64,000 bases of DNA. Source: Patescibacteria group bacterium. GTDB lineage: Bacteria > Patescibacteriota > Minisyncoccia > Phycocordibacterales > Phycocordibacteraceae. Of this stretch, positions 1 to 64,000 are shown piece by piece. The notes under the pieces are model-generated. The model had not been told where the DNA came from and made no database searches. It was given only the letters and a program-made list of their open reading frames with translations. The stretch's first letter is position 1; each line of letters begins with the position of its first letter. Both the position numbers and the translations under genes were made by a program. Where the stretch lies: positions 25,907 through 89,906 of the forward strand of contig JAZKIU010000001.1 of assembly GCA_040384705.1 (NCBI GenBank), written 5' to 3'.

Positions 1-175
1 CGAGTATGTGGCCGTGGTGCGGGAGACCGGTCGCGAACGGCGGTCCGTCATAGAAGACGTACTCCCCTTTCGGCGAGGGCTTCTCGAGCGACTTTTCGAA
101 GATATGCTTCTCGTTCCAGAAGGCCAGGACCTCCTCTTCCCGCTTAGCGACTTCCGTTTTCTCCCGTTCAGCCAT
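1..175 (-). CDS. ileS: Isoleucyl-tRNA synthetase, N-terminal fragment; the gene continues beyond the window start
   Basis: Minus-strand translation from the ATG at about 175 gives MAEREKTEVAKREEEVLAFWNEKHIFEKSLEKPSPKGEYVFYDGPPFATGLPHHGHIL, the class I aaRS HIGH-motif region typical of IleRS. The track ORF 8..229(+) is its antisense artifact. Confidence 0.75.
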   Translation of the reverse strand, partial: MAEREKTEVAKREEEVLAFWNEKHIFEKSLEKPSPKGEYVFYDGPPFATGLPHHGHIL

Positions 176-200
176 GATTTTCCTATCGTATCGTCTTGCT

Positions 201-240
201 TCATAAAAAGGAAACGACCGGCGCCATAGGACGCCGGTCG
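201..240 (-). terminator. Rho-independent terminator downstream of the 262..486 gene
   Basis: GC-rich stem CGACCGGCGCC/GGCGCCGGTCG with loop ATAG, followed on the minus strand by TTTCCTTTTTAT. Confidence 0.55.
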
Positions 241-261
241 AAACAAAGCCTGAAGCGTGGC

Positions 262-486
262 TTACGCGTGAACGAGGGGGCGACTGTCCAAGAAGCTCTT
301 CACCCAGTCGACGACGCGCCGCTTGCGGCGGTACTTGCTGACCGCCTCCAGAACGGCCCCGCGAGTGATGCGACGCCCGAACGCGTCATTAACCCACTCA
401 GCGGCGAGCTCGAACAGTCTTTTGAGAGAGACCCCGAGTTCCCGACGTCTCTGCTCAACCGGGTCGATGTTCTTACGCTTCGACAA
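262..486 (-). CDS. Small basic hypothetical protein (74 aa)
   Basis: ORF with its own downstream terminator, lying between argS and ileS. Lys/Arg-rich with no recognisable family. Confidence 0.4.
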   Translation of the reverse strand: MSKRKNIDPVEQRRRELGVSLKRLFELAAEWVNDAFGRRITRGAVLEAVSKYRRKRRVVDWVKSFLDSRPLVHA

Positions 487-573
487 TGCAGCTCTCCCTA
501 AATATCAATGGCCCCCGAATTAGAGCCAATCGCAACCTTATCGTGCCTTGCCTATAGGCGCAAGAGAAGTTAT

Positions 574-2217
574 CTACATCCGCTCCGGCACCGGGATGCC
601 GAGCAGCCCGAGACCGTTCCTCATAGTGGCGACGAACGCCTTCGCGAGCCGTAACTTGTACGCCTCATGCTCCCCATCGATGATGCGTTCCTTCGCATAG
701 AAGGAGTTCCATTCGCTCGCGAGCTGCGTGAGGTACTGCGCGACATGATGCGGCGCTCTCTCGCGCTCGGCCCTTGCCGCAACTTCGGGGAACCGGGTGA
801 TGAGCCGTTCGATATCGAATGGTTTCTCCGGCGCATCACTAACCTCCTTGTCTCCAGCAGTGGCAATGATGGATGCAGCACGCACGAGCGCGTACTGAAG
901 ATAAGGACCTGAGTCACCTTCGAGAGAAAGAGACTGGTCGAAGTCGAAGATTATGTCCGAGCCCGCAGACTGCTTGAGTATCGAATACTTGATAGCAGCG
1001 AGCGCCACCTGCTCCGCGATGAGCGGATCCTCATTACGCTCGCTCGTCTTCGCGACGACGTCATTGATGAGCGACGCGGCGGTGATGATGGTTCCCTCGC
1101 GCGATGACATCTTTCCTGAGGCGAGACGCAGGAACCCGTGTGGGACATGTGCGGTCTTAGCTGCAAGCGCTGGCGCCACCTCCTCGAGCGCTGCGAACAT
1201 GACCTTGAAGTGCCCTATCTGCTCCGCCGCGGTGATGATTATCGAAATATCGGACGGCCATCGCTCCTCCTTAAGGAACGCGAGCCCGATGTCCTTCGCT
1301 TCATAGGTCGGTGTGCCGTACGACGTGATGAATACGAGTGTGTGCAATCCCTTCTTCTCGCCTTTGTATATGACTGCCCCTTCGCTCTCCTCGAATACGG
1401 CCGGGGTATGCTCCCGTACGATATCGAGCCCGGGCTTTGAGGTTTCGCTTTCGAAGAAGTAGTAGTCGAACGTGGTACCGAGCGTACGGTACAGCTCTTC
1501 GAATGCTGCGAGCGAGACATCCCGTCCTTTCCGCCACAGCTCCATGAGCTCGTGGTCAGTGCCTTCGTATATGGCGCGGTTGATGGCGTCCACCTCCCCT
1601 TTCACTTCCGGTGACTCGTCATAAGCACGAGACCCTTGAGCGTACGCATGGCCGAGCTCTTCCGCAGTCGCGGGCTCGGTGATGCCCTTCTTCTGGAGGC
1701 CCCATATCGCTTTGGCTACATGCGGCCCGACATCGCCCTCATAGTTTGCTCGCATCGTTGTCGCTCCGGAGAACTCCACGAGACGTGCGATAGACTCCCC
1801 GATGACATTGCTCATCAGGTGACCGATATGCATCTCCTTGAAGGGATTCGGATCGGTGTACTCGACCATGACGCGCTTCCCTGCGTTCGCGTCTCCCATT
1901 CCCCACACGCCTGGCTCGTTCGCTGCAATTCCAACCACAGCTGCAATCGACTCAGGCGCGAGCGTAATGTTCACGAACCCCGGTCCTGCCGCTTCCACTG
2001 AACTCGCAATGTCACCGAGCGCGTCCCGGATAAGCGGCACGAGCGCGTCCGCTATCTCGCGAGGCGCCTTCCCGAGCGGCTTGGCGGCTGCGAGTGCAGC
2101 GTTCGTCGCGAAGTCGCCATGCGCGAGGTCTCCCGGCCATTCGACCGCAAACGCAATGCCTTCAGCGCCGAGCGTCGCTAGAGCGTCCTTCACCGCCTGC
2201 CGTATCCGGTCTTCCAT
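574..2217 (-). CDS. argS: Arginyl-tRNA synthetase
   Basis: 547 aa with HIGH motif (PFKEMHIGHLMSNVIG), a KMSSREG-like motif and an ArgRS-type C-terminal anticodon-binding region. Confidence 0.9.
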   Translation of the reverse strand: MEDRIRQAVKDALATLGAEGIAFAVEWPGDLAHGDFATNAALAAAKPLGKAPREIADALVPLIRDALGDIASSVEAAGPGFVNITLAPESIAAVVGIAANEPGVWGMGDANAGKRVMVEYTDPNPFKEMHIGHLMSNVIGESIARLVEFSGATTMRANYEGDVGPHVAKAIWGLQKKGITEPATAEELGHAYAQGSRAYDESPEVKGEVDAINRAIYEGTDHELMELWRKGRDVSLAAFEELYRTLGTTFDYYFFESETSKPGLDIVREHTPAVFEESEGAVIYKGEKKGLHTLVFITSYGTPTYEAKDIGLAFLKEERWPSDISIIITAAEQIGHFKVMFAALEEVAPALAAKTAHVPHGFLRLASGKMSSREGTIITAASLINDVVAKTSERNEDPLIAEQVALAAIKYSILKQSAGSDIIFDFDQSLSLEGDSGPYLQYALVRAASIIATAGDKEVSDAPEKPFDIERLITRFPEVAARAERERAPHHVAQYLTQLASEWNSFYAKERIIDGEHEAYKLRLAKAFVATMRNGLGLLGIPVPERM

Positions 2218-2279
2218 ATGGCCACTCTAGCAAAGAAAGCGCCCGCTTCGTAGCGGGCGCTTTCCGGAAGGACTGCTCT

Positions 2280-3014
2280 TTATTCACCGTTCTTCTTGAA
2301 CCACCTCCATATCGGCATGTCTTTCATCCAGTTCTTCCAGTCCTTCTTCCCTTCCTCTACGTGCACTCCGGCGTTCAGCGTTATCTTCGTTGCAGCCACT
2401 ACGTCCGTGCTGGCATTGTATCCGCCTGACACGACGAGCTTATCGCCAACATCGATGTCCGCGAATGCGCCACCGACGTACGATGTGTTACCACTCGTAT
2501 CAACAGTGACCGAACCGTGCTGCTTGGAGTTGAGCGTGAACGAGTCATCGTCCTCGTCTACCGCGGTGACCGTTCCGGTAACTACGGAACTAGCCTGATC
2601 CTGCGACCAGTTCCTCACGACGTCAGCATCTACAGTGAATGCGCCGAGATCATCGTCTATCGCGCCACTGAAACTGACCGTGTCACCGGTCTCAATAGAG
2701 GCGAACGTTGTTCTTGCTCCATTCTTCTCAACGAAGCTGGTGTCGCTATCGGTGCGGACAGTCCACGTGAGGGCTGCATCGCCCCACTGGGTCTTCGCGG
2801 TGAGCGTGCTTCCGCTGACAGCGGTGACTTCCGCGCCGCGCACGAGTGCCATACCGTTCGCGCCGATGCTGACGCTGAGCGTAGAGCCTACGGGTGCTAT
2901 GCGGGTCTCGGCACTCGCGTTACCGGCGAATGCGAACATGAGCGAACCGACAATCGCGAGCCCAACGAGGAGCGCGACTCCCGATTCTACGAATGCTTGA
3001 GTGAGTTTCGTCAT
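2280..3014 (-). CDS. Hypothetical secreted or membrane-anchored protein
   Basis: N-terminal hydrophobic segment, Thr/Ser/Val-rich beta-like repeats, and a basic Trp-rich C-terminal tail. Confidence 0.55.
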   Translation of the reverse strand: MTKLTQAFVESGVALLVGLAIVGSLMFAFAGNASAETRIAPVGSTLSVSIGANGMALVRGAEVTAVSGSTLTAKTQWGDAALTWTVRTDSDTSFVEKNGARTTFASIETGDTVSFSGAIDDDLGAFTVDADVVRNWSQDQASSVVTGTVTAVDEDDDSFTLNSKQHGSVTVDTSGNTSYVGGAFADIDVGDKLVVSGGYNASTDVVAATKITLNAGVHVEEGKKDWKNWMKDMPIWRWFKKNGE

Positions 3015-3112
3015 ATATAAGATGGTGCTTTCATTACTGGTAAGCGACCTACGGTATATGACGAACGAGCACGGATGCTGTTACTCATCCGTGCTTCATG
3101 TTCAAGCTACGT

Positions 3113-4414
3113 TTATACGAATGATTCGGGAATGGGGTGCGCTTGCGCGAGCGCAGTCACCTTCACGCGAGCGGAGGCGACGGTCGCGTCATCGCGGTTC
3201 TTTAGTACCTCGAGCATGAGGCGCGCGACCTCGCGGGAGTCCTCCTCGAGGAACCCGCGCGTAGTCATGGCAGGCGTACCGAAGCGGATGCCGGACGGAT
3301 CGAACGGCTTCCGGGTGTCCCCCGCTATCGAATTCTTATTCAGCGTCATCCCCGCCTTATCAAGCAGCGTCTCCGCTTCAGCTCCTCCCACTTCAAACGA
3401 AGTGAACACGTCCGCGAGGATGAGATGGTTGTCGGTGCCGCCCGCGATGAGGCGTACGCCGCCCTCAGTGAACACTTCCGCCATCGCTTTCGCGTTCTTC
3501 ACTACCTGGTGCGCGTATGTGGAGAAAGAGGGCTGCGCAGCCTCATGCAGCATCACCGCTTTCGCCGCTATCTGGTGCATGTGGGGTCCGCCCTGGAACC
3601 CGGGGAACACGCTGCGGTCGACGAGTGTCGGAAGGTTCTCAATGGTCTTCTCCGGAGCCTTCAGTGGGGTGGAGACTGTTCCCTTCGTGAGGATCATGCC
3701 GCCACGTGGGCCGCGCAACGTCTTGTGGGTGGTAGTGGTCACGATATGGAATCCGTAGTCGAACGGATTCTTAGCTGCGCCTCCTGCGATGAGCCCCGCG
3801 ATATGCGCGACGTCCGCCATCGCGACCGCTCCCACTTCTTGCGCGATATCGGATATCTTCTGCCAGTCGAGCTCGCGAGGGTACCCGGAGAATCCTGCGA
3901 GCACTATCTTAGGACGCTCCTTCTTCGCGACCTCGAGCATGAGGTCGTAATCTATCTCGCCGGTGTCAGCGTCCTTCATGCCGTAGCGGACGAAGTTGAA
4001 GAGACGCGCCATATAGGTCACGGGCGAGCCGTGGGTGAGGTGGCCGCCGTGCGCGAGGTCCATGCCGAGGATTGTGTCGCCCGGCTCAAGCCATGCGAAA
4101 TATGCAGCGATGTTAGCGGCGGCACCCCCGAGCGGCTGCACGTTCGCATGATCTGCGCCGAAGAGCTTCTTCGCGCGCTCTATCGCGATAGTCTCTATCT
4201 CATCCGTGAATTCCTGGCCGCCGTAGTAGCGCTTGCCGGGATATCCTTCGGAATACTTGTTCGTGAGCCCGGAAGACATCGCTTCGCGCACGGCTTTCGA
4301 TACATAGTTCTCGGACGGGATGAGCTCAAGCCCGTTCGCCTGGCGCAGCTCTTCCCCCGCTATCGCGTCGTATATCTCTTTGTCTTCGTTCTTGAGGTGA
4401 TCGTACTGGTCCAT
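3113..4414 (-). CDS. glyA: Serine hydroxymethyltransferase
   Basis: 433 aa with the PLP-site motif TTTTHKTLRGPRGG and an N-terminal tetrahydrofolate-binding region. Confidence 0.95.
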   Translation of the reverse strand: MDQYDHLKNEDKEIYDAIAGEELRQANGLELIPSENYVSKAVREAMSSGLTNKYSEGYPGKRYYGGQEFTDEIETIAIERAKKLFGADHANVQPLGGAAANIAAYFAWLEPGDTILGMDLAHGGHLTHGSPVTYMARLFNFVRYGMKDADTGEIDYDLMLEVAKKERPKIVLAGFSGYPRELDWQKISDIAQEVGAVAMADVAHIAGLIAGGAAKNPFDYGFHIVTTTTHKTLRGPRGGMILTKGTVSTPLKAPEKTIENLPTLVDRSVFPGFQGGPHMHQIAAKAVMLHEAAQPSFSTYAHQVVKNAKAMAEVFTEGGVRLIAGGTDNHLILADVFTSFEVGGAEAETLLDKAGMTLNKNSIAGDTRKPFDPSGIRFGTPAMTTRGFLEEDSREVARLMLEVLKNRDDATVASARVKVTALAQAHPIPESFV

Positions 4415-4488
4415 GGCGTTGTTCGCTTACGTAAATAAAGGATGCCGTGGAGCCTCAGATCATATGCCGTTTAGCTAATAGTACCTTA

Positions 4489-5472
4489 TTACCCTTCCGA
4501 GCTTTCAGGTGCTGTTCCGTGGAGATCTTTGTTGTATCCTCCTGCCACGGTGAGCTCGGCCTTGATTGAAGGGTGCGGATCGTAGCCGTCTAGTTTGATA
4601 TACGAGGGCGAGAACGAGTCCAGCGAATCGAAAGGCTCGGTGAATGAGACGGTTGGGAATGGGCGCGGTTCGCGAGCGAGCTGCTCCCGTGCCTGCTCTT
4701 TGTGGTTCTCGTATATATGCACGTCACCGAACGTATGCACGAACTCTCCTGGTTCGCGGCCAAGTATCTTCGCGATGACGCAAGTGAGAAGCGCATAGCT
4801 GCCGATATTGAACGGCACCCCCAGGAAGATGTCGGCACTCCGTTGGTAGAGCTGAAGGCAAACCTTTCCGTGCTTTATATTTATTTGATACAGGTTGTGG
4901 CAGATGGGGAAACGCGCACCCTCTCCCGGCTTCGCCATGGCATACATGTACTCAGGATTCCATGAGCTTACGAGCGTGTTGTGCGCATCGGGGTCTTTGC
5001 GAAGCTCCTCTATCGCCCAACCAAGCTGATCCACCGTGCGACCATCCTTAGCCTCCCAACGTCTCCAGTGCTCTCCATAGATATGAGGGAGCTCACCGTG
5101 TTCTTTTGCGAAGTCGGCGTCTGCGGCAATTCTCTCGATAAAGGCTTCCTTCGTGAGGGCAGGCACGCTTCCCTTCTCCGCTAGCTCGCTATAGATCTTG
5201 TGCGGGTAGTCGTCCCAAATATGCACATTCCTGTCGACGAGATACTTGATGTTCGACTGCCCCGATAGGAACCAATACAACTCCTCCTTCACACCATTCC
5301 AATAGACTTTCTTGGTCGTAAGCAGCGGGAACCCTTCGGCGATATCAAACCGTATCTGCCGCCCGAAAAGACTGTAGGTCTTTACGCCCGTACCCTTATC
5401 GACCTGTTCCTCCCCCTTATCGAGGAGTTCCTGCATCAGGTCGAGGTACTGGTGTTCGGGGTGTCGTGGCAT
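4489..5472 (-). CDS. thyA: Thymidylate synthase (ThyA type)
   Basis: 327 aa with the active-site region FPICHNLYQ...RSADIFLGVPFNIGSYALLT. Confidence 0.9.
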   Translation of the reverse strand: MPRHPEHQYLDLMQELLDKGEEQVDKGTGVKTYSLFGRQIRFDIAEGFPLLTTKKVYWNGVKEELYWFLSGQSNIKYLVDRNVHIWDDYPHKIYSELAEKGSVPALTKEAFIERIAADADFAKEHGELPHIYGEHWRRWEAKDGRTVDQLGWAIEELRKDPDAHNTLVSSWNPEYMYAMAKPGEGARFPICHNLYQINIKHGKVCLQLYQRSADIFLGVPFNIGSYALLTCVIAKILGREPGEFVHTFGDVHIYENHKEQAREQLAREPRPFPTVSFTEPFDSLDSFSPSYIKLDGYDPHPSIKAELTVAGGYNKDLHGTAPESSEG

Positions 5473-5475
5473 AGG

Positions 5476-6048
5476 TTACTTCTTCTTTACTGCCGCGGCC
5501 TTCCTGCGAGACGTGGGCGGCGCAAAGTTCTTCCAGTTATCCGCGGCGAACCGTCCCATCTTCTTATAGCTACTCGCCGTCGGGCTCGTGAGCTTCGAGA
5601 ACGTAAGCTGCGCGATATCCATGCCCGGACGGATGATGATAGGTACGTTGTTCTGGTTCGAGAGTTCGAGAGTGACACAGAGGAAATGGCCAGGATTGAT
5701 GATGCCTGCGGTGTTGTGAATCATGAGACCGACGCGAGCAAGCGATGACTTGCCTCCAACCTGGATAAGGAACTCATCAGAACCGAAATATTCCTTCGAA
5801 GTCCCGAGCACGAGCATGCCCGGGTGCAGGACGAACTCGCCACCGTCCGCAATGACTATCTCGCGCGTCTTTGGATATATCTTCTTGGCTGGATCAACGA
5901 TATGCGTCGCGCTTTCCTCGTTCACGATGAACTTGTTGCCGAGCCGGATGTCGTAGCTTGCGGGCTGTAGGCGTGTGGTGGTGAATGGTTCCAGCACGAT
6001 AGCGCCGGTCTTTATAGCTTTCTTGATGTCGACGTCGGAGAGGAACAT
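5476..6048 (-). CDS. dcd: dCTP deaminase / dUTPase superfamily protein
   Basis: 190 aa Dcd-like; stop lies 3 nt upstream of the thyA start. Confidence 0.8.
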   Translation of the reverse strand: MFLSDVDIKKAIKTGAIVLEPFTTTRLQPASYDIRLGNKFIVNEESATHIVDPAKKIYPKTREIVIADGGEFVLHPGMLVLGTSKEYFGSDEFLIQVGGKSSLARVGLMIHNTAGIINPGHFLCVTLELSNQNNVPIIIRPGMDIAQLTFSKLTSPTASSYKKMGRFAADNWKNFAPPTSRRKAAAVKKK

Positions 6049-6052
6049 ATGA

Positions 6053-6736
6053 TTATTCTACGTTAAATACCTTGTCCGTCCCGTAATAATCCTGCCAATG
6101 GGCATTATAGTGCGCGAACATGCGCTCGAGCCTGTCCTGCGACAGCTCTTCGATTCCCGCCCGCCCCATGAGCGACAGAAGGTCATCGCGCACCCGTTCG
6201 GTATCCGCCGGGTCTTCGATGACCCTTTCGAACTCTGCGACATAACCGTATCCTGCATTCTTATCGAGACAGACAACTGTTTCTCCGACCTGGTACTCCT
6301 CGCGGCTGCGCGACCACTTCGCTTGGTACTGATATCCGGCCATGAGCACTCGAGCGTCGAGCTCTTCGAGCGAAAGGCCTGACACCTCCTCGTCCACTTC
6401 GATGCGAATGACGCCATTCGCACTTGAATCATCGCCGAGCGAGGCCTTCATTACTATTCGGGCTCCTCCATCTACTCCGCGCGTTCGAACGGAAACGTTC
6501 TCTCCCCTCTCCGCTATGCGCTCCATCTTTCCTTGGGCTTCTTCCGTGAGGAGAGGACCGACATCCCCAAGAAGCGCTCTTGGGTCGCCGCCTTCGAAGT
6601 AGTGGTTCAGCTGCGTGCTCGTGGCAATAAGTGCGCACGTCGAGTCGAGCTCCTTGAGGGAAGATCGGAGCTTGTCTGCGTTCTCTTCGGTCCCCAAGAG
6701 ACTTTTAATCTCTATCTCGTACTGCTCTTTTTTCAT
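6053..6736 (-). CDS. CYTH-domain (triphosphate tunnel metalloenzyme) protein
   Basis: N-terminal EIEIKSLL (ExExK motif), RIEVDEE, and C-terminal VCLDKNAGYGYVAEFE (v.lD..g.G.f.EiE) acidic motifs. First gene of the dcd-thyA-glyA operon. Confidence 0.55.
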   Translation of the reverse strand: MKKEQYEIEIKSLLGTEENADKLRSSLKELDSTCALIATSTQLNHYFEGGDPRALLGDVGPLLTEEAQGKMERIAERGENVSVRTRGVDGGARIVMKASLGDDSSANGVIRIEVDEEVSGLSLEELDARVLMAGYQYQAKWSRSREEYQVGETVVCLDKNAGYGYVAEFERVIEDPADTERVRDDLLSLMGRAGIEELSQDRLERMFAHYNAHWQDYYGTDKVFNVE

Positions 6737-6755
6737 TCCTGCTAGTATACGGCAG

Positions 6756-7229
6756 ATGAGCCAGAAGCCCGCAATGGATGAAAAAGATAGGCAAATGCTT
6801 GCTCTCCTGCTCTCGAAATCCCCGATAGCAATCGTATACCGACCCCTTCGTACCGAAGTTTCCCTCGCTGGTCTTGATTTACTCCCTGAGGGCTCAAGGA
6901 AATATGAAATAGCTCCTCATGCCGAGCTCGATCCAATACAAGAAGCATTGAAAGCCAAAGAGATAGCGGGTAGTGACGGTGCCGTGATACTCATTCCAGG
7001 ACGCGCCTTCGATACGCTTGGCACGCGTCATGGTCGAGGCGGAGGCTGGTATGACCGATTCCTCGCGCATGTCCCCATCGAGTGGGAGCGCATCGGGTTC
7101 TGCTTCGATGACCAATTCTCGGAAGACCCTCTTCCCCGTCAGCCGTGGGACGAGGTAATGGATTTCGTCGCGGTCGCCAATCGTAAGGGTGACGATCTCA
7201 TACTTCACACCACCCACGCACGAAGCTGA
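6756..7229 (+). CDS. 5-formyltetrahydrofolate cyclo-ligase
   Basis: Motif PGRAFDTLGTRHGRGGGWYDRFL; true start taken at the ATG at 6756 (MSQKPAMDEK) because the track ORF 6615.. overlaps the upstream gene. Confidence 0.7.
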   Translation: MSQKPAMDEKDRQMLALLLSKSPIAIVYRPLRTEVSLAGLDLLPEGSRKYEIAPHAELDPIQEALKAKEIAGSDGAVILIPGRAFDTLGTRHGRGGGWYDRFLAHVPIEWERIGFCFDDQFSEDPLPRQPWDEVMDFVAVANRKGDDLILHTTHARS

Positions 7230-7241
7230 TATGCTGTTCCC

Positions 7242-7733
7242 ATGAATCAGATCAGCCTCATCGCAGCGCTCGGCAAGGACCGGGTCATCGGGAAGGATAA
7301 CGGCCTCCTCTGGCATCTGCCCGACGACCTCAAACGCTTCAAGGAGCGCACCATGGGTCACCCGGTCATCATGGGCCGAAAGACCTGGGACTCTATTCCC
7401 TTCAAGTTCCGCCCTCTTCCTGGCCGCACCAATATCATCATTACGACCATCGAAGGATATCCAGCAGAGAACGCGGTGGTAGCACATTCCTTTCCTGAGG
7501 CGCTTTCGTATGCAAAAGAAGCACCTGGAGCTGAGGAGATACTTGTTATTGGTGGTGGTGAAATATATCGCGCAGCACTTCCCTTCGCCTCTCGCCTCTA
7601 CCTAACACTCGTCGATGACGACACGGCTGGTACCGTCACCTTCCCTGACTATCCGGAGTTCGTGAATGAACTAGAGCGTGAAGACCATTCCGAGAATGGT
7701 ATTTCATACACTTGGGTCACGCTCGAACGATAG
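7242..7733 (+). CDS. folA: Dihydrofolate reductase
   Basis: 163 aa beginning ISLIAALGKDRVIGKDNGLLWHLPDDLKRFKERTMGHPVIMGRKTW, the DHFR signature. Confidence 0.9.
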   Translation: MNQISLIAALGKDRVIGKDNGLLWHLPDDLKRFKERTMGHPVIMGRKTWDSIPFKFRPLPGRTNIIITTIEGYPAENAVVAHSFPEALSYAKEAPGAEEILVIGGGEIYRAALPFASRLYLTLVDDDTAGTVTFPDYPEFVNELEREDHSENGISYTWVTLER

Positions 7734-7738
7734 ATTCC

Positions 7739-9094
7739 CTACGTCGGCCACGTCTCTTCGCTCATCGCGAGCACCTCACCAGCGAAATGCAGGCCGCCGC
7801 AGATCAGTATGTGAGGCGGCGGACTATCCGTCTCGAGTGCACGCGTAACCGCGTCCGTGACATCGGACGCTGTCTCGGACGAAAGCCCTACCTTAGTCGC
7901 GGCCTCGGCCAGGTTCTCTGCGCTCGCGGCATTCGGACTATCGAAAACAGTCGTGATCACCCGCGGATTCATTGCAGCAAAGGGACGGAAGAACCCTTCA
8001 GCATCCTTGCGCGCGAACATGCCAACGATCAAGACAAGGGGTCGAGGATCGTTCTCGACGATACGGCTCGCAGCCTCTGCGAGCGCCCGACCCGCATGCG
8101 GGTTGTGGCCGCCATCGAGCCACAGGTCAGCACCTCGAGTCTCGGCCAGCTCAGCTAGCGGACCAGCGGTTAGTCGCTGCATGCGGGCAGGCCAGATGGT
8201 CGAGGAGATACCTTTTCCCAATACTTCGTCCGAAAGAGTGGGGTCGAACTGCAGCGCCGCAGCAACCGCGAGTCCCGCGTTCTGGAATTGATACCCGCCG
8301 AAGAGGCTCGGTGCCGGTAAATCGATCAATCGATCGGGCATCTGAACAATCAACCGCCCCTTCTCTTCCCGAACATCGAAGTCGCGACCCATGAGCTGCA
8401 TAGGGGCTCCCAGGTCATTGGCTTCACGCTCGATGACCTCCAGTGCTTCGTCCTGCTGATGGGCGACCACTACCGGTCGATCCTGCTTGATGATTCCCGC
8501 CTTCTCCCACGCTATTTTCGACAGTTCGGGTCCGAGCATCTCGAGGTGGTCGTAATCCACGGGAGTGATGACGCTCACCGCAGGCGCGTCGAATATGTTG
8601 GTGGCATCGAAGCGGCCGCCAAGTCCCACTTCCACGATGCAGAGGTCAGCTGGTGTCTCGGAGAAAGCGAGGTACGCCAGGACCGTGGTTATCTCGAAGA
8701 AGCTTATCGGCTCGCCCGCATTCGCCTTCTCCACCCTATCGATGAGTTCGGCGAGCTGCTCATCGGTGATGAGCGTGCCAGCGATACGGATACGCTCGGC
8801 GAACCGTACTAAATGCGGCGAGGTAAGCACATGCACTTTGAGCCCCGCGGCTTCCGCGATTGCCCGTAGGTACGCGACTGTCGAGCCCTTTCCGTTCGTT
8901 CCCGCCACATGGATGACCGGCGGTAGTTTCAGGTCGGGCCGCCCGAGTGCAGCGAGCAACCGCTCCACCCGACCGGTAGTCAGGTCTATCAGGGATGGAT
9001 GATTGGCTCGTAAGCGCTGGATCACCTCGTCCGAAGAGCGGATCGGGTCATACCCGGAGTCCCCTGCCTGTGTTCCTTCAGGGGCTGTCTGCAT
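7739..9094 (-). CDS. folC: Folylpolyglutamate synthase / dihydrofolate synthase (Mur ligase family)
   Basis: P-loop HVAGTNGKGST plus Mur-ligase middle and C-terminal domains, in folate-gene context. Confidence 0.85.
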   Translation of the reverse strand: MQTAPEGTQAGDSGYDPIRSSDEVIQRLRANHPSLIDLTTGRVERLLAALGRPDLKLPPVIHVAGTNGKGSTVAYLRAIAEAAGLKVHVLTSPHLVRFAERIRIAGTLITDEQLAELIDRVEKANAGEPISFFEITTVLAYLAFSETPADLCIVEVGLGGRFDATNIFDAPAVSVITPVDYDHLEMLGPELSKIAWEKAGIIKQDRPVVVAHQQDEALEVIEREANDLGAPMQLMGRDFDVREEKGRLIVQMPDRLIDLPAPSLFGGYQFQNAGLAVAAALQFDPTLSDEVLGKGISSTIWPARMQRLTAGPLAELAETRGADLWLDGGHNPHAGRALAEAASRIVENDPRPLVLIVGMFARKDAEGFFRPFAAMNPRVITTVFDSPNAASAENLAEAATKVGLSSETASDVTDAVTRALETDSPPPHILICGGLHFAGEVLAMSEETWPT

Positions 9095-9110
9095 TCCCGC
9101 ACTGTAAACG

Positions 9111-9147
9111 AAAGAACCCCCGGCGCAAGGCCGGGGGTTCTTTCTTC
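9111..9147. terminator. Hairpin terminator between rplK and folC
   Basis: GAACCCCCGGC-GCAA-GCCGGGGGTTC stem with T-rich flanks on both strands. Confidence 0.5.
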
Positions 9148-9156
9148 AAAGCGGTA

Positions 9157-9579
9157 TTAGCTACCGATGGTAACGCCCATCGAGCGGGCGGTTCCTTCTA
9201 CCGTCTTCTCCGCTGCTGCGAGCGAACCTGCGGAAAGGTCAGGCATCTTGGTCTCGGCGATCTCCTTTATCTGAGCGCGGGAGATGGTACCCACTTTAGA
9301 GAGCGGGGTCTTGCCCGAACCCTTATCTACGCCGATAGCCTTGAGGATGAGGCGGGACATAGGGGAGACCTTGAGGACGAAGGTGAAGGTGCGGTCGTCG
9401 TATACGGAGAGGTCCACTGGGACGATCTGGCCCATACGGTCCTTGGTCGCCTCGTTGAACTTGTTCACGAAGTCGCCGATATTGACGCCTGCAGGACCAA
9501 GAACGGTACCAACTGGTGGTGCCGGGGTCGCCTTCCCTGCCGGGATCTGGAGCTTTATCTTCTTAACTACTTTTGCCAT
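9157..9579 (-). CDS. rplK: 50S ribosomal protein L11
   Basis: MAKVVKKIKLQIPAGKATPAPPVGTVLGPAGVNIGDFVNKFN. Confidence 0.95.
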   Translation of the reverse strand: MAKVVKKIKLQIPAGKATPAPPVGTVLGPAGVNIGDFVNKFNEATKDRMGQIVPVDLSVYDDRTFTFVLKVSPMSRLILKAIGVDKGSGKTPLSKVGTISRAQIKEIAETKMPDLSAGSLAAAEKTVEGTARSMGVTIGS

Positions 9580-9632
9580 GTCAGTGGAATGTATCTTAAA
9601 TGAGTGTTCGGGTCAATTTCTTCGCGCTTTTC

Positions 9633-10202
9633 CTACAGTTTCCTGATCTGGAGGAAGTCGAGCTCGACGGGGGTCTCGCGGCCGAACATTGCGACCATGA
9701 CCTTCACCTTTCCGCGCTCCTCGTCTATCTCGCCCACCTTGCCTTCGAGATCCTTGAACGGACCGTCGGCGATAACGACCGGATCGTCCTTCATGAGGTC
9801 GATACGGTGCTTCGGTGCCTCCTGGCCCATGCGCTTCATGAGGGAATTAACCTCTGCATCCTCCATAGGAACGGGAGTGGTTCCGGACCCCACGAAACCG
9901 GTCACGCGAGGCGTGTTGCGGACGACGAACCACGAGTCCTCGTCCACTACCATGCGAACGAGGATGTAGCCCGGGTATATCTTCTCTTCCTCGACGACGC
10001 GCTTGCCGCCCTTCACGCGGATCTTCTTCTCGGTCGGAACGACCACCTCGAAGATCTTGTTCTCCATGCCGAGGCTCTCGATGCGCTGCTTGAGGTTACG
10101 CTCGACGGCGTTCTCGTATCCAGCGTACGTGTGGATGGTGTACCAGTGCGGCTCGAGCGAGGCGCCTTCGTCTGCGAACTGGGGGAGGGTCTTCATGTCC
10201 AT
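9633..10202 (-). CDS. nusG: Transcription termination/antitermination factor NusG
   Basis: NGN domain (WYTIHTYAGYENAV) plus C-terminal KOW motif. Confidence 0.95.
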   Translation of the reverse strand: MDMKTLPQFADEGASLEPHWYTIHTYAGYENAVERNLKQRIESLGMENKIFEVVVPTEKKIRVKGGKRVVEEEKIYPGYILVRMVVDEDSWFVVRNTPRVTGFVGSGTTPVPMEDAEVNSLMKRMGQEAPKHRIDLMKDDPVVIADGPFKDLEGKVGEIDEERGKVKVMVAMFGRETPVELDFLQIRKL

Positions 10203-10214
10203 ACTGAAGTGGGG

Positions 10215-10403
10215 TTAATAGCTGGAAACGACCTGGTTCACGATGTTCGTGAATACGTAGTCGAAGCCCGTGAGCAGAAGTGCCACGAGCGCGGAGATAA
10301 CGATGATGAGGACGGTATGGGTTATGGCCTGACCACGCGATGGCCAGACGACGTGCGCGAGCTCGCCCCGAACGTTCTTGAGATAGGTGAAGAATGAGGT
10401 CAT
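10215..10403 (-). CDS. secE: Preprotein translocase subunit SecE
   Basis: 62 aa single-TM protein lying upstream of nusG-rplK. Confidence 0.85.
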   Translation of the reverse strand: MTSFFTYLKNVRGELAHVVWPSRGQAITHTVLIIVISALVALLLTGFDYVFTNIVNQVVSSY

Positions 10404-10445
10404 ATCGTTCCAAATAAAAAAGCCCCGCGGGCCTTATATAAAAGC

Positions 10446-10474
10446 ATGATAGTACGGCCTGGTTCCTGTGTCAA
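10446..10474 (-). promoter_or_regulatory. Sigma70-like promoter TTGACA-17-TATCAT upstream of secE
   Basis: Minus-strand reading TTGACAcaggaaccaggccgtacTATCAT, followed by a short GC hairpin plus T6 before the secE ATG. Confidence 0.45.
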
Positions 10475-10480
10475 ATAGCA

Positions 10481-10506
10481 CAAAGCCCCGCGTGCGCGGG
10501 GCTTTG
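10481..10506 (-). terminator. Hairpin terminator after the SIMPL-family gene
   Basis: CAAAGCCCCGCG-TG-CGCGGGGCTTTG perfect hairpin. Confidence 0.5.
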
Positions 10507-10530
10507 TGCTCACTACGGTGATCGGTGTTC

Positions 10531-11328
10531 TTACCGTATCTCGTAGGTGATGGTGACCGAGACATTCGTCTCGTTCTCCCCCATCGGAAGCATCGGAGCG
10601 GCTGCAGAGATCCGGACATCGGATTCCATAGCCATACCGCCCTTGCCGTATCCGTATACCGGGTAGCCGCCCTCGTTCTCGTAGAACGAAGTGACCTTCC
10701 CGAGGCTGACGCCGAGCTGCTTCGCGAGGACTTTCGCCTTCTCGCGAGCCTCCTTGATAGCCTCTTCGCGTGCGGTAGCGCGGACAGCATCCTCATCATC
10801 TACGGTGAAGTTCGGTCCGGAGATGTTCTGGACATTCATGGAACCAAGTCCCTCGAGCACCTGGCCTGCCTTGGCGGTATCACGCACCTTCACCTGGATG
10901 GACTGCGATACTTCGTAGCCGATGATTTTCGGTGAGCTGGTGACCGGCGGGCACGGCATGCCGTATCCGCAGGACTGGGTGTTGTACTCGTAGCGAGGGT
11001 TCACGTTGTAATAGACGGTCTTCACGTCCTTGTCCTCGATGCCTTGCTGCTTGAGGTACGCGATCGCGGCGTCGCTCTTAGCAGTCGCCTTGGTCTGCGC
11101 TTCAGCGACCGTCGCGCCCTGTTCGGTCACGGTGAAGTCTATCTGCGCTATATCAGGTATCATCGTCGCTTCTCCCGAGCCCGTCACGGTTATCGTGTTG
11201 TATGGATCGCTTGGCTCGCGACCGAACACTGCGTCCCAGGTCTTCGCGAGGAGGAAGAGCGAGAGAAGTACGAAAACGGCGAGGAGCGCGAGGCGCATCT
11301 TCTTGTCGCCCATCATTTCATTCATCAT
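10531..11328 (-). CDS. SIMPL/DUF541-family periplasmic protein (YggE-like)
   Basis: Signal peptide MRLALLAVFVLLSLFLLA then a SIMPL-like domain. The track ORF 10531..11946 is over-extended; upstream of about 11328 it is antisense to the ZIP transporter gene. Confidence 0.65.
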   Translation of the reverse strand: MMNEMMGDKKMRLALLAVFVLLSLFLLAKTWDAVFGREPSDPYNTITVTGSGEATMIPDIAQIDFTVTEQGATVAEAQTKATAKSDAAIAYLKQQGIEDKDVKTVYYNVNPRYEYNTQSCGYGMPCPPVTSSPKIIGYEVSQSIQVKVRDTAKAGQVLEGLGSMNVQNISGPNFTVDDEDAVRATAREEAIKEAREKAKVLAKQLGVSLGKVTSFYENEGGYPVYGYGKGGMAMESDVRISAAAPMLPMGENETNVSVTITYEIR

Positions 11329-11466
11329 AATCTGGATAATTCTTAATAAGGATATAGCGAGTATATCACTGGTGGCTATGACGTTCGGGAATGCCTTTTC
11401 TGGCACGAGGGCAGAAATCCACCACGCCTTGTTGCAATCGTCTCCACCCGACGTATCCTTCCTTCC

Positions 11467-12222
11467 ATGCTCACTACCTCCCTCTTCGCCCTCGGTAGCG
11501 TCCTCATCGTGGGCGCTCTTTCCCTCATCGGGATATTCACCCTGTCGCTCAAGGACAGCCTTATCAAAGGTGCGACCTTCATTCTGGTCGGTGTCGCGAC
11601 CGGAGCCCTCCTTGGCGATGCGTTCATCCATCTCATCCCCGAGGCATTCGAGGAAGCCACGAATCCGGTCATCCTCTCGCTCACCATCATCGGGGGCATG
11701 CTCATATTCTTCGTGCTCGAGAAGTTCCTCCACTGGCACCACCACCAGGGACTGGAGGCGAGCGAGCCCGAGGTGCACCCGGTCGGGAAGATGATTCTCG
11801 TTTCGGATGGCGTGCACAATTTCGTCGATGGCCTCATCATCGCAGCGAGCTACCTTGTTTCCATAGAAGTCGGCATCGCAACCACGCTTGCGGTCATACT
11901 CCACGAGATACCGCAGGAGATAGGCGACTTCGGCGTATTGCTCCACGCGGGGTACAGCAAGATGAAAGCACTCTGGCTCAACTTCCTCTCCGCGCTCTTC
12001 GCAATACTGGGCGCCGCTGTTGCGCTTCTACTTGGCGGCGCAACTGAGATGTTCACCGTGTGGCTCGTGCCGCTCGCAGCCGGCGGGTTCATCTACATCG
12101 CACTCACCGACCTCATCCCGGAACTGCACAAGACGACGTCAGTGCGGCATTCCCTCCTTCAGTTGCTCGCTATCGTCATCGGCGTGCTCGGCATGGTCGC
12201 CATACTCCTTCTTGAGGGATAG
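11467..12222 (+). CDS. ZIP-family metal (zinc) transporter
   Basis: Multiple TM helices, a His-rich loop (HWHHHQG), and the conserved HEIPQEIGDF motif. Confidence 0.8.
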   Translation: MLTTSLFALGSVLIVGALSLIGIFTLSLKDSLIKGATFILVGVATGALLGDAFIHLIPEAFEEATNPVILSLTIIGGMLIFFVLEKFLHWHHHQGLEASEPEVHPVGKMILVSDGVHNFVDGLIIAASYLVSIEVGIATTLAVILHEIPQEIGDFGVLLHAGYSKMKALWLNFLSALFAILGAAVALLLGGATEMFTVWLVPLAAGGFIYIALTDLIPELHKTTSVRHSLLQLLAIVIGVLGMVAILLLEG

Positions 12223-12228
12223 TTAATC

Positions 12229-12259
12229 AAAAGCCCCGCTTCTGCGGGGCTTTTCTTTA
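12229..12259. terminator. Bidirectional terminator hairpin
   Basis: AAAAGCCCCGC-TTCT-GCGGGGCTTTTCTTT. Confidence 0.6.
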
Positions 12260-12946
12260 TCCTGCTATCTGAAGCGTTGCCAGCATTCTTTGGAGTGCTG
12301 CGTGCTCCGGAAGTTCCTCGACGACGAGGTTCGGTTCCATCCAATCCGTCACATCGTGCTCGACGATGTCGAAGCGAAGGACCGTGTTCCCGCTCACGAC
12401 GAAGTACGAGCTCTGCACGATTGCCTCGAAGCGTTCGATGACCGTGGTGCGGAACTGCTTCCCGCCGAGCGTTACCGTCTTGAAGCGGCTGAAGTCCTCC
12501 GCATCCATGTCGGACGGTTGGTAGCGGGTGTTCGCGAGGATGACTTCGTCCGCGGTCTTGCCGGTCGGTATCGGATAGCGCTTAACGGTTATGTTGTGCT
12601 GGACGCTCGGGGATAGGCTCGGCTTCTGGTATATGCGGAGTGTCTCCTGATTGGCAGCCCCGGCGAGAATCTGGGTGTAGCCGGCTGGAAGCGCGAACGC
12701 AATCCCGGCATCCGCTATCTCCACGTTAGGCGGAGGACATGCAGCGAACTCGCAGGATGGTCCTTGGCGACCGACTCCCGTCCCGTCAGGGCATATCTTC
12801 GCCTCTTCGGTGCAGGCGACCGCGCCTCCCGGCACGAGCGGGCGCTCCATCGCGTTGCGGTACATGAACGCGCCGACGCCGAGCACGATGATGATGAGAA
12901 CGCCTGCGAGTAGTTGTTTTATGGAAAGCATAGAGTGTGGGTTCAA
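12257..12946 (-). CDS. Hypothetical membrane-anchored secreted protein
   Basis: N-terminal TM helix and a Cys-containing extracytoplasmic domain; no family recognised. Confidence 0.5.
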   Translation of the reverse strand: MNPHSMLSIKQLLAGVLIIIVLGVGAFMYRNAMERPLVPGGAVACTEEAKICPDGTGVGRQGPSCEFAACPPPNVEIADAGIAFALPAGYTQILAGAANQETLRIYQKPSLSPSVQHNITVKRYPIPTGKTADEVILANTRYQPSDMDAEDFSRFKTVTLGGKQFRTTVIERFEAIVQSSYFVVSGNTVLRFDIVEHDVTDWMEPNLVVEELPEHAALQRMLATLQIAG

Positions 12947-12977
12947 TGGGTAAGACGGGTGGCCCGCTCAGTTCTTT

Positions 12978-13375
12978 CTATCCCTTGCGGAGGGCGTCCC
13001 GTATCTCTTCGAGCACGACGAGCTCCTGGCTTTTCTCCGAGGCAGGAGCGGTCCCCTCTTCCTGCTCCCTGCGCGCGACCAGGACGAGGCGGTTGATGAA
13101 CTTCACGAAGAGGAATAGCGCGAGCGCGGTGATGATGAAGTTCACGCACGCTTCGATGAAGAGCCCGTACTGGATGACGGCGTCGCCCTGGAGCGTGAAC
13201 CCCAGCGCACTGAAGTCGATGCCACCGAGTAGGAGGCCGATGGGCGGCGTGAGAATATTCGTCACGAGTGAGTTCGTAATGGCCGTGAACGCCGTCCCTA
13301 TCACGACGCCGATCGCGAGATCGACCGCATTGCCACGCAGCGCGAACTTCTTGAACTCTTCGAAGAAGTGCTTCA
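12978..13375 (-). CDS. mscL: Large-conductance mechanosensitive channel
   Basis: MKHFFEEFKKFALRGNAVDLAIGVVIGTAF; start moved to the internal ATG at about 13375. Confidence 0.85.
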
Positions 13376-13457
13376 TATGCTTCCTGTATACCGCACGGGT
13401 ACATAAAAGCAAAAGGGAGGGGACCGAAGCCCCCTCCCCTTGTTGATGCGCGACCGA

Positions 13458-14048
13458 TTAGTGCGGCCGGAGCGTCCACGTCTTCACGACTTCGGCCGTT
13501 GCTCGCTCGAAGAGCGTCAGCTCCGTAAGGAACACCGAAAGAGTGCAGTACTTCCAGGGACACAGGTCCTTGAAGATCCCGAAGACGAGCTGGACGTCTT
13601 CCTCTGCCGCCAGCCCGAGCCCCTGCGCCTCGCGAAGCGCAAGCGTCGCATAGCCGGTCTCTCGATCCAGTGGTGGGGGTTCGATGCGCATTTCCTCGAG
13701 AAGCGCACGAAGCCGGACGAGGGTCGGCTCACGGAGGTTATTGTAGAGGCTGAGATAGATAGCTTCCTCCGGCTCCTTGAAGTGATCGACGGCGCCGATT
13801 TGCACCTCGACGGCCGGCAGTCTGCCGAGCCCGAGCAGCCCGTCCATCCGCTCCACGAAGCGGTCTCTTGTAGGTCCATCCATCCGGAAGGGCTCCTTCA
13901 CGGTCGAATGGAGGCCGAGCCTGCCCGGATACGGCTGGATGCCGAGTTCACGCTGGCACCTCTGCGCAGCACGCTCGTGAAAATTCATCACCTGCTTCGG
14001 CATGCCGAACGTCATGACGAACTCTTCGTTTACTACTTCCTGACTCAT
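13458..14048 (-). CDS. Hypothetical protein
   Basis: 196 aa ORF with GC-rich third codon positions; a single HxT motif, not enough to call a 2H phosphoesterase. Confidence 0.45.
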   Translation of the reverse strand: MSQEVVNEEFVMTFGMPKQVMNFHERAAQRCQRELGIQPYPGRLGLHSTVKEPFRMDGPTRDRFVERMDGLLGLGRLPAVEVQIGAVDHFKEPEEAIYLSLYNNLREPTLVRLRALLEEMRIEPPPLDRETGYATLALREAQGLGLAAEEDVQLVFGIFKDLCPWKYCTLSVFLTELTLFERATAEVVKTWTLRPH

Positions 14049-14125
14049 TCGAGCCTCCCTAGTTGATCCGCTCGTGATACTACTCCCTATTTAAATACCA
14101 GCAACTACTCTATCCACTTACGTTG

Positions 14126-14198
14126 GGCGGCTACCGGGAATCGAACCCGAATTGACAGAACCACAATCTGTAGTGTTAACCGTTACACCATAGCCGCC
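14126..14198 (-). tRNA. tRNA-His (anticodon GTG) with genome-encoded G-1
   Basis: Cloverleaf with D-stem GTGT/ACAC, anticodon loop TTGTGGT, T-loop TTCGATT; an extra 5' G pairs with discriminator C73. No encoded CCA. Confidence 0.8.
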
Positions 14199-14310
14199 AT
14201 GGCTTATATTTCCGAACAAGTACGTAGGGTTTATAACACGATTCAAGCTAAATGATTAGCGATATACGACGAAGGCCCGACGCTTTCGCATCGGGCCTTC
14301 GTCGTCTTTG

Positions 14311-14392
14311 TGCCCAGGAGAGGACTTGAACCTCCACGCCTTGCGGCACATCCACCTCAAGGATGCATGTATACCAATTTCATCACCTGGGC
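14311..14392 (-). tRNA. tRNA-Leu (anticodon GAG), long variable arm
   Basis: Acceptor GCCCAGG/CCTGGGC, anticodon loop TTGAGGT, long variable arm, T-loop TTCAAGT. Confidence 0.75.
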
Positions 14393-14465
14393 ATCAGGTT
14401 CCCCCCAAATAGGGAGGGCCCGCATACTATAGCGGGCCGCTTCCGTATTTACAAATGCAGGCGGG

Positions 14466-15014
14466 TTACGCAGCCTCGTCCTTCTTCTCTTCCGCTGCCT
14501 CTACCGAAGCTTCAGCGATCTCCTCTTCGACGGGCGTCGTCTCCTCCGCAGTCTCGACGACTACCTCCGGAGCTGCCTCTTCTGCTACTTCGGTGACCTC
14601 AGCTTCTACCGCTTCAGGCTCTACGGCCTTCTCCTCTTCCTTGAAATCGTCGGTCGAGATGTTGACCATACGCATGTTGCGGAGCTGGCGGCGCACTTCG
14701 CGCGCGACCTTCTCGCGGATGAAGTAGAGCTTCGCGCGGCGCACCTTGGAGCGGCGCACTATCTCTATCTTGTCGATGACCGGGGAGTAGAGCGGGAATA
14801 TCTTCTCGACGCCGACGCCGGACATCGTGGCGCGAACGGTGAACGTACCACCGGCTTCGCTGCCGTGCTTGACCGCGAGGACGAGGCCCTCGAAGTTCTG
14901 GATACGGGTCTTCCCCTTCTCGACGACCTTCTGGTGGACACGGACGGTGTCCCCCGGGCGGATACCGAGGCTCGTGCGCTCATTGACGGCGACGGGGGTG
15001 ATGACGTTCTGCAT
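14466..15014 (-). CDS. rplS: 50S ribosomal protein L19 with acidic C-terminal extension
   Basis: L19 core ([12 protein letters not shown]...) followed by a roughly 60-aa Glu/Ala/Val-rich tail. Confidence 0.9.
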
Positions 15015-15063
15015 GACCGGGCTACTGTAACACGGCCCAAAATAAAAGCAAAACGGCGGGGCC

Positions 15064-15657
15064 TCATGGGCTCCGCCGCTTCCTGCTTGCGTCCCGGGCC
15101 GCCTCTACGCTGCGGTCCAGATACGGCTGAGGATGGTAATAGGCATCGCTCGCCAGCTCCCGAAGGGCGATGAGCAATTGCTTGGAAGTCTCGCGTACGT
15201 CGGTCAGCACAAGCTGCTGATTGCAGTGCCCGAGCTCAAGCTGCCGAAGGGCGGCATTCGCCGAAACAACTAGCTTCAAGGTGTTCTTCTCGAAGCGTTC
15301 GCTCGCGATGACGGCCAAGTGCCGTTTTTGGATCTTACGGGGGTCGTGTTGGTACAACGGCCACCCATGGAGGGCCAAGCGGTCGATATCCATCTCGTTG
15401 AGACGGACCAAGGACTCCAGATGGAGCACCAGGCCCAGCAGCTCCTCGATTCGCCGATGGGTGCGCACCCAGCCGGCATGCTTCGTGCTCTCTGCGAGCC
15501 CGCGCAGCCACAGGCTCTTGCGCCTGATTCGCTTCAGGGTCCGCTCGATCGCATAGGCCTTCCGCTCCCGTTCTCGCCGTCGGGCGATCGCTCGCCGCTC
15601 CCGCAGGCTGTAGTGGTTAAGGTGCTTGAAGGTGGTCAGTATCGCTTCCGCACGCAC
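15064..15657 (-). CDS. Hypothetical Arg-rich protein
   Basis: 197 aa with GC3-rich codons, between rplS and the RluA-family gene; no family recognised. Confidence 0.45.
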
Positions 15658-15679
15658 CGGACATTCTCCTCTTTACTGT

Positions 15680-16426
15680 TTACCCGTGCTGAAAATACTC
15701 CGTATCCGGAAACTGCGCAAATGCGGCCTTCATATCTTCCGGTATCGGAGCGGAAAGAAGCTTCCGTTCGCCCGAAAGGAGCGGGATGTCGAGCGAGTAC
15801 GCATGGAGACCGAGGCGCACGAGCCCTAAGTCCTTCGGCTTGTTCGGCGCGTAGAGCGGGTCAGCGACGACCGGATGATGGATGGCCTTCAGGTGCACAC
15901 GTATCTGGTGCGTGCGGCCGGTCTCGGGCATCACTTTCAGCAGCGAGTGGGTACCGATATCACTTATGACCTCGTACCGAGTGAGCGCCTCGCGCATAGT
16001 GCCGCGCGCTCGCGGCTGCGCTGACCGGAGCCTGAAATCCTTACGCGAGCGTCCTATCGCGAACTCGATGGTCCCCTTCCGCTCCTTCGGCACGCCGTAC
16101 ACGAAGGCGAGATAGGTCTTATTAGCCTCATGTTCCTGGAAGGTGGCCTTGAGATGCGCATGGGCTTCAGGAGTCTTCGCGAAGACGAGCACGCCTGAGG
16201 TCTCCCTATCAAGCCTATGCACCACGCCCGGACGCGCTATCTCCGTACCATCCTTGAGTCGCTGCATCTCCCCCACCTCCTTCGAAGCAGGATATGCCTT
16301 AGCGAACCAGTCGCTCGCCGTTTCGTCCTCGGAGTGGCCATCCGGGTGCGTCATCACGCCCGCGGGCTTATTGACCGCGACCAGGTCCGCGTCTTCATAG
16401 ATGATAGGTAGCGCGAGGCCGTTCAT
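15680..16426 (-). CDS. RluA-family pseudouridine synthase
   Basis: Catalytic motif VHRLDRETSGVLVFAK and THQIRVH. Confidence 0.85.
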   Translation of the reverse strand: MNGLALPIIYEDADLVAVNKPAGVMTHPDGHSEDETASDWFAKAYPASKEVGEMQRLKDGTEIARPGVVHRLDRETSGVLVFAKTPEAHAHLKATFQEHEANKTYLAFVYGVPKERKGTIEFAIGRSRKDFRLRSAQPRARGTMREALTRYEVISDIGTHSLLKVMPETGRTHQIRVHLKAIHHPVVADPLYAPNKPKDLGLVRLGLHAYSLDIPLLSGERKLLSAPIPEDMKAAFAQFPDTEYFQHG

Positions 16427-16448
16427 TTCCCCACCCTATCACAACTCG

Positions 16449-17129
16449 TTATTTACCCAGGCGGCGCTCCCTCGATGTGTAGTCGCTGATGATGCCGTCG
16501 AATTCTTCCTTGCTGAAATCCGGCCACTTCGTATCGATGAAGAAAAGTTCGCTGTATACCGATTGCCAGGTAAGGAATCCGGAAAGCCGCTTCTCTCCGC
16601 CAGTACGGATGATGAGGTCAGGGTCGAGTGTATCAGCGCTCCACATAGCAGCGCGGAAGGATGCTTCGTCGACATGTTTCGTGCCCGATCCGAGCAGCGT
16701 ATTCACGGCCTTAAGTATCTCCGGGCGTCCACCGTACGAAAGTGCGATGATGAGCGTTCCCTTTGTTCCATCCTTACTCTTCGCTTCCGCTTCGTTCATG
16801 AGCGTTTGGAGCTTCTCTGGCATGCGCTCGCGCTCCCCAATGAAGCGGATCCTGCCTCCAGCTTCCATGACCTCGGCAAAATGCTCGCGGAACCCGAGCT
16901 CGAAGAGTCCCATGAGATATCCGACCTCTTCTTCGGTGCGATTCCAGTTCTCTGTCGAGAACGCATAGAGCGTGACTTCCTCGATTCCAGCGTCACGCGC
17001 CCACTCAACCATGTCGCGCACCTTATCGAGACCTTTCCGATGACCTTCGAGCGATGGGAGGCCACGCTCCTTCGCCCACCGACGATTGCCGTCCATGATG
17101 ATTCCTACTGATCGTGGCCCGCTAGTCAT
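16449..17129 (-). CDS. uppS: Undecaprenyl diphosphate synthase (isoprenyl transferase)
   Basis: GIIMDGNRRWA motif and the YAFSTENWNR region. Confidence 0.9.
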   Translation of the reverse strand: MTSGPRSVGIIMDGNRRWAKERGLPSLEGHRKGLDKVRDMVEWARDAGIEEVTLYAFSTENWNRTEEEVGYLMGLFELGFREHFAEVMEAGGRIRFIGERERMPEKLQTLMNEAEAKSKDGTKGTLIIALSYGGRPEILKAVNTLLGSGTKHVDEASFRAAMWSADTLDPDLIIRTGGEKRLSGFLTWQSVYSELFFIDTKWPDFSKEEFDGIISDYTSRERRLGK

Positions 17130-17397
17130 AGTTGATGTTGAAACGCTTATGCTCGCCCGTTGCTGGTAACCATTTCACTTGCACGTCTTCGACATGCGAG
17201 AGGAGCGAGCCTTTCCTGAGCTTGAGAACATACCGCTCGAGCTGGGCGCGCGGACCCTCCGCAATTACCCGCACGGTACCGTCCGGCAGGTTCTGCACAA
17301 AGCCTGTGAGCTTGAGGCCGTTCGCCTTGCGCTGCGCGAAGTCCCGATACATCACGAGCTGAACGCGACCGGAGACGATAGCTTCGAGGCGTTCCAT
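17122..17397 (-). CDS. acyP: Acylphosphatase
   Basis: 91 aa with the GRVQLVMYR motif; overlaps the uppS start by 8 nt. Confidence 0.85.
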   Translation of the reverse strand: MERLEAIVSGRVQLVMYRDFAQRKANGLKLTGFVQNLPDGTVRVIAEGPRAQLERYVLKLRKGSLLSHVEDVQVKWLPATGEHKRFNINYD

Positions 17398-17470
17398 AGG
17401 AGTTAAGAACCAAGCCTACCCCGGGAGGGTTACTTCAAAAAGGGGGTGAAGTGCGATAAGGTAGCCGTAC

Positions 17471-17547
17471 GCGCGATTAGCTCAGTTGGTTAGAGCAATC
17501 CGTTTACACCGGAAAGGTCGGGGGTTCGAGTCCCTCATCGCGCACCA
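17471..17547 (+). tRNA. tRNA-Val (anticodon TAC), CCA encoded
   Basis: GCGCGAT...ATCGCGCACCA, anticodon loop TTTACAC. Confidence 0.85.
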
Positions 17548-17552
17548 GGTGA

Positions 17553-17590
17553 GCAAAGAGGTCGAACGCAGCTGCGTTCGACCTCTTTGC
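17553..17590. terminator. 38-nt perfect palindrome between convergent tRNA genes
   Basis: GCAAAGAGGTCGAACGCAG|CTGCGTTCGACCTCTTTGC, a loop-less 19+19 inverted repeat centred on CAGCTG. Confidence 0.6.
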
Positions 17591-17594
17591 GTTG

Positions 17595-17676
17595 TGGGTA
17601 TGAGAGGATTTGAACCTCCAAGGATTGCTCCATACGCTTCTGAGGCGTACGCGTATACCAGTTCCGCCACATACCC
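17595..17676 (-). tRNA. tRNA-Leu (anticodon CAG), long variable arm
   Basis: Acceptor GGGTATG/CATACCC, anticodon stem TACGC/GCGTA, loop CTCAGAA. Confidence 0.7.
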
Positions 17677-17689
17677 ATTCGGTCGCTTG

Positions 17690-17761
17690 TGCCCCGAGCT
17701 GGAATCGAACCAACATCCACGGCTTAGAAGTCCGCTGCACTATCCATTGTGCTATCGGGGC
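17690..17761 (-). tRNA. tRNA-Arg (anticodon TCT)
   Basis: Acceptor GCCCCGA/TCGGGGC, D-stem GCAC/GTGC, anticodon loop CTTCTAA, T-loop TTCGATT. Confidence 0.75.
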
Positions 17762-17778
17762 TCCTTTACCTTATCGTC

Positions 17779-18087
17779 TTATTTGCTCGGGTCAACGAAA
17801 TGGTACTCGCTGCGGTAGCGGGCTTCTTCAGCTGCGCGCGAAGCGAATATCCCCTGCACCGCTTCGAGCGCGGAGACGTCGGGCGCCTGCGCCTCGATTA
17901 CCGCGTCGCCTACGAGCTGCCCGCTCGTCACTCTCATGAACATCCACACGTTCCAAGCGACACTCGCGAGCAGGACTATGAACGCAATCGTAAGCAGTGA
18001 GAACCAGTCGCGTATCGGACGGCGACGGCCGTTCCGAGCGAAATGCGGAAGCGCGAGACTCTTTGGGAGATGGAGTTTCATGTTCAT
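17779..18087 (-). CDS. Small membrane protein, possibly a pilus-assembly accessory protein
   Basis: 102 aa with one TM helix; directly downstream of and translationally coupled to the pilO-like gene. Confidence 0.4.
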   Translation of the reverse strand: MNMKLHLPKSLALPHFARNGRRRPIRDWFSLLTIAFIVLLASVAWNVWMFMRVTSGQLVGDAVIEAQAPDVSALEAVQGIFASRAAEEARYRSEYHFVDPSK

Positions 18088-18608
18088 GGTTTGGTTGGTG
18101 CCTCGGTGACGGCAACTGAAATATTCACCGACGCGGTCCAGGCGCTTCCGGTGGTCGGTGGCTTATCGAGCGTAAGGTTCACGATGCGGCTGTCGTACGG
18201 ACCGTACTCGATGGCGCCGAGCGTGCGCATGACCGCATCGAACGAACCGAGGATACGGAGCGAGATGATGATACGCCCGTCGGCGCCTGGCTTATCCGAC
18301 ACAGCAACCACTTCGGCCGCTGAGCCCAGTTCCCTGCCCGTGCCCTCGATGCGCTCGAGGAACGGGACGATGTCGACGAGCGGTATGGAATACCCCTTGA
18401 TGGCGGCCTCGTCGCTCGCGAGCGCAGTGAGTGCATCGCTCGTCTCGGCCGCGACCACCGTGTCATGCATTATCTTATCTATCTCCGCCTGGAGCGCGAC
18501 CGAGCGCTCCGTCGCCTTCTCGACCGTGTAGTACCAGAAGGCGTAGAGCCCGAGTACGCCTACGAGAAGCGCGATGGATACGATGAGATGGGAGAAGGAG
18601 CGGTTCAT
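18084..18608 (-). CDS. pilO: Type IV pilus assembly protein PilO-like
   Basis: N-terminal TM helix plus coiled coil; lies in the pilM-pilN-pilO order with 4-nt overlaps. Confidence 0.55.
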   Translation of the reverse strand: MNRSFSHLIVSIALLVGVLGLYAFWYYTVEKATERSVALQAEIDKIMHDTVVAAETSDALTALASDEAAIKGYSIPLVDIVPFLERIEGTGRELGSAAEVVAVSDKPGADGRIIISLRILGSFDAVMRTLGAIEYGPYDSRIVNLTLDKPPTTGSAWTASVNISVAVTEAPTKP

Positions 18609-19165
18609 GGCAGGAGGGTACCGGTGAGGGTAACGGTGAACGCGATGTCGCGCTCCTTCGCGTACGAGGAAATGGGAAGCTCGGCCTTCGTGACGAACGG
18701 AAGCGTGCCGAGCGTCTGCACGTACTGGCGGAGCGCATCGCGGCTAGCGGCTACGCCCACGAGCGTCATGCGGTTCGTTCCCGGCGTGACGGAAGGCGTG
18801 AACGTGAATCCTTGGATGCTGATGCCTGGGCGCGGCACCAAGAGCACCGCTTTCACGACCCCCGCAGCCGTCGCCTGCGTTCCCAGCACCTGGAGCTGCT
18901 TGGCCTTGGCCTTGAGCGCATCGACGCGACCCTTGAGCTCCTGCTCGCTCGTCGCGCTCGCTGCTATCTGCAACGTCGCGAGCTGCTCCGCACGCGACCC
19001 TGCCTGCTGGACGACGTATATATATGACGGGAGGAGGAGCGCCCCATGCACCACGATGAGTGCCGTGAGCAGGCATATCGCCACGACGATGACGCGGAAG
19101 ACGTAGTCCCGCACGAGTCCGTGCTTCCTGTCACGCGGAAGAAGATTAGTGAGGTCAGTTTGCAT
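18605..19165 (-). CDS. pilN: Type IV pilus assembly protein PilN
   Basis: N-terminal TNLLP motif (the PilN INLLP signature), then a TM helix and a coiled coil. Confidence 0.6.
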   Translation of the reverse strand: MQTDLTNLLPRDRKHGLVRDYVFRVIVVAICLLTALIVVHGALLLPSYIYVVQQAGSRAEQLATLQIAASATSEQELKGRVDALKAKAKQLQVLGTQATAAGVVKAVLLVPRPGISIQGFTFTPSVTPGTNRMTLVGVAASRDALRQYVQTLGTLPFVTKAELPISSYAKERDIAFTVTLTGTLLP

Positions 19166-20247
19166 AGGTACGAAGCGCGAGCCCTATGGCGGTCGCGTAG
19201 GCGAGGGATTCCATGTAGTCGATAGGCGGGAGCCACTCGTCACGGGATGCTAGGTTCGTGAACACGTCACCGAGCTCGACCGGGAGACCGAGGTTCGTCT
19301 CAAGATATTCTGCAAGGCCGCGCACCGTCGCATTGCCGCCCACGAGTATCGCGCGGGTGACCGGGGTATGACCCCCTTCCCCGCCGGCCCTCGCCTGCCA
19401 GTACTGGAGTCGACGCGCTATCTCGTCGCGAATGACGGAAACGGTTGTGAGCATGGCGGCGAGGTATTCCTCGTTACCTTCCCCTCCCATGAGCCCGCGC
19501 TCGGCCTTCACCCGCTTCGCCTCCTCTTCCGTTACATTGAAATACTTCTGGACGGCGAGCGTGAGCGCATGCCCGCCGATATCGAGCGTGGTCGCGAAGC
19601 GCGGGATGCGCTTCTCCACGATGACGAGCTTGGTGGTGGTGCGCCCGAGGTCGATGATGAGGACGGTATCGGTATCCCCCACCGGAAGAAGAGCGCGCGG
19701 GAGCGAGAACGTCTCGCTCTCGACCGCTGATACCCCTACCTTCGCCTCGTCGAGCACCGAGAGCGACTCATCGATGAGGCGGTTCGCGTACGCGATACCC
19801 ACCACATGCGTGAGGTCTCCTTTCGTATCGGTCGGTGCGATATCGAAGAGTGTCTCTGCAGGAGGTAGTGGTACGTACTCATCGATATGCGCCTCGACCG
19901 CAGCTCGCCATTCGCTCTTCTTGGTACCCGGCACGTCCGCTTCGAAGAGATAGCTTCTCGATTCGGAGAGTGCGATGTGTGCGTACCGAATATTATGCTC
20001 CTTCGCGAGCGTACGTATCGCGTTCACGACCGCCGCGCGGTCCGCTATCTCGCCACCGTTCATCGCGCCGAGCTCGAGACGGCCATCGCCGAAGTCGGTG
20101 AGCTCGAGACCATCGAGCTTTTCGCTTATCACCGCGAGCTTTATCCCGCTTGCGGATATGTCGATGCCCGCCGAGAGCGGTGCAAGGTATCTAGGCGCGG
20201 CGAATTCGACGCGCATGAACCGTTTGAGAGAATCGTTGAGCGCCATG
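19155..20247 (-). CDS. pilM: Type IV pilus assembly ATPase-like protein PilM (actin fold)
   Basis: GIDISASGIKLAVIS... actin-like ATPase region. Start moved to the internal ATG (MALNDS) at about 20247, which has a TATAAT -10 located 13 nt upstream. Confidence 0.8.
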
Positions 20248-20283
20248 CTCCGAAAATTATACCGCACGCACTCGCACGCGCGC

Positions 20284-20622
20284 TTAGTGAGTACCTGTTC
20301 CAGGCGGAACCTGCCGGTCAGGCACCATGAATGCGAAGGTCTCGCCTTCCCCTGCGGCGAAGAGCATACCGTTGCTCTCAAGCCCTTTGATGGTACGGGG
20401 CTCGAGGTTCGTCACGAAGGAAAGCTGGCGACCGATGAGCGTCTCGGGCTCGGGAACATACGCATTGATGCCCGACACTATCTGGCGCGGCGCTTCTTCC
20501 CCGAATTCCACCATGAGGCGCAGCAGCTTATCGGTCTCGGGAACGCGCTCTGCCGATATGACGGTGCCGACCTTCACTTCTATCTTCGAGAAGTCATCTA
20601 TGGAAATGCGTGGCTTATCCAT
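20284..20622 (-). CDS. tRNA-binding protein (CsaA/Trbp111-like, MetRS C-terminal-domain fold)
   Basis: N-terminal IDDFSKIEVKVGTVISAE motif typical of the tRNA-binding OB domain. Confidence 0.75.
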   Translation of the reverse strand: MDKPRISIDDFSKIEVKVGTVISAERVPETDKLLRLMVEFGEEAPRQIVSGINAYVPEPETLIGRQLSFVTNLEPRTIKGLESNGMLFAAGEGETFAFMVPDRQVPPGTGTH

Positions 20623-21016
20623 GGTTCGCGTGGGAAAGGTAGCTGGTAAGTATGAGGGCTGCTGCGGACGAGTCCACGTTGCCGCTCTTGCGGATGTGCA
20701 CTCCTTCGAAATCCCGACGGGCCTCTTGGGTAGTAAACGTCTCGGGCTCGTAGAAGACGGGAACGCCAGTGCGCTCGGTAAGCGCCTCGGCGAACGCGCG
20801 CGCGTCCTTGGCGACCGGGTTATCGGTGCCCGCGAACGAGCGGGATTCCCCCACCACGATCGCTTCCACCTTCTCCTTCTGGATGAGGCTCACGACTTCA
20901 TCGAGCGTTCGGCCATCGTTCCCCATGATGCTGTGCGGGAAGCCCATGGTGCCCGCGTCGTCTGAGAGCGAGAGCCCTATCCGCTTGGTGCCATAATCTA
21001 TGCCGAGGTAGCGCAT
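20615..21016 (-). CDS. ruvX: Holliday-junction-resolvase-like protein RuvX/YqgF
   Basis: Begins MRYLGIDYGTKRIGLSLSD in the RNase H-like fold; 133 aa. Confidence 0.85.
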   Translation of the reverse strand: MRYLGIDYGTKRIGLSLSDDAGTMGFPHSIMGNDGRTLDEVVSLIQKEKVEAIVVGESRSFAGTDNPVAKDARAFAEALTERTGVPVFYEPETFTTQEARRDFEGVHIRKSGNVDSSAAALILTSYLSHANHG

Positions 21017-21067
21017 ATCCGCATCCTACACGCAGGCCGGGCTCTGTGCTATAGAATGTAGGTTCTC

Positions 21068-21155
21068 GGAGGAGTGGCAGAGTGGTCTATCGCACCTGTC
21101 TTGAAAACAGGAGTGCCGCAAGGTACCGTGAGTTCGAATCTCACCTCCTCCGCCA
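21068..21155 (+). tRNA. tRNA-Ser (anticodon TGA), CCA encoded
   Basis: GGAGGAG...CTCCTCCGCCA, anticodon loop CTTGAAA, long variable arm. Confidence 0.85.
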
Positions 21156-21199
21156 AAAGGCTTCTTATTGCCGTTTCGAGTCGTGCTAGCATTTTTAGT

Positions 21200-21700
21200 A
21201 TGAACAAATATTTAATCGTCGGAGTGGTGGCGATTTTGGTAGTTGCAGGTGGGTGGTGGTATGTAACTCAGCCGCACGCAATGGAACAGAGAACGCGTGA
21301 GGCTGGCCCCAACCGTACATACGCGTATGAGAATTCAGATAGTCTCGAATCTCTGAAATCGCCAACCGGAAAGTACGCAATTATGTACGACGCGCAATCT
21401 AAAAGTTCATTTCGTATCGTGGACACATCAACTAAAAAGGTCCTCTCTGACTACACCCCAAAGACAGGTAGTGCCATAATCTGCGAGATGGTTTGCTACC
21501 CATTTGCTCTATGGATGGACGACACGAAACTCGTTATCGGCTCTTATAGTCTGGTCAATCGCGCATGGGGACCAGATAATCCAGCAAAACGCCACGAGAC
21601 TGTTGTATTTGATGTCTCTACAGAAACGTACAGAGTAGCGACTGAATTGGAGATAAACCAATCTGGACTGTATAGCGATAAGAATCTCCCGTTTGAGTAG
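21200..21700 (+). CDS. Hypothetical membrane-anchored protein in a low-GC patch next to tRNA-Ser
   Basis: ATG at about 21200 (MNKYLIVGVVAILVVAGGWWYV). Roughly 45% GC against ~60% for the surroundings, with A/T-rich third codon positions. Confidence 0.55.
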   Translation: MNKYLIVGVVAILVVAGGWWYVTQPHAMEQRTREAGPNRTYAYENSDSLESLKSPTGKYAIMYDAQSKSSFRIVDTSTKKVLSDYTPKTGSAIICEMVCYPFALWMDDTKLVIGSYSLVNRAWGPDNPAKRHETVVFDVSTETYRVATELEINQSGLYSDKNLPFE

Positions 21701-21766
21701 ATTCGCAGGACATTTGTGCGCAGCCGACACTTCACATACGTTCGAGTGATATCATGAGCGCATACC

Positions 21767-22240
21767 ATGCCTCGCCCGCCGCTCTACGATTGGGAAGGAA
21801 CGGAATACTCGTTCGAAGAAAAAGGCGCCGACTGGTACTGGGCGCTCGGTATCATCGCGGTCGCAGCGATAATCGCCTGCATCCTCTTCAATAACATCAT
21901 CCTCGCGCTTCTCGTGGGCGCTGCGGCTTCCGCAGCTGCGCTCCAAGCAGCGAAGCACCCGCGCACCCACCACTTCGCTATATACGATCGCGGCCTCGCT
22001 ATCGATGACCGTCTCTACCTGTTCGAGGACATGCTCTCCTTCTCGGTGCTTGAGTATGCGGACGAGACGCTCCCACCATCGCTTTCTATAAAGACGAAGC
22101 ATTTCCTCGCCCCCCACCTCCTCATCCCCATCGAAGGGTACGACCCGGTCGAGATATACGCCTTCTTCCTCGAGCATGTCGAGGAGGGCCACCATGACGA
22201 GTCAGTCGTGGACCACTTCGTCGACATGCTCCGTTTGTAG
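21767..22240 (+). CDS. Hypothetical membrane protein
   Basis: 157 aa with two predicted TM helices and a His/Asp/Glu-rich C-terminus. Confidence 0.45.
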   Translation: MPRPPLYDWEGTEYSFEEKGADWYWALGIIAVAAIIACILFNNIILALLVGAAASAAALQAAKHPRTHHFAIYDRGLAIDDRLYLFEDMLSFSVLEYADETLPPSLSIKTKHFLAPHLLIPIEGYDPVEIYAFFLEHVEEGHHDESVVDHFVDMLRL

Positions 22241-22286
22241 GAGCTTCTTGCGAATAGGCGACTGAAACGATAGAGTCAGGCGTATT

Positions 22287-22358
22287 GCTCCCGTCGTTCA
22301 ATGGATAGGACGCGAGTTTGCGGAATTCGTAATGATGGTTCGATTCCATCCGGGAGCA
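22287..22358 (+). tRNA. tRNA-Arg with apparent GCG anticodon
   Basis: GCTCCCG TC GTTC AATGGATA GGAC G CGAGT TTGCGGA ATTCG TAAT GATGG TTCGATT CCATC CGGGAGC A; positions 34-36 of the loop read GCG. Confidence 0.6.
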
Positions 22359-22391
22359 CCGAAAAATTTTGTGCTATAAGATGAGGCGTCA

Positions 22392-22463
22392 GCTCTCGTC
22401 GTTCAATGGATAGGACGCAAGCCTCCGAAGCCTGAAATGCAGGTTCGATTCCTGCCGAGAGCA
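22392..22463 (+). tRNA. tRNA-Arg (anticodon CCG)
   Basis: Same D-arm as the upstream tRNA; anticodon loop CTCCGAA; acceptor GCTCTCG/CGAGAGC. Confidence 0.75.
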
Positions 22464-22474
22464 CCGCATATAAG

Positions 22475-22504
22475 AAAAGAGCCCCTCTCGGGGCTCTTTT
22501 CTTT
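22475..22504. terminator. Bidirectional terminator between the tRNA-Arg pair and rpsT
   Basis: AAAAGAGCCCC-TCTC-GGGGCTCTTTTCTTT. Confidence 0.6.
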
Positions 22505-22766
22505 AGGCCTTCGCCCGCGCTATCGCTTTGGCGAGCCTCGACTTCTTCCGGGAGGCTGCGTTCTTCTTGATGATGCCGGTCTTAGCCGCCTTATCGATGG
22601 CCTTGTATGCCGCCGAGAGGGACTTCTCCGCTTCCTTGGTGTCGGTCGTGATGAGCTTGCGGACGACTTTGGTCGTATCCACGAGCGCACGCTTCCTGCG
22701 CACGTTGAACACGTGCTTCCGGAGGGAGGCGCGGTGCGCTTTCTTAGCTGATTTCGTGATTGCCAT
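22503..22766 (-). CDS. rpsT: 30S ribosomal protein S20
   Basis: MAITKSAKKAHRASLRKHVFNVRRKRAL... Confidence 0.9.
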   Translation of the reverse strand: MAITKSAKKAHRASLRKHVFNVRRKRALVDTTKVVRKLITTDTKEAEKSLSAAYKAIDKAAKTGIIKKNAASRKKSRLAKAIARAKA

Positions 22767-22864
22767 GTGTCCGGAATACTACTATCGAAGCCCTTTAAAG
22801 ACAAGTTCTTCGGGGCACAGGCCGCCTCAACCCTGTCTGTTGCGAGGAGTGGTACGATAGACGC

Positions 22865-23416
22865 ATGATCCGGGAGATAAAAGGCATGGTCCTCTCTATA
22901 GAAGCCGCCGGTGCGGTCATCGACGTGTCCGGGTGGGGCGTATTCGTATTCCTCGCCAATCCCCTCCTCCTTACTGAAGGCACGGAAGTCCGTCTGAAGA
23001 CCCATCTAGGTATCAAGCAGGATGGTATCGACCTCTATGGATTCCCGACCGAGGAGGATAGGCACTTCTTCGAGCTTCTAGTAACAGTGCCAGGGGTCGG
23101 ACCCAAGACCGCCATGGGAATACTGCGCAAGGCGCCACGCGAGGCGCTCGAGGGCGCGATAGGGTCGCGCGATATCACGTACCTCACCCGCGTCATCGGT
23201 CTCTCGAAGAAGGCGGCGGAGAAGTTCGCCATCGAGCTCTCGGAGAAGATAGGCGCGAAGGCGGTGCATGGTGACGATGATGCGGAAGTCTTCGATACGC
23301 TCGTGGCGCTCGGATATACCGAACGCGAAGCACGCAAGACGCTTTCTTCCCTTCCCGCGAGCGTCACCGGGAAGGACGCACGCCTGAAGGCCGCGCTTAC
23401 TTCCGCCTCACGCTAG
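22865..23416 (+). CDS. ruvA: Holliday junction DNA helicase subunit RuvA
   Basis: OB domain, tandem HhH motif (VPGVGPKTAMGIL) and a C-terminal RuvB-interaction domain. Confidence 0.85.
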   Translation: MIREIKGMVLSIEAAGAVIDVSGWGVFVFLANPLLLTEGTEVRLKTHLGIKQDGIDLYGFPTEEDRHFFELLVTVPGVGPKTAMGILRKAPREALEGAIGSRDITYLTRVIGLSKKAAEKFAIELSEKIGAKAVHGDDDAEVFDTLVALGYTEREARKTLSSLPASVTGKDARLKAALTSASR

Positions 23417-23418
23417 CT

Positions 23419-24690
23419 ATGGGCGCGTTGAAACGACTCATAGAAGCACTTGTTCCCCGCCAGCTCTATCGCACGCTCGTGCGTCCCTACCATTTCCTCA
23501 TCACATGCCTGGCCGCATTTCGCTACGGCTTCCCCGCGAAGAAACTGACGGTCATCCTCGTCACCGGCACCAAAGGAAAATCTTCCGTGACCGAGATGCT
23601 GTTCGCGACTCTGCGTCATGCGGGCATCAAGACGGCAGTCGCTGGCACCATACGCTTCGCGATAAACGACGAGACGCGCCCGAACCTCTATAAGATGACG
23701 ATGCCTGGCCGTGGGTTCATCCAGGCGTTCCTCGCAGAAGCGGTCGCGAAGGGCGCGACGCATGCGGTGATAGAGGTGACGTCCGAAGCCACGCTCCAGT
23801 ACCGCCACCTCTTCCTGTTCCCGAACGCGCTCGTGTTCACGAATCTCCAGAAGGAGCACATCGAGTCGCATGGCTCGTTCGAGAAGTACGCGAAGGCGAA
23901 GCTTTCCATCGCGAAGGAGCTCGTTAATTCCTCGAAGCGTCCACGCGCTGTCATCGCGAACGCGGATAACGAGCACAGCGCTCCGTATCTCGCGCTTCCG
24001 CTTGAGAACGTGCTTCCATTTTCGTACGCCGATGCGACCGATGTCGTACTTCATCCCGGCAGCGTCTCCTTCTCCGTGGACGACACCCATTTCGATATGC
24101 ACCTGCCCGGCAGCTTCTCCATAATGAACGCGCTCGCCGTCATACGTGCAGCACGCTTCTTGGGTGTGCCACTTGGGGCTATCGCAGACGCGCTCGTCAA
24201 GCTCGAACGAATACCTGGACGCACCGAACGCATAGAAGAAGGCCAGGACTTCCATGCCATCGTCGACTACGCGCACACCCCTGACTCGCTCGCAGCGCTC
24301 TATGCGGCATACCCGAGCCGGAAGATATGCGTGCTCGGCAACACAGGAGGCGGGCGCGACACCTGGAAGCGTCCTTCTATGGGCGCTATCGCGGACCAAG
24401 AGTGCGACGAGGTCATCCTCACGAACGAGGATCCGTACGACGAAGACCCCGCGGATATCGTCGACGCCATGGCAGCCGGCATGAAGCGCGCACCGAAGAT
24501 AATCATGGATAGGCGTGAAGCTATACGTACTGCGCTTTCGCTCGCACGCACCGGCGACGCCGTACTCGTCACCGGCAAAGGGACCGACCCTTATATCATG
24601 GAGGCGAACGGCATGAAGACTCCCTGGAGCGATGCGGAAGTCGTGCGCGAAGAACTCCGGAAGCTCAAGGGTACCCCTGGTAGTATGTAG
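23419..24690 (+). CDS. Mur-ligase-family protein (MurE/MurT-like, lacks the N-terminal domain)
   Basis: P-loop VTGTKGKSSVTEML, the central Mur-ligase domain, and a C-terminal TNEDPYDEDP (DNPR-like) motif; 423 aa. Confidence 0.65.
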   Translation: MGALKRLIEALVPRQLYRTLVRPYHFLITCLAAFRYGFPAKKLTVILVTGTKGKSSVTEMLFATLRHAGIKTAVAGTIRFAINDETRPNLYKMTMPGRGFIQAFLAEAVAKGATHAVIEVTSEATLQYRHLFLFPNALVFTNLQKEHIESHGSFEKYAKAKLSIAKELVNSSKRPRAVIANADNEHSAPYLALPLENVLPFSYADATDVVLHPGSVSFSVDDTHFDMHLPGSFSIMNALAVIRAARFLGVPLGAIADALVKLERIPGRTERIEEGQDFHAIVDYAHTPDSLAALYAAYPSRKICVLGNTGGGRDTWKRPSMGAIADQECDEVILTNEDPYDEDPADIVDAMAAGMKRAPKIIMDRREAIRTALSLARTGDAVLVTGKGTDPYIMEANGMKTPWSDAEVVREELRKLKGTPGSM

Positions 24691-24692
24691 CT

Positions 24693-25628
24693 ATGGGAAG
24701 CGACGGTATCCTCTTTGCGACGGTCATCATCTTCTTCTTTCTCCTGTGGTTCGTCTCGGGCGGCCCGACGAAACCTATCTCCTTCTCAGGCCCGTATATC
24801 ACCCCGATAACGGATACCGGCCAGACGCAGTTCGGATACGATGAGGGACAGTGGTTCGGTGGTAATTCAACCGGAGGCGCCGGTCTCTTCGGTGGCCAGC
24901 AGAGCATCCAGGGTATAGGCAGCGTGTTCTCAGGTGATGCAGATAAGGCAAAGGCATTCGGCGACCCTTCGCCGTATCGAGGTCAGATAACGATCACGAG
25001 CGTCTCGAGCGGCACAGGACCGAACGACGAATACGTCACGCTCCAGATGTCGAGCAGCGCGACGGGCCCGCTCACGATAAGCGGATGGCGATTGCGCAGC
25101 GATGCGACCTATAAGGCCGGGACAATACCGAACGGTGCGGAGACGCCGAAGACCGGAGTGAATTCAACCGGGCCCATCACGCTCCAGCCCGGCGACCGCG
25201 CAATCGTCCTTACGGGCGAGGCGCCCACCGGCGTCTCCTTCCGTGAGAACATATGCGTCGGCTATTTCTCGAAGCGGCAGGCGTTCTATCCCTCGCTGAG
25301 CGGTAGTTGCCCTTCGCCGATGCAGGAGTTCGATCGATATTACGTCGGGAACAAGCTCGCGGACGATTCCTGCTACCAATATGTCCAGACCATCTCGCAA
25401 TGCGTCTCCCCTACCGATACACCCAATCTGACCGATAGGTGCGAGGAGTTCATCGACGACTACCTCGACTACAACGGCTGCGTCGCAGCGCATCAGCAGG
25501 AACCAGGATTCAAGAGCCAGGACTGGCGTATCTATCTCGAGCGCAGTGGCGACTTGTGGAAGTCGGACCGCGAAGCGGTGAAGCTCCTCGATGCGAACGG
25601 GAAAACGGTAGACCTCTACACGTATTAA
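24693..25628 (+). CDS. Secreted protein with a lamin-tail-like (LTD) beta-sandwich segment
   Basis: Signal peptide; EYVTLQMSSSATGPLTISGWRLRSD...TLQPGDRAIVLTGE pattern and a C-terminal KLLDANGKTVDLYTY. Confidence 0.45.
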   Translation: MGSDGILFATVIIFFFLLWFVSGGPTKPISFSGPYITPITDTGQTQFGYDEGQWFGGNSTGGAGLFGGQQSIQGIGSVFSGDADKAKAFGDPSPYRGQITITSVSSGTGPNDEYVTLQMSSSATGPLTISGWRLRSDATYKAGTIPNGAETPKTGVNSTGPITLQPGDRAIVLTGEAPTGVSFRENICVGYFSKRQAFYPSLSGSCPSPMQEFDRYYVGNKLADDSCYQYVQTISQCVSPTDTPNLTDRCEEFIDDYLDYNGCVAAHQQEPGFKSQDWRIYLERSGDLWKSDREAVKLLDANGKTVDLYTY

Positions 25629-25646
25629 GGATATAACTTTTGGACT

Positions 25647-25719
25647 GCGCCCGTAGCTCAGTCGGTAGAGCAGCTCCCTTTTAAGGAGACGGTCCCTGGT
25701 TCGAGCCCAGGCGGGCGCA
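25647..25719 (+). tRNA. tRNA-Lys (anticodon TTT)
   Basis: GCGCCCG TA GCTC AGTCGGTA GAGC...CTTTTAA...TTCGAGC...CGGGCGCA. Confidence 0.85.
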
Positions 25720-25775
25720 CACAATAGACAAAGTGGGTTTCTAAGATAGAGTCATCTCAGACTCCTGGAGGGACC

Positions 25776-26186
25776 ATGGAAAAGACGCCTCGAATCCTCG
25801 TCGTTGATGACGAGGCCAGTTGGATCAATAATATCGTCGCCGCGTTCGCTGATACCGAGCACGAGATTGTGACCGCCTCAAGCTATATGGAAGCGGGCAT
25901 ATTGCTCGATGAGTCCGCGTTCGACCTCGTTATTTCAGATAACCACATGAAGGTCTCTAACGCTGGACTCGAGCTACGTGAAAGAATGTGGCTCAAGAGC
26001 CAGGAACATATCCCGTTCATTCTCTATACATACGATGATTCGCCGCACATTACGGAGAGTCTCAAGAAGCACGGCAACGCCTGGCATCGCACTAAAAGCA
26101 CAGTGCCTCCGGCTCGCTTAGCGCGTTTTGCTATGAGCGTTCTCCGCAAAAGGGGACGCGAACTGCCTCACGAGGATTCCTCGTGA
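25776..26186 (+). CDS. Stand-alone response-regulator receiver (REC/CheY-like) domain protein
   Basis: Begins ILVVDDE, with the phospho-acceptor Asp context (FDLVISDNHM) and no output domain. About 50% GC, lower than the flanks. Confidence 0.7.
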   Translation: MEKTPRILVVDDEASWINNIVAAFADTEHEIVTASSYMEAGILLDESAFDLVISDNHMKVSNAGLELRERMWLKSQEHIPFILYTYDDSPHITESLKKHGNAWHRTKSTVPPARLARFAMSVLRKRGRELPHEDSS

Positions 26187-26203
26187 GGCAGTTATTTTTT
26201 ATT
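26164..26203 (+). terminator. Strong Rho-independent terminator of the REC gene
   Basis: CTGCCTCACGAGG-ATTCC-TCGTGAGGCAG followed by TTATTTTTTATT. Confidence 0.7.
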
Positions 26204-26207
26204 CTCG

Positions 26208-26627
26208 CTAGCTTGGCGCGATAACGCGAAGATAGTGCGCAATCGACATGCAGGGAATTATCATCCCTTCTTCCCCGATACTTCCCCTGACCTCCACGAA
26301 ATCTCCTGCCATGAGCGCGAACGCGTCCGCCATGTTGTCTCGCGCGGCACAGGTGGGTAGCCCCATGGAAGGCACCGCGATGACAGCGATGCCTTCGGTC
26401 TCGCTGAGGATGGTCACGAGCACTGGACCATCCACCATGGCTTGTTCGGTCTCCACGGATATGACCGTGCCGCTCACTGCCCTATCTCCCGAAGCCACTT
26501 GGTCTTCAGGCGCCATCTGGGGTGCGCCCTGATCGAGAACAACCTGGCGTGGGTATTTTGTAAGTACGGTGTACAGGCCGGCAGCCACAAGCGCCAGGAT
26601 AATAACTGCGATAAGTGTCTTGTTCAT
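26208..26627 (-). CDS. Hypothetical membrane-anchored protein
   Basis: N-terminal TM helix (MNKTLIAVIILALVAAGLYTVL) and a small extracytoplasmic domain. Confidence 0.45.
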   Translation of the reverse strand: MNKTLIAVIILALVAAGLYTVLTKYPRQVVLDQGAPQMAPEDQVASGDRAVSGTVISVETEQAMVDGPVLVTILSETEGIAVIAVPSMGLPTCAARDNMADAFALMAGDFVEVRGSIGEEGMIIPCMSIAHYLRVIAPS

Positions 26628-26636
26628 ATAGGTGGA

Positions 26637-27284
26637 TTATAACGCGAGCGCGAACCGCTCAAGGGCGAGCGGAAGCGGAAGGTCTCGCCCCCTTGAGTCC
26701 GAGAGAAGCTCGATAAGCGAAAGCGAGAGCGCTCTCGTCTCTTCCTTATCCCATCCGCGCCCTCCCTTCTGCATCAAATCGCGCGCCTTCCAGTGAAGAA
26801 GGCCGTGCACTGCCTCTGGAGCATCGCCCGCCCGTGTAGCCTTGATGATTTCCTTCCATAGCGCGGCGCTGTCCTTCGCTGCGAGCGCATTCACAAGCGC
26901 GCTATTGAATCCGCGATCCTTCGAAGCGACCGCGTCTATCTTGAACGTTTTCTCTGCAACGGCTTCGAGCTTCTTCGCACGCGCAGCAAGAAGCTTCGGC
27001 GCAAGCACCGCGACCGGATTATCGGACGAGGCGAGCAGGTCGATATGTTCGAGCACCATCTCACCGGACTCGCTAAGGGCGAACGGGTCGTCGAGCAGCA
27101 CGAGCGTCTTCGTGAAGAAGAGACCCTGGGAGGAGAGCGCCTCGAGGAGCGAGCTCGCGCTTACTTGGTCAGCGGATATGCGTATATAGGCTGCTTCGGG
27201 CGCCTTCGCGCGCGCAGCCGCCACCCAGGCGAACGCCTTCGCTCGCACCTTATTCGTATCGCTTCCGTGGAAAAGGTAGATCAC
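26637..27284 (-). CDS. DNA polymerase III delta-subunit-like protein (short HolA-like)
   Basis: N-terminus MIYLFHGSD resembles the HolA start (M.yL.yGe/sD); lies immediately upstream of polA. Weak call. Confidence 0.4.
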   Translation of the reverse strand: MIYLFHGSDTNKVRAKAFAWVAAARAKAPEAAYIRISADQVSASSLLEALSSQGLFFTKTLVLLDDPFALSESGEMVLEHIDLLASSDNPVAVLAPKLLAARAKKLEAVAEKTFKIDAVASKDRGFNSALVNALAAKDSAALWKEIIKATRAGDAPEAVHGLLHWKARDLMQKGGRGWDKEETRALSLSLIELLSDSRGRDLPLPLALERFALAL

Positions 27285-27303
27285 GTATCCAGTATATCCG
27301 AGC

Positions 27304-29694
27304 CTAGGAAAGCGGGGACATCTCGCCCCAGTTCTTTCCTACCTTCCCTTCCGCGATGATGGGCACGCCTTCCGCATCTTTTTCTGGCAGGACGTCCTCC
27401 ATCATCTTCTTTATCTTCGGCGCGAGCGTATCCACGAGCCCGTCGCGTATCTCGTATACGAGTTCGTCATGCACTTGGAGCAGCAGGTGCGCGTCCTCGT
27501 GCTGGCCCTCTTTCCGAAGCATGGTGTCGACTTCCACCATCGCGCGCTTGATGATGTCGGCCTGCGTCCCTTGTATCGGCGCATTGATGGCCATGCGTTC
27601 GGCCTGAGCGCGAACGTAGGGGAGTGGTGATTTCATCTCCGGGAATTGACGGCGCCTGCCGAACAATGTCTCGGTATATCCATTCTTCCGCGCGAACCCT
27701 CGGGTGGACTCGAGATATTTCGCGAGCGTATCAAAAGTGCGGAAATAGTCTTCGTGGAATTGGTGCGCTTCTGCGGTCGATACGCCGAGCTGGGTACGAA
27801 GCGAGTTCACGCCCATGCCGTACAGAATGCCGAAGTTGATTATCTTCGCTCGTCGGCGCATCTCGCGGTCCACGTTCTCGGGCGCTACCGCGAACACTGC
27901 TGCAGCCACTTCCTGGTGGACGTCTCGTCCGGAACGGAAGATATCGCCGAGCTTCTCGTCCTTCGAGAGTATCGCGGCAATGCGGAGCTCTATCTGTGAA
28001 TAGTCGAGGGCGACGAGGGTGAACCCGTCGCGCGCGATGAATGCGTTACGGATAGCACGGCCCTCTGGCGTGCGTATAGGAATGTTCTGGAGGCCCGGGT
28101 TCTGGCTCGCCATGCGGCCGGTGACCGCCCCTGTCTGCAGGAACTCCGCATGGAGACGGTCCTCGCTATCAAGAAGTGGCGGTATCGCTTCTATATACGT
28201 GCCGAGCAGCTTCATGAGCCCGCGATATTTGAGCACTTCGTCCACGATAGGATGGAGCTCCCGTATCTTCTCGAGCTCGGACTCCTTAGTCGAGCGCTGC
28301 CCGCCCGCAGTCTTCTTCTGCCCCTTCGTTACAAGCCCGAGCTCGTCGAAGAGGACGTCGCCAAGCTGCTTGGGCGACGAGACGTTGAACTCGTGCCCTG
28401 CCATCTTATAGATACCCTTCTCTATCCTCTCGAGCTCCTTGCGGTACGTAGCGCGCAGTCCCTCAAGCACCGAGCGGTCTATCTTCACGCCGCACTCGCC
28501 CATCTCGCGCACGATATCGATGAGTGGTTGCTCGATGGAATCGTATACCTCTTTCAATCTTCCAGTCGTAGCGATGTTCTTCGACAGGGTTTCGTATGCC
28601 TCTTCGAAGTTCTTCGCCTTGGTATACGCGAGCACGTCATCGAGCGATGGGTTCGTGAAGTCGGAGTGGAGCAGGAAGAGCATGACCTTCGCCTCGGCGA
28701 GCCGGTCGGATGCGACCGACTCCTCGTCCTCGAGCGGGCCGTCATCGAGGAAATCATCGTCCGTGCCGTCCTTCCCGAAGAGCGCCTGCGCGCGGGGACG
28801 GAGCGAGCGGAATCCGAACCTATCGAACAACGCCGCGATGACCTGCAGCGACACGCACTCGTTCCAGTCCTTCTCCGGAAGATGGAACGCGATGGGTGCG
28901 TCCATGCGAATGGTGGCAAGACTCTTTGAGAATCGCGCATCCTCTTCGTGCTCGATGAGCAGCTTCACGATACGCGGCTTTATGCCGGCCGTTATGAACG
29001 CTTCCTCCCCTTTCTTCAGCGCCTTGTATATATCCTCGACCGTACCGAACTTCTGGATGAGTTCGGTCGCGGTCTTCTCGCCGATGCCGGGCACGCCCTT
29101 GATGTTGTCTGAGGGATCGCCGCGCAGGCCCTTATAGTCCGCGATTAGCTTGGGCAGGAAGCCGTAGCGCTCTTCGACCGCCTTCTCGTCGTACAGGATG
29201 GTGTCATTCAAACCCTTCTTTAGGGTATACACCTGCACCTGCTTCCCTTTGATGAGCTGCATCGTATCCATATCGCCCGATGCGATGATTATCTCTATCT
29301 CCTTATCCTTCTCAAGCATTTTCACGATGGTGCCGATGACATCGTCCGCTTCGAAACCTGCACGTTCGTATATAGGAACGGAGAAGGCTTCGAACACATC
29401 GCGTGACGTAGTGAGCTGCTTGATGAGCGCATCGTCGGTCTTCGCGCGCGTCCCCTTATATTCCGCATATGCCTCGTGACGCACGGTGGGGCCCGCAAGG
29501 TCGTACGCCGCAACGATGTGGTCCGGCTTGAGCTCGCTCATGATGCGCAGAAGCATCGAGGAGAGTCCGTACAGGGCCCCAGTAGGTTCTCCATCGGGCC
29601 CCGTGAATTCCGGGAGCGCATGGTACGCCCGGTGGATGATGGCGTGCGCATCGAGAACGACGAGCCGAGTCTTGTTTGTGGTCTTCTTAGACAT
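27304..29694 (-). CDS. polA: DNA polymerase I (5'-3' exonuclease plus polymerase domains)
   Basis: 796 aa with an N-terminal FEN/5'-nuclease domain and C-terminal family A polymerase motifs (RRAAKIINFGILYGM, HDELVYE). Confidence 0.95.
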   Translation of the reverse strand: MSKKTTNKTRLVVLDAHAIIHRAYHALPEFTGPDGEPTGALYGLSSMLLRIMSELKPDHIVAAYDLAGPTVRHEAYAEYKGTRAKTDDALIKQLTTSRDVFEAFSVPIYERAGFEADDVIGTIVKMLEKDKEIEIIIASGDMDTMQLIKGKQVQVYTLKKGLNDTILYDEKAVEERYGFLPKLIADYKGLRGDPSDNIKGVPGIGEKTATELIQKFGTVEDIYKALKKGEEAFITAGIKPRIVKLLIEHEEDARFSKSLATIRMDAPIAFHLPEKDWNECVSLQVIAALFDRFGFRSLRPRAQALFGKDGTDDDFLDDGPLEDEESVASDRLAEAKVMLFLLHSDFTNPSLDDVLAYTKAKNFEEAYETLSKNIATTGRLKEVYDSIEQPLIDIVREMGECGVKIDRSVLEGLRATYRKELERIEKGIYKMAGHEFNVSSPKQLGDVLFDELGLVTKGQKKTAGGQRSTKESELEKIRELHPIVDEVLKYRGLMKLLGTYIEAIPPLLDSEDRLHAEFLQTGAVTGRMASQNPGLQNIPIRTPEGRAIRNAFIARDGFTLVALDYSQIELRIAAILSKDEKLGDIFRSGRDVHQEVAAAVFAVAPENVDREMRRRAKIINFGILYGMGVNSLRTQLGVSTAEAHQFHEDYFRTFDTLAKYLESTRGFARKNGYTETLFGRRRQFPEMKSPLPYVRAQAERMAINAPIQGTQADIIKRAMVEVDTMLRKEGQHEDAHLLLQVHDELVYEIRDGLVDTLAPKIKKMMEDVLPEKDAEGVPIIAEGKVGKNWGEMSPLS

Positions 29695-30124
29695 AGGTAA
29701 TGGTGCGGGATTGGTCCGGTTCTACCGTAAGCGTTATGGCGACATCCGCTGTCGGCAGCCCGTCGGCGACCATCTCCGGCCACTCGAGCACTACGAGCGT
29801 CCGCGCATCCTTCATAAGATCTTCCCAGCCGAGCGGGCCGAGCTCTGCGCCTTCCTTCAAGCGGTACGCGTCTATGTGCGCCAACCGCCTGAACGGCTTA
29901 TCCTCCGCGAGCTGGTATACCTTCTCAAGTACGAACGTCGGGCTCGTGACGTGCTCCTCGATGCCGTACGCCTTCGCAAACGCCTGGGTGAACGAGGTCT
30001 TCCCCGCCCCGAGCTCGCCCGAGAGCGTAACGAGGGTCGCGCCACCCTCCTTCGGGGCAAGGCGCTCGGATAGCGCCTTCGCTTCCTGCGCGAGCTCGTC
30101 GAGGTCCTGGAGCTTCTTTCCCAT
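29687..30124 (-). CDS. tsaE: tRNA threonylcarbamoyladenosine biosynthesis ATPase TsaE
   Basis: P-loop GELGAGKTSF. Start taken at the internal ATG (MGKKLQ) at about 30124; the track ORF 29687..30862 carries a spurious N-terminal extension. Overlaps the polA start by 8 nt. Confidence 0.8.
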   Translation of the reverse strand: MGKKLQDLDELAQEAKALSERLAPKEGGATLVTLSGELGAGKTSFTQAFAKAYGIEEHVTSPTFVLEKVYQLAEDKPFRRLAHIDAYRLKEGAELGPLGWEDLMKDARTLVVLEWPEMVADGLPTADVAITLTVEPDQSRTITYV

Positions 30125-30140
30125 GGTGGGATTGTACCAA

Positions 30141-30178
30141 TATAAAAAAGCACCCGCTCCCCAGGGGGAAGCGGGCAC
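30141..30178 (-). terminator. Terminator after the Gly/Tyr-rich protein gene
   Basis: GCCCGCTTCCCCCTGGGGAGCGGGTGC followed by TTTTTTAT on the minus strand. Confidence 0.5.
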
Positions 30179-30195
30179 AGTATTCGTTGGTTCGC

Positions 30196-30942
30196 CTATC
30201 GGCTCGCGCCCGCAAGAGCGGTGAGCACGCCGGCGGTGATGGCGAGGCTCTTCACGTGCTCGGAACCTTTGACCACGTAGCCGCCGTATTGAACGGTCAG
30301 CATGCGTTCGCAGTGCCACTTGTAGCCGCGGGGCGCTTGGGTGTTGGGCGGCGCCGGCGGGCACTGGTTGCCGTACTCCTTGTAGGGAAAGGGCCACACG
30401 ATGCCGCCGTAGAACCGCGATCCAGAGCTGCCGTACCGGCCGTAGCCGTAGTCGCGTTGGCCGCTGTAGCCGTAGTCGCGACCATCGGGCGTCTGGCACA
30501 TGTTCGACCGCAGATCGAATCCGCAGCCAATATTGCTGGCGTTGCTGCCGTACCCTCCGCGGTTGTAGCCGCGATAGTCGTTCGCGACGCGCACAGGCTC
30601 GGGATACGCCTGCGAAGGCGGTTCCCGATAGCTCGGTGCGTAGCTCGTGGGCGTCGTAGAGGATTCGGAAATCCGGTACTCCTCGAGCGGAGTGATGCCG
30701 CTCGAACGCATCGTGGCTGCCGGAGCAGGCGACGCGTGCTCGATCGGGCTTTCCGTGAACGCGAGCTGGCGCGGGTGCGCGGCGTAGGCGGTAGGCGCGG
30801 CCGGAGCCGCAATCGATTTCGAGCAGTCTTTCGACATGTTGCCCGAGAAGGATTTGAAGCATTTCGCCGACGCGGTGCCGCCGAACGCGATGGTGGCGAT
30901 TATGGCGATGGAAGGAACGCCAAGAAGAGCGCGAAGGCGCAT
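30196..30942 (-). CDS. Secreted low-complexity Gly/Tyr/Arg-rich protein
   Basis: Signal peptide MRLRALLGVPSIAIIATIAFGGTASA, then Pro/Ala/Ser-rich and YG/GYG repeat regions (DYGYSGQRDYGYGRYGSSG). Confidence 0.5.
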   Translation of the reverse strand: MRLRALLGVPSIAIIATIAFGGTASAKCFKSFSGNMSKDCSKSIAAPAAPTAYAAHPRQLAFTESPIEHASPAPAATMRSSGITPLEEYRISESSTTPTSYAPSYREPPSQAYPEPVRVANDYRGYNRGGYGSNASNIGCGFDLRSNMCQTPDGRDYGYSGQRDYGYGRYGSSGSRFYGGIVWPFPYKEYGNQCPPAPPNTQAPRGYKWHCERMLTVQYGGYVVKGSEHVKSLAITAGVLTALAGASR

Positions 30943-31036
30943 GATGAGTCTCCTGATTGCTTGGTTACTGAGGTATAGTATAGCAAAATACACGGTAAAT
31001 GTCAATAGCCTGGCCCTTTCCGCAGGGTGCTACTAT

Positions 31037-32719
31037 ATGGCCTATATGCCGGCTCATTTCGATACCGATGCGGAGGACGCGAAGCTAGCGTCCGTCCGCG
31101 AGAAAGAGGAGGAGGACCTCGCCCAGATACTCTCCGAGAAGCACGGACTTCCCTACACCGACCTCTCGGTCGTGCCCGTGAACATGGACGCGCTCCGCAT
31201 CATCCCGGAGACACAAGCAAAGGAAGCGGAAGTGGTCGCGTTCGATAAGAATGGTAAGCACGTCTCGCTCGCAATTCAGAACCCCGAGAATATCGCGCTC
31301 GCGAAGGTGGTGAGCGACCTCGAAGCCCAGGGCCTCATCATCGCGAAGTTCCTCGCCTCGAGAAAGAGCCTCGAGAAAGCGCTTTCCCGCTACGCCGACC
31401 TTTCCTATGCCCACGAGGATAGGGCGGGCATGTTCGACATCAAGAGCGAGGAGATCCATGAACTCACTAATAAGCTGACTGATATCGCAGCGCTCCGCGA
31501 CGACCTCACCAAGAGCATGGAGGTGGGCCACCGCGCGCAGACCTCGAGGATATTGGAGCAGATGCTCGCGGCAGCGCTCTCTATGCGCGCTTCCGATATC
31601 CACATAGAACCTGAGGAGGCCGGAATACGCCTTCGCCTTCGCATCGACGGTCTGCTGACCGATGTGTTCATGTTCGATTCTCACGGGTACGAACTCCTCG
31701 CGTCCCGCATCAAGCTCCTTTCGGGACTCAAGCTCAATATCAAGGACCGGGCGCAGGACGGACGCTTCTCCATTGTCGTGAACAATGAGATAGAGGTTCG
31801 TACCTCCGTTATCCCAGGCGCATATGGCGAATCGATTGTCATGCGTATCCTCAATCCCAATACCCTTTCCATATCCTTCGAGGGCCTCGGCATCCACGAG
31901 AAGATTCTCGCGAAGCTCGCCGTCGAGCTCAAGCGCCCTAACGGGATGCTCCTTACGACCGGCCCCACGGGCTCGGGTAAGACGACGACGCTGTATGCGT
32001 TCCTTAAGTATCTCCATACGCCTGACATAAAGATAATCACTATCGAGGACCCGGTGGAATACCATATCCCCGGCATCGTGCAGACGCAGGTGAACCATAA
32101 GGACTACACCTTCGCTGCGGGACTCCGCTCCATTCTGCGCCAGGACCCGGACGTCATCATGGTGGGCGAGATACGCGATGCAGAAGTGGCAGAGACCGCT
32201 ATTCAAGCAGCGCTCACCGGTCACTTCGTGTTCTCAACACTCCACACCAATAACGCAGCGGGTACCTTCCCCCGCCTGGTCGATCTTGGTATCGATTCCA
32301 AAACATTCGCATCCGCCATTACCGTCGCGATGGCGCAGCGTCTCGTGCGCACGCTCGACCATGATCGCCGCAAGCAGGTCCCGCTTACCGACGAGCAGAA
32401 GAGGACAGTCGAAAAGATATTCTCGACCGTCGAGGATAAGTCGCTCCTCCCTGCTTCATACGACATGACGTGGGTACCAGATGCCGCAGAGGGAGACGAG
32501 ACGTCGGGATACAAAGGCCGCATGGGCCTCTACGAAGCGATATTCATGGACGATGAGCTGGGTGAGTTCTTGCGCGATAACCCGAGCGAGCATGACATCG
32601 CGAAGCATGTACGCCGCCAGGGCGCGCTCACCATGGCGCAGCAGGGCGTCATCGACGCACTTAATGGACTGACCTCGCTCGATGAGGTGTTCCGCATCGT
32701 CGATATCCCCCGCGATTAG
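31037..32719 (+). CDS. pilB: Type II/IV secretion ATPase (PilB/GspE family)
   Basis: T2SSE N-terminal domain, Walker A GPTGSGKTTT, Asp box, Walker B and the tetracysteine-free His box. An alternative start at the ATG at about 31046 fits a leaderless transcript. Confidence 0.9.
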   Translation: MAYMPAHFDTDAEDAKLASVREKEEEDLAQILSEKHGLPYTDLSVVPVNMDALRIIPETQAKEAEVVAFDKNGKHVSLAIQNPENIALAKVVSDLEAQGLIIAKFLASRKSLEKALSRYADLSYAHEDRAGMFDIKSEEIHELTNKLTDIAALRDDLTKSMEVGHRAQTSRILEQMLAAALSMRASDIHIEPEEAGIRLRLRIDGLLTDVFMFDSHGYELLASRIKLLSGLKLNIKDRAQDGRFSIVVNNEIEVRTSVIPGAYGESIVMRILNPNTLSISFEGLGIHEKILAKLAVELKRPNGMLLTTGPTGSGKTTTLYAFLKYLHTPDIKIITIEDPVEYHIPGIVQTQVNHKDYTFAAGLRSILRQDPDVIMVGEIRDAEVAETAIQAALTGHFVFSTLHTNNAAGTFPRLVDLGIDSKTFASAITVAMAQRLVRTLDHDRRKQVPLTDEQKRTVEKIFSTVEDKSLLPASYDMTWVPDAAEGDETSGYKGRMGLYEAIFMDDELGEFLRDNPSEHDIAKHVRRQGALTMAQQGVIDALNGLTSLDEVFRIVDIPRD

Positions 32720-32723
32720 AACG

Positions 32724-32751
32724 TAAAAAGCGCCCCACGGGGCGCTTTTTA
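32724..32751. terminator. Terminator of pilB
   Basis: AAAAAGCGCCCC-ACG-GGGCGCTTTTT. Confidence 0.6.
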
Positions 32752-32972
32752 CTCATGTACGTTCTCGCGCGATCCCGCACATTACCCTCCAGGCACGATC
32801 ATCCGAATGGATGACTGAACAAATCGCCTGAGGAGTGTCCCAGCGCTCCGCATACGAGTGCGGTACCAGAATGTCCTTGGGGAAAAGCCCAAAAGCCGTC
32901 AAGCCTTGCCTAGAGGGTGATGAGTAGGATCTAAGGGGCCGCGTTCCTTACCAAGGTAAAGAAAAAGGCCCG

Positions 32973-32988
32973 GTGAGAATGTTCTCAC
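32973..32988. promoter_or_regulatory. 16-bp perfect palindrome GTGAGAATGTTCTCAC upstream of ruvB (candidate operator)
   Basis: 7-2-7 palindrome about 20 nt upstream of the extended -10 TGCTAGAAT at 33005-33013. Confidence 0.4.
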
Positions 32989-33032
32989 AAGGCCGACCCC
33001 TGTGTGCTAGAATACTAGCATACCTCGATTTT

Positions 33033-34013
33033 ATGTCAAGTACCCCTGACACGATTCGGATAAAAGACCAGTCCCTCGATTCGGCCCTCCGCCCTACCCT
33101 GTGGGATGAGTACATAGGCCAAGGGCACGTGAAGGCGAACGTGCAGGTTGTCCTCACCGCGGCCAAGAACCGCGGCGACATGCCCGAACATCTCCTTTTC
33201 TATGGCCCTCCGGGGGTCGGCAAGACCACGCTCGCCCATCTTGTAGCCCACACGCTTGAGGCCCCTATCAAATCGACGTCCGGGGTCGCGATAGAGCGCG
33301 CAGGAGACCTCGCTGCCATACTTACGAACCTTGAGCCGGGCACCGTCCTCTTCATCGACGAGATTCACCAGCTTTCCCATAAGATTGAGGAGCTTCTATA
33401 CCCGGCGCTTGAGTCGGGCTCGCTCGATATCATCCTCGGGAAAGGTCCGTCAGCGCGCACCGTCGAGCTCGCGCTCCCGCCATTCACCCTCGTGGGCGCC
33501 ACCACCCGCGTCGCGCAGCTATCGAGCCCGCTCCGCTCGCGCTTCGGCGGTGGTGTGTACCAGCTCGATTTCTATACCGAGGACGACTTGAAGAGCATCA
33601 TTAAGCGTTCCGCTGGTGTGCTTAGCCTTTCGGTGGATGACGCGGTTGTTGACCGCATCGCGAGCCGTAGCCGCGCGACCCCAAGGGTCGCGAACGCGCT
33701 CCTCAAGCGCGTGCGTGACTATTCGGAAGTGAAGAATGTCCCTATCACGCCCGAGGTGTGCGATCTCGCCTGCGAGATGTTCGGTATCGATGAACTCGGG
33801 CTCACCAAAGACGACCGTCGCTACCTCACGACATTGCGGGATAGCTTCAAGGGCGGGCCCGCTGGTATTCGTGCGCTCGCAAGCGGACTCCACGAGGATC
33901 CTGAGACTGTTGAGAACGTGTACGAGCCGTATCTCCTGCGTCTTGGATTCATCGAACGCTCTCCAAGGGGACGTATCCTCACCTCAAAAGGCAGGGAGTA
34001 TTTGGGAGACTGA
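33033..34013 (+). CDS. ruvB: Holliday junction DNA helicase RuvB
   Basis: AAA+ Walker A GPPGVGKTTLA, sensor motifs and a C-terminal winged helix. Start taken at the ATG at 33033, downstream of the promoter. Confidence 0.95.
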   Translation: MSSTPDTIRIKDQSLDSALRPTLWDEYIGQGHVKANVQVVLTAAKNRGDMPEHLLFYGPPGVGKTTLAHLVAHTLEAPIKSTSGVAIERAGDLAAILTNLEPGTVLFIDEIHQLSHKIEELLYPALESGSLDIILGKGPSARTVELALPPFTLVGATTRVAQLSSPLRSRFGGGVYQLDFYTEDDLKSIIKRSAGVLSLSVDDAVVDRIASRSRATPRVANALLKRVRDYSEVKNVPITPEVCDLACEMFGIDELGLTKDDRRYLTTLRDSFKGGPAGIRALASGLHEDPETVENVYEPYLLRLGFIERSPRGRILTSKGREYLGD

Positions 34014-34034
34014 GAGACATATCTAACCAGTAGT

Positions 34035-34787
34035 ATGTCGCAAATACGTTTGGTTTCCTTGAACGTCGAGAGGTCCAGGCACCTTGAGAGGGTTCTGCCC
34101 TTCCTGATTGGACAGAATCCGGACATCGTCTGCATACAAGAACTCTGCGAGCTGAACATACCTGCATTCGAAAATGCGCTCGGTGTAAAATGCCTCTTTA
34201 CCCCACTGAAACATAATGGCCAAGACGGCCCGCTCAAGACCGAGGGTTTGGGGGTCTTCTCCCTCTTGAGGATTCTCTCAAGCGGGGTGGATTTCTACGT
34301 CGGGAATAGAGAATATATCCCAACCTATGGGCAGTCATCCGACCCTACAAAACAAATGAGTGACCGCTGTGCGCTCGTCAGCATTGCTGTCGAGAAGGAT
34401 GATGTGGAGTTCCGAGTCGCAACGACCCATTTCGCCTGGACGCCCGATGGGCAACCTGATGAATTCCAGTTGAGAGCGTTCGAAGGGCTTAAACAGGTGC
34501 TCGAAACAAAGAGCGGCTTAATCTTATGCGGCGACTTCAACGCGCCCCGAGGAGGAGAGATATTCAGCGCCTTAGCAAGGCAGTACACCGACAATATCCC
34601 GCAGAAGTACATAACGAGCCTGGATAGGAAGCTGCACAGAGCTGGTCATCTTGATCTCATGGTGGACGGCCTTTTCACTACTTCGGAGTACGCAGCAATG
34701 GACGTGGAGCTTGTGTGCGATATCAGTGACCATTGCGCCGTGACCGCGAACCTCATTCGGCTGGAAGCCAACGCACAAAAGCTGTAA
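34035..34787 (+). CDS. Endonuclease/exonuclease/phosphatase (EEP) family protein
   Basis: IVCIQE, GDFNAP and SDHCAV catalytic motifs. About 50% GC. Confidence 0.8.
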   Translation: MSQIRLVSLNVERSRHLERVLPFLIGQNPDIVCIQELCELNIPAFENALGVKCLFTPLKHNGQDGPLKTEGLGVFSLLRILSSGVDFYVGNREYIPTYGQSSDPTKQMSDRCALVSIAVEKDDVEFRVATTHFAWTPDGQPDEFQLRAFEGLKQVLETKSGLILCGDFNAPRGGEIFSALARQYTDNIPQKYITSLDRKLHRAGHLDLMVDGLFTTSEYAAMDVELVCDISDHCAVTANLIRLEANAQKL

Positions 34788-34797
34788 GCTTGAAGCA

Positions 34798-35355
34798 ATG
34801 TCAGGACACAGTAAATGGTCTCAGATAAAGCGACAGAAGGGCGTCACTGACGCCGCTAAAAGCCGTACCTTCTCCCGCTTCGCCCGGCTTATCGCCATCG
34901 AATCCAAGAAGGCGAACGGTAACCTCTCCTCTCCCGGTCTCGTGACAGCTATTGAGCGCGCGAAGGCGGCGAACATGCCCAAAGACAACATCGAACGTGC
35001 CGTCACCAAAGGTAACTCCAAAGACGCGAGCGACCTCGAACAAGTCGTCTATGAATTCTATGGACCCGGCGGCACCGCACTTATCGTCGACGCGCTCACC
35101 GACAATAAGAACCGAACCACACAGGAGATAAAGCACCTTATGACGAAGAACGGATTCGAACTCGGGAGCCCCGGTTCCGCGCTCTGGGCATTCACGAAGT
35201 CCCTGGACGGCACCCTCGCACCGAACGAACCGCTCATGGATCTCTCCGAAACAGATGAGACTGCGCTTGGTGCCATCCTTGAGCTATTCGATGACCATGA
35301 GGATGTGCAGCAGGTATATACGAATGCGCGCGGGTTCGAGACGACGCGCGAATAA
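34798..35355 (+). CDS. yebC: YebC/PmpR-family regulator (short form)
   Basis: N-terminus MSGHSKWSQIKRQKG; 185 aa versus roughly 240 in typical YebC. Confidence 0.75.
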   Translation: MSGHSKWSQIKRQKGVTDAAKSRTFSRFARLIAIESKKANGNLSSPGLVTAIERAKAANMPKDNIERAVTKGNSKDASDLEQVVYEFYGPGGTALIVDALTDNKNRTTQEIKHLMTKNGFELGSPGSALWAFTKSLDGTLAPNEPLMDLSETDETALGAILELFDDHEDVQQVYTNARGFETTRE

Positions 35356-35357
35356 CG

Positions 35358-35831
35358 ATGAGGGTGCTCGCTATCGATCCTGGGTTCGATAGGCTCGGGT
35401 TAGCGGTGCTCGAGGGAGACCCCTCCCGCCCCACCCATATATGGAGCGACTGCGTCATCCCGCCCAAAGGAACCGCTGATGAACGTCTTGCGGTCGTACA
35501 TAACGCGGTCGCGCTTGCGATACGTATGTACGCCCCTGATTTCCTTGCGCTCGAGACGCTTTTCTTCAGCACGAACAAGAAGACGGCCCTGGGAGTAGCG
35601 GAAGCAAGAGGCGCAGTACTCTCGGCTGCAGGAGAAGCTGGTATTCCAGTCACTGAGCATTCCCCGGGCACGGTGAAGCTCGCAGTTACCGGGAACGGGC
35701 GGGCGGATAAGAAGTCGATCGCCATGATGGTGCCTAAATTGATAGTCCTCCCACCAAAGAAGCGCCTCGATGACGAGTTCGACGCGATTGCGGTGGGCAT
35801 CTGCGCCTTGTCCACATACCGAGGTCGGTAA
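35358..35831 (+). CDS. ruvC: Crossover junction endodeoxyribonuclease RuvC
   Basis: Begins MRVLAIDPGFDRLGLAV in the RNase H-like fold; 157 aa. Confidence 0.9.
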   Translation: MRVLAIDPGFDRLGLAVLEGDPSRPTHIWSDCVIPPKGTADERLAVVHNAVALAIRMYAPDFLALETLFFSTNKKTALGVAEARGAVLSAAGEAGIPVTEHSPGTVKLAVTGNGRADKKSIAMMVPKLIVLPPKKRLDDEFDAIAVGICALSTYRGR

Positions 35832-35911
35832 GGTTGCAAACTTTTTCCCGTCTGCTCAAATGGGTGGGCAACGCGCCCACGCGCGAGCATGATCAAAATA
35901 ATTGATACGTA

Positions 35912-36025
35912 TGGCAGAAGACGAACTCGAAGAGGCTGGGCTTGACCCGGAGGCGGCAACCGAAGACGAGGAGGATGACCTCCCCGTCGACATCGCTCTT
36001 GAGGAAGAAGAGGACGAGATGTAAG
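35912..36025 (+). CDS. Candidate small acidic protein (37 aa)
   Basis: ATG...TAA ORF encoding MAEDELEEAGLDPEAATEDEEDDLPVDIALEEEEDEM, followed immediately by a terminator hairpin. Falls below the 60-aa track cutoff. Confidence 0.3.
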
Positions 36026-36027
36026 AC

Positions 36028-36052
36028 AAAGCGGCCCTAACGGGCCGCTTTT
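36028..36052. terminator. Terminator hairpin
   Basis: AAAGCGGCCC-TAAC-GGGCCGCTTTT. Confidence 0.6.
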
Positions 36053-36069
36053 GTGCTAGCATACCCCTC

Positions 36070-38292
36070 ATGAGTAAGTCGTTCTGGAAGAAGCACCTTC
36101 AGAATCCCCACCCTCTCCTTCGCTACGCCTTCATAGGAGGCGGAGTCTTCATGCTCATCTGCGGCGTGGCCATACTCTCGGTCGCGTTCACCCCGATACC
36201 GGACCTTAATTCCTTCGACGCACGCAAGGTGTCGGAGTCGACCAAGATATACGACCGGACCGGCAAGACCATCCTCTACGACCTCAACCACGACATGCGC
36301 CGCAACGTCGTGCCTCTTTCGGCTATGTCCAAGAACCTCCAGCAGGCCTCGATCGCGATCGAGGACGATAAGTTCTATGAGCACAGCGGCGTGCGCCTGT
36401 TCTCGTTCATACGCGCCCTGCTCGCTAATATCGAGAGTGGCTCATTCAGCCAGGGCGGTTCGACCATCACCCAGCAGGTGGTGAAGAACACCATCCTCAC
36501 CGGCAAGAAGAGCCCTATCCGTAAGGTGCAGGAGTGGATACTCGCCTGGAAGCTCGAGGGTAAGTACACGAAGGATGAGATCCTTGAGTTCTATCTCAAC
36601 GTGACCCCGTACGGCGGCACGCTCTATGGCGCGGAGGCGGCAAGCCGTTCCTTCTTCGGGAAATCGGCTTCGGACCTATCACTCGCCGAGGCCGCGTACC
36701 TGGCCGCGCTCCCCCAAGCGCCGAGCTATTACTCCCCATACGGCAACAATCGCGCCGCACTTGATAGCCGCAAGGACCAGGTGCTCTCCCGCATGCTGCA
36801 TCTCGGCTATATCGATGAAGCGACATACACGACGGCGAAGAGCGAGGCGGTGACGTTCAGTCGCCAGCAGAATGGGGGTATCATAGCTCCCCACTTCGTC
36901 TTCTATGTAGAGCAGTACCTCGAGCAGAAGTACGGAACAGACGTCGTGAACCAAGGCCTTTCCATAATCACCACACTCGATGTCGATCTTCAGAATGATG
37001 CGGAGGAGATAGTGAACCGCTACGCGCTCGCGAACGAGGGCAGGTTCAATGCGGAGAACGCGGCGCTCGTCGCGATCGATCCCAAGACTGGGCAGATACT
37101 TTCCATGGTGGGTTCCCGTAACTACTTCGATCCGGATATCGACGGCAACTACAACATCGCGCTCGCTCCCCGGCAGCCAGGCTCCGCCTTCAAGCCGTTC
37201 GTGTACGCAGCGGCTATCGCGAAAGGCTACACACCCGAGTCCGTCCTCTTTGATCTCCCTACCCAGTTCTCGACCGCCTGCTCCCCAAGCGACGTATTCA
37301 ATAGTGCGCCGCCTTGCTACGCACCAGGTAACTACGACCAGACATTCCGTGGCCCGATGACGTTCACTTCCGCGCTCCAGCAGTCGATAAACATCCCAGC
37401 GGTGCAGACCCTCTATCTCGCCGGTATCAAGAACGTCATCGACCTCGCAACGCGCATGGGCATCCAAGGCCTTGGCGACCCGAAGGATTACGGTCTCTCA
37501 TTCGCGCTCGGTGCCGCTGAGGTGCGCCTTCTTGATATCACGAGCGCGTACGGTGTCTTCGGCAATGACGGTATCCGCCATGCGCCAACTGGGGTGCTCG
37601 AGGTCCGCGATAAGAAAGGAAAGATCATCGAGAAGTTTGAAGAACGCGGCGAGATGGTGCTCGATAGCAACGTAGCGCGTCAGATGGCGTCTATCATGTC
37701 GAATAACGACGCGCGTATCCCCGCGTACGCAGCCAACAATCCGCTCACAGTCGCCGGATACGACGTTGCAGCTAAAACCGGCACAACCAACGAATCGCGC
37801 GACGCATGGACCGTCGGATACACCCCGGATATCGCGGTTGGTGTGTGGGCCGGCAACAACGATAATCGCCCGATGGTGAAGGAAATCGCAGGATACATCG
37901 TCGCCCCTATGTGGAACGAATTCATGAAGAAAGCCCTCGTGAAGAAGCCGGCGACCTTCTTCCAAGAGCCTCCCGCAACGCCGACCGATGTTTCCCCTGC
38001 GCTTCGTGGCCAATCATTCGTACAAGCGGCCGACGGAAGCATGAGTGCGCACAGCCTCCTGTACTGGACGAACAAGGACGCTCCGCAAGGCCCTCCTCCT
38101 GCGAATCCGGGATCCGATCCTCAATTCCCCTACTGGGAAGCTCCTATACAGGCATGGCTCGCTTCAGGGGGCGCCATGCCGTCGCAGGAAACGACCCAGA
38201 ACGAGGAGGATCTGCTCGATGAGTTGGACGACTTACTTGATCAAGCAGCCGACCTCCAACGGAAGCAGCGGCCCGACATCGGAGGACAGTAA
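36070..38292 (+). CDS. Penicillin-binding protein 1A (bifunctional transglycosylase/transpeptidase)
   Basis: GT51 motifs (EDDKFYEHSGV, GGSTITQQVVKN) and transpeptidase motifs (SAFKPF, SLN-like, KTGTT), plus a C-terminal acidic tail. Confidence 0.9.
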   Translation: MSKSFWKKHLQNPHPLLRYAFIGGGVFMLICGVAILSVAFTPIPDLNSFDARKVSESTKIYDRTGKTILYDLNHDMRRNVVPLSAMSKNLQQASIAIEDDKFYEHSGVRLFSFIRALLANIESGSFSQGGSTITQQVVKNTILTGKKSPIRKVQEWILAWKLEGKYTKDEILEFYLNVTPYGGTLYGAEAASRSFFGKSASDLSLAEAAYLAALPQAPSYYSPYGNNRAALDSRKDQVLSRMLHLGYIDEATYTTAKSEAVTFSRQQNGGIIAPHFVFYVEQYLEQKYGTDVVNQGLSIITTLDVDLQNDAEEIVNRYALANEGRFNAENAALVAIDPKTGQILSMVGSRNYFDPDIDGNYNIALAPRQPGSAFKPFVYAAAIAKGYTPESVLFDLPTQFSTACSPSDVFNSAPPCYAPGNYDQTFRGPMTFTSALQQSINIPAVQTLYLAGIKNVIDLATRMGIQGLGDPKDYGLSFALGAAEVRLLDITSAYGVFGNDGIRHAPTGVLEVRDKKGKIIEKFEERGEMVLDSNVARQMASIMSNNDARIPAYAANNPLTVAGYDVAAKTGTTNESRDAWTVGYTPDIAVGVWAGNNDNRPMVKEIAGYIVAPMWNEFMKKALVKKPATFFQEPPATPTDVSPALRGQSFVQAADGSMSAHSLLYWTNKDAPQGPPPANPGSDPQFPYWEAPIQAWLASGGAMPSQETTQNEEDLLDELDDLLDQAADLQRKQRPDIGGQ

Positions 38293-38325
38293 AAGAAACG
38301 AGCGCCTAAGGCGCTCGTTTCTTTT
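38293..38325. terminator. Bidirectional terminator between PBP1A and dnaN
   Basis: AAGAAACGAGCGCC-TAA-GGCGCTCGTTTCTTTT. Confidence 0.6.
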
Positions 38326-39424
38326 ACTGATTCATCGGCATTACCAAATACAAGAATGAGTTGTCACCAGTGCCTCGCATCACGAGCGCACGCCCTATCC
38401 CTGAGGCTGAAAGCGTAATGCTCTCGGAGGGAATTATCGAAAGTGCTGCAGTGAGGTAGCGATGATTGAACGAGAGCTCTATCGAGTCGCCGGACACCGC
38501 TCCTGCGACCTCCTCATTCGATTCCCCTATATCCGCATTCTGTGCGGAGAGCTGTATACGCTTGCTGGCAGGATCAAACGCGAGCCGTACCTTCTGGAAA
38601 GTGTCGGAGAAGACCGCGGTGCGCCTGAGCGCAGTCTCGAAATCCTTCTTGATGAGGTTCGCTTCGGCGAGGAATGACTTCGGTATTATCTGCGCGTAGT
38701 CAGGATAGTTCGCGGCGACGAGGCGCGTGGTGACGAGCCCTCCCTTCCAGCTCATCGCGCATTGGTGCTCGTCGAGAGCTACGGAGATATCCTCGGCCGG
38801 AAGCGTCTGCACGATATCGAGCGCGTTCTTGGCTGGGATAAGCATCGAGAACGGCGCGATGGAGCCGGTGAGCGATATCTTCTTCTCCGCGAGTCGGAAG
38901 GAATCGGTAGCCACCGCCTTCAATTGCCCGCCTTCCGCTGAGATAAGAACACTTGCGAGCTCGGGACGAACGGTCGAGGTCGATGCGAATGCAGCGACGG
39001 ACGAAATGAGGTTCGCGAGCACTGCGCCCGGGAGCGTAAATTCGCTCGTAGGAGCGTCCGGGATAGGCAGTATAGGGAAATCCTCGGAGGCGAGGGTCTT
39101 GAGCGTGCTCTTGGCCGTTCCTGCGGCAATGATGACGGTATCTCCCGCGTGCTTGAGGGATAGTTTCCCATTCCCCGACATGCTCGCGGTTATCTCACGG
39201 AGAACATTTGCCGGAAGCACGACTACTCCCGTCTCTTCGATGGTGCCTTCGACCTTGATATCGATACCGGTCTCCAGGTTCGTTGCACGAAGCTTGATGC
39301 CATCGTCCCCTGCGATGAGCGCGATGCCTGCAAGGACAGGAAGACTGCCTGATCGTCGCTCTGCGAATCGAGCTACGCTCCCCACCGCTTCCTTGAATGC
39401 ATTTTTATCTAGAGAAATAATCAT
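38324..39424 (-). CDS. dnaN: DNA polymerase III beta subunit (sliding clamp)
   Basis: 366 aa three-domain clamp, directly downstream of dnaA. Confidence 0.9.
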   Translation of the reverse strand: MIISLDKNAFKEAVGSVARFAERRSGSLPVLAGIALIAGDDGIKLRATNLETGIDIKVEGTIEETGVVVLPANVLREITASMSGNGKLSLKHAGDTVIIAAGTAKSTLKTLASEDFPILPIPDAPTSEFTLPGAVLANLISSVAAFASTSTVRPELASVLISAEGGQLKAVATDSFRLAEKKISLTGSIAPFSMLIPAKNALDIVQTLPAEDISVALDEHQCAMSWKGGLVTTRLVAANYPDYAQIIPKSFLAEANLIKKDFETALRRTAVFSDTFQKVRLAFDPASKRIQLSAQNADIGESNEEVAGAVSGDSIELSFNHRYLTAALSIIPSESITLSASGIGRALVMRGTGDNSFLYLVMPMNQ

Positions 39425-39665
39425 ATCGCTACTATTATTAGGGGTGTTGATACCGTGGATATCGATTCTGAGCCTGTAGCTGCGGCGTATAAATTATTTC
39501 GGCGTCCCACTAAGCTGTTGAAAACCCGAGTACAGCTTCGTTCGATGCTGGGGACGAGAATCGAAGACCCGGTTTCCTGTCCCCAACCACCCTCCTGTCT
39601 CCCCATCCTGTCCGCTGTCTTTTCCATATCTTTTCCCCACTATACCAACATACTTCTCCCCCGGG

Positions 39666-41024
39666 TTATACCAGGAGCGAACGGATGTCCTGGATCTCTT
39701 TCGCGAGCTCCGCGTCCTCGCGTACCTCCCGCTTCACCTTCTCGCACGAGTGGATGACGGTCGTGTGGTCGCGGCCGCCCAGCTTCGAGCCTATCGTCGG
39801 GTACGACACGCTGAAATCCTCCCGGAGGATGTACATGATGACCTGACGAGGACGCACCACTTCCCTTCTGCGGGTCTTTTCATAGATGCTTTCCTCGTCT
39901 ATTCCGTAGAACTCGGCGACTTTCGAGACCACATGCTTCACCGACACTGTTTTCGTAGGGCGGGAGAAGGAACGGAGCGATTGGCGTACTTCGGCGAGGT
40001 CCGGCGGAACGCCCTTCACCTGCGTGTGGCAGACGACGGAGTTGATGACGCCCTCGAGTTCGCGGATGGAACCTGAAATGGAGGCTGCGATGTGCTCGAC
40101 GACCTCGTCCGAGAGCGTAACACCATGAATAGCTGCCTTCCTGCGCACGATGTTCATCCTCGACTCCCTATCCGGTTCGCTGATATCAACCGTCATACCG
40201 CTCTGGAAGCGTCCACGGAGCCTTTCCGCGATGTCCGGGATAGCGGCCGGAGAACGGTCGGACGAGAAGATTATCTGCTTGTTGTTGTCGTGGAGAGAGT
40301 TGAAGAGATGGAAGAGCTCCTCCTGGAACTTATCCTTCTTCGAGAAGAACTGGACGTCGTCCACTATCAGAAGATCGTACTGGCGGTACTTCTCCTTGAA
40401 TCGGTTGGCGGTACCCGCCTGGAGCGAGTCAGTGTATTCGTTACCGAAGCGGTCCGACGTGAGATAGAAGACCTTGCGGGTCGGGTACAGCTTCTTGTAC
40501 TGGTTCCCTATCGCCTGGATGAGGTGGGTCTTTCCTCTTCCAGTGTCCCCATATATGAAGAGTGGGTTATACGTAATACCTGGGCGGCGTATGACCGCTT
40601 CCGCTGCGCTGTGCGCCAGGTCATTGAACGAGCCCACCACGAACGTTTCGAAGGTGTAGCGCGGATTGAGGTTATCGCTCTTGTTGATATAGAACTCATT
40701 GAGCGGTAGTTCCGGTGTCGGAACCGGCTGACGCTTCACTTCTTTAGGCTTCCGTCGGTCATCTTTCACTATCATGTACTCGATATTCCGGTATTCGTAG
40801 GAAACAGAGCGCACTATCTTCAGAAGAAGCGTGTGGAACTTCTTCAGGTACCAGTCGCGGAAGAATTGGCTCGGGACCCCGACGTATACGATGCCGTCCT
40901 CTATCTTTATTATCGAACTATCACGGAACCAGGTGTTGAAATTAGCTTGGGATATGGAAAGTTCGACTTGCGTGAGCATATATTCCCAGAGTTCGCGCGT
41001 ATCGAGACGATTCATAGTGTTCAT
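39666..41024 (-). CDS. dnaA: Chromosomal replication initiator DnaA
   Basis: AAA+ Walker A GDTGRGKTHL, sensor motifs, and the C-terminal DNA-binding signature LGGRDHTTVIHSCEKV. Confidence 0.95.
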   Translation of the reverse strand: MNTMNRLDTRELWEYMLTQVELSISQANFNTWFRDSSIIKIEDGIVYVGVPSQFFRDWYLKKFHTLLLKIVRSVSYEYRNIEYMIVKDDRRKPKEVKRQPVPTPELPLNEFYINKSDNLNPRYTFETFVVGSFNDLAHSAAEAVIRRPGITYNPLFIYGDTGRGKTHLIQAIGNQYKKLYPTRKVFYLTSDRFGNEYTDSLQAGTANRFKEKYRQYDLLIVDDVQFFSKKDKFQEELFHLFNSLHDNNKQIIFSSDRSPAAIPDIAERLRGRFQSGMTVDISEPDRESRMNIVRRKAAIHGVTLSDEVVEHIAASISGSIRELEGVINSVVCHTQVKGVPPDLAEVRQSLRSFSRPTKTVSVKHVVSKVAEFYGIDEESIYEKTRRREVVRPRQVIMYILREDFSVSYPTIGSKLGGRDHTTVIHSCEKVKREVREDAELAKEIQDIRSLLV

Positions 41025-41116
41025 GTCCCGGGTAGTATACCCAACCTGTGGATAAAGAGCGAAAACAGCGGTTTCCTTGCTCGCTTGGCGTCAAGCTGGT
41101 ACTATCCTGTGGATTA
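41025..41116. promoter_or_regulatory. dnaA-rpmH intergenic region with two DnaA boxes (candidate oriC / autoregulatory boxes)
   Basis: Perfect box TGTGGATAA at about 41047-41055 and variant TGTGGATTA at about 41108-41116, the latter overlapping the rpmH ATG. A TATACT -10 for dnaA on the minus strand lies at about 41034-41039. Confidence 0.55.
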
Positions 41117-41253
41117 TGCCAAAGCGCACGTATCAGCCGAAGAAGAGGAAGCGCGCCCGAACTCACGGGTTCCGCGCTCGTACTGCGACGCCGTCGGGCA
41201 GGAAGCTCCTGCTCCGCCGCCGCCGCAAGGGTCGCGCGAAGCTTACCGTCTAA
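41116..41253 (+). CDS. rpmH: 50S ribosomal protein L34
   Basis: [45 protein letters not shown] (45 aa); below the track cutoff. Confidence 0.85.
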
Positions 41254-41588
41254 TGATGCCGCGTCGCCTGCGACTCTCTCGGGAGACGTTCGCGAAAGCA
41301 GCCTCGGGAAGGCGCGCCACAAGCGCGCATTTTTCCGTTACGGTCCGGAATACGGCCAAGGAAGGCGGTGCAGCAGTCGTTATCTCCAAGAAAGTGGCTA
41401 AGAAGTCGGTGGACCGCCACCTGCTCAAGCGCCGTGCGCTCGATGTGATCCGTCCACTCGTCTCCCCCACCTATTCCATGATCATCTACGCGAGATCAGG
41501 AAGCCCCGCCCTCTCATACCGCGCGCTCAAGGAGGAACTGACCCAGCTCGTTACGGAGGCGGTAGGTTCTGGGAAGGATATGCGATAG
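41253..41588 (+). CDS. rnpA: Ribonuclease P protein component
   Basis: [15 protein letters not shown]..., about 111 aa and basic, in the rpmH-rnpA-yidC order. Its start overlaps the rpmH stop (TAATG). Confidence 0.75.
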   Translation: MMPRRLRLSRETFAKAASGRRATSAHFSVTVRNTAKEGGAAVVISKKVAKKSVDRHLLKRRALDVIRPLVSPTYSMIIYARSGSPALSYRALKEELTQLVTEAVGSGKDMR

Positions 41589-41598
41589 TCTGTAGTCC

Positions 41599-42333
41599 AT
41601 GACGTCATTCTTCCACACCGTTCTCTACACGCCGATATACAACCTCCTCATATTCCTCACCGATGTCCTTCCGGGCGGCGATATCGGTCTTGCGGTCATC
41701 GCAGCGACCATCATCGTGAAGCTCATTATCATGCCACTCTCCCTTTCGGCGCTCCGTACGCAGAAGGTCATAAAGCTCATCGACCCGAAGGTGAAGGAGC
41801 TCAAAGTGAAATACAAGGACGATAAGGAGAAGCTCGCTATTCAGACCTTCGCGCTCTACAAGGAGTACGGCATAAACCCGTTCGCAGGGCTCCTCACACT
41901 GTTCATTCAGCTCCCCATCCTCCTCACCCTTTTCTGGGTGTTCCAGTCGAAGACCCTCCTTACAGTGGACACGAACATGCTCTACTCGTTCGTTCCCGTA
42001 CCCGAGATGATATCCCCGAATTTCCTCGGTCTATTCGCTATCGGAAGCGCGAGTATCACGCTTGCACTCGTCGCGGCCGTCCTCCAGTTCGTCCACGGCT
42101 ACTACAGCTTCCCTATCCCGGAGAAGAGCACCGCTACCGGCAAGGATGCGCTCCACGCAGACTTCGGCCGCTCCATGGCGCTCCAGATGCGCTTCCTCCT
42201 CCCTATCTTCGTCGGTATCGGCGCGTACGTGACGAGTAATGCCATAGCGCTTTACCTCATCACCGCGAGCGTCGTGGGCCTCGCGCAGGAATTCTATATA
42301 CGCCGTAAGAACGACTCTTCCGCTACGAAATAA
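41599..42333 (+). CDS. yidC: Membrane protein insertase YidC (short form)
   Basis: Five TM helices and the conserved PFAGLLTLFIQLPIL region. Confidence 0.85.
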   Translation: MTSFFHTVLYTPIYNLLIFLTDVLPGGDIGLAVIAATIIVKLIIMPLSLSALRTQKVIKLIDPKVKELKVKYKDDKEKLAIQTFALYKEYGINPFAGLLTLFIQLPILLTLFWVFQSKTLLTVDTNMLYSFVPVPEMISPNFLGLFAIGSASITLALVAAVLQFVHGYYSFPIPEKSTATGKDALHADFGRSMALQMRFLLPIFVGIGAYVTSNAIALYLITASVVGLAQEFYIRRKNDSSATK

Positions 42334-42336
42334 GAG

Positions 42337-43575
42337 CTACAGGTCGTAGGACCACAAGGATCCATCGACCTTATTCATGAAAACGAGCACGTCTTCGCCC
42401 GCATCGATCGAGAGCGATTGAGCATCTATCTGCACGTCCGCGAGCTGGCGCGGATCGAACGTAAGGGTTGCGACGCGCGTAGCTAAATCAATACGCCATA
42501 CACGGTCCGAGAAGGAGCGGGCACCCTGGTACCAATCATCGGGCAGTATGCCTGAGAGCGAGGTAGGGACGCCGCAATAGAGGGCATCGCTGCCTGGTGT
42601 CCACACGCATTTCTCCGGCAGGGTCGAGAGCGGCAGAGGAACGGCAGTGCGGGTGGCGGTGTCGAAGACCTGCGTATATATCTTTCCGCGGTCAGCGTAG
42701 CTATAGAGGATCTTCGTGCCGGACGGTGATGGGAGAGTCGAAAGCCCGCGGAGCGGCCCGAGGACGCGCGTGAACGTTCCTGCCTTGTCGACGAGGAACG
42801 CATATCCGTCGAGATGTGCGGAGGCTTTGGTCTGCGCTACATACCCGCTTCCTGCGAAGGCGACGCGCAGCGATGACATCACTGAGGAGAAGATGGTCGT
42901 GGCGCCGCTGCCGTCGGTGTTCATTATGGTCGCGACCGATCCGCTGCCGCTTGAGAGGAGCGTAAGGACGCTCGAGCTCGCCGCCGTTATCTGCGCGAGG
43001 CCTTGCGTAAGGAAATAGCCCCCTTCCCCGCTCACCGGCAGTAGGTACGTGCTTACGCGCTCTTCGGTACCGTCCTTCTCAAGGAACCGTACGAAGGCGC
43101 GCGAACCATCGCGCGTCCATGAAGCGTCCTCGATACCAGGCAGCGTCTTGTTCGAAAGCCTCGTCATCGTGCGCTCGTGGATTCGGAAGGAGTACACGTT
43201 ACCACTCTGCCGATCGATATAGCGGACTTCCACATCTTCTGGCACTGCGATAACCGTCGTCTGGGTCGTTGTCGCGGTCGAGGAAGCCGTTACCGGCGCG
43301 GAAAGTTGCGGTGGGAAGTATATAGATGCGGTGCCTTTGGCGACCGGTCCGTTCGTGAGCTTCATGAGGCGTGGAGGGAAGACGGTCCCGGCTCCAGGCG
43401 TAGGCACCCCCGTGTCCACGGGTGTCACTGCTCCCGGATCCCTGTCGTCCGCGGAACCGAATGGGTCAGGACCAACCGCAATACCAGAGCCTTTGGAGAA
43501 GAAAAGGAAGTATGCGCTAAGCCCCAACGCAATGAGGAGGACGAGCGTACCGACGATGATGAGGATGCGACGCAT
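42337..43575 (-). CDS. Secreted or membrane-anchored protein, possible beta-propeller, last gene of the T4SS-like operon
   Basis: Start at the internal ATG (MRRILIIVGTLVLLIAL); Trp/Asp-containing repeat-like segments; stop lies 2 nt from the upstream gene. Confidence 0.5.
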   Translation of the reverse strand: MRRILIIVGTLVLLIALGLSAYFLFFSKGSGIAVGPDPFGSADDRDPGAVTPVDTGVPTPGAGTVFPPRLMKLTNGPVAKGTASIYFPPQLSAPVTASSTATTTQTTVIAVPEDVEVRYIDRQSGNVYSFRIHERTMTRLSNKTLPGIEDASWTRDGSRAFVRFLEKDGTEERVSTYLLPVSGEGGYFLTQGLAQITAASSSVLTLLSSGSGSVATIMNTDGSGATTIFSSVMSSLRVAFAGSGYVAQTKASAHLDGYAFLVDKAGTFTRVLGPLRGLSTLPSPSGTKILYSYADRGKIYTQVFDTATRTAVPLPLSTLPEKCVWTPGSDALYCGVPTSLSGILPDDWYQGARSFSDRVWRIDLATRVATLTFDPRQLADVQIDAQSLSIDAGEDVLVFMNKVDGSLWSYDL

Positions 43576-43577
43576 AA

Positions 43578-44540
43578 TTATTTCTTGTCGTACGAACAGG
43601 AGCAGTACTGCTTCTGCCCGTTCGCCGTCTTCGCGGTGCTGCACGAGACCCCATCCCCTTTCTGGTAATTGCAGCACTGGATAGCGGTATTATCGGTCCA
43701 CGCTATCTCCGTGCCGTGCGGGATGGATTTGCATGCGGTATTCGGCTCGCCAGTCGCCGGTATCTTGGACTGAGGCGGGTTCTGCGGGGAAACAGGCGCA
43801 GTCTTCAGTCCGCAGCAGATGCCGCCGTTCAGGTTCGTCGCGCAGCAGCTATCGGTGATCCGCAGTTCCCCCTTCCCTCCGTCGCACGCATTACCTTGCG
43901 GCTTCACCACAGTCTTGTCCTTATATTCTTCGCAGCTCGCGGCCGGAGTAGTGCCCTCTCTCTTCATGCAAATTGTTACGACCGTCCCGGTGCACGTTCC
44001 GCCGTCGGGTATTGGAGCTATGGCGCCACCATCGGCGGGTTTGCAGTTGGCTATAGGCAGGCCGCCCTGCTGCAAGCACTGCGTGCTGGCCGTACCGTAC
44101 GACGAAGTGTCGTTCGCCCATAGGATATCTTCCGCGATACTATCACCGGCCGATAGATCGGAAAGTCCTCGTATCTCGAGCTTCAGTATGTCCGGATTGA
44201 TTATGGAGAAGACGATGGTGGGCGCGAGGACGAGCAGTAGGCCGATGATAGTATCGCGGATGAGATTCTTCGCGTCCCCTATCTTCTCGTGGCTACCGGC
44301 CGCCGTCATCCAGGTCACGCCTGCCCGCATTATCTGCAGGACGCCAATGGCGGCTGCGAGCCCGATACATATCATGTATACGCTGTTGAGGAAGTTCGGG
44401 AGGTCGGCCGCGTTGCCTGCGAACGTTACGTTCTGTATGTTCGTGAGCGGCACAAAGCCCACTTCCGTATCCTGCGCAAAGGCAAGAACAGGAGCCAAGA
44501 CAATCATGGATATTACGAATGTAAGGAAAGTCTTTTTCAT
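43578..44540 (-). CDS. VirB2/TrbC-like pilin module fused to a roughly 200-aa Cys-rich extracellular domain
   Basis: Signal peptide MKKTFLTFVISMIVLAPVLAFA, then two hydrophobic helices separated by a short charged loop (…MICIGLAAAIGVLQIMRAG…AGSHEKIGDAKN…IIGLLLVLAPTIVFSII), then about 22 cysteines (CC, CxC patterns). Confidence 0.5.
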   Translation of the reverse strand: MKKTFLTFVISMIVLAPVLAFAQDTEVGFVPLTNIQNVTFAGNAADLPNFLNSVYMICIGLAAAIGVLQIMRAGVTWMTAAGSHEKIGDAKNLIRDTIIGLLLVLAPTIVFSIINPDILKLEIRGLSDLSAGDSIAEDILWANDTSSYGTASTQCLQQGGLPIANCKPADGGAIAPIPDGGTCTGTVVTICMKREGTTPAASCEEYKDKTVVKPQGNACDGGKGELRITDSCCATNLNGGICCGLKTAPVSPQNPPQSKIPATGEPNTACKSIPHGTEIAWTDNTAIQCCNYQKGDGVSCSTAKTANGQKQYCSCSYDKK

Positions 44541-45514
44541 AGTCCGAATATACCAAGCCCACGCTCCTCCCCGAACTTAACTTGGAGGCGTTGTTCAGCG
44601 GTTGCGAAAGTCGCCGCCTGCTTAACACGGGCGATGAGGTTCGCGACCCCTCCCCCGCTCCCCGTCGCTCGGAGCGTAACGTCCTTATCGCTTCCACTCT
44701 CGGCATTGTTCACGAGCCAGGTGAGCGCGGATCCATTTGGGAAATAGTACGGAACGGCGCGGAATGTCTGCTCATCCCCGCCCATGGTGATGGCTCCTGA
44801 AAGCGCGGTATCGAAAAGGGGTCCGAGGAGCGGATCATTACGATATATACGGACGAGTGGATCTATCGGGGACACTACCGCACTGGTCTGCGCTACGATC
44901 GCGCTATCCGCGCTCGTTACGGTGAGTGTCACGCGGGTATCACGGAAGCGCACAGGCGCTGTTGCTGAAAGGTAGGACTTGCCGATACCGGACTCCGCTT
45001 GGAGCACGCGGTCCCCCAGGCGCCACGTATAGACGAGCGAGCTCGCGGGAAGGCGGGTGCCTGCCGAGGAGCGCAAATCAGGGAGTGCGATGATGCGTAG
45101 GAGTCCCTCCGAAGCGACACCCGCACCGCCCTGGTAGAACGGATGGGTGGTAGTGACCGGCTCTATAACGAGCGACACATCAGCAGGACGGACCGAAAGG
45201 GTCTTGTTGTAGGTGCGTCCTTCGGCGGTCACCGAGACGGTGATGGTGGTGACGCTTCCAGGCCCGCCAACAGTCACGTTCGTGGGTGCGGTGCCGCTCC
45301 CACGCGAGACGACGGTGCCGTTCGCTGAGACGGTGACCGCGCTTGAGGAAAGGTCGACGAGCGTGCTGCTTGGGGTCACCACAATCGTCTGGTATGGCTT
45401 CGGATACTCGGGGGAGATTGTTACGGTAAGCGGCTCGACCCCGCCGAATTGCGCATGGAGCGCACTCGGTACGAGAAGCGCGATGAGCGCGAGCGGGAAA
45501 AACAACCTCGACAT
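44537..45514 (-). CDS. Secreted protein with Ig-like beta-rich repeats
   Basis: Signal peptide MSRLFFPLALIALLVPSALHA; Thr/Val/Ser-rich beta segments. Confidence 0.45.
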   Translation of the reverse strand: MSRLFFPLALIALLVPSALHAQFGGVEPLTVTISPEYPKPYQTIVVTPSSTLVDLSSSAVTVSANGTVVSRGSGTAPTNVTVGGPGSVTTITVSVTAEGRTYNKTLSVRPADVSLVIEPVTTTHPFYQGGAGVASEGLLRIIALPDLRSSAGTRLPASSLVYTWRLGDRVLQAESGIGKSYLSATAPVRFRDTRVTLTVTSADSAIVAQTSAVVSPIDPLVRIYRNDPLLGPLFDTALSGAITMGGDEQTFRAVPYYFPNGSALTWLVNNAESGSDKDVTLRATGSGGGVANLIARVKQAATFATAEQRLQVKFGEERGLGIFGL

Positions 45515-45564
45515 ACCGCTAGTATAGCGCCCTTTCACGTAGCAGGACGGATACGCCTGGGTAT

Positions 45565-46002
45565 TTATGCAGCTTCACGATGTTCGCCCGCAGCTGGTGC
45601 ATTATCATTCGCCGGCGTACCTCTTCTCATTCTTCGCTTCCCTACCTGCTGCGTAAGGAATGGCGCATTCTTCTTCTCTTTCTCCCCCACCTCCTTATTG
45701 TGCTGATAGATGAGCATCGCTACCCCAGTGGTAGTAGCAGGAAGCGCATTAATGAACGGAACGAGCTCGACGACGATAGCTGAGAGCGAGGTGAAGAGCT
45801 TCCCACCACCCTTGTTCGTGATGTATTGGACGCCGAGTAGCTGGAACCAGATGAAGAACACTATCCACACGAGCGGCGTAAGGAACCACGAGAAAACGGC
45901 ACCGAGCACCGTAAGCGTCAGGAGGAATTGGATAAGGTCTACGAGTATCGCTACAGCGAGAAGCGAGAAGATAGCGACCGGGCCTATCTTCTCCTGCTTC
46001 AT
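45565..46002 (-). CDS. Small polytopic membrane protein (three TM helices)
   Basis: Hydrophobic, with a Trp/Phe-rich middle; directly downstream of the VirB4 ATPase ORF with a 4-nt overlap. Confidence 0.45.
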   Translation of the reverse strand: MKQEKIGPVAIFSLLAVAILVDLIQFLLTLTVLGAVFSWFLTPLVWIVFFIWFQLLGVQYITNKGGGKLFTSLSAIVVELVPFINALPATTTGVAMLIYQHNKEVGEKEKKNAPFLTQQVGKRRMRRGTPANDNAPAAGEHREAA

Positions 46003-47834
46003 ACGCGCAAGGGCGGAGCCCCTCCCTCTGCCCCTTGCCGTTCCTTCTCACGCTTTATCGCAAGAAGCTGCGAAGGGTCCGATGTGATTATCTGGTCCTC
46101 GGTGTATGACGCAACAACCTTGATGGCGACGTGCTTGAGGCCCGCAAAGAAGAGGCCCTCCCCAACCCCGCTCTCAAGAAGAAGGTACTTCTCCTCATCG
46201 GTGAGGTTGAACGTCTCCTGGAGCACGTCTATCGTCGTTGGTGACTGCTTAAGGAGGAGTTGGAGGGATGAGTTCGTGAGAATAGGGCGGCCATACGGCG
46301 AGCGGAGGAAGTCCTCCACATCCTGGGTGATGGTAGCGAGCCCGAGATAGTACTTGCGTCCGCGCTTGGCGAGGCTGTAGAGGAAGGAGGCGGTGTCCTC
46401 CGACTTCATCATCCACCACGCTTCATCGATGACGAGTAGGCGCTTCTTGAGCTCGTGACGCACCGCGTTCCAGATGAAGTGCGTGATGATGTACATCGCG
46501 ACCGGCTTGAGCTCGTCCTCCATGTCCCGAACCGAGAAGACGATGAACTGCTTATTGATATCGACGTTCGTCGGTCGGTTTATGAATCCGGCCCAGGTGC
46601 CGTGCGTGTATTTGGAAAGCCGGGTAACGAGCGACTCGGATCCCTCCATGCCGGAAAGCACGTTCTCGAAGTCGGAAAGGAGCGGCGGCTCCTGGCCCGT
46701 GAAGTCGTTATCGCCCGTGATGTCCTTCAGCGCGTATGTCTCCGTGATGGCTCGATCGATGATAGCGTCCTCTTCCGGGGTAAGGCCGCCCAGCATGATG
46801 CGGAACAGGCCGACGAGATTGATGATGTTGGACCGGAGGATATCGGAAGGCTCCTCGTCCTCTTTGACCGGCGGCAGGTCGAACGGGTTGATGTGATGCT
46901 CGGAGGAGAGCGAGATGTTGAAGGTACGTCCGCCGGTCGCTTCCGCAAGGTATTCGTACTCGCGTTCCGGGTCAATGACAATGACTTCCGTCTCGAACAT
47001 GAGGGAGCGGAGTATCTCAAGCTTCACCGCGTACGACTTGCCCGAACCTGACTTCGCGAACACGACGGAGTTGTAGTTCTCGAGCGAGAAGCGATCGAAG
47101 AGTATCAAGGATGCATTGTGGCGGTTGATGCCGTACAGGATGCCGCGATCGCTCGTGAGGTCGAAGGAAACGAATGGGAATATCGAGGAAAGCGGCGAAG
47201 AATTGAGCTTGCTGTTCACCTGGAGCTCGTCGAGCGCGAGCGGAAGCGTCGAGCGGTATCCCTGCTCCTGCTGAAAGAGAGCGGGCTTCGTGTATACGAG
47301 CTTGGAGTCGAGGATGCCGCGCACCTCCCCTTCTATCTTGTCGAGCTCCTCCTTGCTGTCGCCGTAGAGCGTGAGATACAGGCCGACATCGAAGAGGCGC
47401 TCCTGCGCCTGCTGCAGCTGGTCGCGCAGGTTCTCGAGGTCCTGGTACGCCGTGTCGAGCATCGGGTCACGCACGAGCCCCTTCGATTCCCTCTCGTTTA
47501 TCTGGCTCTCCACTTCAGCGACCTTCCTCTGGAAGCCACGAAGAGCACCTGCGGTCTCGAGCGGGTGTATGAATATGGCAGCATCGAGCACACGGTCGAG
47601 GTTCACGATTGGCATGAACCAGCCGTCCGAGAGGAAGCGGGGGTATGAAATGGTGTAGAACGAGCGCGAGAACTTCTCCCCGAGTTCGATTTCCCGTGCG
47701 CTCACCTTGAGTGCAGCTGGGGCGATAGCATCAGCAAGATCGAGCTTACCTTCCCGATAGATATCGGCAGGAAGAACGGGCGTCACGCTAGGCGTTTCTT
47801 CTTTCTTGCGGTTGAGGAAATCGAGTAGCGCCAT
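45999..47834 (-). CDS. virB4: VirB4/TrbE/ConE-family type IV secretion ATPase (central and ATPase domains)
   Basis: Walker A FAKSGSGKS, Walker B LLVIDEAWW, and the YPRFLSDGW central-domain motif. Confidence 0.85.
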   Translation of the reverse strand: MALLDFLNRKKEETPSVTPVLPADIYREGKLDLADAIAPAALKVSAREIELGEKFSRSFYTISYPRFLSDGWFMPIVNLDRVLDAAIFIHPLETAGALRGFQRKVAEVESQINERESKGLVRDPMLDTAYQDLENLRDQLQQAQERLFDVGLYLTLYGDSKEELDKIEGEVRGILDSKLVYTKPALFQQEQGYRSTLPLALDELQVNSKLNSSPLSSIFPFVSFDLTSDRGILYGINRHNASLILFDRFSLENYNSVVFAKSGSGKSYAVKLEILRSLMFETEVIVIDPEREYEYLAEATGGRTFNISLSSEHHINPFDLPPVKEDEEPSDILRSNIINLVGLFRIMLGGLTPEEDAIIDRAITETYALKDITGDNDFTGQEPPLLSDFENVLSGMEGSESLVTRLSKYTHGTWAGFINRPTNVDINKQFIVFSVRDMEDELKPVAMYIITHFIWNAVRHELKKRLLVIDEAWWMMKSEDTASFLYSLAKRGRKYYLGLATITQDVEDFLRSPYGRPILTNSSLQLLLKQSPTTIDVLQETFNLTDEEKYLLLESGVGEGLFFAGLKHVAIKVVASYTEDQIITSDPSQLLAIKREKERQGAEGGAPPLRV

Positions 47835-47836
47835 GA

Positions 47837-48469
47837 TTATTGTTCTAGTCGGATAGGGTTCTCCGTGACGCCAGGATTGAACGAGCGGTACAGGAGTTCG
47901 ATGAGCTCCTCGGTACCGAGCGGTACCGCGCGTATGCCGGCGTTCTGGAGGCCGGACGCGACGAGTCCCATCCGCTGCTCGAGCTGGACGCGGTGCTCAT
48001 CGAAATTATTCGGGCCCGCCTGCTCGGTCGGAGCTGTCGGCTTCTTAAGGAACGGAATGCTGCTCGTTACGGCGCTCGCGATTGCGGGGGTGTATGGCAC
48101 GACGACATAGAAGAGCTTCGTCATGATGTCGCTCGAATCCATGAAGTTCCGTATGAACGCGAGATACTCGCGGAGCTGCAGGCGCATCAGCTCGCTCGTC
48201 TGCGTATCCATCTTGCTCTCGAGCAATGCGAGGTAGGGTCGGATATCCATCTTGCGGGAATGCACGAGTATCTCGACCGAGAAATCGAGCGTGTTCAGGA
48301 AGTTCTGGAACCCTCCGATTATGCCGCGCTGCTCGTCCTCGGATTTGAGGAAGAAGTTCATGGAGGAGCACATGAGGACGCCTCGGTACCCGTCCTCCTT
48401 GAGGATGATGATGCCGTTGCGTACTTCTTCGACCGGCACGAAGGATTGGGTTGCTTTTGGTGTCGCCAT
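47837..48469 (-). CDS. VirB4 N-terminal domain encoded as a separate ORF (split VirB4)
   Basis: VPVEEVRNGIIILKEDGYRGVLMCSSMNFFLKSEDEQRGII matches the N-terminal region of Gram-positive VirB4 homologues. TAA stop lies 2 nt before the ATG of the ATPase ORF, in a different frame. Confidence 0.6.
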   Translation of the reverse strand: MATPKATQSFVPVEEVRNGIIILKEDGYRGVLMCSSMNFFLKSEDEQRGIIGGFQNFLNTLDFSVEILVHSRKMDIRPYLALLESKMDTQTSELMRLQLREYLAFIRNFMDSSDIMTKLFYVVVPYTPAIASAVTSSIPFLKKPTAPTEQAGPNNFDEHRVQLEQRMGLVASGLQNAGIRAVPLGTEELIELLYRSFNPGVTENPIRLEQ

Positions 48470-48471
48470 GA

Positions 48472-48885
48472 TTAGGGGTTCGTGGGCGGCTGATTGTCCT
48501 TGATATCCAGCGACCAGGCGAGTTCCTGGAGCCGTCCGCGCGAAAGGCCGAGCTTCTGGGGAGCCTGCACCTCGACCGGGGCGACGTATGCCGAGCTGGA
48601 AGTTTTCGCCTCCTTCTTCCAGAGGTAGAGGCGCCCGCCTACGTAGTACTTGAAGCCGGCCTCGAGCATCTCCACGAAGGTCTTGTTGTTCACTTTGTAG
48701 AACGCGAGCGCAGCTGCGAGCGCGACGACGGGTATGGAGAGGATGATACCGAACAGGAGCGGTAGATACAGGAGGAATATTGCGGCAAGTCCCCCGCCGC
48801 CGGCGAGATAGATGAATTGCTTCAGCGTCAGCGGGCCGATTATCTTGTCCTCTACTTCGATGAACTGCGGCACTTGGTATTCCAT
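48472..48885 (-). CDS. PrgI-family / VirB3-like small membrane protein
   Basis: MEYQVPQFIEVEDKIIGPLTLKQFIYL followed by two TM helices, positioned immediately upstream of VirB4. Confidence 0.55.
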   Translation of the reverse strand: MEYQVPQFIEVEDKIIGPLTLKQFIYLAGGGGLAAIFLLYLPLLFGIILSIPVVALAAALAFYKVNNKTFVEMLEAGFKYYVGGRLYLWKKEAKTSSSAYVAPVEVQAPQKLGLSRGRLQELAWSLDIKDNQPPTNP

Positions 48886-48946
48886 CGCTATCAGTATAAC
48901 TGATACGGCGCGAGGAAGCAGCGGGTTAAGAAAATAGTTCGCGCTA

Positions 48947-49861
48947 TTACTGCATCGGCTCGCGATATGGGTCTACGCCGTACTGCTTCAGATGGGTGCG
49001 CATAGCAGCTTCAGGGCTTTCGCGCTCAGGAGCTGGTTGGGTAGTTGGAGGAACGGATGCAGCGACTTGCGGGCGCGGTGCTTCGGCTGCTACCCATGCG
49101 GGAGGTGCGGGATGCGCAACGCGTATAGGATCGACACCGTCCTTGAGTGCTTTCATATCGCGCGCCATTGTGTGGATGACCCGGGCATTCGTGTCGAGCG
49201 GCTGGGCTTCTGGCATGGGAATCGAGACAGCAGGAGTTGGCGCCGGGTTTGGAGGAGGAGGAACGGGACGCTCGGGCATCTGGCCCGGCAATATCTGCGG
49301 AGGTGGGACTTGCTTGGGTGCCACTGGTTTCTCTATCGCTTTCTCGATGTACGAAGGCGGAGCGGAGACCGCAGGCAATGGGCTATATACAGGAATCATA
49401 GGAGAAGGGTGGGGTGCGGCAGGTGCAGGTGCCACATATATAGGTATCTCTTTAGCAACCGGAGCAGCAATAGTCGCAGGCACCAGGTCTTTAGATCCGG
49501 TGTCGCTTCCCCGCCGCTCTTCTTCGCGTAAACGCATGAAAACATCCTTATTCACATCTTCCACGAGCCCATTCACTTTCTCGGGAGAGATGCCTGCTTC
49601 ACGCAGCGAAACCACAAATTCCGGTGGCGAAGAAATACCTAGAAGCATGAATATAAATGCCCGCTCAAATTCCCCCGCTTGATCGGCATGAAGACCATAC
49701 TTCTTTGATAGTTCCAACACGACGCGAGCGCGCTCGCTACCAGTTATGAATTCTTGCACAGGCTTAGGTAGCTCGGCCACCAGTGTGGCAATAGCGTCTT
49801 CGACGGACATTTTCTCGGAATTAGGCGTTACGTTGGTCGGTTCCATATCTGAAATCATCAA
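48947..49861 (-). CDS. Proline-rich protein of the T4SS-like operon
   Basis: An alpha-helical N-terminal domain, then about 150 aa that are Pro/Ala/Val-rich (PPPNPAPTPAVSIPMP...). Confidence 0.45.
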   Translation of the reverse strand: MMISDMEPTNVTPNSEKMSVEDAIATLVAELPKPVQEFITGSERARVVLELSKKYGLHADQAGEFERAFIFMLLGISSPPEFVVSLREAGISPEKVNGLVEDVNKDVFMRLREEERRGSDTGSKDLVPATIAAPVAKEIPIYVAPAPAAPHPSPMIPVYSPLPAVSAPPSYIEKAIEKPVAPKQVPPPQILPGQMPERPVPPPPNPAPTPAVSIPMPEAQPLDTNARVIHTMARDMKALKDGVDPIRVAHPAPPAWVAAEAPRPQVAASVPPTTQPAPERESPEAAMRTHLKQYGVDPYREPMQ

Positions 49862-52149
49862 TGCGCTCCACCTCCACCTCCACCTCCACCTCCACTAGCC
49901 GGTGCCCCACCCCCACCTATTTTGCTGCCGAGTCCGGCTATAGCATCTATCACCCTCTGATTTTCTGATTTATCAATACTCTTCAGTATCTCTGCAGCAG
50001 CCTCATGGTTTGCGTGGGCGTCGGCCGTCGGCCAAGGCAGGCCTCTATGCTCGATATTCTTAGCAAACTCGCGCTTCGGCACATTTGAATCCACGTCTTT
50101 CATCGCTCGATCGATATCTTCGATTTCACGATCGATTCGGCGCGCAGTTGCCTTCTGGTCCTTCTCAAACAACGCCTTACGAGCCTTCAAGCTCTTTGCC
50201 AACGCTTCATTTGTGGGCCCACCAGCACTTTCAGCTGCTGCAATTTCAACCTGGAGCGTGTCAGTTTGTTCCTCCGTCTGGCGCTGCAGGATTTTCTTCT
50301 CGGCTTCCTTGCTGTTCTTCTGATTCTTCAGCTTATTCTCTGCGGATTTTTCCTCATCTGTTTGCTTAAGCTTGCCGGCATAGTCAGTGCGCTCCTTTTT
50401 CGCTTTCTCCTCTATCCCATGCCAGCCATGAGATGCGTCTTTACCAACCTTCCCAAAATCAAGATGTGCACCCTTCCCAGCAGCGGTAGCAACGCCTCGC
50501 ATGCTGTAGCTCGCTGCCGCACCTTTGCTAAAGGTGTTGTAGACGCCTCGTCCAAATTGACTGTTCCTCGCCCACTTGGTCTTTCCGATACGCTCAGCAA
50601 CTACGCCCGACGCCGCACCAACCGTGCGTCGTCCCAGGAAGCCATACGTCCCAAGCACCGCTCCGCCCGCCTTCTGCGTCGCGAAGTCAGCGCCCACTGC
50701 TCCCATACGCTTGGCGACCACTAGTGAGGCAACCATGAACGCGATGACTATCGCGAACATGACGAAGACCTGGGGAGCATTCATTCCGCCATTGATGAGC
50801 GCGAGCGCGAACGAATCCCCGTTATCTGTACCGACGAGCCCCTCGACTATCTTCAGGCTGATGAGGACGAGAAGGAGGTAGACGGGAGCGAAGAACGCAT
50901 TCGATAGAAGCTGCTTCCACCAGCTGCGTGCGAATTCTTGAAGCGGCGGGATGGCCATTCCCGCGAATCCAATAGGCGAAAGGACCATGAGAAGGCAGAG
51001 CATCACCGCACGCATGATGAGCATTATCGCTGCGGCAAGCAGGACGACGGCAGTGATGGTGACGAAGATCGTGAGACCTACGTATACCGGAGCGTGCTTC
51101 TCCGGACGATTGCTGAAGTCCCCGATACCCTGCGGGCTCCATATGCTGGATATGCCGGCCATATGGATGACTTGCCCCGCGATGCCGTTATTCGCGCACG
51201 CCTCTTTTCCTTGCTCGTCATTGCCCGAGCAGCCGGAGAGGCCAGCCTGTGTCGTGAACACGGAAGCGAAACTGTTGGATACGTCGATGATGATCTGCGT
51301 GGCGAAGAGGCTGAAGTTGAGAAGCACTGCGAAGATAATGAGTCGTGCGATGGTCTTACCCCCTGCGAATTCATTATGGCTATCGATTATCTTCATCAGC
51401 CCCATGAATATGAATCCGAAGAGCAGAAGAATGTTCGCAATATCACGGAGTATTCCCCAGGCGATGAGCATCCCCGGAGAGGTTCCAAAGTAACTACCGA
51501 ACTCGAAGACTGTCTTTATCACTACCCAATTAAAGAGACCGCCCACCACCCAGAGCATGAAGCTGGCGATGATGAGGAGCACACTCGCGATGGAGCCGAT
51601 AATCGTTCCCATAAGGCCCGCGAGGCCCTCTGCGACGCATGAGCCGATATCCCCAAAACTTTTGAGGCTACAATTGCTTGTGGAATCAGGGTTCGCGTCC
51701 ACATTCGCGTTATTTTGCTCCCCAGTCTGCTTAGCATCGACCGCACTTGCATCTCTAGAGTCATCGGTCCCAATGAGCTTCCCATCCGCGTCGTAGTTCT
51801 TCACTTCCTGCCCCGCCAGTGCTCCGGGGGTTATCGTCGTGTACGAGCCGTCCTTAAACGTAACCTTGCACGTGCCAGCTGAGCCAAGCGCCCCCCCACA
51901 AGCTGTGGTGCTTCCGTCAGCATTCGCACGCGTGCAGCCGGTATTCCCCGTGGTGGCGCCGCACGGGCTTTCATCAACCGATGCGTGGCTAATGGATGTA
52001 ACGGATGTCTGAGCGAGAGCTGCTGCTGGAATAAAAAGACACGCTGAAGCTGCCGCCAGAAGCGCTCCACAAATGATTAGGGCCTTAAGATGGTCAGTTC
52101 GTGCACCTTGATCCTTCGGAAGTGTGCGCATGATTAGTTCGACGGACAA
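49858..52149 (-). CDS. VirB6/TrbL-like polytopic membrane protein with a long coiled-coil, Gly-rich C-terminus
   Basis: Signal peptide, a Cys-containing roughly 150-aa ectodomain, at least 6 TM helices, a KEAEKK coiled coil, and a terminal GGGGAPASGGGGGGGGGAH tail. Confidence 0.65.
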   Translation of the reverse strand: MSVELIMRTLPKDQGARTDHLKALIICGALLAAASACLFIPAAALAQTSVTSISHASVDESPCGATTGNTGCTRANADGSTTACGGALGSAGTCKVTFKDGSYTTITPGALAGQEVKNYDADGKLIGTDDSRDASAVDAKQTGEQNNANVDANPDSTSNCSLKSFGDIGSCVAEGLAGLMGTIIGSIASVLLIIASFMLWVVGGLFNWVVIKTVFEFGSYFGTSPGMLIAWGILRDIANILLLFGFIFMGLMKIIDSHNEFAGGKTIARLIIFAVLLNFSLFATQIIIDVSNSFASVFTTQAGLSGCSGNDEQGKEACANNGIAGQVIHMAGISSIWSPQGIGDFSNRPEKHAPVYVGLTIFVTITAVVLLAAAIMLIMRAVMLCLLMVLSPIGFAGMAIPPLQEFARSWWKQLLSNAFFAPVYLLLVLISLKIVEGLVGTDNGDSFALALINGGMNAPQVFVMFAIVIAFMVASLVVAKRMGAVGADFATQKAGGAVLGTYGFLGRRTVGAASGVVAERIGKTKWARNSQFGRGVYNTFSKGAAASYSMRGVATAAGKGAHLDFGKVGKDASHGWHGIEEKAKKERTDYAGKLKQTDEEKSAENKLKNQKNSKEAEKKILQRQTEEQTDTLQVEIAAAESAGGPTNEALAKSLKARKALFEKDQKATARRIDREIEDIDRAMKDVDSNVPKREFAKNIEHRGLPWPTADAHANHEAAAEILKSIDKSENQRVIDAIAGLGSKIGGGGAPASGGGGGGGGGAH

Positions 52150-53474
52150 GCGCGTGCTTGGCGTATCTGTACGAGCTGACTATAGAGTGAGCCAGATACA
52201 GTGCTTGCGGCCGCTTGCGCAGCTGCTGTTTCCGTGGCTGTAGGGACAACACTCGCTATCACGTCGGTGGTGACGCCTGGCTGACGTAGTACTGACGTGG
52301 CGGTGCTTACGCGTGACTGCGCGATCACTGAATCCTGAACGGCCTTAAGGGCGACGCTTGACTCGGGACATTTCTGGACAGCTGCCTGTGCCGCTGTACC
52401 AATCGTTTGCCAGCTCGTCTCATACGTCGCGAGGCGTGACTGCGCTGCAGCGTCTACCGTACCTCCCGTTTGTTGATTGGGAGCGGTCGCTTGATTCAGG
52501 ATAGAACTACCACCACCGCTCGATGGTGCGGAAACGCCGAGGAGTCCCGTCTTCCCGATGACCTGCGTCACCAGCTGCTGCATGAGCGCGCCGATTATCT
52601 CATCTATCTCGTCGGCGGCGACGAGCCCTTCCATACTCTTCGGAAGTGCTGCATTGAGCTGCGACGATATAACGCTTCCCGGGGTCTTTATCTCCCGATA
52701 CAGACAGTTATCGACTTCCGCGAGCGATGTCGCGCTCCCACCCTCGGCAAGATCGGTCGCGTCTACCCCATCAGCCTTTTGGGCCGCGGTCAGGCTATCG
52801 GAATCGATGAGGCAATCCCCGCGGTACGACATGAACCCATCACCCCAATCAAGTTCGGTTATCCGTTCTCCCTGGGCGCTCGAGAGCCGTCGGTCGAGTT
52901 CGCCGAGCGCGAGCTGGTACGCGCCATACGGATTGTTCTGCTGGTTCATCGTGGTCGAGAACCATGCGGAGAGCCCGCCCTGCGAGAAGTCGCCACGAAG
53001 GAATGCGTCCGGATCCGAGCTGTACTGGTCGAGGGTGAACGGATTCCGGACGTAGAAGGAGCCTCCAGTAGAAAGGTAGTAGCCGGTGCGGACCGCTGTC
53101 ACTATCTCGTCCTGATAGGGCGAATCCACTATCCCGTCCGCGAGCTCGTCGAAAAACCTCCCCGCGACCGCGTCACCTACCCGCAGCAGGTTCTGCCGTA
53201 GATTAGTCGCGAATGCCGGAGAGCCCTGGAAGCCGGAATTTATCCACGTTACCAGGCTTCTCGTCATGGCGGATACCGCAGACTTCGCTATCATCCAGGC
53301 GATACCATCTGCGATAGTGTCCTTTCCGAAATGGGCCGCCTGGAAGGCAGTATTCAAAACATCGCCGACTGGGAGGAAGGCGTGCGCCGGGCGCGGTGCG
53401 ACCGCGACCCCCATCGGCAGGACGATACTGAAAGCTACGAGTAGCGAAATGAGGGTGCGGGTGAATCGTGCCAT
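52134..53474 (-). CDS. Secreted hypothetical protein of the T4SS-like operon
   Basis: Signal peptide MARFTRTLISLLVAFSIVLPMGVAVA and a 420-aa Gln/Ser/Ala-rich domain. Confidence 0.45.
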   Translation of the reverse strand: MARFTRTLISLLVAFSIVLPMGVAVAPRPAHAFLPVGDVLNTAFQAAHFGKDTIADGIAWMIAKSAVSAMTRSLVTWINSGFQGSPAFATNLRQNLLRVGDAVAGRFFDELADGIVDSPYQDEIVTAVRTGYYLSTGGSFYVRNPFTLDQYSSDPDAFLRGDFSQGGLSAWFSTTMNQQNNPYGAYQLALGELDRRLSSAQGERITELDWGDGFMSYRGDCLIDSDSLTAAQKADGVDATDLAEGGSATSLAEVDNCLYREIKTPGSVISSQLNAALPKSMEGLVAADEIDEIIGALMQQLVTQVIGKTGLLGVSAPSSGGGSSILNQATAPNQQTGGTVDAAAQSRLATYETSWQTIGTAAQAAVQKCPESSVALKAVQDSVIAQSRVSTATSVLRQPGVTTDVIASVVPTATETAAAQAAASTVSGSLYSQLVQIRQARACPSN

Positions 53475-53480
53475 ATACGT

Positions 53481-54467
53481 TTACGGTTGTTGGGAAGCGC
53501 GGAGCGCGGTCGCGTCAGCTGCACCTTTCACGTACTCCTCCCCTGCTGCGCCGGGTGTGAGCGAGAGGCCAGCTGCTCGGAACACTGCATCCTGCGCAGA
53601 TAGTGCGTCAACGAGTGCGTTCGAATAGGTCCGGTGCACGCCGAAGCCGAGCAGCGCGAGTATCGGATCGGTGCTTATCGTAGAGAGGTCTTCGGTAGCG
53701 CGACCCAGTCCCATGAATGCATTCGCAAGCGCGAGATGAGACTGGGCGGCTTCGGCAGGCACGCTTATCTGGATAAGCGCCTCCCCTATCGCTGCATACC
53801 CGACGGCTATTTCCTTCATGCGACGCGGGGCGGCCGCATCGTTGTCTTCTATATAGCGCTCAACATGGTCGAGCTCTGACGCGCCTGTGTTCGCTGCATT
53901 CTGCTCAATCGCATTCTCGACAGCGGCGACGTAAGTCGCGAGGCTGGTCCCGGCCACTATTTTGATATCTTTGGTATCAAAAGCGTTCTTCGCCGTCGCT
54001 TCCGCGGTCAATTCTTTTATCGCGCTCTCGACGAACGCAAGCATCTCTTCCTCCCTAGGAGGGGTCGCTCCACGCGTCGAGAGATACTGCGCGAGGAATT
54101 TCTGCGCGAATCGCTCGGTGAGCGATGAGGGTGCAGCCGAGGTGCCCGGGAATTCCCCGTCATCCTTGGGCGCTTCAAGGGATTTCGGTGTCAGGAGACC
54201 TTGATTGACTGCTTCACCGTCCTGAATGTCAGCTCTGAAGGAAGTCGGATTCAACGGATCGGTGCCGTAGAGGGACTCCTGCCAATCCTGTAGCCCGTCA
54301 GCGTCCGTATCCTTCGCCGCATACGCACGAAGCAATTCCTCGCTCGATTCAGCCGTCACGGTGTTGATGAACGGGATAGGGCCCGAGAGTACGTACGCAC
54401 CAGCCATCAGCGTTACCGCTATGACCGAAGCGATGATGATTGGGACGGTACGGGTAGAATGAGCCAC
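53481..54467 (-). CDS. Membrane-anchored protein, first gene of the T4SS-like operon (GTG start)
   Basis: N-terminal TM helix and a roughly 290-aa extracytoplasmic domain (its size suggests a VirB8-like role, though no motif was identified). Extended -10 TGATAGTAT lies 13 nt upstream. Confidence 0.45.
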   Translation of the reverse strand: MAHSTRTVPIIIASVIAVTLMAGAYVLSGPIPFINTVTAESSEELLRAYAAKDTDADGLQDWQESLYGTDPLNPTSFRADIQDGEAVNQGLLTPKSLEAPKDDGEFPGTSAAPSSLTERFAQKFLAQYLSTRGATPPREEEMLAFVESAIKELTAEATAKNAFDTKDIKIVAGTSLATYVAAVENAIEQNAANTGASELDHVERYIEDNDAAAPRRMKEIAVGYAAIGEALIQISVPAEAAQSHLALANAFMGLGRATEDLSTISTDPILALLGFGVHRTYSNALVDALSAQDAVFRAAGLSLTPGAAGEEYVKGAADATALRASQQP

Positions 54468-54479
54468 GGTAATAGGCTC

Positions 54480-54488
54480 ATACTATCA
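54480..54488 (-). promoter_or_regulatory. Extended -10 (TGaTAGTAT) for the T4SS-like operon
   Basis: Minus-strand reading GCGTGATAGTATgagcctattaccGTG. Confidence 0.35.
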
Positions 54489-54530
54489 CGCAGGTATGCG
54501 GTCGTTCAGGCCGCTTTCACGAAATGTGCA

Positions 54531-55310
54531 TTAGTGCGCAAGCACTTTTGCAATCAAGAGCCAGGCGGAGAGAGGAAGGTCCTCCGCACGCACGGTCGGA
54601 GCTATGGAAAGTGAGGAAAGCACGGATACCACTTCATCTTTAGGGGCTACGGCCTCCAGATTCCCGGCTAGCTGCTTACGCTTGTGGGCGAAGCCGGCGT
54701 GCAGTATCTCAAAGAATCTCGACTCCTCGCCTTCATTCGCGAACGAGCCGCCAGAAATCCCGGTTATCGAAAGGACGGCAGAATCTATGGTCGGAGCAGG
54801 CTTGAAAGCTCCCTTAGGCACCGTGAACCTATATATAGGAGTGCCATATGCCTTTACCGACAAGGAAAGCAGGCTTTCCTTAGGGTCCCGCACGATGCGT
54901 TCTGCCACCTCCTTCTGCACGAGGAGTGTCATAGAGCTCGGTTTAGGGCTTCCGGAGAGGAAGGTCCTGATTATCTCGCCGGTTATGTAGTACGGAATAT
55001 TCGCTACCAGATGATACGGCTGCGGAAGGATCGACGGGTCGAACGAGCGGATATCGGCATGGATGAGCTCAAGCTTCCCCTCCCCAAGCTCCGTCTCAAA
55101 CGTTCCTCGAAGCTCTTCGATGAGGGTGTGGTCCGCTTCGACCGCGATCACCTTCCCCACCTTCGCGAGCAGGGCTCTCGTGAGCATACCGGTCCCCGGC
55201 CCTATCTCGAGTACTGTCGCGTCAGAAGGAAGATCTGCCGCATGTACGATGCGGTCCGCCGTCTGCTGATGCATCAGGAAATTCTGGCCGAGGGATTTCT
55301 TTGCGAACAT
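54531..55310 (-). CDS. rsmA: 16S rRNA (adenine1518/1519-N6)-dimethyltransferase
   Basis: SLGQNFL and the SAM-binding motif LEIGPGTGMLT. Confidence 0.9.
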   Translation of the reverse strand: MFAKKSLGQNFLMHQQTADRIVHAADLPSDATVLEIGPGTGMLTRALLAKVGKVIAVEADHTLIEELRGTFETELGEGKLELIHADIRSFDPSILPQPYHLVANIPYYITGEIIRTFLSGSPKPSSMTLLVQKEVAERIVRDPKESLLSLSVKAYGTPIYRFTVPKGAFKPAPTIDSAVLSITGISGGSFANEGEESRFFEILHAGFAHKRKQLAGNLEAVAPKDEVVSVLSSLSIAPTVRAEDLPLSAWLLIAKVLAH

Positions 55311-55312
55311 AG

Positions 55313-57247
55313 TTAATCTATTATCACCTCCCCTTCCCCGTCCGGAGGAACGGAATACATAAGGCCCTCATCGATGTCGTAGAGGAAGTGGGATGGTTCC
55401 GCGAAATAGTCGGTGCCATAGAGGCGACGGATGCGCGCAAGCGTAAGGTTGAGGCGTTTCTTCGCGCGCGTGACTGCGACATAGAAGAGCCGGCGTTCTT
55501 CTTCCTGATCGCGCTCGTTCTCGTCGCCCATACCTTCGTGCGGGAATAATCCCTGCTCCATGCCGGTAACGAATACCGTATCGAACTCAAGCCCCTTCGC
55601 TGCATGCACTGTCATGAGCGTGACTCCCGTCGTTCCCGGTTTCCTGTCGAGTTCGTCCTGGTCGCCCGCGAGCGCGGTGTCGGCCAGGAACGCATTGATG
55701 CCCTCCTCTCCGGGTGTCGCGTCATAGCGACTCGCAAGCGTTGCGAGCTCTTTCACGTTCTCAAGTCGTTCCTTGTCATCATCCGCTCCCTTTGCGAGCG
55801 CCTCTGCCATTCCGCTCTTCTCGATGATGGAGCGCACGAATACAGAAGGAAGCGCGGTCTTCGCTTCCGCGTTGAGCTCCTCGACAAGCGCCTCGAATGC
55901 CGCGACCTTGGTGCGCTCACTCGGCTTAAGCGAATCCCTGTTCCCTTCCGTAAGCTTCCCGAGGGTCACCTTCCCGATACCGCGAGGAGGAAATTGTACG
56001 GCGCGTATACGGTCCGTTTCGCGCGTTGGCTCGAGCGCGAGCCTGACCCACGCGAGCACGTCCTTTATTTCCTTCCTATCGAGGAACCGCGTACCTAAGA
56101 GCTTGTATGGCACGCCCGCGTGCAAGAATGCTTCCTCTATCGCACGCGACTGGAAGTTGGTTCGATAGAGCACCGCTATCTCTTCGGGCGGCGTGCCGCG
56201 CAGCATCTCGGAGTGCGCCTGCCGCGCGACGTATCGGGCCTCTTCTTCTGCGGTTCCGGCTACGAATAGGCGGATGGGCTCGCCATCAGGATTATCGGTG
56301 ACAGATGTCTTCTCTTTCCGGTTGCTGTTCTTCTCGATTATCTGGTTCGCAGCTTCGACGATAGTCTTCGTCGAGCGGTAGTTGTGCGCGAGCACGATGG
56401 TCTTCGCGGACGGATACGACTGCTCGAACGAGAGAAGGTTCTCGATGGTTGCACCGCGCCAGGTGTAGATGGTCTGATCGATGTCGCCCACGACGAACAG
56501 ATTCCCGTGCCGGTGCGACAGCATGCTCGCAAGTCTACCCTGGAGCGCGTTGGTGTCCTGGTATTCGTCCACGTGAATGTGCGAGAAGAGTTCCTCGGCT
56601 GCAGTGCGGATGTCATCATGCCCCGCGAGCAGATGCACCGGAAGGCAGATGAGGTCATCGAAATCGAGCGCCTTCTCTTTCTTGAGTGTGTTCTCATAGC
56701 GCTCCCATACCTCAGACGCGATACGGGCACGGAAGCTCTCTCGCCCGTGCTTCTCGCGGAACTCGGCCGGCGTCATGCCATCTCCTTTCGCTTTGCTGAT
56801 GCGGGAGAGAATAGCCCGTGGAGGTACCTCCTTAGGGTCCACGTCGAGCGCCTTGAGCGCTTCCTTAATCGCGCGCTCCGAATCATCACGGTCGAAGATG
56901 CTGAAATACCGCGGAATACCGAGACGGCTGCCGTAGCGCTCGAGGATAATACGACCAAGCCCGTGGAAGGTGACCACTACCGGAAGCGGAGAGTCTCCGA
57001 GCTGGACTGCGAGGCGCTCCCGCATCTCGCGGGCGGCCTTATTCGTGAACGTCACGGCCAATATCTTCTCGGCCGGTACCCCCTCCCGGATAAGGTGGTA
57101 GATACGGGTGGTGAGCACCCGGGTTTTGCCTGAGCCCGCGCCGGCAAGAACGGAAATCGGGCCTTCGGTAGCGAGCACCGCCTCCCGTTGCGCATCATTG
57201 AGTCCATTAAGGTACTGCATCGTTAATGAAATATACCGCGGGCGCAT
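55313..57247 (-). CDS. pcrA: UvrD/PcrA/Rep-family ATP-dependent DNA helicase
   Basis: Walker A LAGAGSGKTRVL and SF1 helicase motifs; 644 aa. Confidence 0.9.
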   Translation of the reverse strand: MRPRYISLTMQYLNGLNDAQREAVLATEGPISVLAGAGSGKTRVLTTRIYHLIREGVPAEKILAVTFTNKAAREMRERLAVQLGDSPLPVVVTFHGLGRIILERYGSRLGIPRYFSIFDRDDSERAIKEALKALDVDPKEVPPRAILSRISKAKGDGMTPAEFREKHGRESFRARIASEVWERYENTLKKEKALDFDDLICLPVHLLAGHDDIRTAAEELFSHIHVDEYQDTNALQGRLASMLSHRHGNLFVVGDIDQTIYTWRGATIENLLSFEQSYPSAKTIVLAHNYRSTKTIVEAANQIIEKNSNRKEKTSVTDNPDGEPIRLFVAGTAEEEARYVARQAHSEMLRGTPPEEIAVLYRTNFQSRAIEEAFLHAGVPYKLLGTRFLDRKEIKDVLAWVRLALEPTRETDRIRAVQFPPRGIGKVTLGKLTEGNRDSLKPSERTKVAAFEALVEELNAEAKTALPSVFVRSIIEKSGMAEALAKGADDDKERLENVKELATLASRYDATPGEEGINAFLADTALAGDQDELDRKPGTTGVTLMTVHAAKGLEFDTVFVTGMEQGLFPHEGMGDENERDQEEERRLFYVAVTRAKKRLNLTLARIRRLYGTDYFAEPSHFLYDIDEGLMYSVPPDGEGEVIID

Positions 57248-57402
57248 TATCTCCCCTATTTTTGGGAGACTGGCTTGACGAAAACCCGATTTTTAGGCTC
57301 TCAACACTACGCAATTGCTGAGGTTGACCCTCATTCTCAACCCTTTATACTACCTTCATCGAGTGAGATTCTGACACGCAAGGATGGCTTACATAAGCCG
57401 TT

Positions 57403-58551
57403 TTGTATTCTGAAGAAACGCTGAATATACCCCCGTTCCCCCTTATTTCAACACCCAAGCACCCTTCCCGTTCCAAGGCGAAAGCATTGAACGGGAACGC
57501 ATACTCAAGCGCAGCCGCACTCATCGCGGCGGGCCTTATCCTAAGCCTCCTTGCCCTCCTCATGCCGCGCATAGCGGGAGCCTTTTGGCCGTTCGTGGGA
57601 GCGAGGGCCCAAGTCGCAGACACCCTCACCCACGACAGCACCATGGATCTGCTCGATGGAGCGGTGAATTCCGATCCGAACCCAGCTAAGGGAGGCGGTA
57701 CCATCGCCATGACCGGCGACTCCGCCCTTATGGCGAACGTGGGCCCTGACGGCACCATCGCTCCTCCGGGCTCTTTTGCCGCGGCCGCAAGCGAAGGGGG
57801 CGGCCAGATTCGTACCTATACCGTCAAGAACGGCGATAACCTCTCTGAAATAGCGAGCCGGTTCGGCGTTACGGTGAACACCATCCTCTGGGCGAACGAT
57901 ATAAAGAGCGCGAATCTCGTGAAGCCGGGCGACGAGCTGCTCATCCTCCCGGTTTCCGGGCTTCAGTACACCGTGCGCCCGGGCGACACTATCTCCGCCA
58001 TCGCCAAGAAGTACAAGGCCGATGCTGAGGAAATCGCGCTCTTCAACGGTCTTGAGTCTTCTGCGGATCTCATCGCGGGTTCTGACATCATCGTGCCGGG
58101 TGGCGCACTTCCAAGCGCTAAGCCGACGACGAAAACGAGCTCCTCCGCAGCTGCTAAGGCGAAGTCGAGCGCGCCAGCTACGAAGAGCCTCCCCGCTATT
58201 TCCGGATTCTTCGGTAACCCACTTCCAGGCGGCCGCGTCTCGCAGGGCATCCATGGCTATAACGGTATCGACATCGCTGCCCCGTCAGGCACCCCTATCT
58301 ATGCAGCGGCGGGAGGTTCCATCGTCGTCGCGAAGAACAATGACGGGTACAACGGCGGGTACGGTAACTACATCGTTATCGACCACGGTAACGGTACCCA
58401 GACGCTCTACGCACACATGTCGTCGACCGCGGTTTCAGGCGGCGCGATAAGCAAGGGCGACCTCATCGGGTATGTCGGTAACACTGGACGCTCCACTGGT
58501 AACCACCTTCACTTCGAGGTTCGTGGCGCGAAGAATCCACTCGCTAACTAG
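57403..58551 (+). CDS. LysM-domain M23-family peptidase
   Basis: Two LysM repeats (YTVKNGDNLSEIASRFGV; YTVRPGDTISAIAKKY) and the M23 catalytic region (HGYNGIDIAAPSGTPIYAAAGG...HLHFEV). The track start is a TTG; an alternative TTG at about 57487 with an AAGG Shine-Dalgarno is more likely. Confidence 0.85.
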   Translation: MYSEETLNIPPFPLISTPKHPSRSKAKALNGNAYSSAAALIAAGLILSLLALLMPRIAGAFWPFVGARAQVADTLTHDSTMDLLDGAVNSDPNPAKGGGTIAMTGDSALMANVGPDGTIAPPGSFAAAASEGGGQIRTYTVKNGDNLSEIASRFGVTVNTILWANDIKSANLVKPGDELLILPVSGLQYTVRPGDTISAIAKKYKADAEEIALFNGLESSADLIAGSDIIVPGGALPSAKPTTKTSSSAAAKAKSSAPATKSLPAISGFFGNPLPGGRVSQGIHGYNGIDIAAPSGTPIYAAAGGSIVVAKNNDGYNGGYGNYIVIDHGNGTQTLYAHMSSTAVSGGAISKGDLIGYVGNTGRSTGNHLHFEVRGAKNPLAN

Positions 58552-58568
58552 GGATTGATACAGCAGAA

Positions 58569-58608
58569 AAGAAACAGCGCAGGCCTCAGGCCTGCGCTGT
58601 TTCTTTAG
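58569..58608. terminator. Bidirectional terminator
   Basis: AGAAACAGCGCAGGCC-TCA-GGCCTGCGCTGTTTCTTT. Confidence 0.6.
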
Positions 58609-58619
58609 CTGCCCCCTAC

Positions 58620-59282
58620 TTACGCGGCAGGAACTGTATCTATCACTGGCGTTGCAGCGACTGCTCCACCTGAGATGGTGCGATATGCATGAACCATCGC
58701 AAGCACAGTGACCGGAATGGTCACGAGAAGGCCGACGAAGAGCGCGAGAAGGCCGAGGAGGTTGATACCCACCACCGCGAGCATGAGAAGGAGTATCCTC
58801 CATCGGTTGCCCTTGGTGAGACGAGCGCTCTCCTTAAGTGCTTCGATAGGGGCGAGGTCCTTATCCACCACGAGGTAGAGCGCGAACGAGAAGACGATAG
58901 CAGCGATGACGCCCGGAACGATGAGAAGCAGGATACCGATGCCTACAATCACCCAGAGAAGGATGGATGTACCGAAGAAGCGCCAGAAGCGGGTCGGGTA
59001 CCAGAGGTCACGGAGCGTTACACCTTTCGAATCGCTATGCGCCTTAAGGAAGAAGTGCGTATGTCCGAGCGCGTAGAGCATGGAAAGCCCAAGCGAGATG
59101 AGCACGCCTACGATCTCGAGAAGCGAGAGGAGGGATTCGCCCTCGAATTCGAGCGCCTTCTGCACGCCCGAGCCAACGAGCTCGACCGCGAGGCCGACGA
59201 TGATAGCGCCCACGAATATCCAGGGATTAGCCTTGAACGTCGTCCAGCCGAAGCGGAGGCATTCTTTTATAGAGAGGGTCAT
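58620..59282 (-). CDS. Polytopic membrane protein (DUF975-like topology)
   Basis: About 6 TM helices; no catalytic motif found. Confidence 0.5.
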   Translation of the reverse strand: MTLSIKECLRFGWTTFKANPWIFVGAIIVGLAVELVGSGVQKALEFEGESLLSLLEIVGVLISLGLSMLYALGHTHFFLKAHSDSKGVTLRDLWYPTRFWRFFGTSILLWVIVGIGILLLIVPGVIAAIVFSFALYLVVDKDLAPIEALKESARLTKGNRWRILLLMLAVVGINLLGLLALFVGLLVTIPVTVLAMVHAYRTISGGAVAATPVIDTVPAA

Positions 59283-59289
59283 AGAGGTA

Positions 59290-59643
59290 TTAGTTATTGA
59301 GGTGAGCTATGCAGGTCTTGGCTGCAGGTTCCGCTTCGAGGCGTTCTTCCTCTATCTGCTCGCCGCTCACGATGCAGACGCCGTAGGTGCCGTCCTCGAT
59401 ACGTGCGAGCGCTGCGAGGACGTCGTTGTATCGGTTCTCGAGGTCGGTAAGTATGGCCGCGTTCTCCCCGAGGCCTTCCATAAGGTCAGCTTGGTCGTTC
59501 GGGTCGGACTCCTGCCCCACTTCCTGCGGGATCGGTTCCCAATCAGCGGGATTAGAAGGGTTACGGCGACCTACGGTCGCGAGTTCGGCTTCGAGCGTCT
59601 GCTTCTCGCTCGTGAGGCGTTCCTTGAAGTGTTCTATATTCAT
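59290..59643 (-). CDS. DksA/TraR-family zinc-finger-like protein (YteA-like, only 2 Cys)
   Basis: Coiled-coil N-terminal half, then C-terminal GTYGVCIVSGEQIEEERLEAEPAAKTCIAH. Start moved to MNIEHFKE at about 59643. Confidence 0.55.
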   Translation of the reverse strand: MNIEHFKERLTSEKQTLEAELATVGRRNPSNPADWEPIPQEVGQESDPNDQADLMEGLGENAAILTDLENRYNDVLAALARIEDGTYGVCIVSGEQIEEERLEAEPAAKTCIAHLNN

Positions 59644-59674
59644 GCTGCGTACTTTACCACACCGGGAAATAAGG

Positions 59675-60970
59675 CTAGCGGGTCCGACTCGCGGCCAGTC
59701 GTGAGAGAAGTTGGGTGTATGCTGCCTCATCGCGAGCAAGGACGAGCGTTTCCTTATCTACATATCCGTAGAGCATGAGCGTGTTACCTGCAGTGTCCCG
59801 CAGCACACGCACGTCATGGCTTTGGACGATAGCATCCTCGAACTGGGTATTCGCCCGAACCGGCTCTACTGCCTGCGGAGTCGAGGTTCCGATAGGTGCT
59901 TGAGTGGCCGGAAGGAGATTCCCTGCTCCGCGAGCTGGGTACAGTACGGCAAGGTCGCGATCCATGCTTACCTCCCAGGCGAGCATGCCGGCGAACGTGC
60001 GTTCGTAGGAAGTGACGCGGAATATGAAGAATGGACGTGTCTCCCCGCCCGCCGCAAGTATCCCTACGGTACTGAATGGCGCGATATTGCGTAGCAGGAT
60101 GTCCGGAGCCGGAAGCTTCATCGCCGCAATGAGTGTGCCGCCTGAGAGCGGGACTTCCCTCACCTCTCCCTTGGACGTCGTGGTCGACTCCGAGAGATAG
60201 GTGATTATGACGTTCCCTTCGGGGAGGGGTTCGTTCGCAAGATCAGCGATCTGCTGGATGAGGTCGTTACCGCTCCCTTGGAGCTTTACTTGCTCGTCCG
60301 CGAACACGAGCGATGGAACGACGAGTCCTGATGGGGGAAGCGTATTCAATCGCATGACGTACCAAGCGGCAGTCGCTACCCCTACCCCACCAAGGACGAT
60401 AAGCAGAATACCGCTGACAGCAAAGATAACGCTTCGCTTCTTCGGGGCGGATGGAAGCACGGTTCGCTTCGCATCCTGCTGCGCCGCCAGCACCGAGAAG
60501 GAAGAAGCGCCACGCGCATCGATGTGGTCGGCGAAATCGCTCTTATAGGTATGTATGGGTGAAGGCTTCTCTTCAGCGCGCGCGACTGCTGGCATCGGTG
60601 CTGGGGCGGGCTGCGCTACTGGCTCGAATAGCGGTTGCGGGGGTGCTATTGGTTCGGGCGAAGCTAATGGTGGTGGCGGAGGGGCGGAAGCTATCTCTAT
60701 CTGCGCGCTCTCGCTCACCTTCTTCTTGAGGCGTGCGAATAGCTCTTCGCGATCGGTGTCAGTAGGAGCTACCACGGGCGCGCGATAGGTCTCCGCTACT
60801 TCCTTCGAAGCTTGCGGCATCCGCAGCACGGGCGCCGGAGGCGGGGCTATGGGTGCTGGTTCAGGACGAGGTTCCGCAATCTTCGCTCCCTGCTCGCCTG
60901 AAAGCGCAGCCACATCTTTCGCATAGGTGCGGATGTATTTCGACTTGTCCTCTTGAGTGCTATCGCTCAT
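59675..60970 (-). CDS. Single-pass membrane protein with a Pro-rich cytoplasmic N-terminus
   Basis: APPPPPLASPEPIAPPQPLFEP..., a TM helix (VIFAVSGILLIVLGGVGVATAAWYV), then a roughly 230-aa extracytoplasmic domain. Confidence 0.5.
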   Translation of the reverse strand: MSDSTQEDKSKYIRTYAKDVAALSGEQGAKIAEPRPEPAPIAPPPAPVLRMPQASKEVAETYRAPVVAPTDTDREELFARLKKKVSESAQIEIASAPPPPPLASPEPIAPPQPLFEPVAQPAPAPMPAVARAEEKPSPIHTYKSDFADHIDARGASSFSVLAAQQDAKRTVLPSAPKKRSVIFAVSGILLIVLGGVGVATAAWYVMRLNTLPPSGLVVPSLVFADEQVKLQGSGNDLIQQIADLANEPLPEGNVIITYLSESTTTSKGEVREVPLSGGTLIAAMKLPAPDILLRNIAPFSTVGILAAGGETRPFFIFRVTSYERTFAGMLAWEVSMDRDLAVLYPARGAGNLLPATQAPIGTSTPQAVEPVRANTQFEDAIVQSHDVRVLRDTAGNTLMLYGYVDKETLVLARDEAAYTQLLSRLAASRTR

Positions 60971-61045
60971 GCGTTATCCCAAAGTATAACCGGAGAAACC
61001 CCCGAGACGCTTCCGTCTCGGGGGTTTCTCGCACATTAGATACTC

Positions 61046-61558
61046 TTAACGATGTCCGATGATGAACTTCTTCGGGTTCTCGCACATATCGGTGAATGCG
61101 TGCGCTGCTTCCTTCAGCTTCTGCGAGGATGACTTGCCGAAGGAGATGACCTCCACCTGGCAACCTTCGTTCATATCGAGGTACTCGATGAGCGGGACGA
61201 AGTCGCCGTCACCGGTCGCGAGGATAATGGTGTCGAGCTTGGGTGCGAGCTTTACCGCATCGATAGCGATACCGACGTCCCAGTCAGCCTTTTTAGCGCC
61301 ATCGGAGAATATCTGAAGGCCCTTCGTCTTCGTTTCGATGCCAATCTTGGTGAGGGCATCGAAGAACGCTCCCTCTTCCCCGCCTTCCGTCGAGATGACA
61401 TAGGCGATAGCGCGCACGAGGACGCGGTCGCCCACTGCCTCAGCGAGGACGTTAGCGAAATTAACACGGGATTTATAAAGATGCTTGGCGCTGTGGTAGA
61501 GATTCTGGGTATCTATGAAAACCCCCACACGCTGCGCCGGATGTTTTATCACGGCCAT
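61046..61558 (-). CDS. NYN-domain (LabA-like PIN) protein
   Basis: Begins VGVFIDTQNLYHSAK, with ATGDGDFVPLIEYL typical of NYN/LabA. Confidence 0.75.
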   Translation of the reverse strand: MAVIKHPAQRVGVFIDTQNLYHSAKHLYKSRVNFANVLAEAVGDRVLVRAIAYVISTEGGEEGAFFDALTKIGIETKTKGLQIFSDGAKKADWDVGIAIDAVKLAPKLDTIILATGDGDFVPLIEYLDMNEGCQVEVISFGKSSSQKLKEAAHAFTDMCENPKKFIIGHR

Positions 61559-61684
61559 AACGGTATGTAATTAGATAGGAAGCAGGTTGTATTGAAAATA
61601 ACCCTCACTCCCCTGATTCATTAAAATGATGGTAGCCACCGGCTACGTCATATATAGTCTAGCACCTGCTTATGAAACGAGAAT

Positions 61685-61704
61685 CGCGGGCTTGGGTGCC
61701 CGCG
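61685..61704 (-). terminator. Hairpin downstream of rpsO
   Basis: CGCGGGC-TTGGGT-GCCCGCG, followed on the minus strand by ATTCTCGTTTC. Confidence 0.4.
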
Positions 61705-61708
61705 GTTC

Positions 61709-61975
61709 CTACTTCTTCAAACCAAGCTTCTTGATAAGTGCGTTGTAGCCGCGCTTATTGTTCTTTTCGAGGTAGCGAAGATGTGCGCGACGGTCAGCGA
61801 CCATCTGGAGAAGACCGCGACGGGAGTGGAAATCCTTCTTATTCTTCTTGAGGTGGGCGGTAAGCTCCTCAATCTTGCGGGTAAGGATAGCCACCTGGAC
61901 CGGAGCTGAGCCGGTATCAGTAGGATGCACTGCCGTTTCTTTAATAACGGTCGTCTTCACGCGTTTCGTTAGCAT
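61709..61975 (-). CDS. rpsO: 30S ribosomal protein S15
   Basis: 88 aa with the C-terminal S15 signature [18 protein letters not shown]. Confidence 0.9.
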
Positions 61976-62078
61976 TAGCCCTACCTTACCACATCTTGAT
62001 TAAAAGCGCAAGTGTTGTGGGGTGCGGACAGCCTCCCCTGCCAATATTTTACGACGTCCCGGGTGCTACACTTTCTAT

Positions 62079-62984
62079 ATGGATGCTCGCTCTATGCTTC
62101 GTCAGTTCCTCGAATATACCGAGATCGAGCGCGGTCGTGCGGTCAAAACGGTCGAGAACTACGAGCATTATCTCGATCGATTCTTCACTCAGATGCAGAT
62201 AAAGGAGATTTCTGACATTACGGAGGATCGCATACGTGAATTTAGGCTCTGGCTCAATCGCCAGCCTGGTACCGCAGGCACGATGAAGCGCCGAACGCAG
62301 AACTACTACCTCATCGCGCTCCGAGCCTTCCTTAAATATCTTAGGAAGCGAGGCGTCGATGGCCTTAATCCTGAGCGTATAGAGCTTGCGAAGCTTCCTG
62401 AGCGCCAGATAGACCTCATCTCAAGCGCCGAGCTCGAACGATTGCTCAAGGCGACCGATGGCGATAGCGAGAAGGCGCTGCGTGATAAGGCCATTATGGA
62501 GATGCTCTTCTCCACTGGACTGCGTGTTTCCGAGCTTTGCGCTCTCAACTCCGATATCGATCTGTCGCGGGATGACCTCTCCGTTCGTGGAAAGGGCGAT
62601 AAAGTACGGGTCGTATTCCTCTCCCCTGCCGCGAAGGACTCGGCACGCACCTATATGAAGGCTCGGAAGGATATGGAGGAAGCGCTCTTCGTGAACATCC
62701 CTAAGGTTGGGAAGGACAGCAAGAAGACTCCGTCGCGCCTTACCCCTCGCTCGGTCGAACGCACGATGAAGTTCTATGCCGCTAAGGCAGGTATAACCAA
62801 GAAGGTCACTCCCCACGTCCTTCGCCACTCCTTCGCCACCGATTTACTCTCTAACGGCGCTGATCTACGCAGTGTTCAGGCTCTTTTAGGCCATGCTTCT
62901 ATCAATACCACTCAGATATATACCCACGTTACCGATGCGCATCTCCGTGAGGTGCACAAGAAGTTCCATTCGAAGCAGCGGTAG
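62079..62984 (+). CDS. xerD: Tyrosine recombinase XerC/XerD-like
   Basis: Catalytic R..H..R..Y region (VLRHSFATDLLSNGADLRSVQALLGHASINTTQIYTHV); start at the ATG at about 62079. Confidence 0.85.
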   Translation: MDARSMLRQFLEYTEIERGRAVKTVENYEHYLDRFFTQMQIKEISDITEDRIREFRLWLNRQPGTAGTMKRRTQNYYLIALRAFLKYLRKRGVDGLNPERIELAKLPERQIDLISSAELERLLKATDGDSEKALRDKAIMEMLFSTGLRVSELCALNSDIDLSRDDLSVRGKGDKVRVVFLSPAAKDSARTYMKARKDMEEALFVNIPKVGKDSKKTPSRLTPRSVERTMKFYAAKAGITKKVTPHVLRHSFATDLLSNGADLRSVQALLGHASINTTQIYTHVTDAHLREVHKKFHSKQR

Positions 62985-63001
62985 TTTGCTAGAATGCGCA
63001 C

Positions 63002-63796
63002 ATGCGCATCATGTCTTGGAACGTGAACGGAATACGGGCTGTCCATAGGAAGGACGAGTTCATGCCGTTCCTCAAGAAATACAAGCCGGACATCCTCCTT
63101 CTTCAGGAGACCAAGGCCGAGCAGGAGCAATCCCCTCTCGACCTCCCTGACTACGAGGAATTCTGGAGTTCATCAAAGGGTCGCAAGGGATATAGCGGAA
63201 CGGCAATATTCACCAAAATGACTCCGAACGATGTCATCTTCGGCATGCCCGAGGATATCGCCAAGAAGCATGGCCTCGCGGATGATGGCTACGGCGACCC
63301 TAACCAGGAAGGCCGAATCGTCGCGGCGGACATGCATGATTTCTATGTCGTTTCCGTATACACCCCGAATGCCAAGGATGATTTATCCCGCCTAGCGCTT
63401 CGCCACAAGCACTGGGATCCGGCGTTTCTGGAGTATATGAAGCGGCTCGAAGAGGAGAAACCCGTTATTTTTGGCGGTGATTTGAACGTCGCTCATACGG
63501 CGGACGATTTGGCGCGACCCAAGGAGAACGAAGGAATGAAAGGCTTCACTGCCGAAGAGCGAGAGGGTATCGATCAGATACTGGCAGCCGGATTCGTCGA
63601 TACGCTTCGCATGTTCAAGCAAGGAAATGGGCTCTACACGTGGTGGAGCAATTTCGGAGGCGCTCGCGAACGTAACGTTGGCTGGCGAATAGATTACCTC
63701 TTCGTCTCGAAGAGCTTCAAGAAGCATATCAAAGAAGCGGACATCCACCCTCAGGTCATGGGCTCCGACCACTGCCCCATCTCGATTGTCTTATAG
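63002..63796 (+). CDS. xth: Exodeoxyribonuclease III
   Basis: MRIMSWNVNGIRA, QETK, GDLNVAH and DHCP motifs of the ExoIII/APE1 family. Confidence 0.9.
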   Translation: MRIMSWNVNGIRAVHRKDEFMPFLKKYKPDILLLQETKAEQEQSPLDLPDYEEFWSSSKGRKGYSGTAIFTKMTPNDVIFGMPEDIAKKHGLADDGYGDPNQEGRIVAADMHDFYVVSVYTPNAKDDLSRLALRHKHWDPAFLEYMKRLEEEKPVIFGGDLNVAHTADDLARPKENEGMKGFTAEEREGIDQILAAGFVDTLRMFKQGNGLYTWWSNFGGARERNVGWRIDYLFVSKSFKKHIKEADIHPQVMGSDHCPISIVL

Positions 63797-63854
63797 GACA
63801 GATAAAGGACATAGTTATACACACATTCTTATATTGTGTCCTTTACTCTGTCCT
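63795..63854. repeat. AT-rich 60-bp imperfect inverted repeat
   Basis: AGGACAGATAAAGGACA ... TGTCCTTTACTCTGTCCT arms flanking TAGTTATACACACATTCTTATAT; roughly 35% GC in a ~60% GC genome. Confidence 0.45.
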
Positions 63855-63870
63855 ATACATAACCTACTAT

Positions 63871-64000
63871 TACTTGAGGACGTGGAGGGGCTCGCGGATC
63901 ATGCCATGATGCGCAGACTCTTCCGCGCTTCGGCTGTTCCTTGCGAGCTCTTTCCAGGTTAGGCGCATAACGTTGCGTTCTGGCCCTTCCACCGTCTTCG
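63871..64000 (-). CDS. 3' end of a minus-strand CDS continuing beyond the window
   Basis: Stop at 63871-63873; C-terminal translation ...LTWKELARNSRSAEESAHHGMIREPLHVLK. Confidence 0.35.

Follow-up and report, generated by a model that had tools for sequence, protein, structure and literature searches.

A Chromosomal, Origin-Adjacent Type IV Secretion-Like Operon in Paceibacteria and Its Probable Place in the Patescibacteria Clade

Results

We analyzed a 64-kb stretch (the window) of a 640-kb Patescibacteria (Paceibacteria) genome, in which a tight array of co-directional minus-strand genes runs from 54467 down to 42337. The array encodes a split ATPase (a TrsD-like protein plus VirB4), a PrgI/VirB3 protein, an extended VirB6, and one VirB2-like pilin, together with six lineage-specific proteins, five of which are envelope proteins. 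Although a preliminary description of this DNA counted twelve ORFs, we found 11, and for the downstream half of the operon, gene calls made independently on a metagenome contig bear this out. The overlaps and gaps of 2 to 16 nt given in that description convey how tight the array is but miss two larger gaps, one of 61 nt between the proline-rich ORF O4 and PrgI and the other of 26 to 50 nt before the Ig-like ORF O9. As had been described, the operon runs to yidC, a convergent gene (41599-42333, PF02096) 3 nt from its 3′ end, and its GC content (0.55 to 0.59) matches that of the remaining window (0.53 to 0.62). Upstream, the 63-nt gap between ksgA and O1 (54468-54530, minus strand) contains TGATAGTAT at 54478-54486, a possible extended −10 element; the motif earlier taken for a promoter is therefore present, but a consensus scan of the gap found no full sigma-70 promoter. 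The order uvrD-ksgA-O1 is kept in related genomes, and the operon may also be transcribed by read-through from uvrD-ksgA.

The VirB4 ATPase (45999-47834, minus strand; 611 aa) carries the Walker A motif AKSGSGKS and the Walker B motif LLVIDE and matches the NCBIfam CD1110-type model above its cut-off (377 bits against 325, E 1.7e-112, positions 183-733 of 752), which bears out its earlier assignment. Its best solved relative is the C-domain of Thermoanaerobacter VirB4 (4ag5, E 1e-44), followed by TrwK (residues 300-741). Among the best 120 database homologues listed, those named by source belong to Patescibacteria or Paceibacterota, save three that are labeled “bacterium” or “Bacillota bacterium” or carry metagenome coordinates only. 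The protein is without the extreme N-terminal domain, and an adjacent 210-aa TrsD-like ORF (47837-48469, minus strand), which the preliminary description left unrecognized, is homologous to the N-terminal domain of VirB4 and encoded as a protein of its own, matching positions 102-233 of 894 in the NCBIfam model VirB4_plasma (E 7.6e-9) and positions 2-104 of 752 in CD1110.

Because the two ORFs lie 2 nt apart in different frames and together match a full-length VirB4 model at positions 2-104 and 183-733, they could be read as the debris of a frameshift that broke VirB4 in a decaying locus and left the machine dead. However, of 79 related loci, 78 have the TrsD-like gene as a separate ORF of a length like that seen here (205 to 229 aa in 77 loci and 263 aa in one), and we therefore concluded that the 210-aa ORF is not a frameshift product. 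The best 120 VirB4 homologues listed, which are 86 to 100% identical, are likewise 603 to 613 aa long, and both pieces are highly conserved, with 97% (TrsD-like) and 99% (VirB4) identity to the closest relative at a DNA identity of 88%. The split also has a parallel in pGO1-type systems, whose genes run TrsC-TrsD-TrsE (Quinonero-Coronel et al. 2025, Microb Genom; PMC12102498, cited throughout from excerpts of its text), and according to the same work, TrsD outnumbers all other T4SS components in Patescibacteria. Refuted by the conservation of the split, decay of this kind has virtually no probability, and we rejected it. The PrgI/VirB3-like small membrane protein (48472-48885, minus strand; 137 aa), found in 76 of 80 related loci, was correctly identified before (PF12666, E 2e-10, 41.5 bits against a cut-off of 27), but it is not directly upstream of VirB4, since the TrsD-like ORF intervenes.

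The extended VirB6/TrbL-like polytopic protein (49858-52131, minus strand) is 757 aa long from its ATG, the ORF extending to 52149 with a TTG start, and its match to PF04610 (TrbL/VirB6) at residues 246-474 (27.0 bits, cut-off 25.9) agrees with the 763-aa VirB6/TrbL-like protein of the preliminary description, the length being 757 or 763 aa. It consists of a signal or anchor segment, a cysteine-containing ectodomain (approximately residues 36-170), a TM core of about six helices (residues 177-473), and a long cytoplasmic tail, rich in K and E, with a Gly run at its end (TM scan). In comparison with the closest relative, the core is 96 to 100% identical, whereas the ectodomain is 20 to 40% and the tail 6 to 63% identical, and other close genome pairs show the same pattern of conserved core and variable ectodomain and tail. 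Hypervariable together with the tail is the helical N-domain (~115 aa) of the neighboring O4 (48947-49858, minus strand; 303 aa), a presumably cytoplasmic protein without a signal peptide that matches no Pfam or NCBIfam family. The N-domain is followed by a variable Pro-rich linker and a C-terminal DPYRE, of which D296, P297, Y298, and E300 are invariant in an alignment of 33 orthologues.

The VirB2-like pilin O10 (43578-44540, minus strand), the sole pilin-module ORF in the window, has a signal peptide, hydrophobic helices at residues 53-71 and 96-114, and a Cys-rich C-terminal extension of ~205 aa that varies in length and sequence, with 17 Cys in the whole protein. Its own match to PF18895 (residues 49-110, 21.3 bits) falls under the 26.6-bit cut-off, and it is at the level of the family, with PF18895 matching 40 of 46 orthologues and TrbC/VirB2 matching 16 of 46, that the two-helix VirB2/TrbC-like pilin described before is upheld. 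The extension spans 15 to 465 aa across related loci and, in close genome pairs, is 0 to 22% identical where the pilin module is 87 to 97% identical. Hypervariability of the VirB6 ectodomain and tail and of the pilin C terminus between close relatives does not figure in the excerpted published descriptions. In cultured Paceibacterales, the unknown genes with the highest expression include those for T4SS pilins (PMC10936435).

Directly upstream of VirB6 lies O2 (52134-53474, minus strand), a secreted, mostly helical protein of 446 aa with a predicted signal peptide. Its family, for which there is no Pfam model, is very large in Patescibacteria, 6065 clusters (50% identity) matching a 335-aa N-terminal profile at an E value of ≤1e-3. 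Matches to DUF4141 were found in 4 of 25 family members and to TrbJ NCBIfam models in 7 of 25, and TrbJ models matched at residues ~12-60 in all eight members tested. Alignment to a TrbJ with hhalign gave 92% probability over 26 columns, and tblastn with a mature N terminus returned 17 weak plasmid matches, of which 8 were trbJ genes; the consensus of this segment is AHAQxxVxDxxN in the O2 family and AHAQWVVVDPTNLVQNT in TrbJ. The likeness ends after ~26 to 50 residues, the remaining ~400 aa representing an unrelated, unannotated family, and the copy in the window, a divergent one (FLPVGDVLNTAFQ), does not itself match TrbJ. An AF2 model of O2 was of low confidence (pLDDT 71, pTM 0.38), and fold searches were non-specific. 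O2 adjoins VirB6 in the way that trbJ adjoins trbL and the DUF4141 gene adjoins traJ. We regard O2 as a candidate for a VirB5-like protein of the stalk or tip, and the TrbJ/VirB5-type N-terminal motif of its family is not mentioned in the excerpts of the published descriptions.

The first operon gene, O1 (53481-54467, minus strand), encodes a 328-aa bitopic membrane protein with an N-terminal TM helix (residues 10-28) and an ectodomain of ~230 aa; profile search returned no solved relative. It has a thrombospondin-type-3 (Ca-binding) repeat at residues 53-74 (TSP3_bac PF18884, E 9.6e-5, under the cut-off), its GTG start fits the homologue consensus MxxxxRxxxI, and tblastn places O1 at the same position in 28 of 80 related loci. 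O8 (45565-46002, minus strand) is a small polytopic membrane protein of 145 aa with about three TM helices and a basic tail, whose sole family match, to pLS20_p028, is weak (E 0.008); its slot is variable, being filled in most related loci by a 2- to 4-TM ORF of 110 to 250 aa and empty in ~20. The exported O9 (44537-45514, minus strand; 325 aa) consists of three tandem Ig/FN3-like beta-sandwich domains with a conserved GIFGL at the end. The last gene, O11 (42337-43575, minus strand), encodes a 412-aa bitopic protein, a gene call confirmed on a metagenome contig, with an N-terminal TM helix (residues 4-22), a linker, and a C-terminal part that is probably a TolB-like beta-propeller, to judge from weak profile matches to 12 TolB structures (E 0.012 to 0.32) and a PD40 match in 2 of 45 orthologues; 65 of 80 loci have the gene. 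The early guesses of an Ig-like protein (O9), a Pro-rich protein (O4, with 16.8% proline), and possibly a beta-propeller were borne out, the last as a probable one, and neither the Ig-like domains of O9 nor the probable propeller of O11 appears in the excerpted published descriptions. Outside the operon, a LysM-M23 peptidase (57403-58551, plus strand; PF01551, E 8.6e-30, two LysM domains) is a candidate VirB1-like cell-wall opener that may or may not belong to the system; the literature describes M23/LysM domains in VirB1-like proteins and an association of VirB1 homologues with virB4 in Paceibacteria (PMC12102498).

The order uvrD-ksgA-O1-O2-VirB6-O4-PrgI-TrsD-VirB4-(O8)-O9-pilin-O11-yidC-dnaA-dnaN is conserved in most of 80 related genomes, and with rnpA between yidC and dnaA it recurs in dozens of Paceibacteria genomes. 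DnaA boxes were found at 41047 and 41108. In agreement with the preliminary description, no relaxase, coupling protein (T4CP, VirD4), or VirB11 was found among the scanned ORFs of the window, where VirB4, PrgI, and VirB6 all scored above curated cut-offs. A T4CP or relaxase may be encoded in the rest of the 640-kb genome; many genomes of Patescibacteria have VirD4 homologues, as a rule distant from virB4 (PMC12102498). The operon might be an integrated conjugative element, or its remnant, that now has no relaxase, coupling protein, or integrase, given that the closest relatives of VirB4, TrsD, and PrgI outside Patescibacteria are Gram-positive plasmid and ICE conjugation proteins (PMC12102498) and that a tyrosine recombinase is encoded 7.5 kb off the operon (62022-62984). 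The latter qualifies the earlier statement that no integrase flanks the operon, which stands for phage-type integrases, none being found among the scanned ORFs; however, the recombinase resembles XerC/D along its entire length (E 1e-39 to XerD). The operon borders are also without att-like or direct repeats, there is no tRNA nearby, operon and flank GC are equal, and the same housekeeping flanks, ksgA and yidC, are kept in dozens of genomes across several candidate orders. Furthermore, VirB4 is more strongly conserved than DnaA (median identities to the window in the same genome pairs of 77% for VirB4, 55% for DnaA, and 39% for DnaN), at odds with a decaying element, and any acquisition would have been ancient, at the root of the phylum (PMC12102498). 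We consider a mobile-element origin of this kind very improbable.

Discussion

We consider it quite likely that the operon represents, in Paceibacteria, the T4SS that ultrasmall, host-dependent bacteria of the Patescibacteria clade carry on the chromosome beside the replication origin, vertically inherited and derived from the conjugation machinery of monoderms (MPF_FATA), and that it works in host contact or transport, probably not in DNA conjugation. The interpretation in the preliminary description, a chromosomal, host-adapted, nonconjugative T4SS-like machine of a small-genome episymbiont, holds because gene order is conserved in Paceibacteria and relaxase, VirD4, VirB11, and a mobile border are missing from the window; the taxonomy supports it as well. 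Its remark that such systems are poorly characterized has been overtaken by descriptions published between 2023 and 2025: the clade and its components, the lack of a relaxase, and the position by dnaA/dnaN/ksgA/rnpA (PMC12102498), and, for one Saccharibacterium, the finding that epibiotic growth on the host requires its counterpart of the system (Wang et al. 2023, Cell; PMC10633639, also cited from excerpts).

We infer function from the general working of T4SSs. VirB4, TrsD, and VirB3 would sit at the membrane beneath a VirB6 platform, and VirB4 would pull pilin out of the membrane to form a short pilus or conduit; no pilus on these organisms is reported in the literature cited. The secreted O2, with its TrbJ/VirB5-type N terminus, might cap this structure or seat it on VirB6, and the triple-Ig O9 and the membrane-anchored propeller O11 might replace the missing VirB7/8/9/10 scaffold across the wall. 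Because no coupling protein or relaxase is nearby, the machine probably conjugates no DNA and more likely serves host-cell contact, moving proteins or host-derived molecules, with the fast-evolving surface parts (VirB6 ectodomain and pilin head) probably matching particular hosts.

The Helicobacter ComB system is not known to have a T4CP or a relaxase nearby. This trait, common to the locus, would also suit an apparatus of VirB4, VirB6, and pilin that imports host or environmental DNA for nucleotides and genes, as do ComB and archaeal Ced, in organisms unable to make nucleotides (PMC10633639, PMC12857230). VirB4 gives weak partial matches to the models of CedB (E 3.5e-9) and CedD (E 0.005), but those to CedB cover only the shared P-loop region and lie far under the cut-off. 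ComEC is encoded ~2 kb upstream of PrgI-TrsD-VirB4 in one subclade of relatives (L013 type), with a few small ORFs between, and comF, recG, and radA adjoin the T4SS in class ABY1 (PMC12102498); in the window, however, neither ComEC nor ComEA is adjacent, and the type IV pilus genes for PilB-like and PilM proteins are present. Moreover, “Ca. Southlakia” needs type IV pili and ComEC for competence, and it survives the deletion of comEC, whereas its T4SS remains essential (review, PMC12857230). DNA uptake thus seems to us an unlikely function, and we favor host contact or transport.

The TrsC-TrsD-TrsE order of Gram-positive conjugative MPF_FATA systems (pGO1/pSK41 trs, pIP501 tra, pCF10 prg, and the CD1110 type of CTn2), as given in the excerpts, is that of the VirB3-like, TrsD-like, and VirB4 genes here, CD1110 is the best curated model for the ATPase, and neither these systems nor the locus have an outer-membrane core (VirB7/9/10). 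Unlike them, the locus has no relaxase, coupling protein, topoisomerase, recognizable VirB1 or VirB8, or PrgB-type adhesin, and it has features of Gram-negative systems, namely, the VirB2-like pilin and the TrbJ-like N-terminal motif. With the P-type trb/virB systems of Proteobacteria (TrbC-TrbD-TrbE-TrbJ-TrbL; VirB2-VirB6), it shares the VirB2/TrbC pilin module, a secreted protein upstream of VirB6, and, in the O2 family, the mature N terminus of TrbJ, but it is without VirB7-11 and the likeness to TrbJ is a short one. Bartonella Trw, thought to act in host-specific adhesion as a pilus and not in translocation (review, PMC12857230), also lacks a coupling protein and varies in its surface parts (pilin), an analogy of mechanism only, as Trw is a diderm MPF_T system that varies through tandem gene copies, whereas here variable domains are fused to single-copy genes.

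The closest counterpart is the Patescibacteria-clade T4SS itself, which, as excerpted, shares a Gram-positive-type VirB4, a separate TrsD, PrgI/VirB3, VirB6, and a VirB2-like pilin, is likewise chromosomal in a cluster without relaxase or T4CP, and in Paceibacteria has the same published origin-side position by dnaA/dnaN/ksgA/rnpA (PMC12102498). The only tested example, the SEML1_0006-0019 cluster of “Ca. Southlakia epibionticum” (PMC10633639), encodes six small pilins in an array, as well as an NTF2-like (VirB8-like) protein, whereas our locus, known here from its genes, has one pilin, which carries a large and variable Cys-rich extension, and no recognizable VirB8. It adds O1, O2, O4, O9, and O11, which are given no role in the excerpts of PMC12102498 or PMC10633639, and is one more example of a known system, with a few details beyond the published descriptions as excerpted.

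Results

An array of eleven genes on the minus strand

The minus strand from 54467 to 42337 carries a compact array of co-directional genes, here called O1 to O11 in transcription order. The preliminary description had counted twelve, but we found eleven, and a search of the gaps did not reveal another; a metagenome contig that encodes an identical O9 had its genes called independently, and these calls gave proteins of 145, 325, 320 and 412 aa, followed by yidC and rnpA. Most junctions are 1- to 4-nt overlaps or 2- to 6-nt gaps, so that the close spacing described earlier holds for most of the array, but not for the 61 nt in front of PrgI or the 26 to 50 nt in front of O9. At the far end, yidC converges on the operon, and its stop codon lies 3 nt from that of O11 (42333-42337), leaving no space for a terminator between the two. 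The GC content of the operon (0.55 to 0.59) is the same as that of the remainder of the window, as had been stated for the chromosomal level.

At its near end, the operon is preceded at a distance of 63 nt by the co-directional ksgA gene, which is itself preceded by uvrD. The promoter proposed for the start of the operon is in place as a motif, TGATAGTAT, within the ksgA-O1 gap, but a consensus promoter scan reports no promoter there, and a combined promoter and terminator scan gave a number of sites not above that in shuffled sequence. It is equally possible that the operon is transcribed by read-through from uvrD-ksgA. The order uvrD-ksgA-operon is kept in many relatives, and the UvrD/PcrA-type helicase (55313-57247) is probably a housekeeping gene; helicases of this type also have a role in rolling-circle DNA processing.

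The recognizable core is that of a monoderm-type T4SS

The ATPase claimed as VirB4 (45999-47834, 611 aa) scored 377 bits against the NCBIfam CD1110-type model, with a curated cut-off of 325, over model positions 183 to 733 of 752, and it has both the Walker A and the Walker B motifs, confirming its identity. The nearest solved structure is 4ag5, the C-terminal domain of Thermoanaerobacter VirB4 (E value of 1e-44), and alignment with TrwK of R388 begins only at TrwK residue 300. Immediately upstream, a 210-aa ORF (47837-48469), the counterpart of TrsD in pGO1-type plasmids, matches the VirB4 N terminus (CD1110 positions 2 to 104 and positions 102 to 233 of a mycoplasma VirB4 model) and supplies the part absent from the VirB4 ORF. 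In 78 of 79 related loci, and also in the best 120 database homologues, the two are likewise split, into ORFs of these lengths, which rules out a frameshifted VirB4; we regard a decaying locus as effectively excluded.

Both PrgI/VirB3 (48472-48885, 137 aa; PF12666 at 41.5 bits, with a cut-off of 27) and VirB6/TrbL (49858-52131, 757 aa counted from the ATG; PF04610 at 27.0 bits, with a cut-off of 25.9) pass their Pfam cut-offs, in line with the earlier assignments. The VirB2/TrbC-like pilin module assigned to O10 (43578-44540, 320 aa) falls short by itself, at 21.3 bits against the T4SS pilin family PF18895 (cut-off of 26.6), and draws its support from its positional orthologues, 40 of 46 of which match PF18895 and 16 of 46 TrbC/VirB2. 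A pilin-module HMM run across the window matched only O10, giving no second pilin. The small polytopic protein O8 (45565-46002, 145 aa), which the same HMM did not match, is not detectable as a pilin; most relatives have a gene in its slot, and about 20 leave it empty.

The operon is conserved next to dnaA in Paceibacteria

VirB4 is 86 to 100% identical to its best 120 homologues, with one match at 100% in a Patescibacteria MAG and the others at 86 to 95%. Where their source is named, these homologues are Patescibacteria, mostly Paceibacterota/Parcubacteria, with three exceptions in labeling ("bacterium," "Bacillota bacterium" and metagenome coordinates only). Judged from this set of homologues and the model score rather than from a tree, the window VirB4 seems to be of the monoderm FATA/CD1110 type and to group with Patescibacteria VirB4. 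We retrieved 80 related loci, from Kaiser-, Nomura-, Taylor-, Zambryski- and Campbellbacteria among others, and tblastn across them found the gene order uvrD-ksgA-O1-O2-VirB6-O4-PrgI-TrsD-VirB4-(O8)-O9-pilin-O11-yidC-dnaA-dnaN in most loci of sufficient length. Between the same genome pairs, the median identity to the window was 77% for VirB4 (45999-47834) versus 55% for DnaA (39666-41024), 39% for DnaN, 42% for YidC, 50% for KsgA and 49% for UvrD, a contrast that is somewhat inflated because the loci were picked by VirB4 similarity; despite this selection, the constraint on VirB4 is clearly very strong. Two DnaA boxes, one perfect and one with a single mismatch, lie just 5' of dnaA (41047-41055 and 41108-41116), which fits a position of the operon about 1.5 kb or less from the replication origin region.

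One subclade departs from this order. In the Kaiserbacteria locus L013 (JACRFL010000002.1; L013:5292-9362), and similarly in L014 to L031, O1-O2-VirB6-O4 is absent from the site, and PrgI-TrsD-VirB4 is preceded instead by ComEC, in two ORFs (DUF4131 and Competence), and by an M50 peptidase; the 8 to 9 kb 5' of PrgI in this subclade encode TIM, PGK, RecJ, RNase H, ComEC and the M50 peptidase. The O1-O2-VirB6-O4 module is thus separable from the module running from PrgI to O11. The adjacency of ComEC in this one subclade speaks for the main rival explanation of the system, a machine for DNA import, which we consider improbable, as the genetics of "Candidatus Southlakia epibionticum" argue against it, according to a 2025 review (PMC12857230).

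No conjugation genes or mobile-element borders were found around the operon

As had been claimed, no relaxase, VirD4-type coupling protein (T4CP) or VirB11 was found in a scan of the 11 ORFs of the operon, the 10 that flank it and the 10 largest in the remainder of the window; this search covered 64 kb, about one tenth of the 640-kb genome, and the smaller ORFs in part. Among the operon ORFs there was also no family match to the VirB7/VirB9/VirB10 outer-membrane core. In contrast to the window operon, T4SSs of the diderm MPF_T type have both this core and VirB11. The sole T2SSE-family ATPase (30836-32719, plus strand, 627 aa), 9.6 kb beyond the operon, has an MshEN domain and is therefore PilB-type and not VirB11; together with PilM (19155-20381, minus strand), it belongs to the type IV pilus genes, a machine separate from the T4SS. 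A LysM-LysM-M23 peptidase (57403-58551, plus strand), nine genes upstream of virB4 and divergent from uvrD, could be a candidate for wall-opening (VirB1-like) activity.

The description of the flanks as free of an integrase stood as far as phage-type integrases are concerned, but a tyrosine recombinase (62022-62984), the sole recombinase seen near the operon, lies 7.5 kb from it. Its alignment with XerD/XerC spans the whole protein (E value of 1e-39), and we take it to be a housekeeping dimer-resolution enzyme; it is followed by an exonuclease III gene (63002-63796). The operon was not assignable to a conjugative element or ICE: no relaxase or T4CP was found in the ORFs scanned, the search for border repeats returned only short chance matches with no att repeats, no tRNA gene lies within 16 kb of the operon, the GC content is unchanged and the recombinase is XerC/D-like. 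We consider an ICE remnant effectively excluded.

O2 belongs to a large family, many members of which have a TrbJ-like N-terminal motif

O2 (52134-53474, 446 aa) is secreted, and its gene lies immediately upstream of that for VirB6, its stop codon 2 nt from the VirB6 ATG. When O2 and its whole orthologue set were compared with Pfam, no family was found besides occasional C-terminal adhesin-type domains in relatives. A profile of residues 1 to 335 nevertheless recovered no fewer than 6065 clusters at 50% identity, among them 3367 at an E value of ≤1e-30, which places O2 among the large unannotated families of Patescibacteria; the N-terminal family has no Pfam or NCBIfam model, and some members end in Ig-like, PKD or discoidin domains.

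Several comparisons point from this family toward TrbJ. TrbJ models were matched by 7 of 25 family members, and all 8 members tested individually match at residues 12 to 60; when a family query minus its signal peptide was run against plasmids by tblastn, eight of the 17 weak matches were trbJ; and hhalign of the family against TrbJ of a Hydrogenophaga plasmid, our TrbJ reference, gave 92% probability across 26 columns. A TrbJ-type mature N-terminal motif, xVVxDPxNxxQN, follows the signal peptide clearly in many members, and one member (AQAQLVVVDPTNLVQNTLNAI) is close to TrbJ (AHAQWVVVDPTNLVQNTLTAI). The window O2 (FLPVGDVLNTAFQ) is divergent and matches no TrbJ model, and the similarity of the family to TrbJ is confined to the N-terminal stretch. 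Gene order offers two parallels: on the Hydrogenophaga plasmid (trbJ-(trbK)-trbL), trbJ stands just ahead of trbL, as O2 stands ahead of VirB6, and in Bacteroides conjugative transposons the gene for DUF4141, a domain matched by four O2 homologues, adjoins the TraJ/VirB6 gene. The AF2 model of O2 was mediocre (pLDDT of 71, pTM of 0.38). We treat a VirB5-like function of O2 as a lead rather than as family membership, a possibility worth pursuing that we judge more apt to fail than to hold.

Conserved accessory proteins

The proteins described earlier as possibly beta-propeller, Ig-like and Pro-rich could each be traced to one ORF. O11 (42337-43575, 412 aa) carries an anchor at its N terminus, and a profile search with it matched TolB propellers weakly but repeatedly (E values of 0.012 to 0.32); against Pfam, its orthologue set gave a weak PD40 match and otherwise no family. 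O9 (44537-45514, 325 aa) is all-beta and Ig-like, with a weak Ig match (Hoc) in a profile search of solved structures. O4 (48947-49858, 303 aa) has no export signal; its N-domain is helical and is followed by a proline-rich linker, which varies, and by a C-terminal DPYRE. It is apparently cytoplasmic and poorly conserved, except that DPYRE(P) at its extreme C terminus (48947-48964) is invariant in 33 of 33 aligned orthologues; this peptide may serve in docking or recognition. O1 (53481-54467, 328 aa) is bitopic with a thrombospondin-type repeat. Profile searches found no solved relatives of O1 or O2. With regard to a bitopic component with the NTF2-like fold of VirB8/PrgL/TcpC, O9 is Ig-like and O11 looks propeller-like; O1 has the bitopic layout, and its profile matches nothing.

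Segments of VirB6, O4 and the pilin are hypervariable

The closest relative of the window, locus L001, is about 88% identical to it in DNA over the operon and flanks, and most proteins are 91 to 100% identical. Within VirB6, the transmembrane core is 96 to 100% identical, versus 20 to 40% for the N-terminal ectodomain and 6 to 63% for the cytoplasmic tail, and the first 150 residues of O4, which adjoin this tail, are 13 to 53% identical. DNA alignment with L001 fails altogether over 52164-51674 and 50613-49448. The mosaic between these close relatives is sharp (51680-52131 and 49410-50600, compared with L001:5742-8902), and it recurs in the close pairs L055/L072 and L005/L006. In close pairs other than that with L001, the pilin C-terminal extension, whose length varies between loci from 15 to 465 aa, is 0 to 22% identical versus 87 to 97% for the pilin module. 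Boundaries this sharp point to allele replacement or to strong diversifying selection acting on surface-exposed parts, and an interaction between the VirB6 tail and the O4 N-domain is suggested by the fact that they turn over jointly.

Discussion

Building on the observed parts list, conservation and genomic context, established T4SS biology suggests how the machine may work. VirB4, TrsD and VirB3 would power the extraction of pilin from the membrane, and the pilin would polymerize on a VirB6 platform, on which O2 may sit in the manner of VirB5; O9 and O11 may cross the wall where VirB7-10 or VirB8 is missing. Given that no coupling protein or relaxase was found in the ORFs scanned, host contact with T4CP-independent transfer of proteins or host molecules is more likely than conjugation. 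More tentatively, and in our estimate rather unlikely as a whole, the system would be a structurally new kind of T4SS and not a trimmed Gram-positive one, with a TrbJ/VirB5-like O2 seated on an extended VirB6, a single pilin with a swappable Cys-rich head and a wall-spanning scaffold for which a triple-Ig protein would combine with a TolB-like propeller anchored in the membrane. The host that a strain can use would, in this view, be set by segments replaced in the manner of cassettes: the VirB6 ectodomain, the VirB6 tail together with the N-domain of O4, and the pilin head.

The system is of current interest. Patescibacteria, which live attached to other microbes, account for much of bacterial diversity, and no T4SS before theirs had been shown to be essential for its own carrier organism. 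From this locus come three leads. One is a possible VirB5-like partner of VirB6; another is a defined group of conserved accessory proteins, which could stand in for the missing scaffold; and the third is a map of the fast-evolving parts in close relatives, the expected seat of host specificity. In their available text, the four papers considered here (PMC12102498, PMC10633639, PMC12857230 and PMC10936435) mention no VirB5/TrbJ-like component and no role for the Paceibacteria accessory genes.

The central claim has already been published; usable leads are the motif in O2, the set of accessory proteins and the cassettes that are hypervariable. The preliminary description of a chromosomal, non-conjugative T4SS-like machine was correct, as the parts list, the synteny and the lack of a relaxase or T4CP in the ORFs scanned all indicate, but it was not new, since the system is described in PMC12102498 and PMC10633639. 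In the former, a survey of 3,035 Patescibacteria genomes by Quinonero-Coronel et al. (2025), Patescibacteria VirB4 is a monophyletic clade nested in MPF_FATA; TrsD is the most frequent companion of virB4; VirB3/PrgI, VirB6 and VirB2-like pilins lie close to virB4; relaxases are almost absent and T4CPs mostly elsewhere; and Paceibacteria T4SSs are located close to dnaA, dnaN, ksgA, rnpA and rpmH. By Tn-seq, Wang et al. (2023; PMC10633639) showed that the Southlakia cluster, which has pilins and lacks a coupling protein and a relaxase, is essential for epibiotic growth; the requirement for host-dependent growth is known for "Ca. Southlakia epibionticum" only. The review (PMC12857230) discusses the system as a T4SS superfamily branch that is new, and PMC10936435 places T4SS pilins among the highest-expressed unknown genes of cultured Paceibacterales. 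The window operon shares with the published systems a monoderm-type VirB4, a separate TrsD-like protein, VirB3/PrgI and VirB6, a pilin near virB4, a cluster free of relaxase and T4CP and a chromosomal site near dnaA, dnaN, ksgA and rnpA. It is no new kind of system but a well-preserved further example of the recently described, MPF_FATA-derived Patescibacteria-clade T4SS, in a clean and complete Paceibacteria form.

What the first reader, a model, noticed from the sequence alone, without database searches (positions are those of the whole stretch)
43578..44540. VirB2/TrbC-like pilin module fused to a large Cys-rich extracellular domain
After a cleavable signal peptide there are two hydrophobic helices separated by a short charged loop, the hallmark of T4SS pilins. 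These are followed by about 200 residues with roughly 22 cysteines (CC, CxC, CxxC patterns) and Gly/Thr-rich linkers. A pilin subunit carrying a disulfide-rich adhesin-like domain is unusual and could be the host- or DNA-contact tip of this system.
Basis: partly seen in the sequence, partly recalled or inferred. Interest (0 to 1): 0.7.

Follow-up and report, generated by a model that had tools for sequence, protein, structure and literature searches.

The report
Secretion-system pilin with cysteine-rich outer tail
[quoted passage not shown] Unlike ordinary pilins of this kind, it carries a 180-residue tail of three small, probably disulfide-bonded modules that should sit on the cell or pilus surface and probably contact the host.

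Summary
The ORF (43578-44540, minus strand, 320 aa) is real and under strong purifying selection. It has a signal peptide, a two-helix hydrophobic hairpin and a Cys-rich tail. The tail holds 16 Cys, not about 22, and has no CxxC. The hairpin belongs to the Patescibacteria T4SS pilin family PF18895. The query itself scores below threshold, but 64 of 71 relatives match PF18895 and 43 of 71 match TrbC/VirB2. The gene lies in a conserved virB6-prgI-virB4 operon beside yidC-dnaA. In related genomes the same slot holds pilins of only 158-174 aa, so this is the operon's only pilin, not a dedicated tip protein. The tail consists of three modules (A, B, C) that occur in many combinations among relatives. 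Its Cys count is even in 69 of 70 relatives. AlphaFold2 models it confidently (pLDDT 87.5). It has no Pfam or PDB relative and is found only fused to this pilin. The pilin and the system are known (Quinonero-Coronel 2025; Wang 2023). The large modular tail is, as far as I could find, undescribed. Verdict: a new variant of a known kind, of moderate interest. Pilus formation and adhesion are inferred, not shown.

The parts
43578..44540 (-). Whole gene: pre-pilin of 320 aa, including the stop codon
   Evidence: ORF list. The exact protein is also called on a Logan contig. Purifying selection against L004 and L007.
44475..44540 (-). Signal peptide, residues 1-22, with predicted cleavage AFA|QD
   Evidence: Sequence features. 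P17, A22 and Q23 are conserved in the family. The cleavage site is inferred; no predictor was available.
44406..44474 (-). Extracellular N-terminal segment, residues 23-45, with the conserved GFVPLTNI motif
   Evidence: F, L and T of the motif are invariant in A1 and A2. pLDDT is low. In 12 of 70 relatives this is the site of Cys-rich inserts carrying 4 or 8 Cys.
44304..44405 (-). Pilin helix 1, residues 46-79 (LPNFLNSVYMICIGLAAAIGVLQIMRAGVTWMT)
   Evidence: Hydropathy. AF2 helix 48-78. PF18895 match 49-110. Aligns to the equivalent part of A. tumefaciens VirB2 8cue at a non-significant E of 1.4.
44253..44303 (-). Charged loop, residues 80-96 (AAGSHEKIGDAKNLIRD). Predicted to be cytoplasmic in the membrane form and to face the lumen in a pilus.
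   Evidence: E85 and K86 are nearly invariant. Positive-inside count read from the sequence. The lumen orientation is by analogy with F- and T-pili (PMC7555446, PMC9905601).
44166..44252 (-). Pilin helix 2 plus the conserved exit motif, residues 97-125 (TIIGLLLVLAPTIVFSIINPDILKLEIR)
   Evidence: Hydropathy 2.26. AF2 helix 83-113. G100, L103, L105, P107, F111, I114, N115, I118, L119 and L121 are invariant in 71 sequences. Residues 46-125 are 80/80 identical to L004 at dS 0.58.
44130..44165 (-). Flexible linker, residues 126-137
   Evidence: pLDDT below 50 for residues 117-135. Variable in the alignment.
43956..44129 (-). Cys module A, residues 138-195 (C155, C166, C183, C191), a small alpha/beta mini-domain
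   Evidence: pLDDT 86-95 in the tail-only model. The module HMM finds it in PIL-A, PIL-A-B, PIL-A-C and A-PIL-C architectures.
43803..43943 (-). Cys module B, residues 200-246 (C203, C219, CC232/233, CC242/243)
   Evidence: C219 and C243 are nearly invariant across 71 sequences. The module occurs alone after the pilin in 11 relatives. pLDDT 74-84.
43581..43787 (-). Pro-rich linker plus Cys module C, residues 252-320 (C270, CC289/290, C300, C313, C315)
   Evidence: All six Cys are invariant in A2. pLDDT 94-97. The module occurs alone after the pilin in 13 relatives.
44537..45514 (-). Upstream conserved secreted protein of 325 aa. Its stop overlaps the pilin start (ATGA).
   Evidence: Called as 325-348 aa in L001, L003, L004, L006, L010 and L011. 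No Pfam hit. Junction sequence.
42337..43575 (-). Downstream conserved membrane-anchored protein of 412 aa. It starts 2 nt after the pilin stop.
   Evidence: Called as 405-425 aa in all related loci. The mechanical ORF list extends it to a GTG at 43677.
45565..46002 (-). Conserved small membrane protein of 145 aa
   Evidence: Weak hit to a pLS20_p028 conjugation membrane protein.
45999..48469 (-). VirB4 ATPase encoded as two genes: a TraC-like N-terminal piece (47837-48469) and the ATPase (45999-47834)
   Evidence: NF045971 CD1110-family VirB4 at 377 bits; PF19044. The same split is present in all related loci.
48472..48885 (-). PrgI/VirB3-like protein of 137 aa
   Evidence: ORF. Its orthologues carry PF12666 PrgI.
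49858..52149 (-). Extended VirB6/TrbL-like protein of 763 aa
   Evidence: PF04610 TrbL at 27 bits. The orthologue carries PF19590 TrbL_3.

Best explanation
The gene encodes the only VirB2-like pilin (Pfam PF18895 family) of a chromosomal, conjugation-derived type IV secretion system in a Paceibacteria (Patescibacteria/CPR) bacterium.

Shown:
- Family membership at the level of the homologue set.
- Operon position.
- Hairpin architecture.
- Extreme conservation of the hairpin.
- The tail is a constrained, confidently modelled three-module domain with an even number of Cys, found only on this pilin clade.

Inferred mechanism:
- The pre-protein enters the membrane by the Sec/YidC route and the signal peptide is cut after Ala22.
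- The hairpin sits with both ends outside and the loop R72-D96 inside.
- The 16 tail Cys form 8 disulfides outside the cell.
- The VirB4 ATPase and the VirB3/VirB6 platform extract the pilin from the membrane and stack the hairpins into a VirB2-type tube.
- In known VirB2/TraA pili the loop lines the lumen and the chain ends lie on the outer surface. Every subunit would therefore display its A-B-C tail on the outside of the filament, much as flagellin displays its outer domains.
- The tails act as the host-contact surface. Swapping modules between lineages changes what is bound.
For: Pilin identity:
- PF18895 matches residues 49-110.
- 64 of 71 relatives match PF18895 and 43 of 71 match PF04956.
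- A relative is named 'pilin' by NCBI.
- The model hairpin overlaps T-pilus VirB2 (8cue, 8exh) and archaeal CedA1 (8dfu) at TM 0.55-0.60.

Context:
- The gene order TSP3 / 446 aa / VirB6 / 304 aa / PrgI / split VirB4 / 145 aa / 325 aa / pilin / 412 aa / yidC / dnaA is kept in L001-L006, L010 and L011.
- This matches the published description of the Patescibacteria T4SS (PMC12102498).

Sole pilin:
- There is one pilin module per locus.
- Short pilins occupy the same slot in related operons.

Tail outside and oxidised:
- The topology puts the tail outside.
- The Cys count in the tail is even in 69 of 70 relatives.
- Cys-rich modules are also found on the N-terminal side of the hairpin, including a module-A match in P0018. 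Under a hairpin topology that is the same side of the membrane.

Tail is a functional folded domain:
- pLDDT 87.5 and dN/dS 0.04-0.07.

Filament-like evolutionary pattern:
- The core is invariant (dN = 0 at dS 0.58-0.74), while the outer part is modular.

Expression:
- T4SS pilins are among the most highly expressed genes of unknown function in cultured Paceibacteria (PMC10936435).

Essentiality:
- The T4SS and its pilins are essential for epibiotic growth in a Saccharibacterium (PMC10633639).
Against: - No pilus made of a PF18895 pilin has been seen in any organism. The reviews speak only of a 'potential to elaborate conjugative pili' (PMC12857230).
- The query itself scores below the Pfam gathering threshold (21.3 against 26.6 bits).
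- The structural match to VirB2 is not significant (E about 1), and any helical hairpin scores similarly.
- No VirB2-family pilin with a globular domain is known. Whether about 180 extra residues per subunit can pack around an 8-nm tube is untested.
- No disulfide-forming enzyme turned up among about 50 window proteins scanned. The rest of the genome was not available.
- The tail shows no similarity to any known adhesin.
Confidence: 0.55

Rival explanations
1. Membrane-anchored surface protein with no pilus. The hairpin stays in the cytoplasmic membrane, perhaps as a ring or stalk within the T4SS channel. The tail reaches through the thin wall and S-layer as a fixed adhesin or cap. This would replace the PrgB-type adhesins that monoderm conjugation systems use and that Patescibacteria lack.
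For: The system descends from monoderm MPF-FATA machines, which make no pilus, and no PrgB-like adhesin was found in Patescibacteria (PMC12102498). No PF18895 filament has been observed. The topology and the extracellular Cys-rich tail fit this reading equally well.
Against: The hairpin is far more conserved than a simple membrane anchor needs to be: dN = 0, with 13 columns invariant over 71 sequences. 43 of 71 relatives match the TrbC/VirB2 profile, whose members polymerise. The reported high expression suits a structural polymer.
Confidence: 0.25
2. Pro-protein. The flexible linker (residues 117-137) is cut after export. That would leave an ordinary short pilin and release a soluble, disulfide-knotted 20-kDa protein, or separate mini-domains, acting on the host as a toxin or effector.
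Confidence: 0.1
3. Minor or tip pilin. A few copies would cap a filament built from another, short pilin encoded elsewhere in the genome.
For: Large domains are typical of minor or tip pilins in other pilus systems, for example CofB (a weak chance-level hit). Only 64 kb of the genome could be examined.
Against: It is the only pilin module in the window and in all 11 related loci. It occupies the same operon slot as the short pilins of related genomes. Pilin arrays are reported to be especially abundant in other classes, Microgenomatia and Saccharimonadia.
Confidence: 0.08

Closest known systems
Patescibacteria T4SS VirB2-like pilins (Pfam PF18895 T4SS_pilin; Quinonero-Coronel et al. 2025, PMC12102498; Wang et al. 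2023, PMC10633639)
   Same: Signal peptide plus two-helix hairpin with the same conserved motifs. The gene lies near virB4, prgI and virB6, next to dnaA. No relaxase or coupling protein was seen in the operon. The lineage is Paceibacteria.
   Different: Typical members are 100-177 aa with about 21 residues after the hairpin. This one has 195 residues after it, folded into three Cys modules. It is a single gene, not one of the 2-11-gene arrays described for Saccharimonadia and Microgenomatia.
TrbC/VirB2/TraA conjugative pilins of diderm bacteria (PF04956; T-pilus 8cue/8exh, F-pilus) and archaeal CedA1/TedC
   Same: Hairpin of two hydrophobic helices with a charged loop. Weak profile similarity in the family (43 of 71 relatives, best E 2.2e-5). 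Fold overlap at TM 0.55-0.60. Partnership with a VirB4 ATPase.
   Different: Those pilins are about 65-85 residues when mature, some are cyclised or acetylated, and none carries a globular domain. The query itself does not reach PF04956 at E of 0.01 or better. The host here is a monoderm-like ultra-small bacterium.
Filament subunits with a conserved core and variable outer domains (flagellin D2/D3; type IV pilins with large C-terminal domains)
   Same: The evolutionary pattern is the same: an invariant polymerising core and a modular, lineage-specific surface part.
   Different: No homology. This is an analogy only, and polymerisation of this protein has not been shown.
Small disulfide-rich mini-domains (defensin-like CS-alpha/beta proteins, knottin-like toxins)
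   Different: Scores are below significance. There is no sequence similarity and no Pfam family. The modules are never found free, only fused to the pilin.

Membership tests
PF18895 T4SS_pilin (Patescibacteria VirB2-like pilin) | Match to the family profile at or above the curated threshold | tested here: inconclusive
   The query scores 21.3 bits, E 2.8e-4, against a gathering score of 26.6. However, 64 of 71 homologues match at E of 0.01 or better (best 4.4e-11), and many carry a precomputed PF18895 hit.
PF18895 T4SS_pilin (Patescibacteria VirB2-like pilin) | Cleavable signal peptide followed by two hydrophobic helices joined by a short charged loop | tested here: met
   Hydropathy and sequence. 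AF2 helices 48-78 and 83-113.
PF18895 T4SS_pilin (Patescibacteria VirB2-like pilin) | Encoded in a T4SS cluster close to virB4 | tested here: met
   The gene starts 1.5 kb downstream of the end of virB4, in one operon with prgI and virB6. The synteny is kept in 8 related loci.
PF18895 T4SS_pilin (Patescibacteria VirB2-like pilin) | Small protein (about 100-180 aa) with little sequence after the hairpin | tested here: not met
   320 aa, with 195 residues after the hairpin. The family median is 21. This departure is what makes it a variant.
TrbC/VirB2 superfamily (PF04956) | Profile match | tested here: inconclusive
   The query has no hit at E of 0.01 or better. 43 of 71 relatives hit, best E 2.2e-5. 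The module profile A5 finds VirB2 8cue only at E 1.4.
TrbC/VirB2 superfamily (PF04956) | Fold superposes on solved pilus subunits | tested here: inconclusive
   Foldseek gives 8cue/8exh TM 0.55-0.57 and 8dfu TM 0.60, with E of 1 or more. Unrelated helical hairpins score alike.
TrbC/VirB2 superfamily (PF04956) | Polymerises with lipid into a hollow pilus, driven by VirB4 | not testable with these tools
   Needs microscopy or biochemistry. No multimer prediction was available.
VirB5-type pilus-tip protein | Sequence or fold match to VirB5/TraC-type tip proteins | tested here: not met
   The protein has no Pfam or NCBIfam hit other than sub-threshold PF18895. No fold match.
Known cysteine-rich extracellular domain families (Pfam-A, PDB) | Any profile or fold match of the tail | tested here: not met

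The most novel reading that the evidence does not exclude
This would be the first 'decorated' VirB2-type pilus. Every subunit of a conjugation-type filament would carry a 20-kDa, eight-disulfide, three-module ectodomain on the outside. Paceibacteria would change host range by shuffling these modules on an otherwise frozen pilin core. On this reading the T4SS pilus, and not only the type IV pilus, would be a host-recognition organelle of CPR epibionts.
Probability: 0.3. Interest if true: 0.7.

Novelty: new variant of a known kind. Interest (0 to 1): 0.45.

Why it matters
Patescibacteria make up a large share of bacterial diversity, and their T4SS is essential in the one case tested (PMC10633639). 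What it does and how it meets the host is unknown. VirB2-type pilins have been regarded as minimal 7-kDa hairpins.

A lineage in which the system's only pilin carries a large, constrained, modular, disulfide-rich ectodomain offers a concrete candidate for the host-contact surface. It also offers a natural experiment: short and long tails occur in the same operon slot, and modules occur in different combinations.

That could be tested in three ways:
- Link tail types to hosts.
- Test whether a conjugation-type pilus can carry cargo domains on its surface.
- Find antigens or handles for enriching these uncultured cells.

If the protein never polymerises, the finding is still useful. It would then point to a new role for a VirB2 hairpin as a membrane anchor.

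Tried and rejected
The tail was therefore compared only with solved structures.
- Profiles A1 and A5 against PDB sequences gave nothing significant.
- The tail against Pfam at E up to 10 gave nothing.
- The tail against PDB sequences gave only connexin-43 tail hits at E 0.014-0.065. I treat these as compositional chance.
- I looked for a pilin array or a second pilin and found none in the window or in 11 loci.
- I tested whether the tail is hypervariable or under diversifying selection between close relatives. It is not (dN/dS 0.04-0.07). Variation arises through module gain and loss at greater distances.
- I considered the newly described CPR 'Pam' pili (bioRxiv 10.64898/2026.03.03.709456). 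These are Ig-fold, donor-strand-exchange filaments and are unrelated to this protein.
- I considered a metal-binding or redox role for the Cys. There is no CxxC or CxxCH motif, and the even Cys counts favour disulfides.
- I considered whether the plus-strand ORFs overlapping the gene (for example 43819-44580) are real. The substitution pattern fits the minus-strand frame.
- The scan of GTDB species genomes found only 3 loci. It depends on two exact peptide patterns, so this is a lower bound.

Full report
**Observation**

The window holds an ATG-initiated ORF on the minus strand at 43578-44540, 320 aa. Its start overlaps the stop of the upstream gene (ATGA). The next gene starts 2 nt after its stop. 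It is therefore one cistron of a tightly packed operon.

The N-terminus (MKKTFLTFVISMIVLAPVLAFA|QD) looks like a Sec signal peptide with an AxA cleavage site. Two hydrophobic stretches follow, at residues 51-74 and 96-119. AlphaFold2 models them as helices 48-78 and 83-113 joined by a four-residue turn. The segment before helix 1 has no Lys or Arg, while R72-D96 has four. With a cleaved signal peptide this gives an N-out, loop-in, C-out topology.

The remaining 195 residues hold 16 Cys, at positions 155, 166, 183, 191, 203, 219, 232, 233, 242, 243, 270, 289, 290, 300, 313 and 315. One further Cys (C58) lies in helix 1. CC occurs three times and CxC once.

The enrichment is real. The tail is 8.7 % Cys, against 0.42 % in 32 other proteins of the window (binomial P about 2e-16).

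The frame is real. Compared with two relatives (L004 and L007, dS 0.58-0.85 over these regions), the hairpin has no non-synonymous change at all and the tail has dN/dS 0.04-0.07.

**What the N-terminal module is**

- Pfam gives one hit: PF18895 T4SS_pilin at residues 49-110, 21.3 bits, below the gathering score of 26.6.
- A database search found 64 homologues. Several are labelled Candidatus Paceibacterota or Parcubacteria, one is named 'pilin' by NCBI, and many carry a precomputed PF18895 hit.
- When the 71 family members were scanned individually, 64 matched PF18895 (best E 4.4e-11) and 43 matched PF04956 TrbC/VirB2 (best E 2.2e-5).
- The model hairpin overlaps T-pilus VirB2 (8cue, 8exh; TM 0.55-0.57) and the archaeal CedA1 pilin (8dfu; TM 0.60). 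The E-values are 1 or more, and unrelated hairpins score similarly.
- A profile of the module finds A. tumefaciens VirB2 in the PDB only at E 1.4, although it aligns at the equivalent helix.

Membership of the PF18895 clade is therefore well supported at family level. The link to VirB2 proper rests on weak profile similarity.

**Context**

The operon on the minus strand reads as follows:
- a TSP3-repeat protein (53481-54467);
- a 446-aa protein;
- an extended VirB6/TrbL protein (49858-52149);
- a Pro-rich 304-aa protein;
- PrgI/VirB3 (48472-48885);
- VirB4 split into a TraC-like N-terminal piece (47837-48469) and the ATPase (45999-47834; NF045971, 377 bits);
- a 145-aa membrane protein;
- a 325-aa secreted protein;
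- the pilin;
- a 412-aa membrane-anchored protein.

Beyond the operon come yidC, dnaA, dnaN and a class A PBP. The same order is found around homologues at 88 %, 55 % and 40 % identity (L004/L005, L001/L002, L003). It is also found on a contig carrying the identical protein (L006).

This is the Patescibacteria T4SS described by Quinonero-Coronel et al. 2025: related to the MPF-FATA class, with VirB2-like pilins near virB4, often next to dnaA, and usually without relaxase (PMC12102498). In a Saccharibacterium the system and its pilins are essential for epibiotic growth (PMC10633639). T4SS pilins are among the most highly expressed genes of unknown function in Paceibacteria that parasitise methanogens (PMC10936435).

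**Major pilin or tip?**

An HMM of the pilin module finds one copy in the six-frame translation of the 64-kb window, and one copy in each of 11 related loci.

A profile search with the module alone retrieved 106 further PF18895 proteins of 69-177 aa. For the 92 with a complete module, the median length after the hairpin is 21 residues. Two of these short pilins (158 aa and 174 aa; 48-52 % identical in the module) lie in exactly the same slot of the same operon, next to yidC-rnpA-dnaA (L010, L011).

The window gene is thus the positional orthologue of the operon's single pilin. The tail is an elaboration of that pilin, not the mark of a separate tip subunit.

**The tail**

Family alignments (A1, A2) and module HMMs divide it into three parts:
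- A: residues 138-195, 4 Cys.
- B: residues 200-246, 6 Cys.
- C: residues 252-320, 6 Cys, preceded by a Pro-rich linker.

Among relatives the modules occur as A-B-C (10 proteins, including this one), A-B, A-C, B-C, A, B or C alone, and B-B. They also occur together with other, unassigned Cys-containing domains. In one protein, module A lies on the N-terminal side of the hairpin (P0018).

Twelve of 70 relatives have Cys-rich inserts (4 or 8 Cys) between the signal peptide and helix 1. Under a hairpin topology both ends lie on the same, outer side of the membrane, so this distribution supports that topology.

All 70 homologues of the first search have tails of 72-335 residues (median 181). The number of Cys in the tail is even in 69 of 70, which is what full disulfide pairing predicts.

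A tail-only AlphaFold2 model has mean pLDDT 87.5, with 94-97 for module C.

The tail has no detectable relative:
- No Pfam hit, even at E up to 10, for the tail or for any single module.
- No Foldseek hit to the PDB at E of 0.001 or better.
- Only chance hits in PDB sequences.
- An exhaustive phmmer search of 1.84 billion representative proteins with the tail alone found 13 proteins. In all of them the match starts after residue 120, and all contain the pilin module.

The modules therefore appear to exist only on this pilin clade. The scan of GTDB species genomes, limited by its two peptide patterns, found three loci.

**Evolutionary pattern**

Between the window and L004, DnaA is 100 % identical and VirB4 99.3 %. 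In the pilin the hairpin is 80/80 identical and the tail 169/180. The signal peptide and N-terminal segment are only 8/21 and 16/23 identical.

The core is frozen and the tail is conserved at short range but modular at long range. Filament subunits such as flagellin show the same pattern. This is an argument by analogy, not a demonstration.

**Mechanism (inferred)**

1. Export, cleavage after Ala22 and hairpin insertion with both ends outside.
2. Oxidation of the 16 tail Cys to 8 disulfides.
3. VirB4-driven extraction of the pilin and stacking on the VirB3/VirB6 platform.

In known VirB2/TraA pili the inter-helix loop lines the lumen (PMC7555446; PMC9905601). The chain ends are at the outer surface; this last point is from my recollection of the F-pilus structure and of C-terminal epitope display on F-pilin, and was not verified here. 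[quoted passage not shown]

**Rivals**

- The hairpin stays in the membrane as an anchor or channel part, and the tail is a fixed adhesin.
- The tail is cleaved off at the flexible linker and released.
- It is a minor tip pilin.

None of the three is excluded. The third is disfavoured by the synteny and single-copy results.

**Comparison and novelty**

The pilin family, the operon and its position by dnaA are all published. I found no mention of long Cys-rich domains on these pilins in four full-text searches or in the key papers. That is absence within one library, not proof of novelty. No VirB2-family pilin with a globular domain is known to me.

I class the finding as a new variant of a known kind. 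The interest is moderate. The architecture is surprising for the VirB2 family and gives a testable handle on host recognition, but function and polymerisation remain inferred.

Noticed in passing
window 45999-48469 (-); L010 4475-8293: VirB4 is encoded as two adjacent genes: a 210-aa TraC-like N-terminal piece and a 611-aa ATPase. The split is kept in every related locus. In L010 the ATPase gene is 1272 aa and carries an intein (Intein_splicing plus LAGLIDADG).
   Followed up: partly
window 48947-54467 (-) compared with L004 96-5608: Divergence within one operon is mosaic. Against L004, DnaA is 100 % and VirB4 99.3 % identical. VirB6 is only 63 %, the 304-aa protein 59 %, the TSP3-repeat protein 52 % and the 446-aa protein 73 %. 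The pilin's signal peptide and N-terminal segment are also strongly diverged. This suggests recombination or fast evolution of the surface-exposed half of the machine.
   Followed up: partly
window 42337-43677 (-): The mechanical ORF list starts this gene at a GTG that overlaps the pilin by 100 nt. Gene calls in L004 and L006 (412 aa) put the start at the ATG at 43575, 2 nt after the pilin stop.
   Followed up: yes
window 18605-20381 (-) and 30836-32719 (+): Type IV pilus genes lie in the same window: PilM, a PilN-like protein and a PilB-type T2SSE ATPase. The organism therefore has both a type IV pilus and the T4SS.
   Followed up: no
window 57403-58551 (+): A LysM plus Peptidase_M23 protein lies 3 kb beyond the T4SS operon. 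The 2025 survey notes that VirB1-like wall hydrolases of Patescibacteria often carry these domains, so it may serve the T4SS.
   Followed up: no
whole window: The proteome is very poor in cysteine: 54 Cys in 12,834 residues of 32 proteins, with 15 proteins having none. Besides the pilin tail, the VirB6-like protein stands out with 11 Cys.
   Followed up: partly
window 62022-62984 (+): A tyrosine recombinase (Phage_integrase with SAM-like N-domain) sits next to an Exo_endo_phos nuclease. It was not determined whether this is XerC/D or the edge of a mobile element.
   Followed up: no
L007 (CAYSUL010000001.1) and L008: The two closest GTDB genomes carrying this pilin are titled 'uncultured Candidatus Saccharibacteria'. 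The named protein homologues are labelled Paceibacterota or Parcubacteria, so the record titles may be mislabelled.
   Followed up: no

What the first reader, a model, noticed from the sequence alone, without database searches (positions are those of the whole stretch)
47830..48469. VirB4 encoded as two ORFs separated by 2 nt
The 210-aa ORF has the characteristic VirB4 N-terminal domain (GIIILKEDGYRGVLMCSSMNFFLKSEDEQ). It ends with TAA at 47839-47837. The 611-aa ORF, carrying the central and ATPase domains, starts with ATG at 47834 in another reading frame. Together they total about 820 aa, the size of an intact VirB4/ConE. This is either a natural split gene (translational coupling), a programmed frameshift, or a sequencing or true frameshift mutation.
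Basis: seen in the sequence. Interest (0 to 1): 0.6.

Follow-up and report, generated by a model that had tools for sequence, protein, structure and literature searches.

The report
Conserved two-gene VirB4 in Patescibacteria
The secretion-system ATPase VirB4 really is encoded as two adjacent genes here, but this is the normal, already described arrangement (a TrsD-like protein plus VirB4) in this group of ultra-small bacteria, not an error or a frameshift.

Summary
On the minus strand a 210-aa ORF (48469..47837, stop TAA 47839-47837) is followed by 2 nt (TC) and then the ATG (47834) of a 611-aa ORF in another frame.

The 210-aa protein matches the extreme N-terminus of fused VirB4 family models. 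The 611-aa protein matches the rest, including the ATPase domain.

The split is not an error, a pseudogene or a programmed frameshift:
- All 80 orthologous loci from different species keep two ORFs.
- Spacers range from 1 to 486 nt, and all three relative frames occur (32/27/21).
- Three loci carry a whole extra gene between the halves.
- Of the 150 best cluster representatives of the N-terminal protein, 149 are stand-alone.

The same break point occurs in pSK41 TrsD/TrsE and in Firmicutes megaplasmids. Quinonero-Coronel et al. 2025 already describe TrsD (a remote homologue of the VirB4 N-terminus) next to virB4 across Patescibacteria, near dnaA, as in this window.

One sub-lineage (Colwellbacteria-like) has a fused ~790-aa VirB4.

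Verdict: real, ordinary and already known. Interest is low.

The parts
47837..48469 (-). 210-aa TrsD-like protein. It corresponds to the detached first part (about 175-200 residues) of the VirB4 N-terminal domain. No transmembrane segment is evident.
   Evidence: ORF. NCBIfam matches to the N-termini of fused VirB4 models. There are 2665 homologues, and the best 120 are all 208-227 aa and carry precomputed PF26593 (TraC-like). It is 40% identical to residues 8-213 of the fused 797-aa VirB4 P0321. The ten best Foldseek PDB hits for the AF2 model are all R388 TrwK/VirB4.
47835..47836 (-). 2-nt spacer (TC) between the TAA stop of the 210-aa ORF and the ATG of the ATPase ORF.
   Evidence: The same TAA-TC-ATG junction joins prgI to the 210-aa gene, and TAA-CT-ATG joins uvrD to ksgA.
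45999..47834 (-). 611-aa VirB4 ATPase. It contains the second half of the classical N-terminal domain plus the C-terminal motor domain. Walker A is AKSGSGKS and Walker B is LLVIDEAW.
   Evidence: Pfam P-loop_TraG, AAA_10 and DUF87. NCBIfam CD1110 VirB4 at E 1.7e-112. PDB 4ag5 (VirB4 C-terminal domain) at E 1e-44, and TrwK residues 300-741 align with query residues 127-559. The best 120 homologues are all 603-613 aa at 86-95% identity.
48472..48885 (-). 137-aa PrgI (VirB3-like) membrane protein, immediately upstream.
   Evidence: Pfam PrgI at E 2e-10, above the cut-off.
49858..52149 (-). 763-aa polytopic VirB6/TrbL-like protein.
   Evidence: Pfam TrbL at E 4.6e-6, 27.0 bits against a cut-off of 25.9.
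48947..49861 (-). 304-aa Pro-rich protein of unknown family, in the same operon.
   Evidence: ORF. No Pfam hit. Its start overlaps the end of the VirB6-like gene by 4 nt.
45565..46002 (-). 145-aa membrane protein. Its ATG overlaps the ATPase stop by 4 nt.
   Evidence: Only a faint NCBIfam hit to pLS20_p028.
43578..44540 (-). 320-aa secreted protein with a weak T4SS_pilin (VirB2-like) N-terminal match and a Cys-rich C-terminus.
   Evidence: Pfam T4SS_pilin at E 2.8e-4, below the cut-off.
39666..41024 (-). dnaA. It shows that the cluster is chromosomal and close to the origin of replication.
   Evidence: Pfam Bac_DnaA at E 2.7e-63. dnaN lies at 38324-39424.

Best explanation
This is a genuine two-subunit VirB4. 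The window comes from a Patescibacteria (Paceibacteria-type) chromosome and carries the phylum's origin-proximal type IV secretion cluster: VirB6-like, a 304-aa protein, PrgI/VirB3-like, a 210-aa TrsD-like protein, the VirB4 ATPase, and then membrane and pilin-like proteins. The 210-aa protein is the detached first subdomain of the VirB4 N-terminal domain. The 611-aa protein carries the rest of that domain and the ATPase motor. They are separate genes, translated separately from one operon transcript. The TAA-TC-ATG junction is the ordinary junction style of this genome, and it probably allows termination-reinitiation coupling, which would keep the two products roughly equimolar (inferred). 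By analogy with the R388 structure, the 210-aa protein is most likely the module that binds PrgI/VirB3 and docks the ATPase hexamer on the membrane channel. In R388, VirB3 wraps around the VirB4 N-terminal domain, and that domain mediates VirB4-VirB4 and VirB8-tail contacts. This docking role is inferred, not shown. The arrangement is homologous to TrsD+TrsE of staphylococcal pSK41/pGO1. It is the majority state in Patescibacteria.
For: Shown:
- The ORFs and the junction.
- The two proteins match fused VirB4 models collinearly: the N-terminal protein at positions 2-104 and the ATPase at 183-733 of NF045971.
- All 120 best homologues of each half keep the same length.
- 149 of the 150 best 50%-cluster representatives of the N-terminal protein are stand-alone proteins of 115-443 aa, down to 34% identity.
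- All 80 GTDB-species loci are split, each with its own stop codon (TAA 53, TAG 18, TGA 9). Spacers are 1-486 nt, 60 of 80 are 6 nt or less, none overlap, and the relative frames are 32/27/21.
- A 23S_rRNA_IVP gene is inserted between the halves in L046, L048 and L061.
- Both halves are under purifying selection. The N-terminal protein evolves faster: median 55% identity against 78% for the ATPase in the same loci.
- The gene order VirB3-like, N-terminal protein, ATPase recurs in Geobacillus and C. perfringens megaplasmids and in pSK41 (TrsC-TrsD-TrsE).
- The ATPase aligns with TrsE from residue 3 to residue 2 (MALLDFLNRKKEE against MIMAFLKKKKQEQ), and the junctions fall in the same alignment column.
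- The ten best Foldseek hits are all TrwK/VirB4.

Literature:
- TrsD is a remote homologue of the VirB4 N-terminus. There are 2272 homologues in Patescibacteria, 1664 of them next to virB4. It is essential in Ca. S. epibionticum ML1, and the T4SS lies near dnaA and ksgA (PMC12102498).
- In R388, VirB3 wraps around the VirB4 N-terminal domain (PMC9259494).
Against: - The NCBIfam TrsD/TraD model (NF041427) does not reach E 0.01 on the window protein.
- The profile comparison with pSK41 TrsD is weak (hhalign probability 29%, E 5.8e-4).
- The AF2 model has only moderate confidence (pLDDT 64.8). The Foldseek E-values are about 1e-2 and TM scores are 0.38-0.44.
- No sequence-level hit of the N-terminal protein to any solved VirB4.
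- Translational coupling, physical association of the two proteins and PrgI binding are all untested here.
Confidence: 0.9

Rival explanations
1. A sequencing or assembly indel, or a recent frameshift mutation, broke a single virB4 gene into a pseudogene.
For: Only the bare pattern: two ORFs in different frames, 2 nt apart, summing to 821 aa.
Against: An independent assembly has the identical junction (L001). All 80 species are split at the same protein position but with different spacers. Thousands of stand-alone homologues of both halves exist at conserved lengths. A true artefact looks different: P0409 (600 aa) arises from a run of N inside a fused gene.
Confidence: 0.01
2. A programmed ribosomal frameshift or stop-codon bypass at the junction produces a full-length fused VirB4 alongside, or instead of, the two separate proteins.
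For: The short 2-nt spacer and the frame difference. Fused VirB4 proteins exist in a related lineage.
Against: The relative frame is not conserved (32/27/21 across the three phases). The spacer ranges from 1 to 486 nt. There is no conserved slippery sequence at the junction. All three stop codons are used. A complete gene or long hairpins lie between the halves in several species. The ATPase always begins with its own ATG followed by a conserved N-terminal peptide.
Confidence: 0.02
3. The 210-aa protein is an unrelated accessory protein that merely sits upstream of a naturally short VirB4. Its resemblance to the VirB4 N-terminus is spurious.
For: The matches to VirB4 models are far below the whole-protein cut-offs (33.8 and 18.8 bits). 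My Pfam copy gave no hit. There is no PDB sequence hit.
Against: It is 40% identical (E 1e-46) to the N-terminal 213 residues of fused 775-807-aa VirB4 proteins of Colwellbacteria-like genomes. One such protein matches TIGR00929 VirB4_CagE from model position 18 to 725. The top 10 of 350,542 PDB chains by Foldseek are all TrwK/VirB4. The precomputed Pfam TraC-like domain PF26593 is found both on the stand-alone and on the fused proteins.
Confidence: 0.04

Closest known systems
Patescibacteria T4SS cluster with TrsD + VirB4 (Quinonero-Coronel et al., Microb Genom 2025, PMC12102498; essentiality from Wang et al., Cell 2023, as cited there)
   Same: Same phylum. Same gene set: VirB6, PrgI/VirB3, TrsD-like, VirB4 and a VirB2-like pilin. 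Same chromosomal position near dnaA, dnaN and ksgA. No relaxase or coupling protein was seen among the neighbouring genes examined.
   Different: Nothing substantive. The paper calls the small protein TrsD, with remote homology to the VirB4 N-terminus, rather than describing it as a split VirB4. It does not describe junction spacing or the fused Colwellbacteria-type variant, as far as my text searches show.
TrsD + TrsE of Staphylococcus aureus pSK41/pGO1 (MPF_FATA, pGO1 subclass)
   Same: The gene order is TrsC (VirB3-like), TrsD (227 aa), TrsE (672 aa, DUF87). The ATPases align from their first residues (24% identity, E 2e-39) and the break point falls in the same alignment column.
   Different: This system is plasmid-borne and conjugative, with a relaxase and a VirD4-like protein. 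The N-terminal proteins are barely alignable (hhalign probability 29%). The NCBIfam TrsD model does not reach the window protein.
PrgI + N-terminal protein + DUF87 ATPase clusters on Firmicutes megaplasmids (Geobacillus pGspE55-1, C. perfringens pJFP838A)
   Same: Same three-gene order and same split. The N-terminal proteins are 27-29% identical to the window protein (E 1e-18 to 1e-22) and the ATPases about 30%.
   Different: Their N-terminal protein is longer (312-318 aa). It has an N-terminal transmembrane helix and a C-terminal extension of about 70 aa.
Fused VirB4 (R388 TrwK; CD1110-family VirB4; Colwellbacteria-type 775-807-aa VirB4)
   Same: The domain content is collinear when the two window proteins are concatenated. 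The window ATPase is 57% identical to the Colwellbacteria-type protein over its residues 226-796.
   Different: These are a single polypeptide. The Colwellbacteria-type protein lacks the last ~10 residues of the stand-alone N-terminal protein and the first 28 residues of the stand-alone ATPase.

Membership tests
VirB4 ATPase (NCBIfam NF045971 CD1110 family; TIGR00929) | Whole-protein score above the curated cut-off of a VirB4 model | tested here: met
   The 611-aa ORF scores 377.1 bits against a cut-off of 325 for NF045971. It stays below the cut-offs of TIGR00929 and TraC-F-type, as expected for a distant monoderm clade.
VirB4 ATPase (NCBIfam NF045971 CD1110 family; TIGR00929) | Walker A and Walker B motifs in a RecA-like C-terminal domain homologous to solved VirB4 C-terminal domains | tested here: met
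   AKSGSGKS and LLVIDEAW are visible in the translation. PDB 4ag5 matches at E 1e-44 and TrwK at E 2.6e-9.
VirB4 ATPase (NCBIfam NF045971 CD1110 family; TIGR00929) | Complete N-terminal domain on the same polypeptide | tested here: not met
   The 611-aa protein covers model positions 183-733 only. Positions 2-104 are matched by the separate 210-aa ORF.
TrsD/TraD family (NCBIfam NF041427; TrsD profile of the MPF_FATA pGO1 subclass) | Significant match to the family model | tested here: not met
   NF041427 is not among the hits at E <= 0.01 for the window protein. It does hit pSK41 TrsD (1e-67) and the N-terminal domain of fused P0321 (8.5e-8). hhalign of the window family against pSK41 TrsD gives probability 29% and E 5.8e-4. 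The CONJScan TrsD profile used in PMC12102498 was not available here.
TrsD/TraD family (NCBIfam NF041427; TrsD profile of the MPF_FATA pGO1 subclass) | Small protein encoded between a VirB3-like gene and virB4, with the VirB4 partner starting at the same position | tested here: met
   The order PrgI, 210 aa, ATPase in the window matches TrsC-TrsD-TrsE in pSK41. The junctions fall in the same alignment column.
Pfam PF26593 (TraC-like domain) | Match to the Pfam model | tested here: inconclusive
   A precomputed PF26593 hit is recorded for the identical protein P0001 and for all 120 listed homologues, and is named TraC-like. My own hmmscan against the local Pfam-A copy returned no family at E <= 0.01. 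The local copy may lack this model.
Patescibacteria-clade T4SS (PMC12102498) | virB4 together with TrsD, PrgI/VirB3, VirB6 and a VirB2-like gene, chromosomal and near dnaA/ksgA, without a relaxase nearby | tested here: met
   The identical proteins are annotated by NCBI as Patescibacteria group bacterium. No relaxase or VirD4 was found among the large ORFs scanned, but that scan was not exhaustive.
Programmed -1/+1 frameshift gene | Conserved frame relationship and conserved slippery or stimulatory sequence at the junction across orthologues | tested here: not met
   The relative frames are 32/27/21, spacers are 1-486 nt, and junction sequences are not conserved.

The most novel reading that the evidence does not exclude
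The split may be the ancestral state of the whole Patescibacteria plus TrsD/TrsE-type lineage. In that case the Colwellbacteria-type 775-807-aa VirB4 would be a secondary re-fusion that deleted about 35 junction residues. Covalent linkage of the first N-terminal subdomain would then be dispensable. The free, faster-evolving 210-aa subunit could act as an exchangeable or regulated adaptor that controls when the highly conserved ATPase docks on PrgI/VirB6. This would be relevant to a T4SS that is essential for the epibiotic lifestyle. My data show that both states exist, share synteny and share a break point with Firmicutes systems. They do not resolve polarity or function.
Probability: 0.3. Interest if true: 0.35.

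Novelty: already known. Interest (0 to 1): 0.13.

Why it matters
For annotation, the 210-aa "hypothetical protein" next to virB4 in Patescibacteria should not be flagged as a frameshifted pseudogene or merged with the ATPase. It is a conserved partner subunit, and is reported essential in one cultivated species. For biology, it adds little beyond the 2025 survey. It confirms that a T4SS motor can work with its first N-terminal subdomain as a separate polypeptide. It also shows that both split and fused versions coexist within one phylum, which could be used to study how VirB4 docks on VirB3.

Tried and rejected
- The search for related loci with the diverse alignment of the N-terminal protein failed because no stretch was conserved enough. 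I used the ATPase alignment instead. This also avoids selecting for split loci.
- Sequence searches of the PDB with the 210-aa protein or its profile found nothing relevant. Only the fold search pointed to VirB4.
- The local Pfam scan gave no family for the 210-aa protein.
- The main text of Guglielmini et al. 2014 does not contain the word TrsD. The statement about TrsD and VirB4 N-terminal homology therefore rests on PMC12102498, which cites that paper.
- P0409 (600 aa, 88% identical to fused P0321) looked like a split form inside the fused clade. It is an artefact of a run of N in the contig and was rejected.
- I looked for a Shine-Dalgarno motif upstream of the ATPase ATG. No GGAGG-like motif lies within about 15 nt. 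Coupling by reinitiation is therefore inferred, not demonstrated.
- I did not resolve whether split or fused is ancestral. The sequences available give only two Patescibacteria clades plus outgroups of both kinds.
Full report
**1. Observation**

The sequence is as described. On the minus strand, a 210-aa ORF runs 48469..47837 and ends with TAA at 47839-47837. Two bases (TC) follow. The ATG at 47834 then opens a 611-aa ORF that ends at 45999, in a different frame.

The junction is not special within this operon:
- The upstream prgI gene joins the 210-aa ORF through the same TAA-TC-ATG.
- uvrD joins ksgA through TAA-CT-ATG.
- Several other genes in the cluster overlap by 4 nt.

**2. What the two ORFs are**

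The 611-aa protein:
- It carries the P-loop_TraG, AAA_10 and DUF87 domains.
- It scores above the curated cut-off of the CD1110-type VirB4 model: 377 bits, E 1.7e-112, model positions 183-733 of 752.
- It matches the crystal structure of a VirB4 C-terminal domain (4ag5, E 1e-44).
- Its residues 127-559 align with residues 300-741 of R388 TrwK/VirB4.
- Walker A (AKSGSGKS) and Walker B (LLVIDEAW) are present.

The 210-aa protein:
- It matches the N-terminal ends of fused VirB4 models, weakly but collinearly: positions 2-104 of 752 of CD1110 and 102-233 of 894 of VirB4_plasma.
- It is 40% identical (E 1e-46) to residues 8-213 of a fused 797-aa VirB4, P0321. P0321 itself matches TIGR00929 VirB4_CagE from model position 18 to 725.
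- An AlphaFold2 model built on 54 homologues is only moderately confident (pLDDT 64.8, pTM 0.56).
- Even so, its ten best Foldseek matches among 350,542 PDB chains are all TrwK/VirB4 chains of the R388 T4SS (probability up to 0.99, E about 1e-2, TM 0.38-0.44).

The R388 paper defines the VirB4 N-terminal domain as residues 15-400 (PMC9259494). Extrapolating the ATPase alignment puts the break near TrwK residue 175. The break therefore lies inside the classical N-terminal domain: the first subdomain is detached and the second stays with the motor.

**3. Error, frameshift or real split?**

The identical proteins are in NCBI as a Patescibacteria MAG with a 640-kb contig.

Homologue lengths:
- All 120 best homologues of the small protein are 208-227 aa, down to 67% identity.
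- All 120 best homologues of the ATPase are 603-613 aa, at 86-95% identity.
- An exhaustive HMMER search of 1.84 billion cluster representatives found 2280 clusters. Of the best 150 (34-82% identity), 149 are stand-alone proteins of 115-443 aa and one is fused.

I then fetched 80 orthologous loci from different GTDB species. I used the ATPase as bait, so the sample is not biased toward split genes. The results:
- All 80 loci have a separate N-terminal ORF with its own stop codon (TAA 53, TAG 18, TGA 9).
- The ATPase ORF in every locus starts at its own ATG, at the same protein position.
- The spacer is 1 nt in 17 loci, 2 nt in 10, 3 nt in 13, 4 nt in 9, 5 nt in 7 and 6 nt in 4. It reaches 486 nt in others. 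No pair of ORFs overlaps.
- The three relative frames occur 32, 27 and 21 times.

In L046, L048 and L061, a complete 23S_rRNA_IVP-family gene flanked by inverted repeats of about 30 nt sits between the two halves.

These facts exclude a sequencing error, a pseudogene, a programmed frameshift and a read-through. L001, an independent assembly, has exactly the window's junction.

**4. Wider relatives**

The same three-gene order (VirB3-like, N-terminal protein, ATPase) occurs in:
- Firmicutes megaplasmids: Geobacillus pGspE55-1 and C. perfringens pJFP838A. There the N-terminal protein also has a transmembrane helix.
- The classical staphylococcal conjugative plasmid pSK41, as TrsC-TrsD-TrsE.

The window ATPase aligns with TrsE from its very first residues (MALLDFLNRKKEE against MIMAFLKKKKQEQ; 24% identity, E 2e-39). 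In a joint alignment the two break points fall in the same column.

The direct link between the window's small protein and TrsD is weak:
- hhalign gives probability 29% and E 5.8e-4, collinear over 168 columns.
- The NCBIfam TrsD model does not reach the window protein.

I therefore call the protein TrsD-like rather than a tested member of NF041427.

**5. Literature**

Quinonero-Coronel et al. 2025 (PMC12102498) surveyed 3035 Patescibacteria genomes. They report that:
- A TrsD homologue is listed as essential in Ca. S. epibionticum ML1.
- The cluster also contains PrgI/VirB3, VirB6 and VirB2-like pilins, usually lacks a relaxase, and often lies near dnaA, dnaN and ksgA.

The window reproduces this picture exactly. 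On the minus strand it carries uvrD, ksgA, two unknown genes, the VirB6-like gene, a 304-aa gene, prgI, the 210-aa gene, virB4, a 145-aa gene, a 333-aa gene, the pilin-like gene and a 446-aa gene, with dnaA and dnaN downstream. The finding is therefore already known.

**6. Mechanism**

Shown: two conserved genes under purifying selection. The small subunit evolves about twice as fast as the ATPase, with median identity 55% against 78% in the same 80 loci.

Inferred:
- Translation is probably coupled. Spacers are 6 nt or less in 60 of 80 loci, and no Shine-Dalgarno-like motif lies within about 15 nt of the window's ATG.
- The 210-aa protein probably forms a non-covalent complex with the ATPase and with PrgI. 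In R388, VirB3 wraps around the VirB4 N-terminal domain, and that domain makes the VirB4 dimer and VirB8-tail contacts (PMC9259494).

The function of the whole system in Patescibacteria is not known. The survey authors (PMC12102498) infer from the lack of relaxases that it serves roles other than conjugation.

**7. A small addition**

A sizeable sub-lineage annotated Candidatus Colwellbacteria has a fused VirB4:
- It comprises more than 115 clusters at 90% identity.
- The proteins are 775-807 aa and carry PF26593 plus the ATPase domains.
- The syntenic, dnaA-proximal context is the same.
- The fused protein lacks the last ~10 residues of the stand-alone N-terminal protein and the first 28 residues of the stand-alone ATPase.

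One apparent split member of this clade, P0409, is an artefact of an N-run in its contig. I could not resolve whether the fusion is secondary or ancestral.

**8. Verdict**

The arrangement is ordinary for the phylum and already published. Interest is low.

Noticed in passing
L048:3512-4001, L046:3556-4001, L061:2972-3420 (relatives; not present in the window): A ~123-aa 23S_rRNA_IVP / four-helix-bundle gene (PF05635, E 2e-38), flanked by inverted repeats of about 30 nt, is inserted exactly between the TrsD-like gene and virB4 in three different species. In L002, L053, L060 and L074 the spacer is 83-102 nt. In L002 and L060 it was checked and contains an inverted-repeat hairpin without an ORF, possibly an empty or remnant form of the same small element; L053 and L074 were not checked.
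   Followed up: partly
Relatives: P0321, P0391-P0509; locus L084:3453-5852: A Colwellbacteria-like sub-lineage of Patescibacteria encodes a fused 775-807-aa VirB4 (TraC-like N-terminal domain plus ATPase) in the same PrgI / dnaA-proximal context. Both split and fused architectures therefore exist within the phylum. Which state is ancestral is unresolved.
   Followed up: partly
window 48472-48885 and 47837-48469; protein P0321: The actinobacterial SCO6880 family model (477 positions) gives weak, collinear hits to PrgI (positions 12-80), to the C-terminal part of the 210-aa protein (241-291) and to residues 170-396 of fused P0321 (248-475). This hints that SCO6880-type proteins are VirB3-like plus VirB4 N-terminal-domain fusions, with the ATPase split off at a different point. 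All the hits are far below the model cut-off.
   Followed up: no
N-termini of the ATPases: window 47834-47796; L081:6818; L082:6950; L083:26584: All split-type VirB4 ATPases examined begin with a short basic motif containing F and a K-rich run (MALLDFLNRKKEE, MFKFKKEKRE, MKFGFKKKNQKN, MIMAFLKKKKQEQ). The fused Colwellbacteria-type protein lacks it. It could be a docking or membrane-proximal peptide specific to the split form.
   Followed up: no
window 49862-49900 (3' end of the VirB6-like gene): A GGTGGA hexanucleotide run encodes a poly-Gly tail (GGGGGGGGAH) at the C-terminus of the 763-aa VirB6/TrbL-like protein. It lies immediately before the overlapping start of the Pro-rich 304-aa ORF.
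   Followed up: no
window 43578-44540: A 320-aa secreted protein combines a weak T4SS_pilin (VirB2-like) N-terminal match, below the Pfam cut-off, with a long Cys-rich C-terminal region. It is much larger than ordinary VirB2 pilins.
   Followed up: no
window 19155-20381 and 30836-32719: Type IV pilus genes lie in the same 64-kb origin-proximal region as the T4SS cluster: PilM, and a PilB/T2SSE-type ATPase with an MshEN domain. They sit among housekeeping genes (polA, mur ligases, PBP1, dnaN, dnaA).
   Followed up: no
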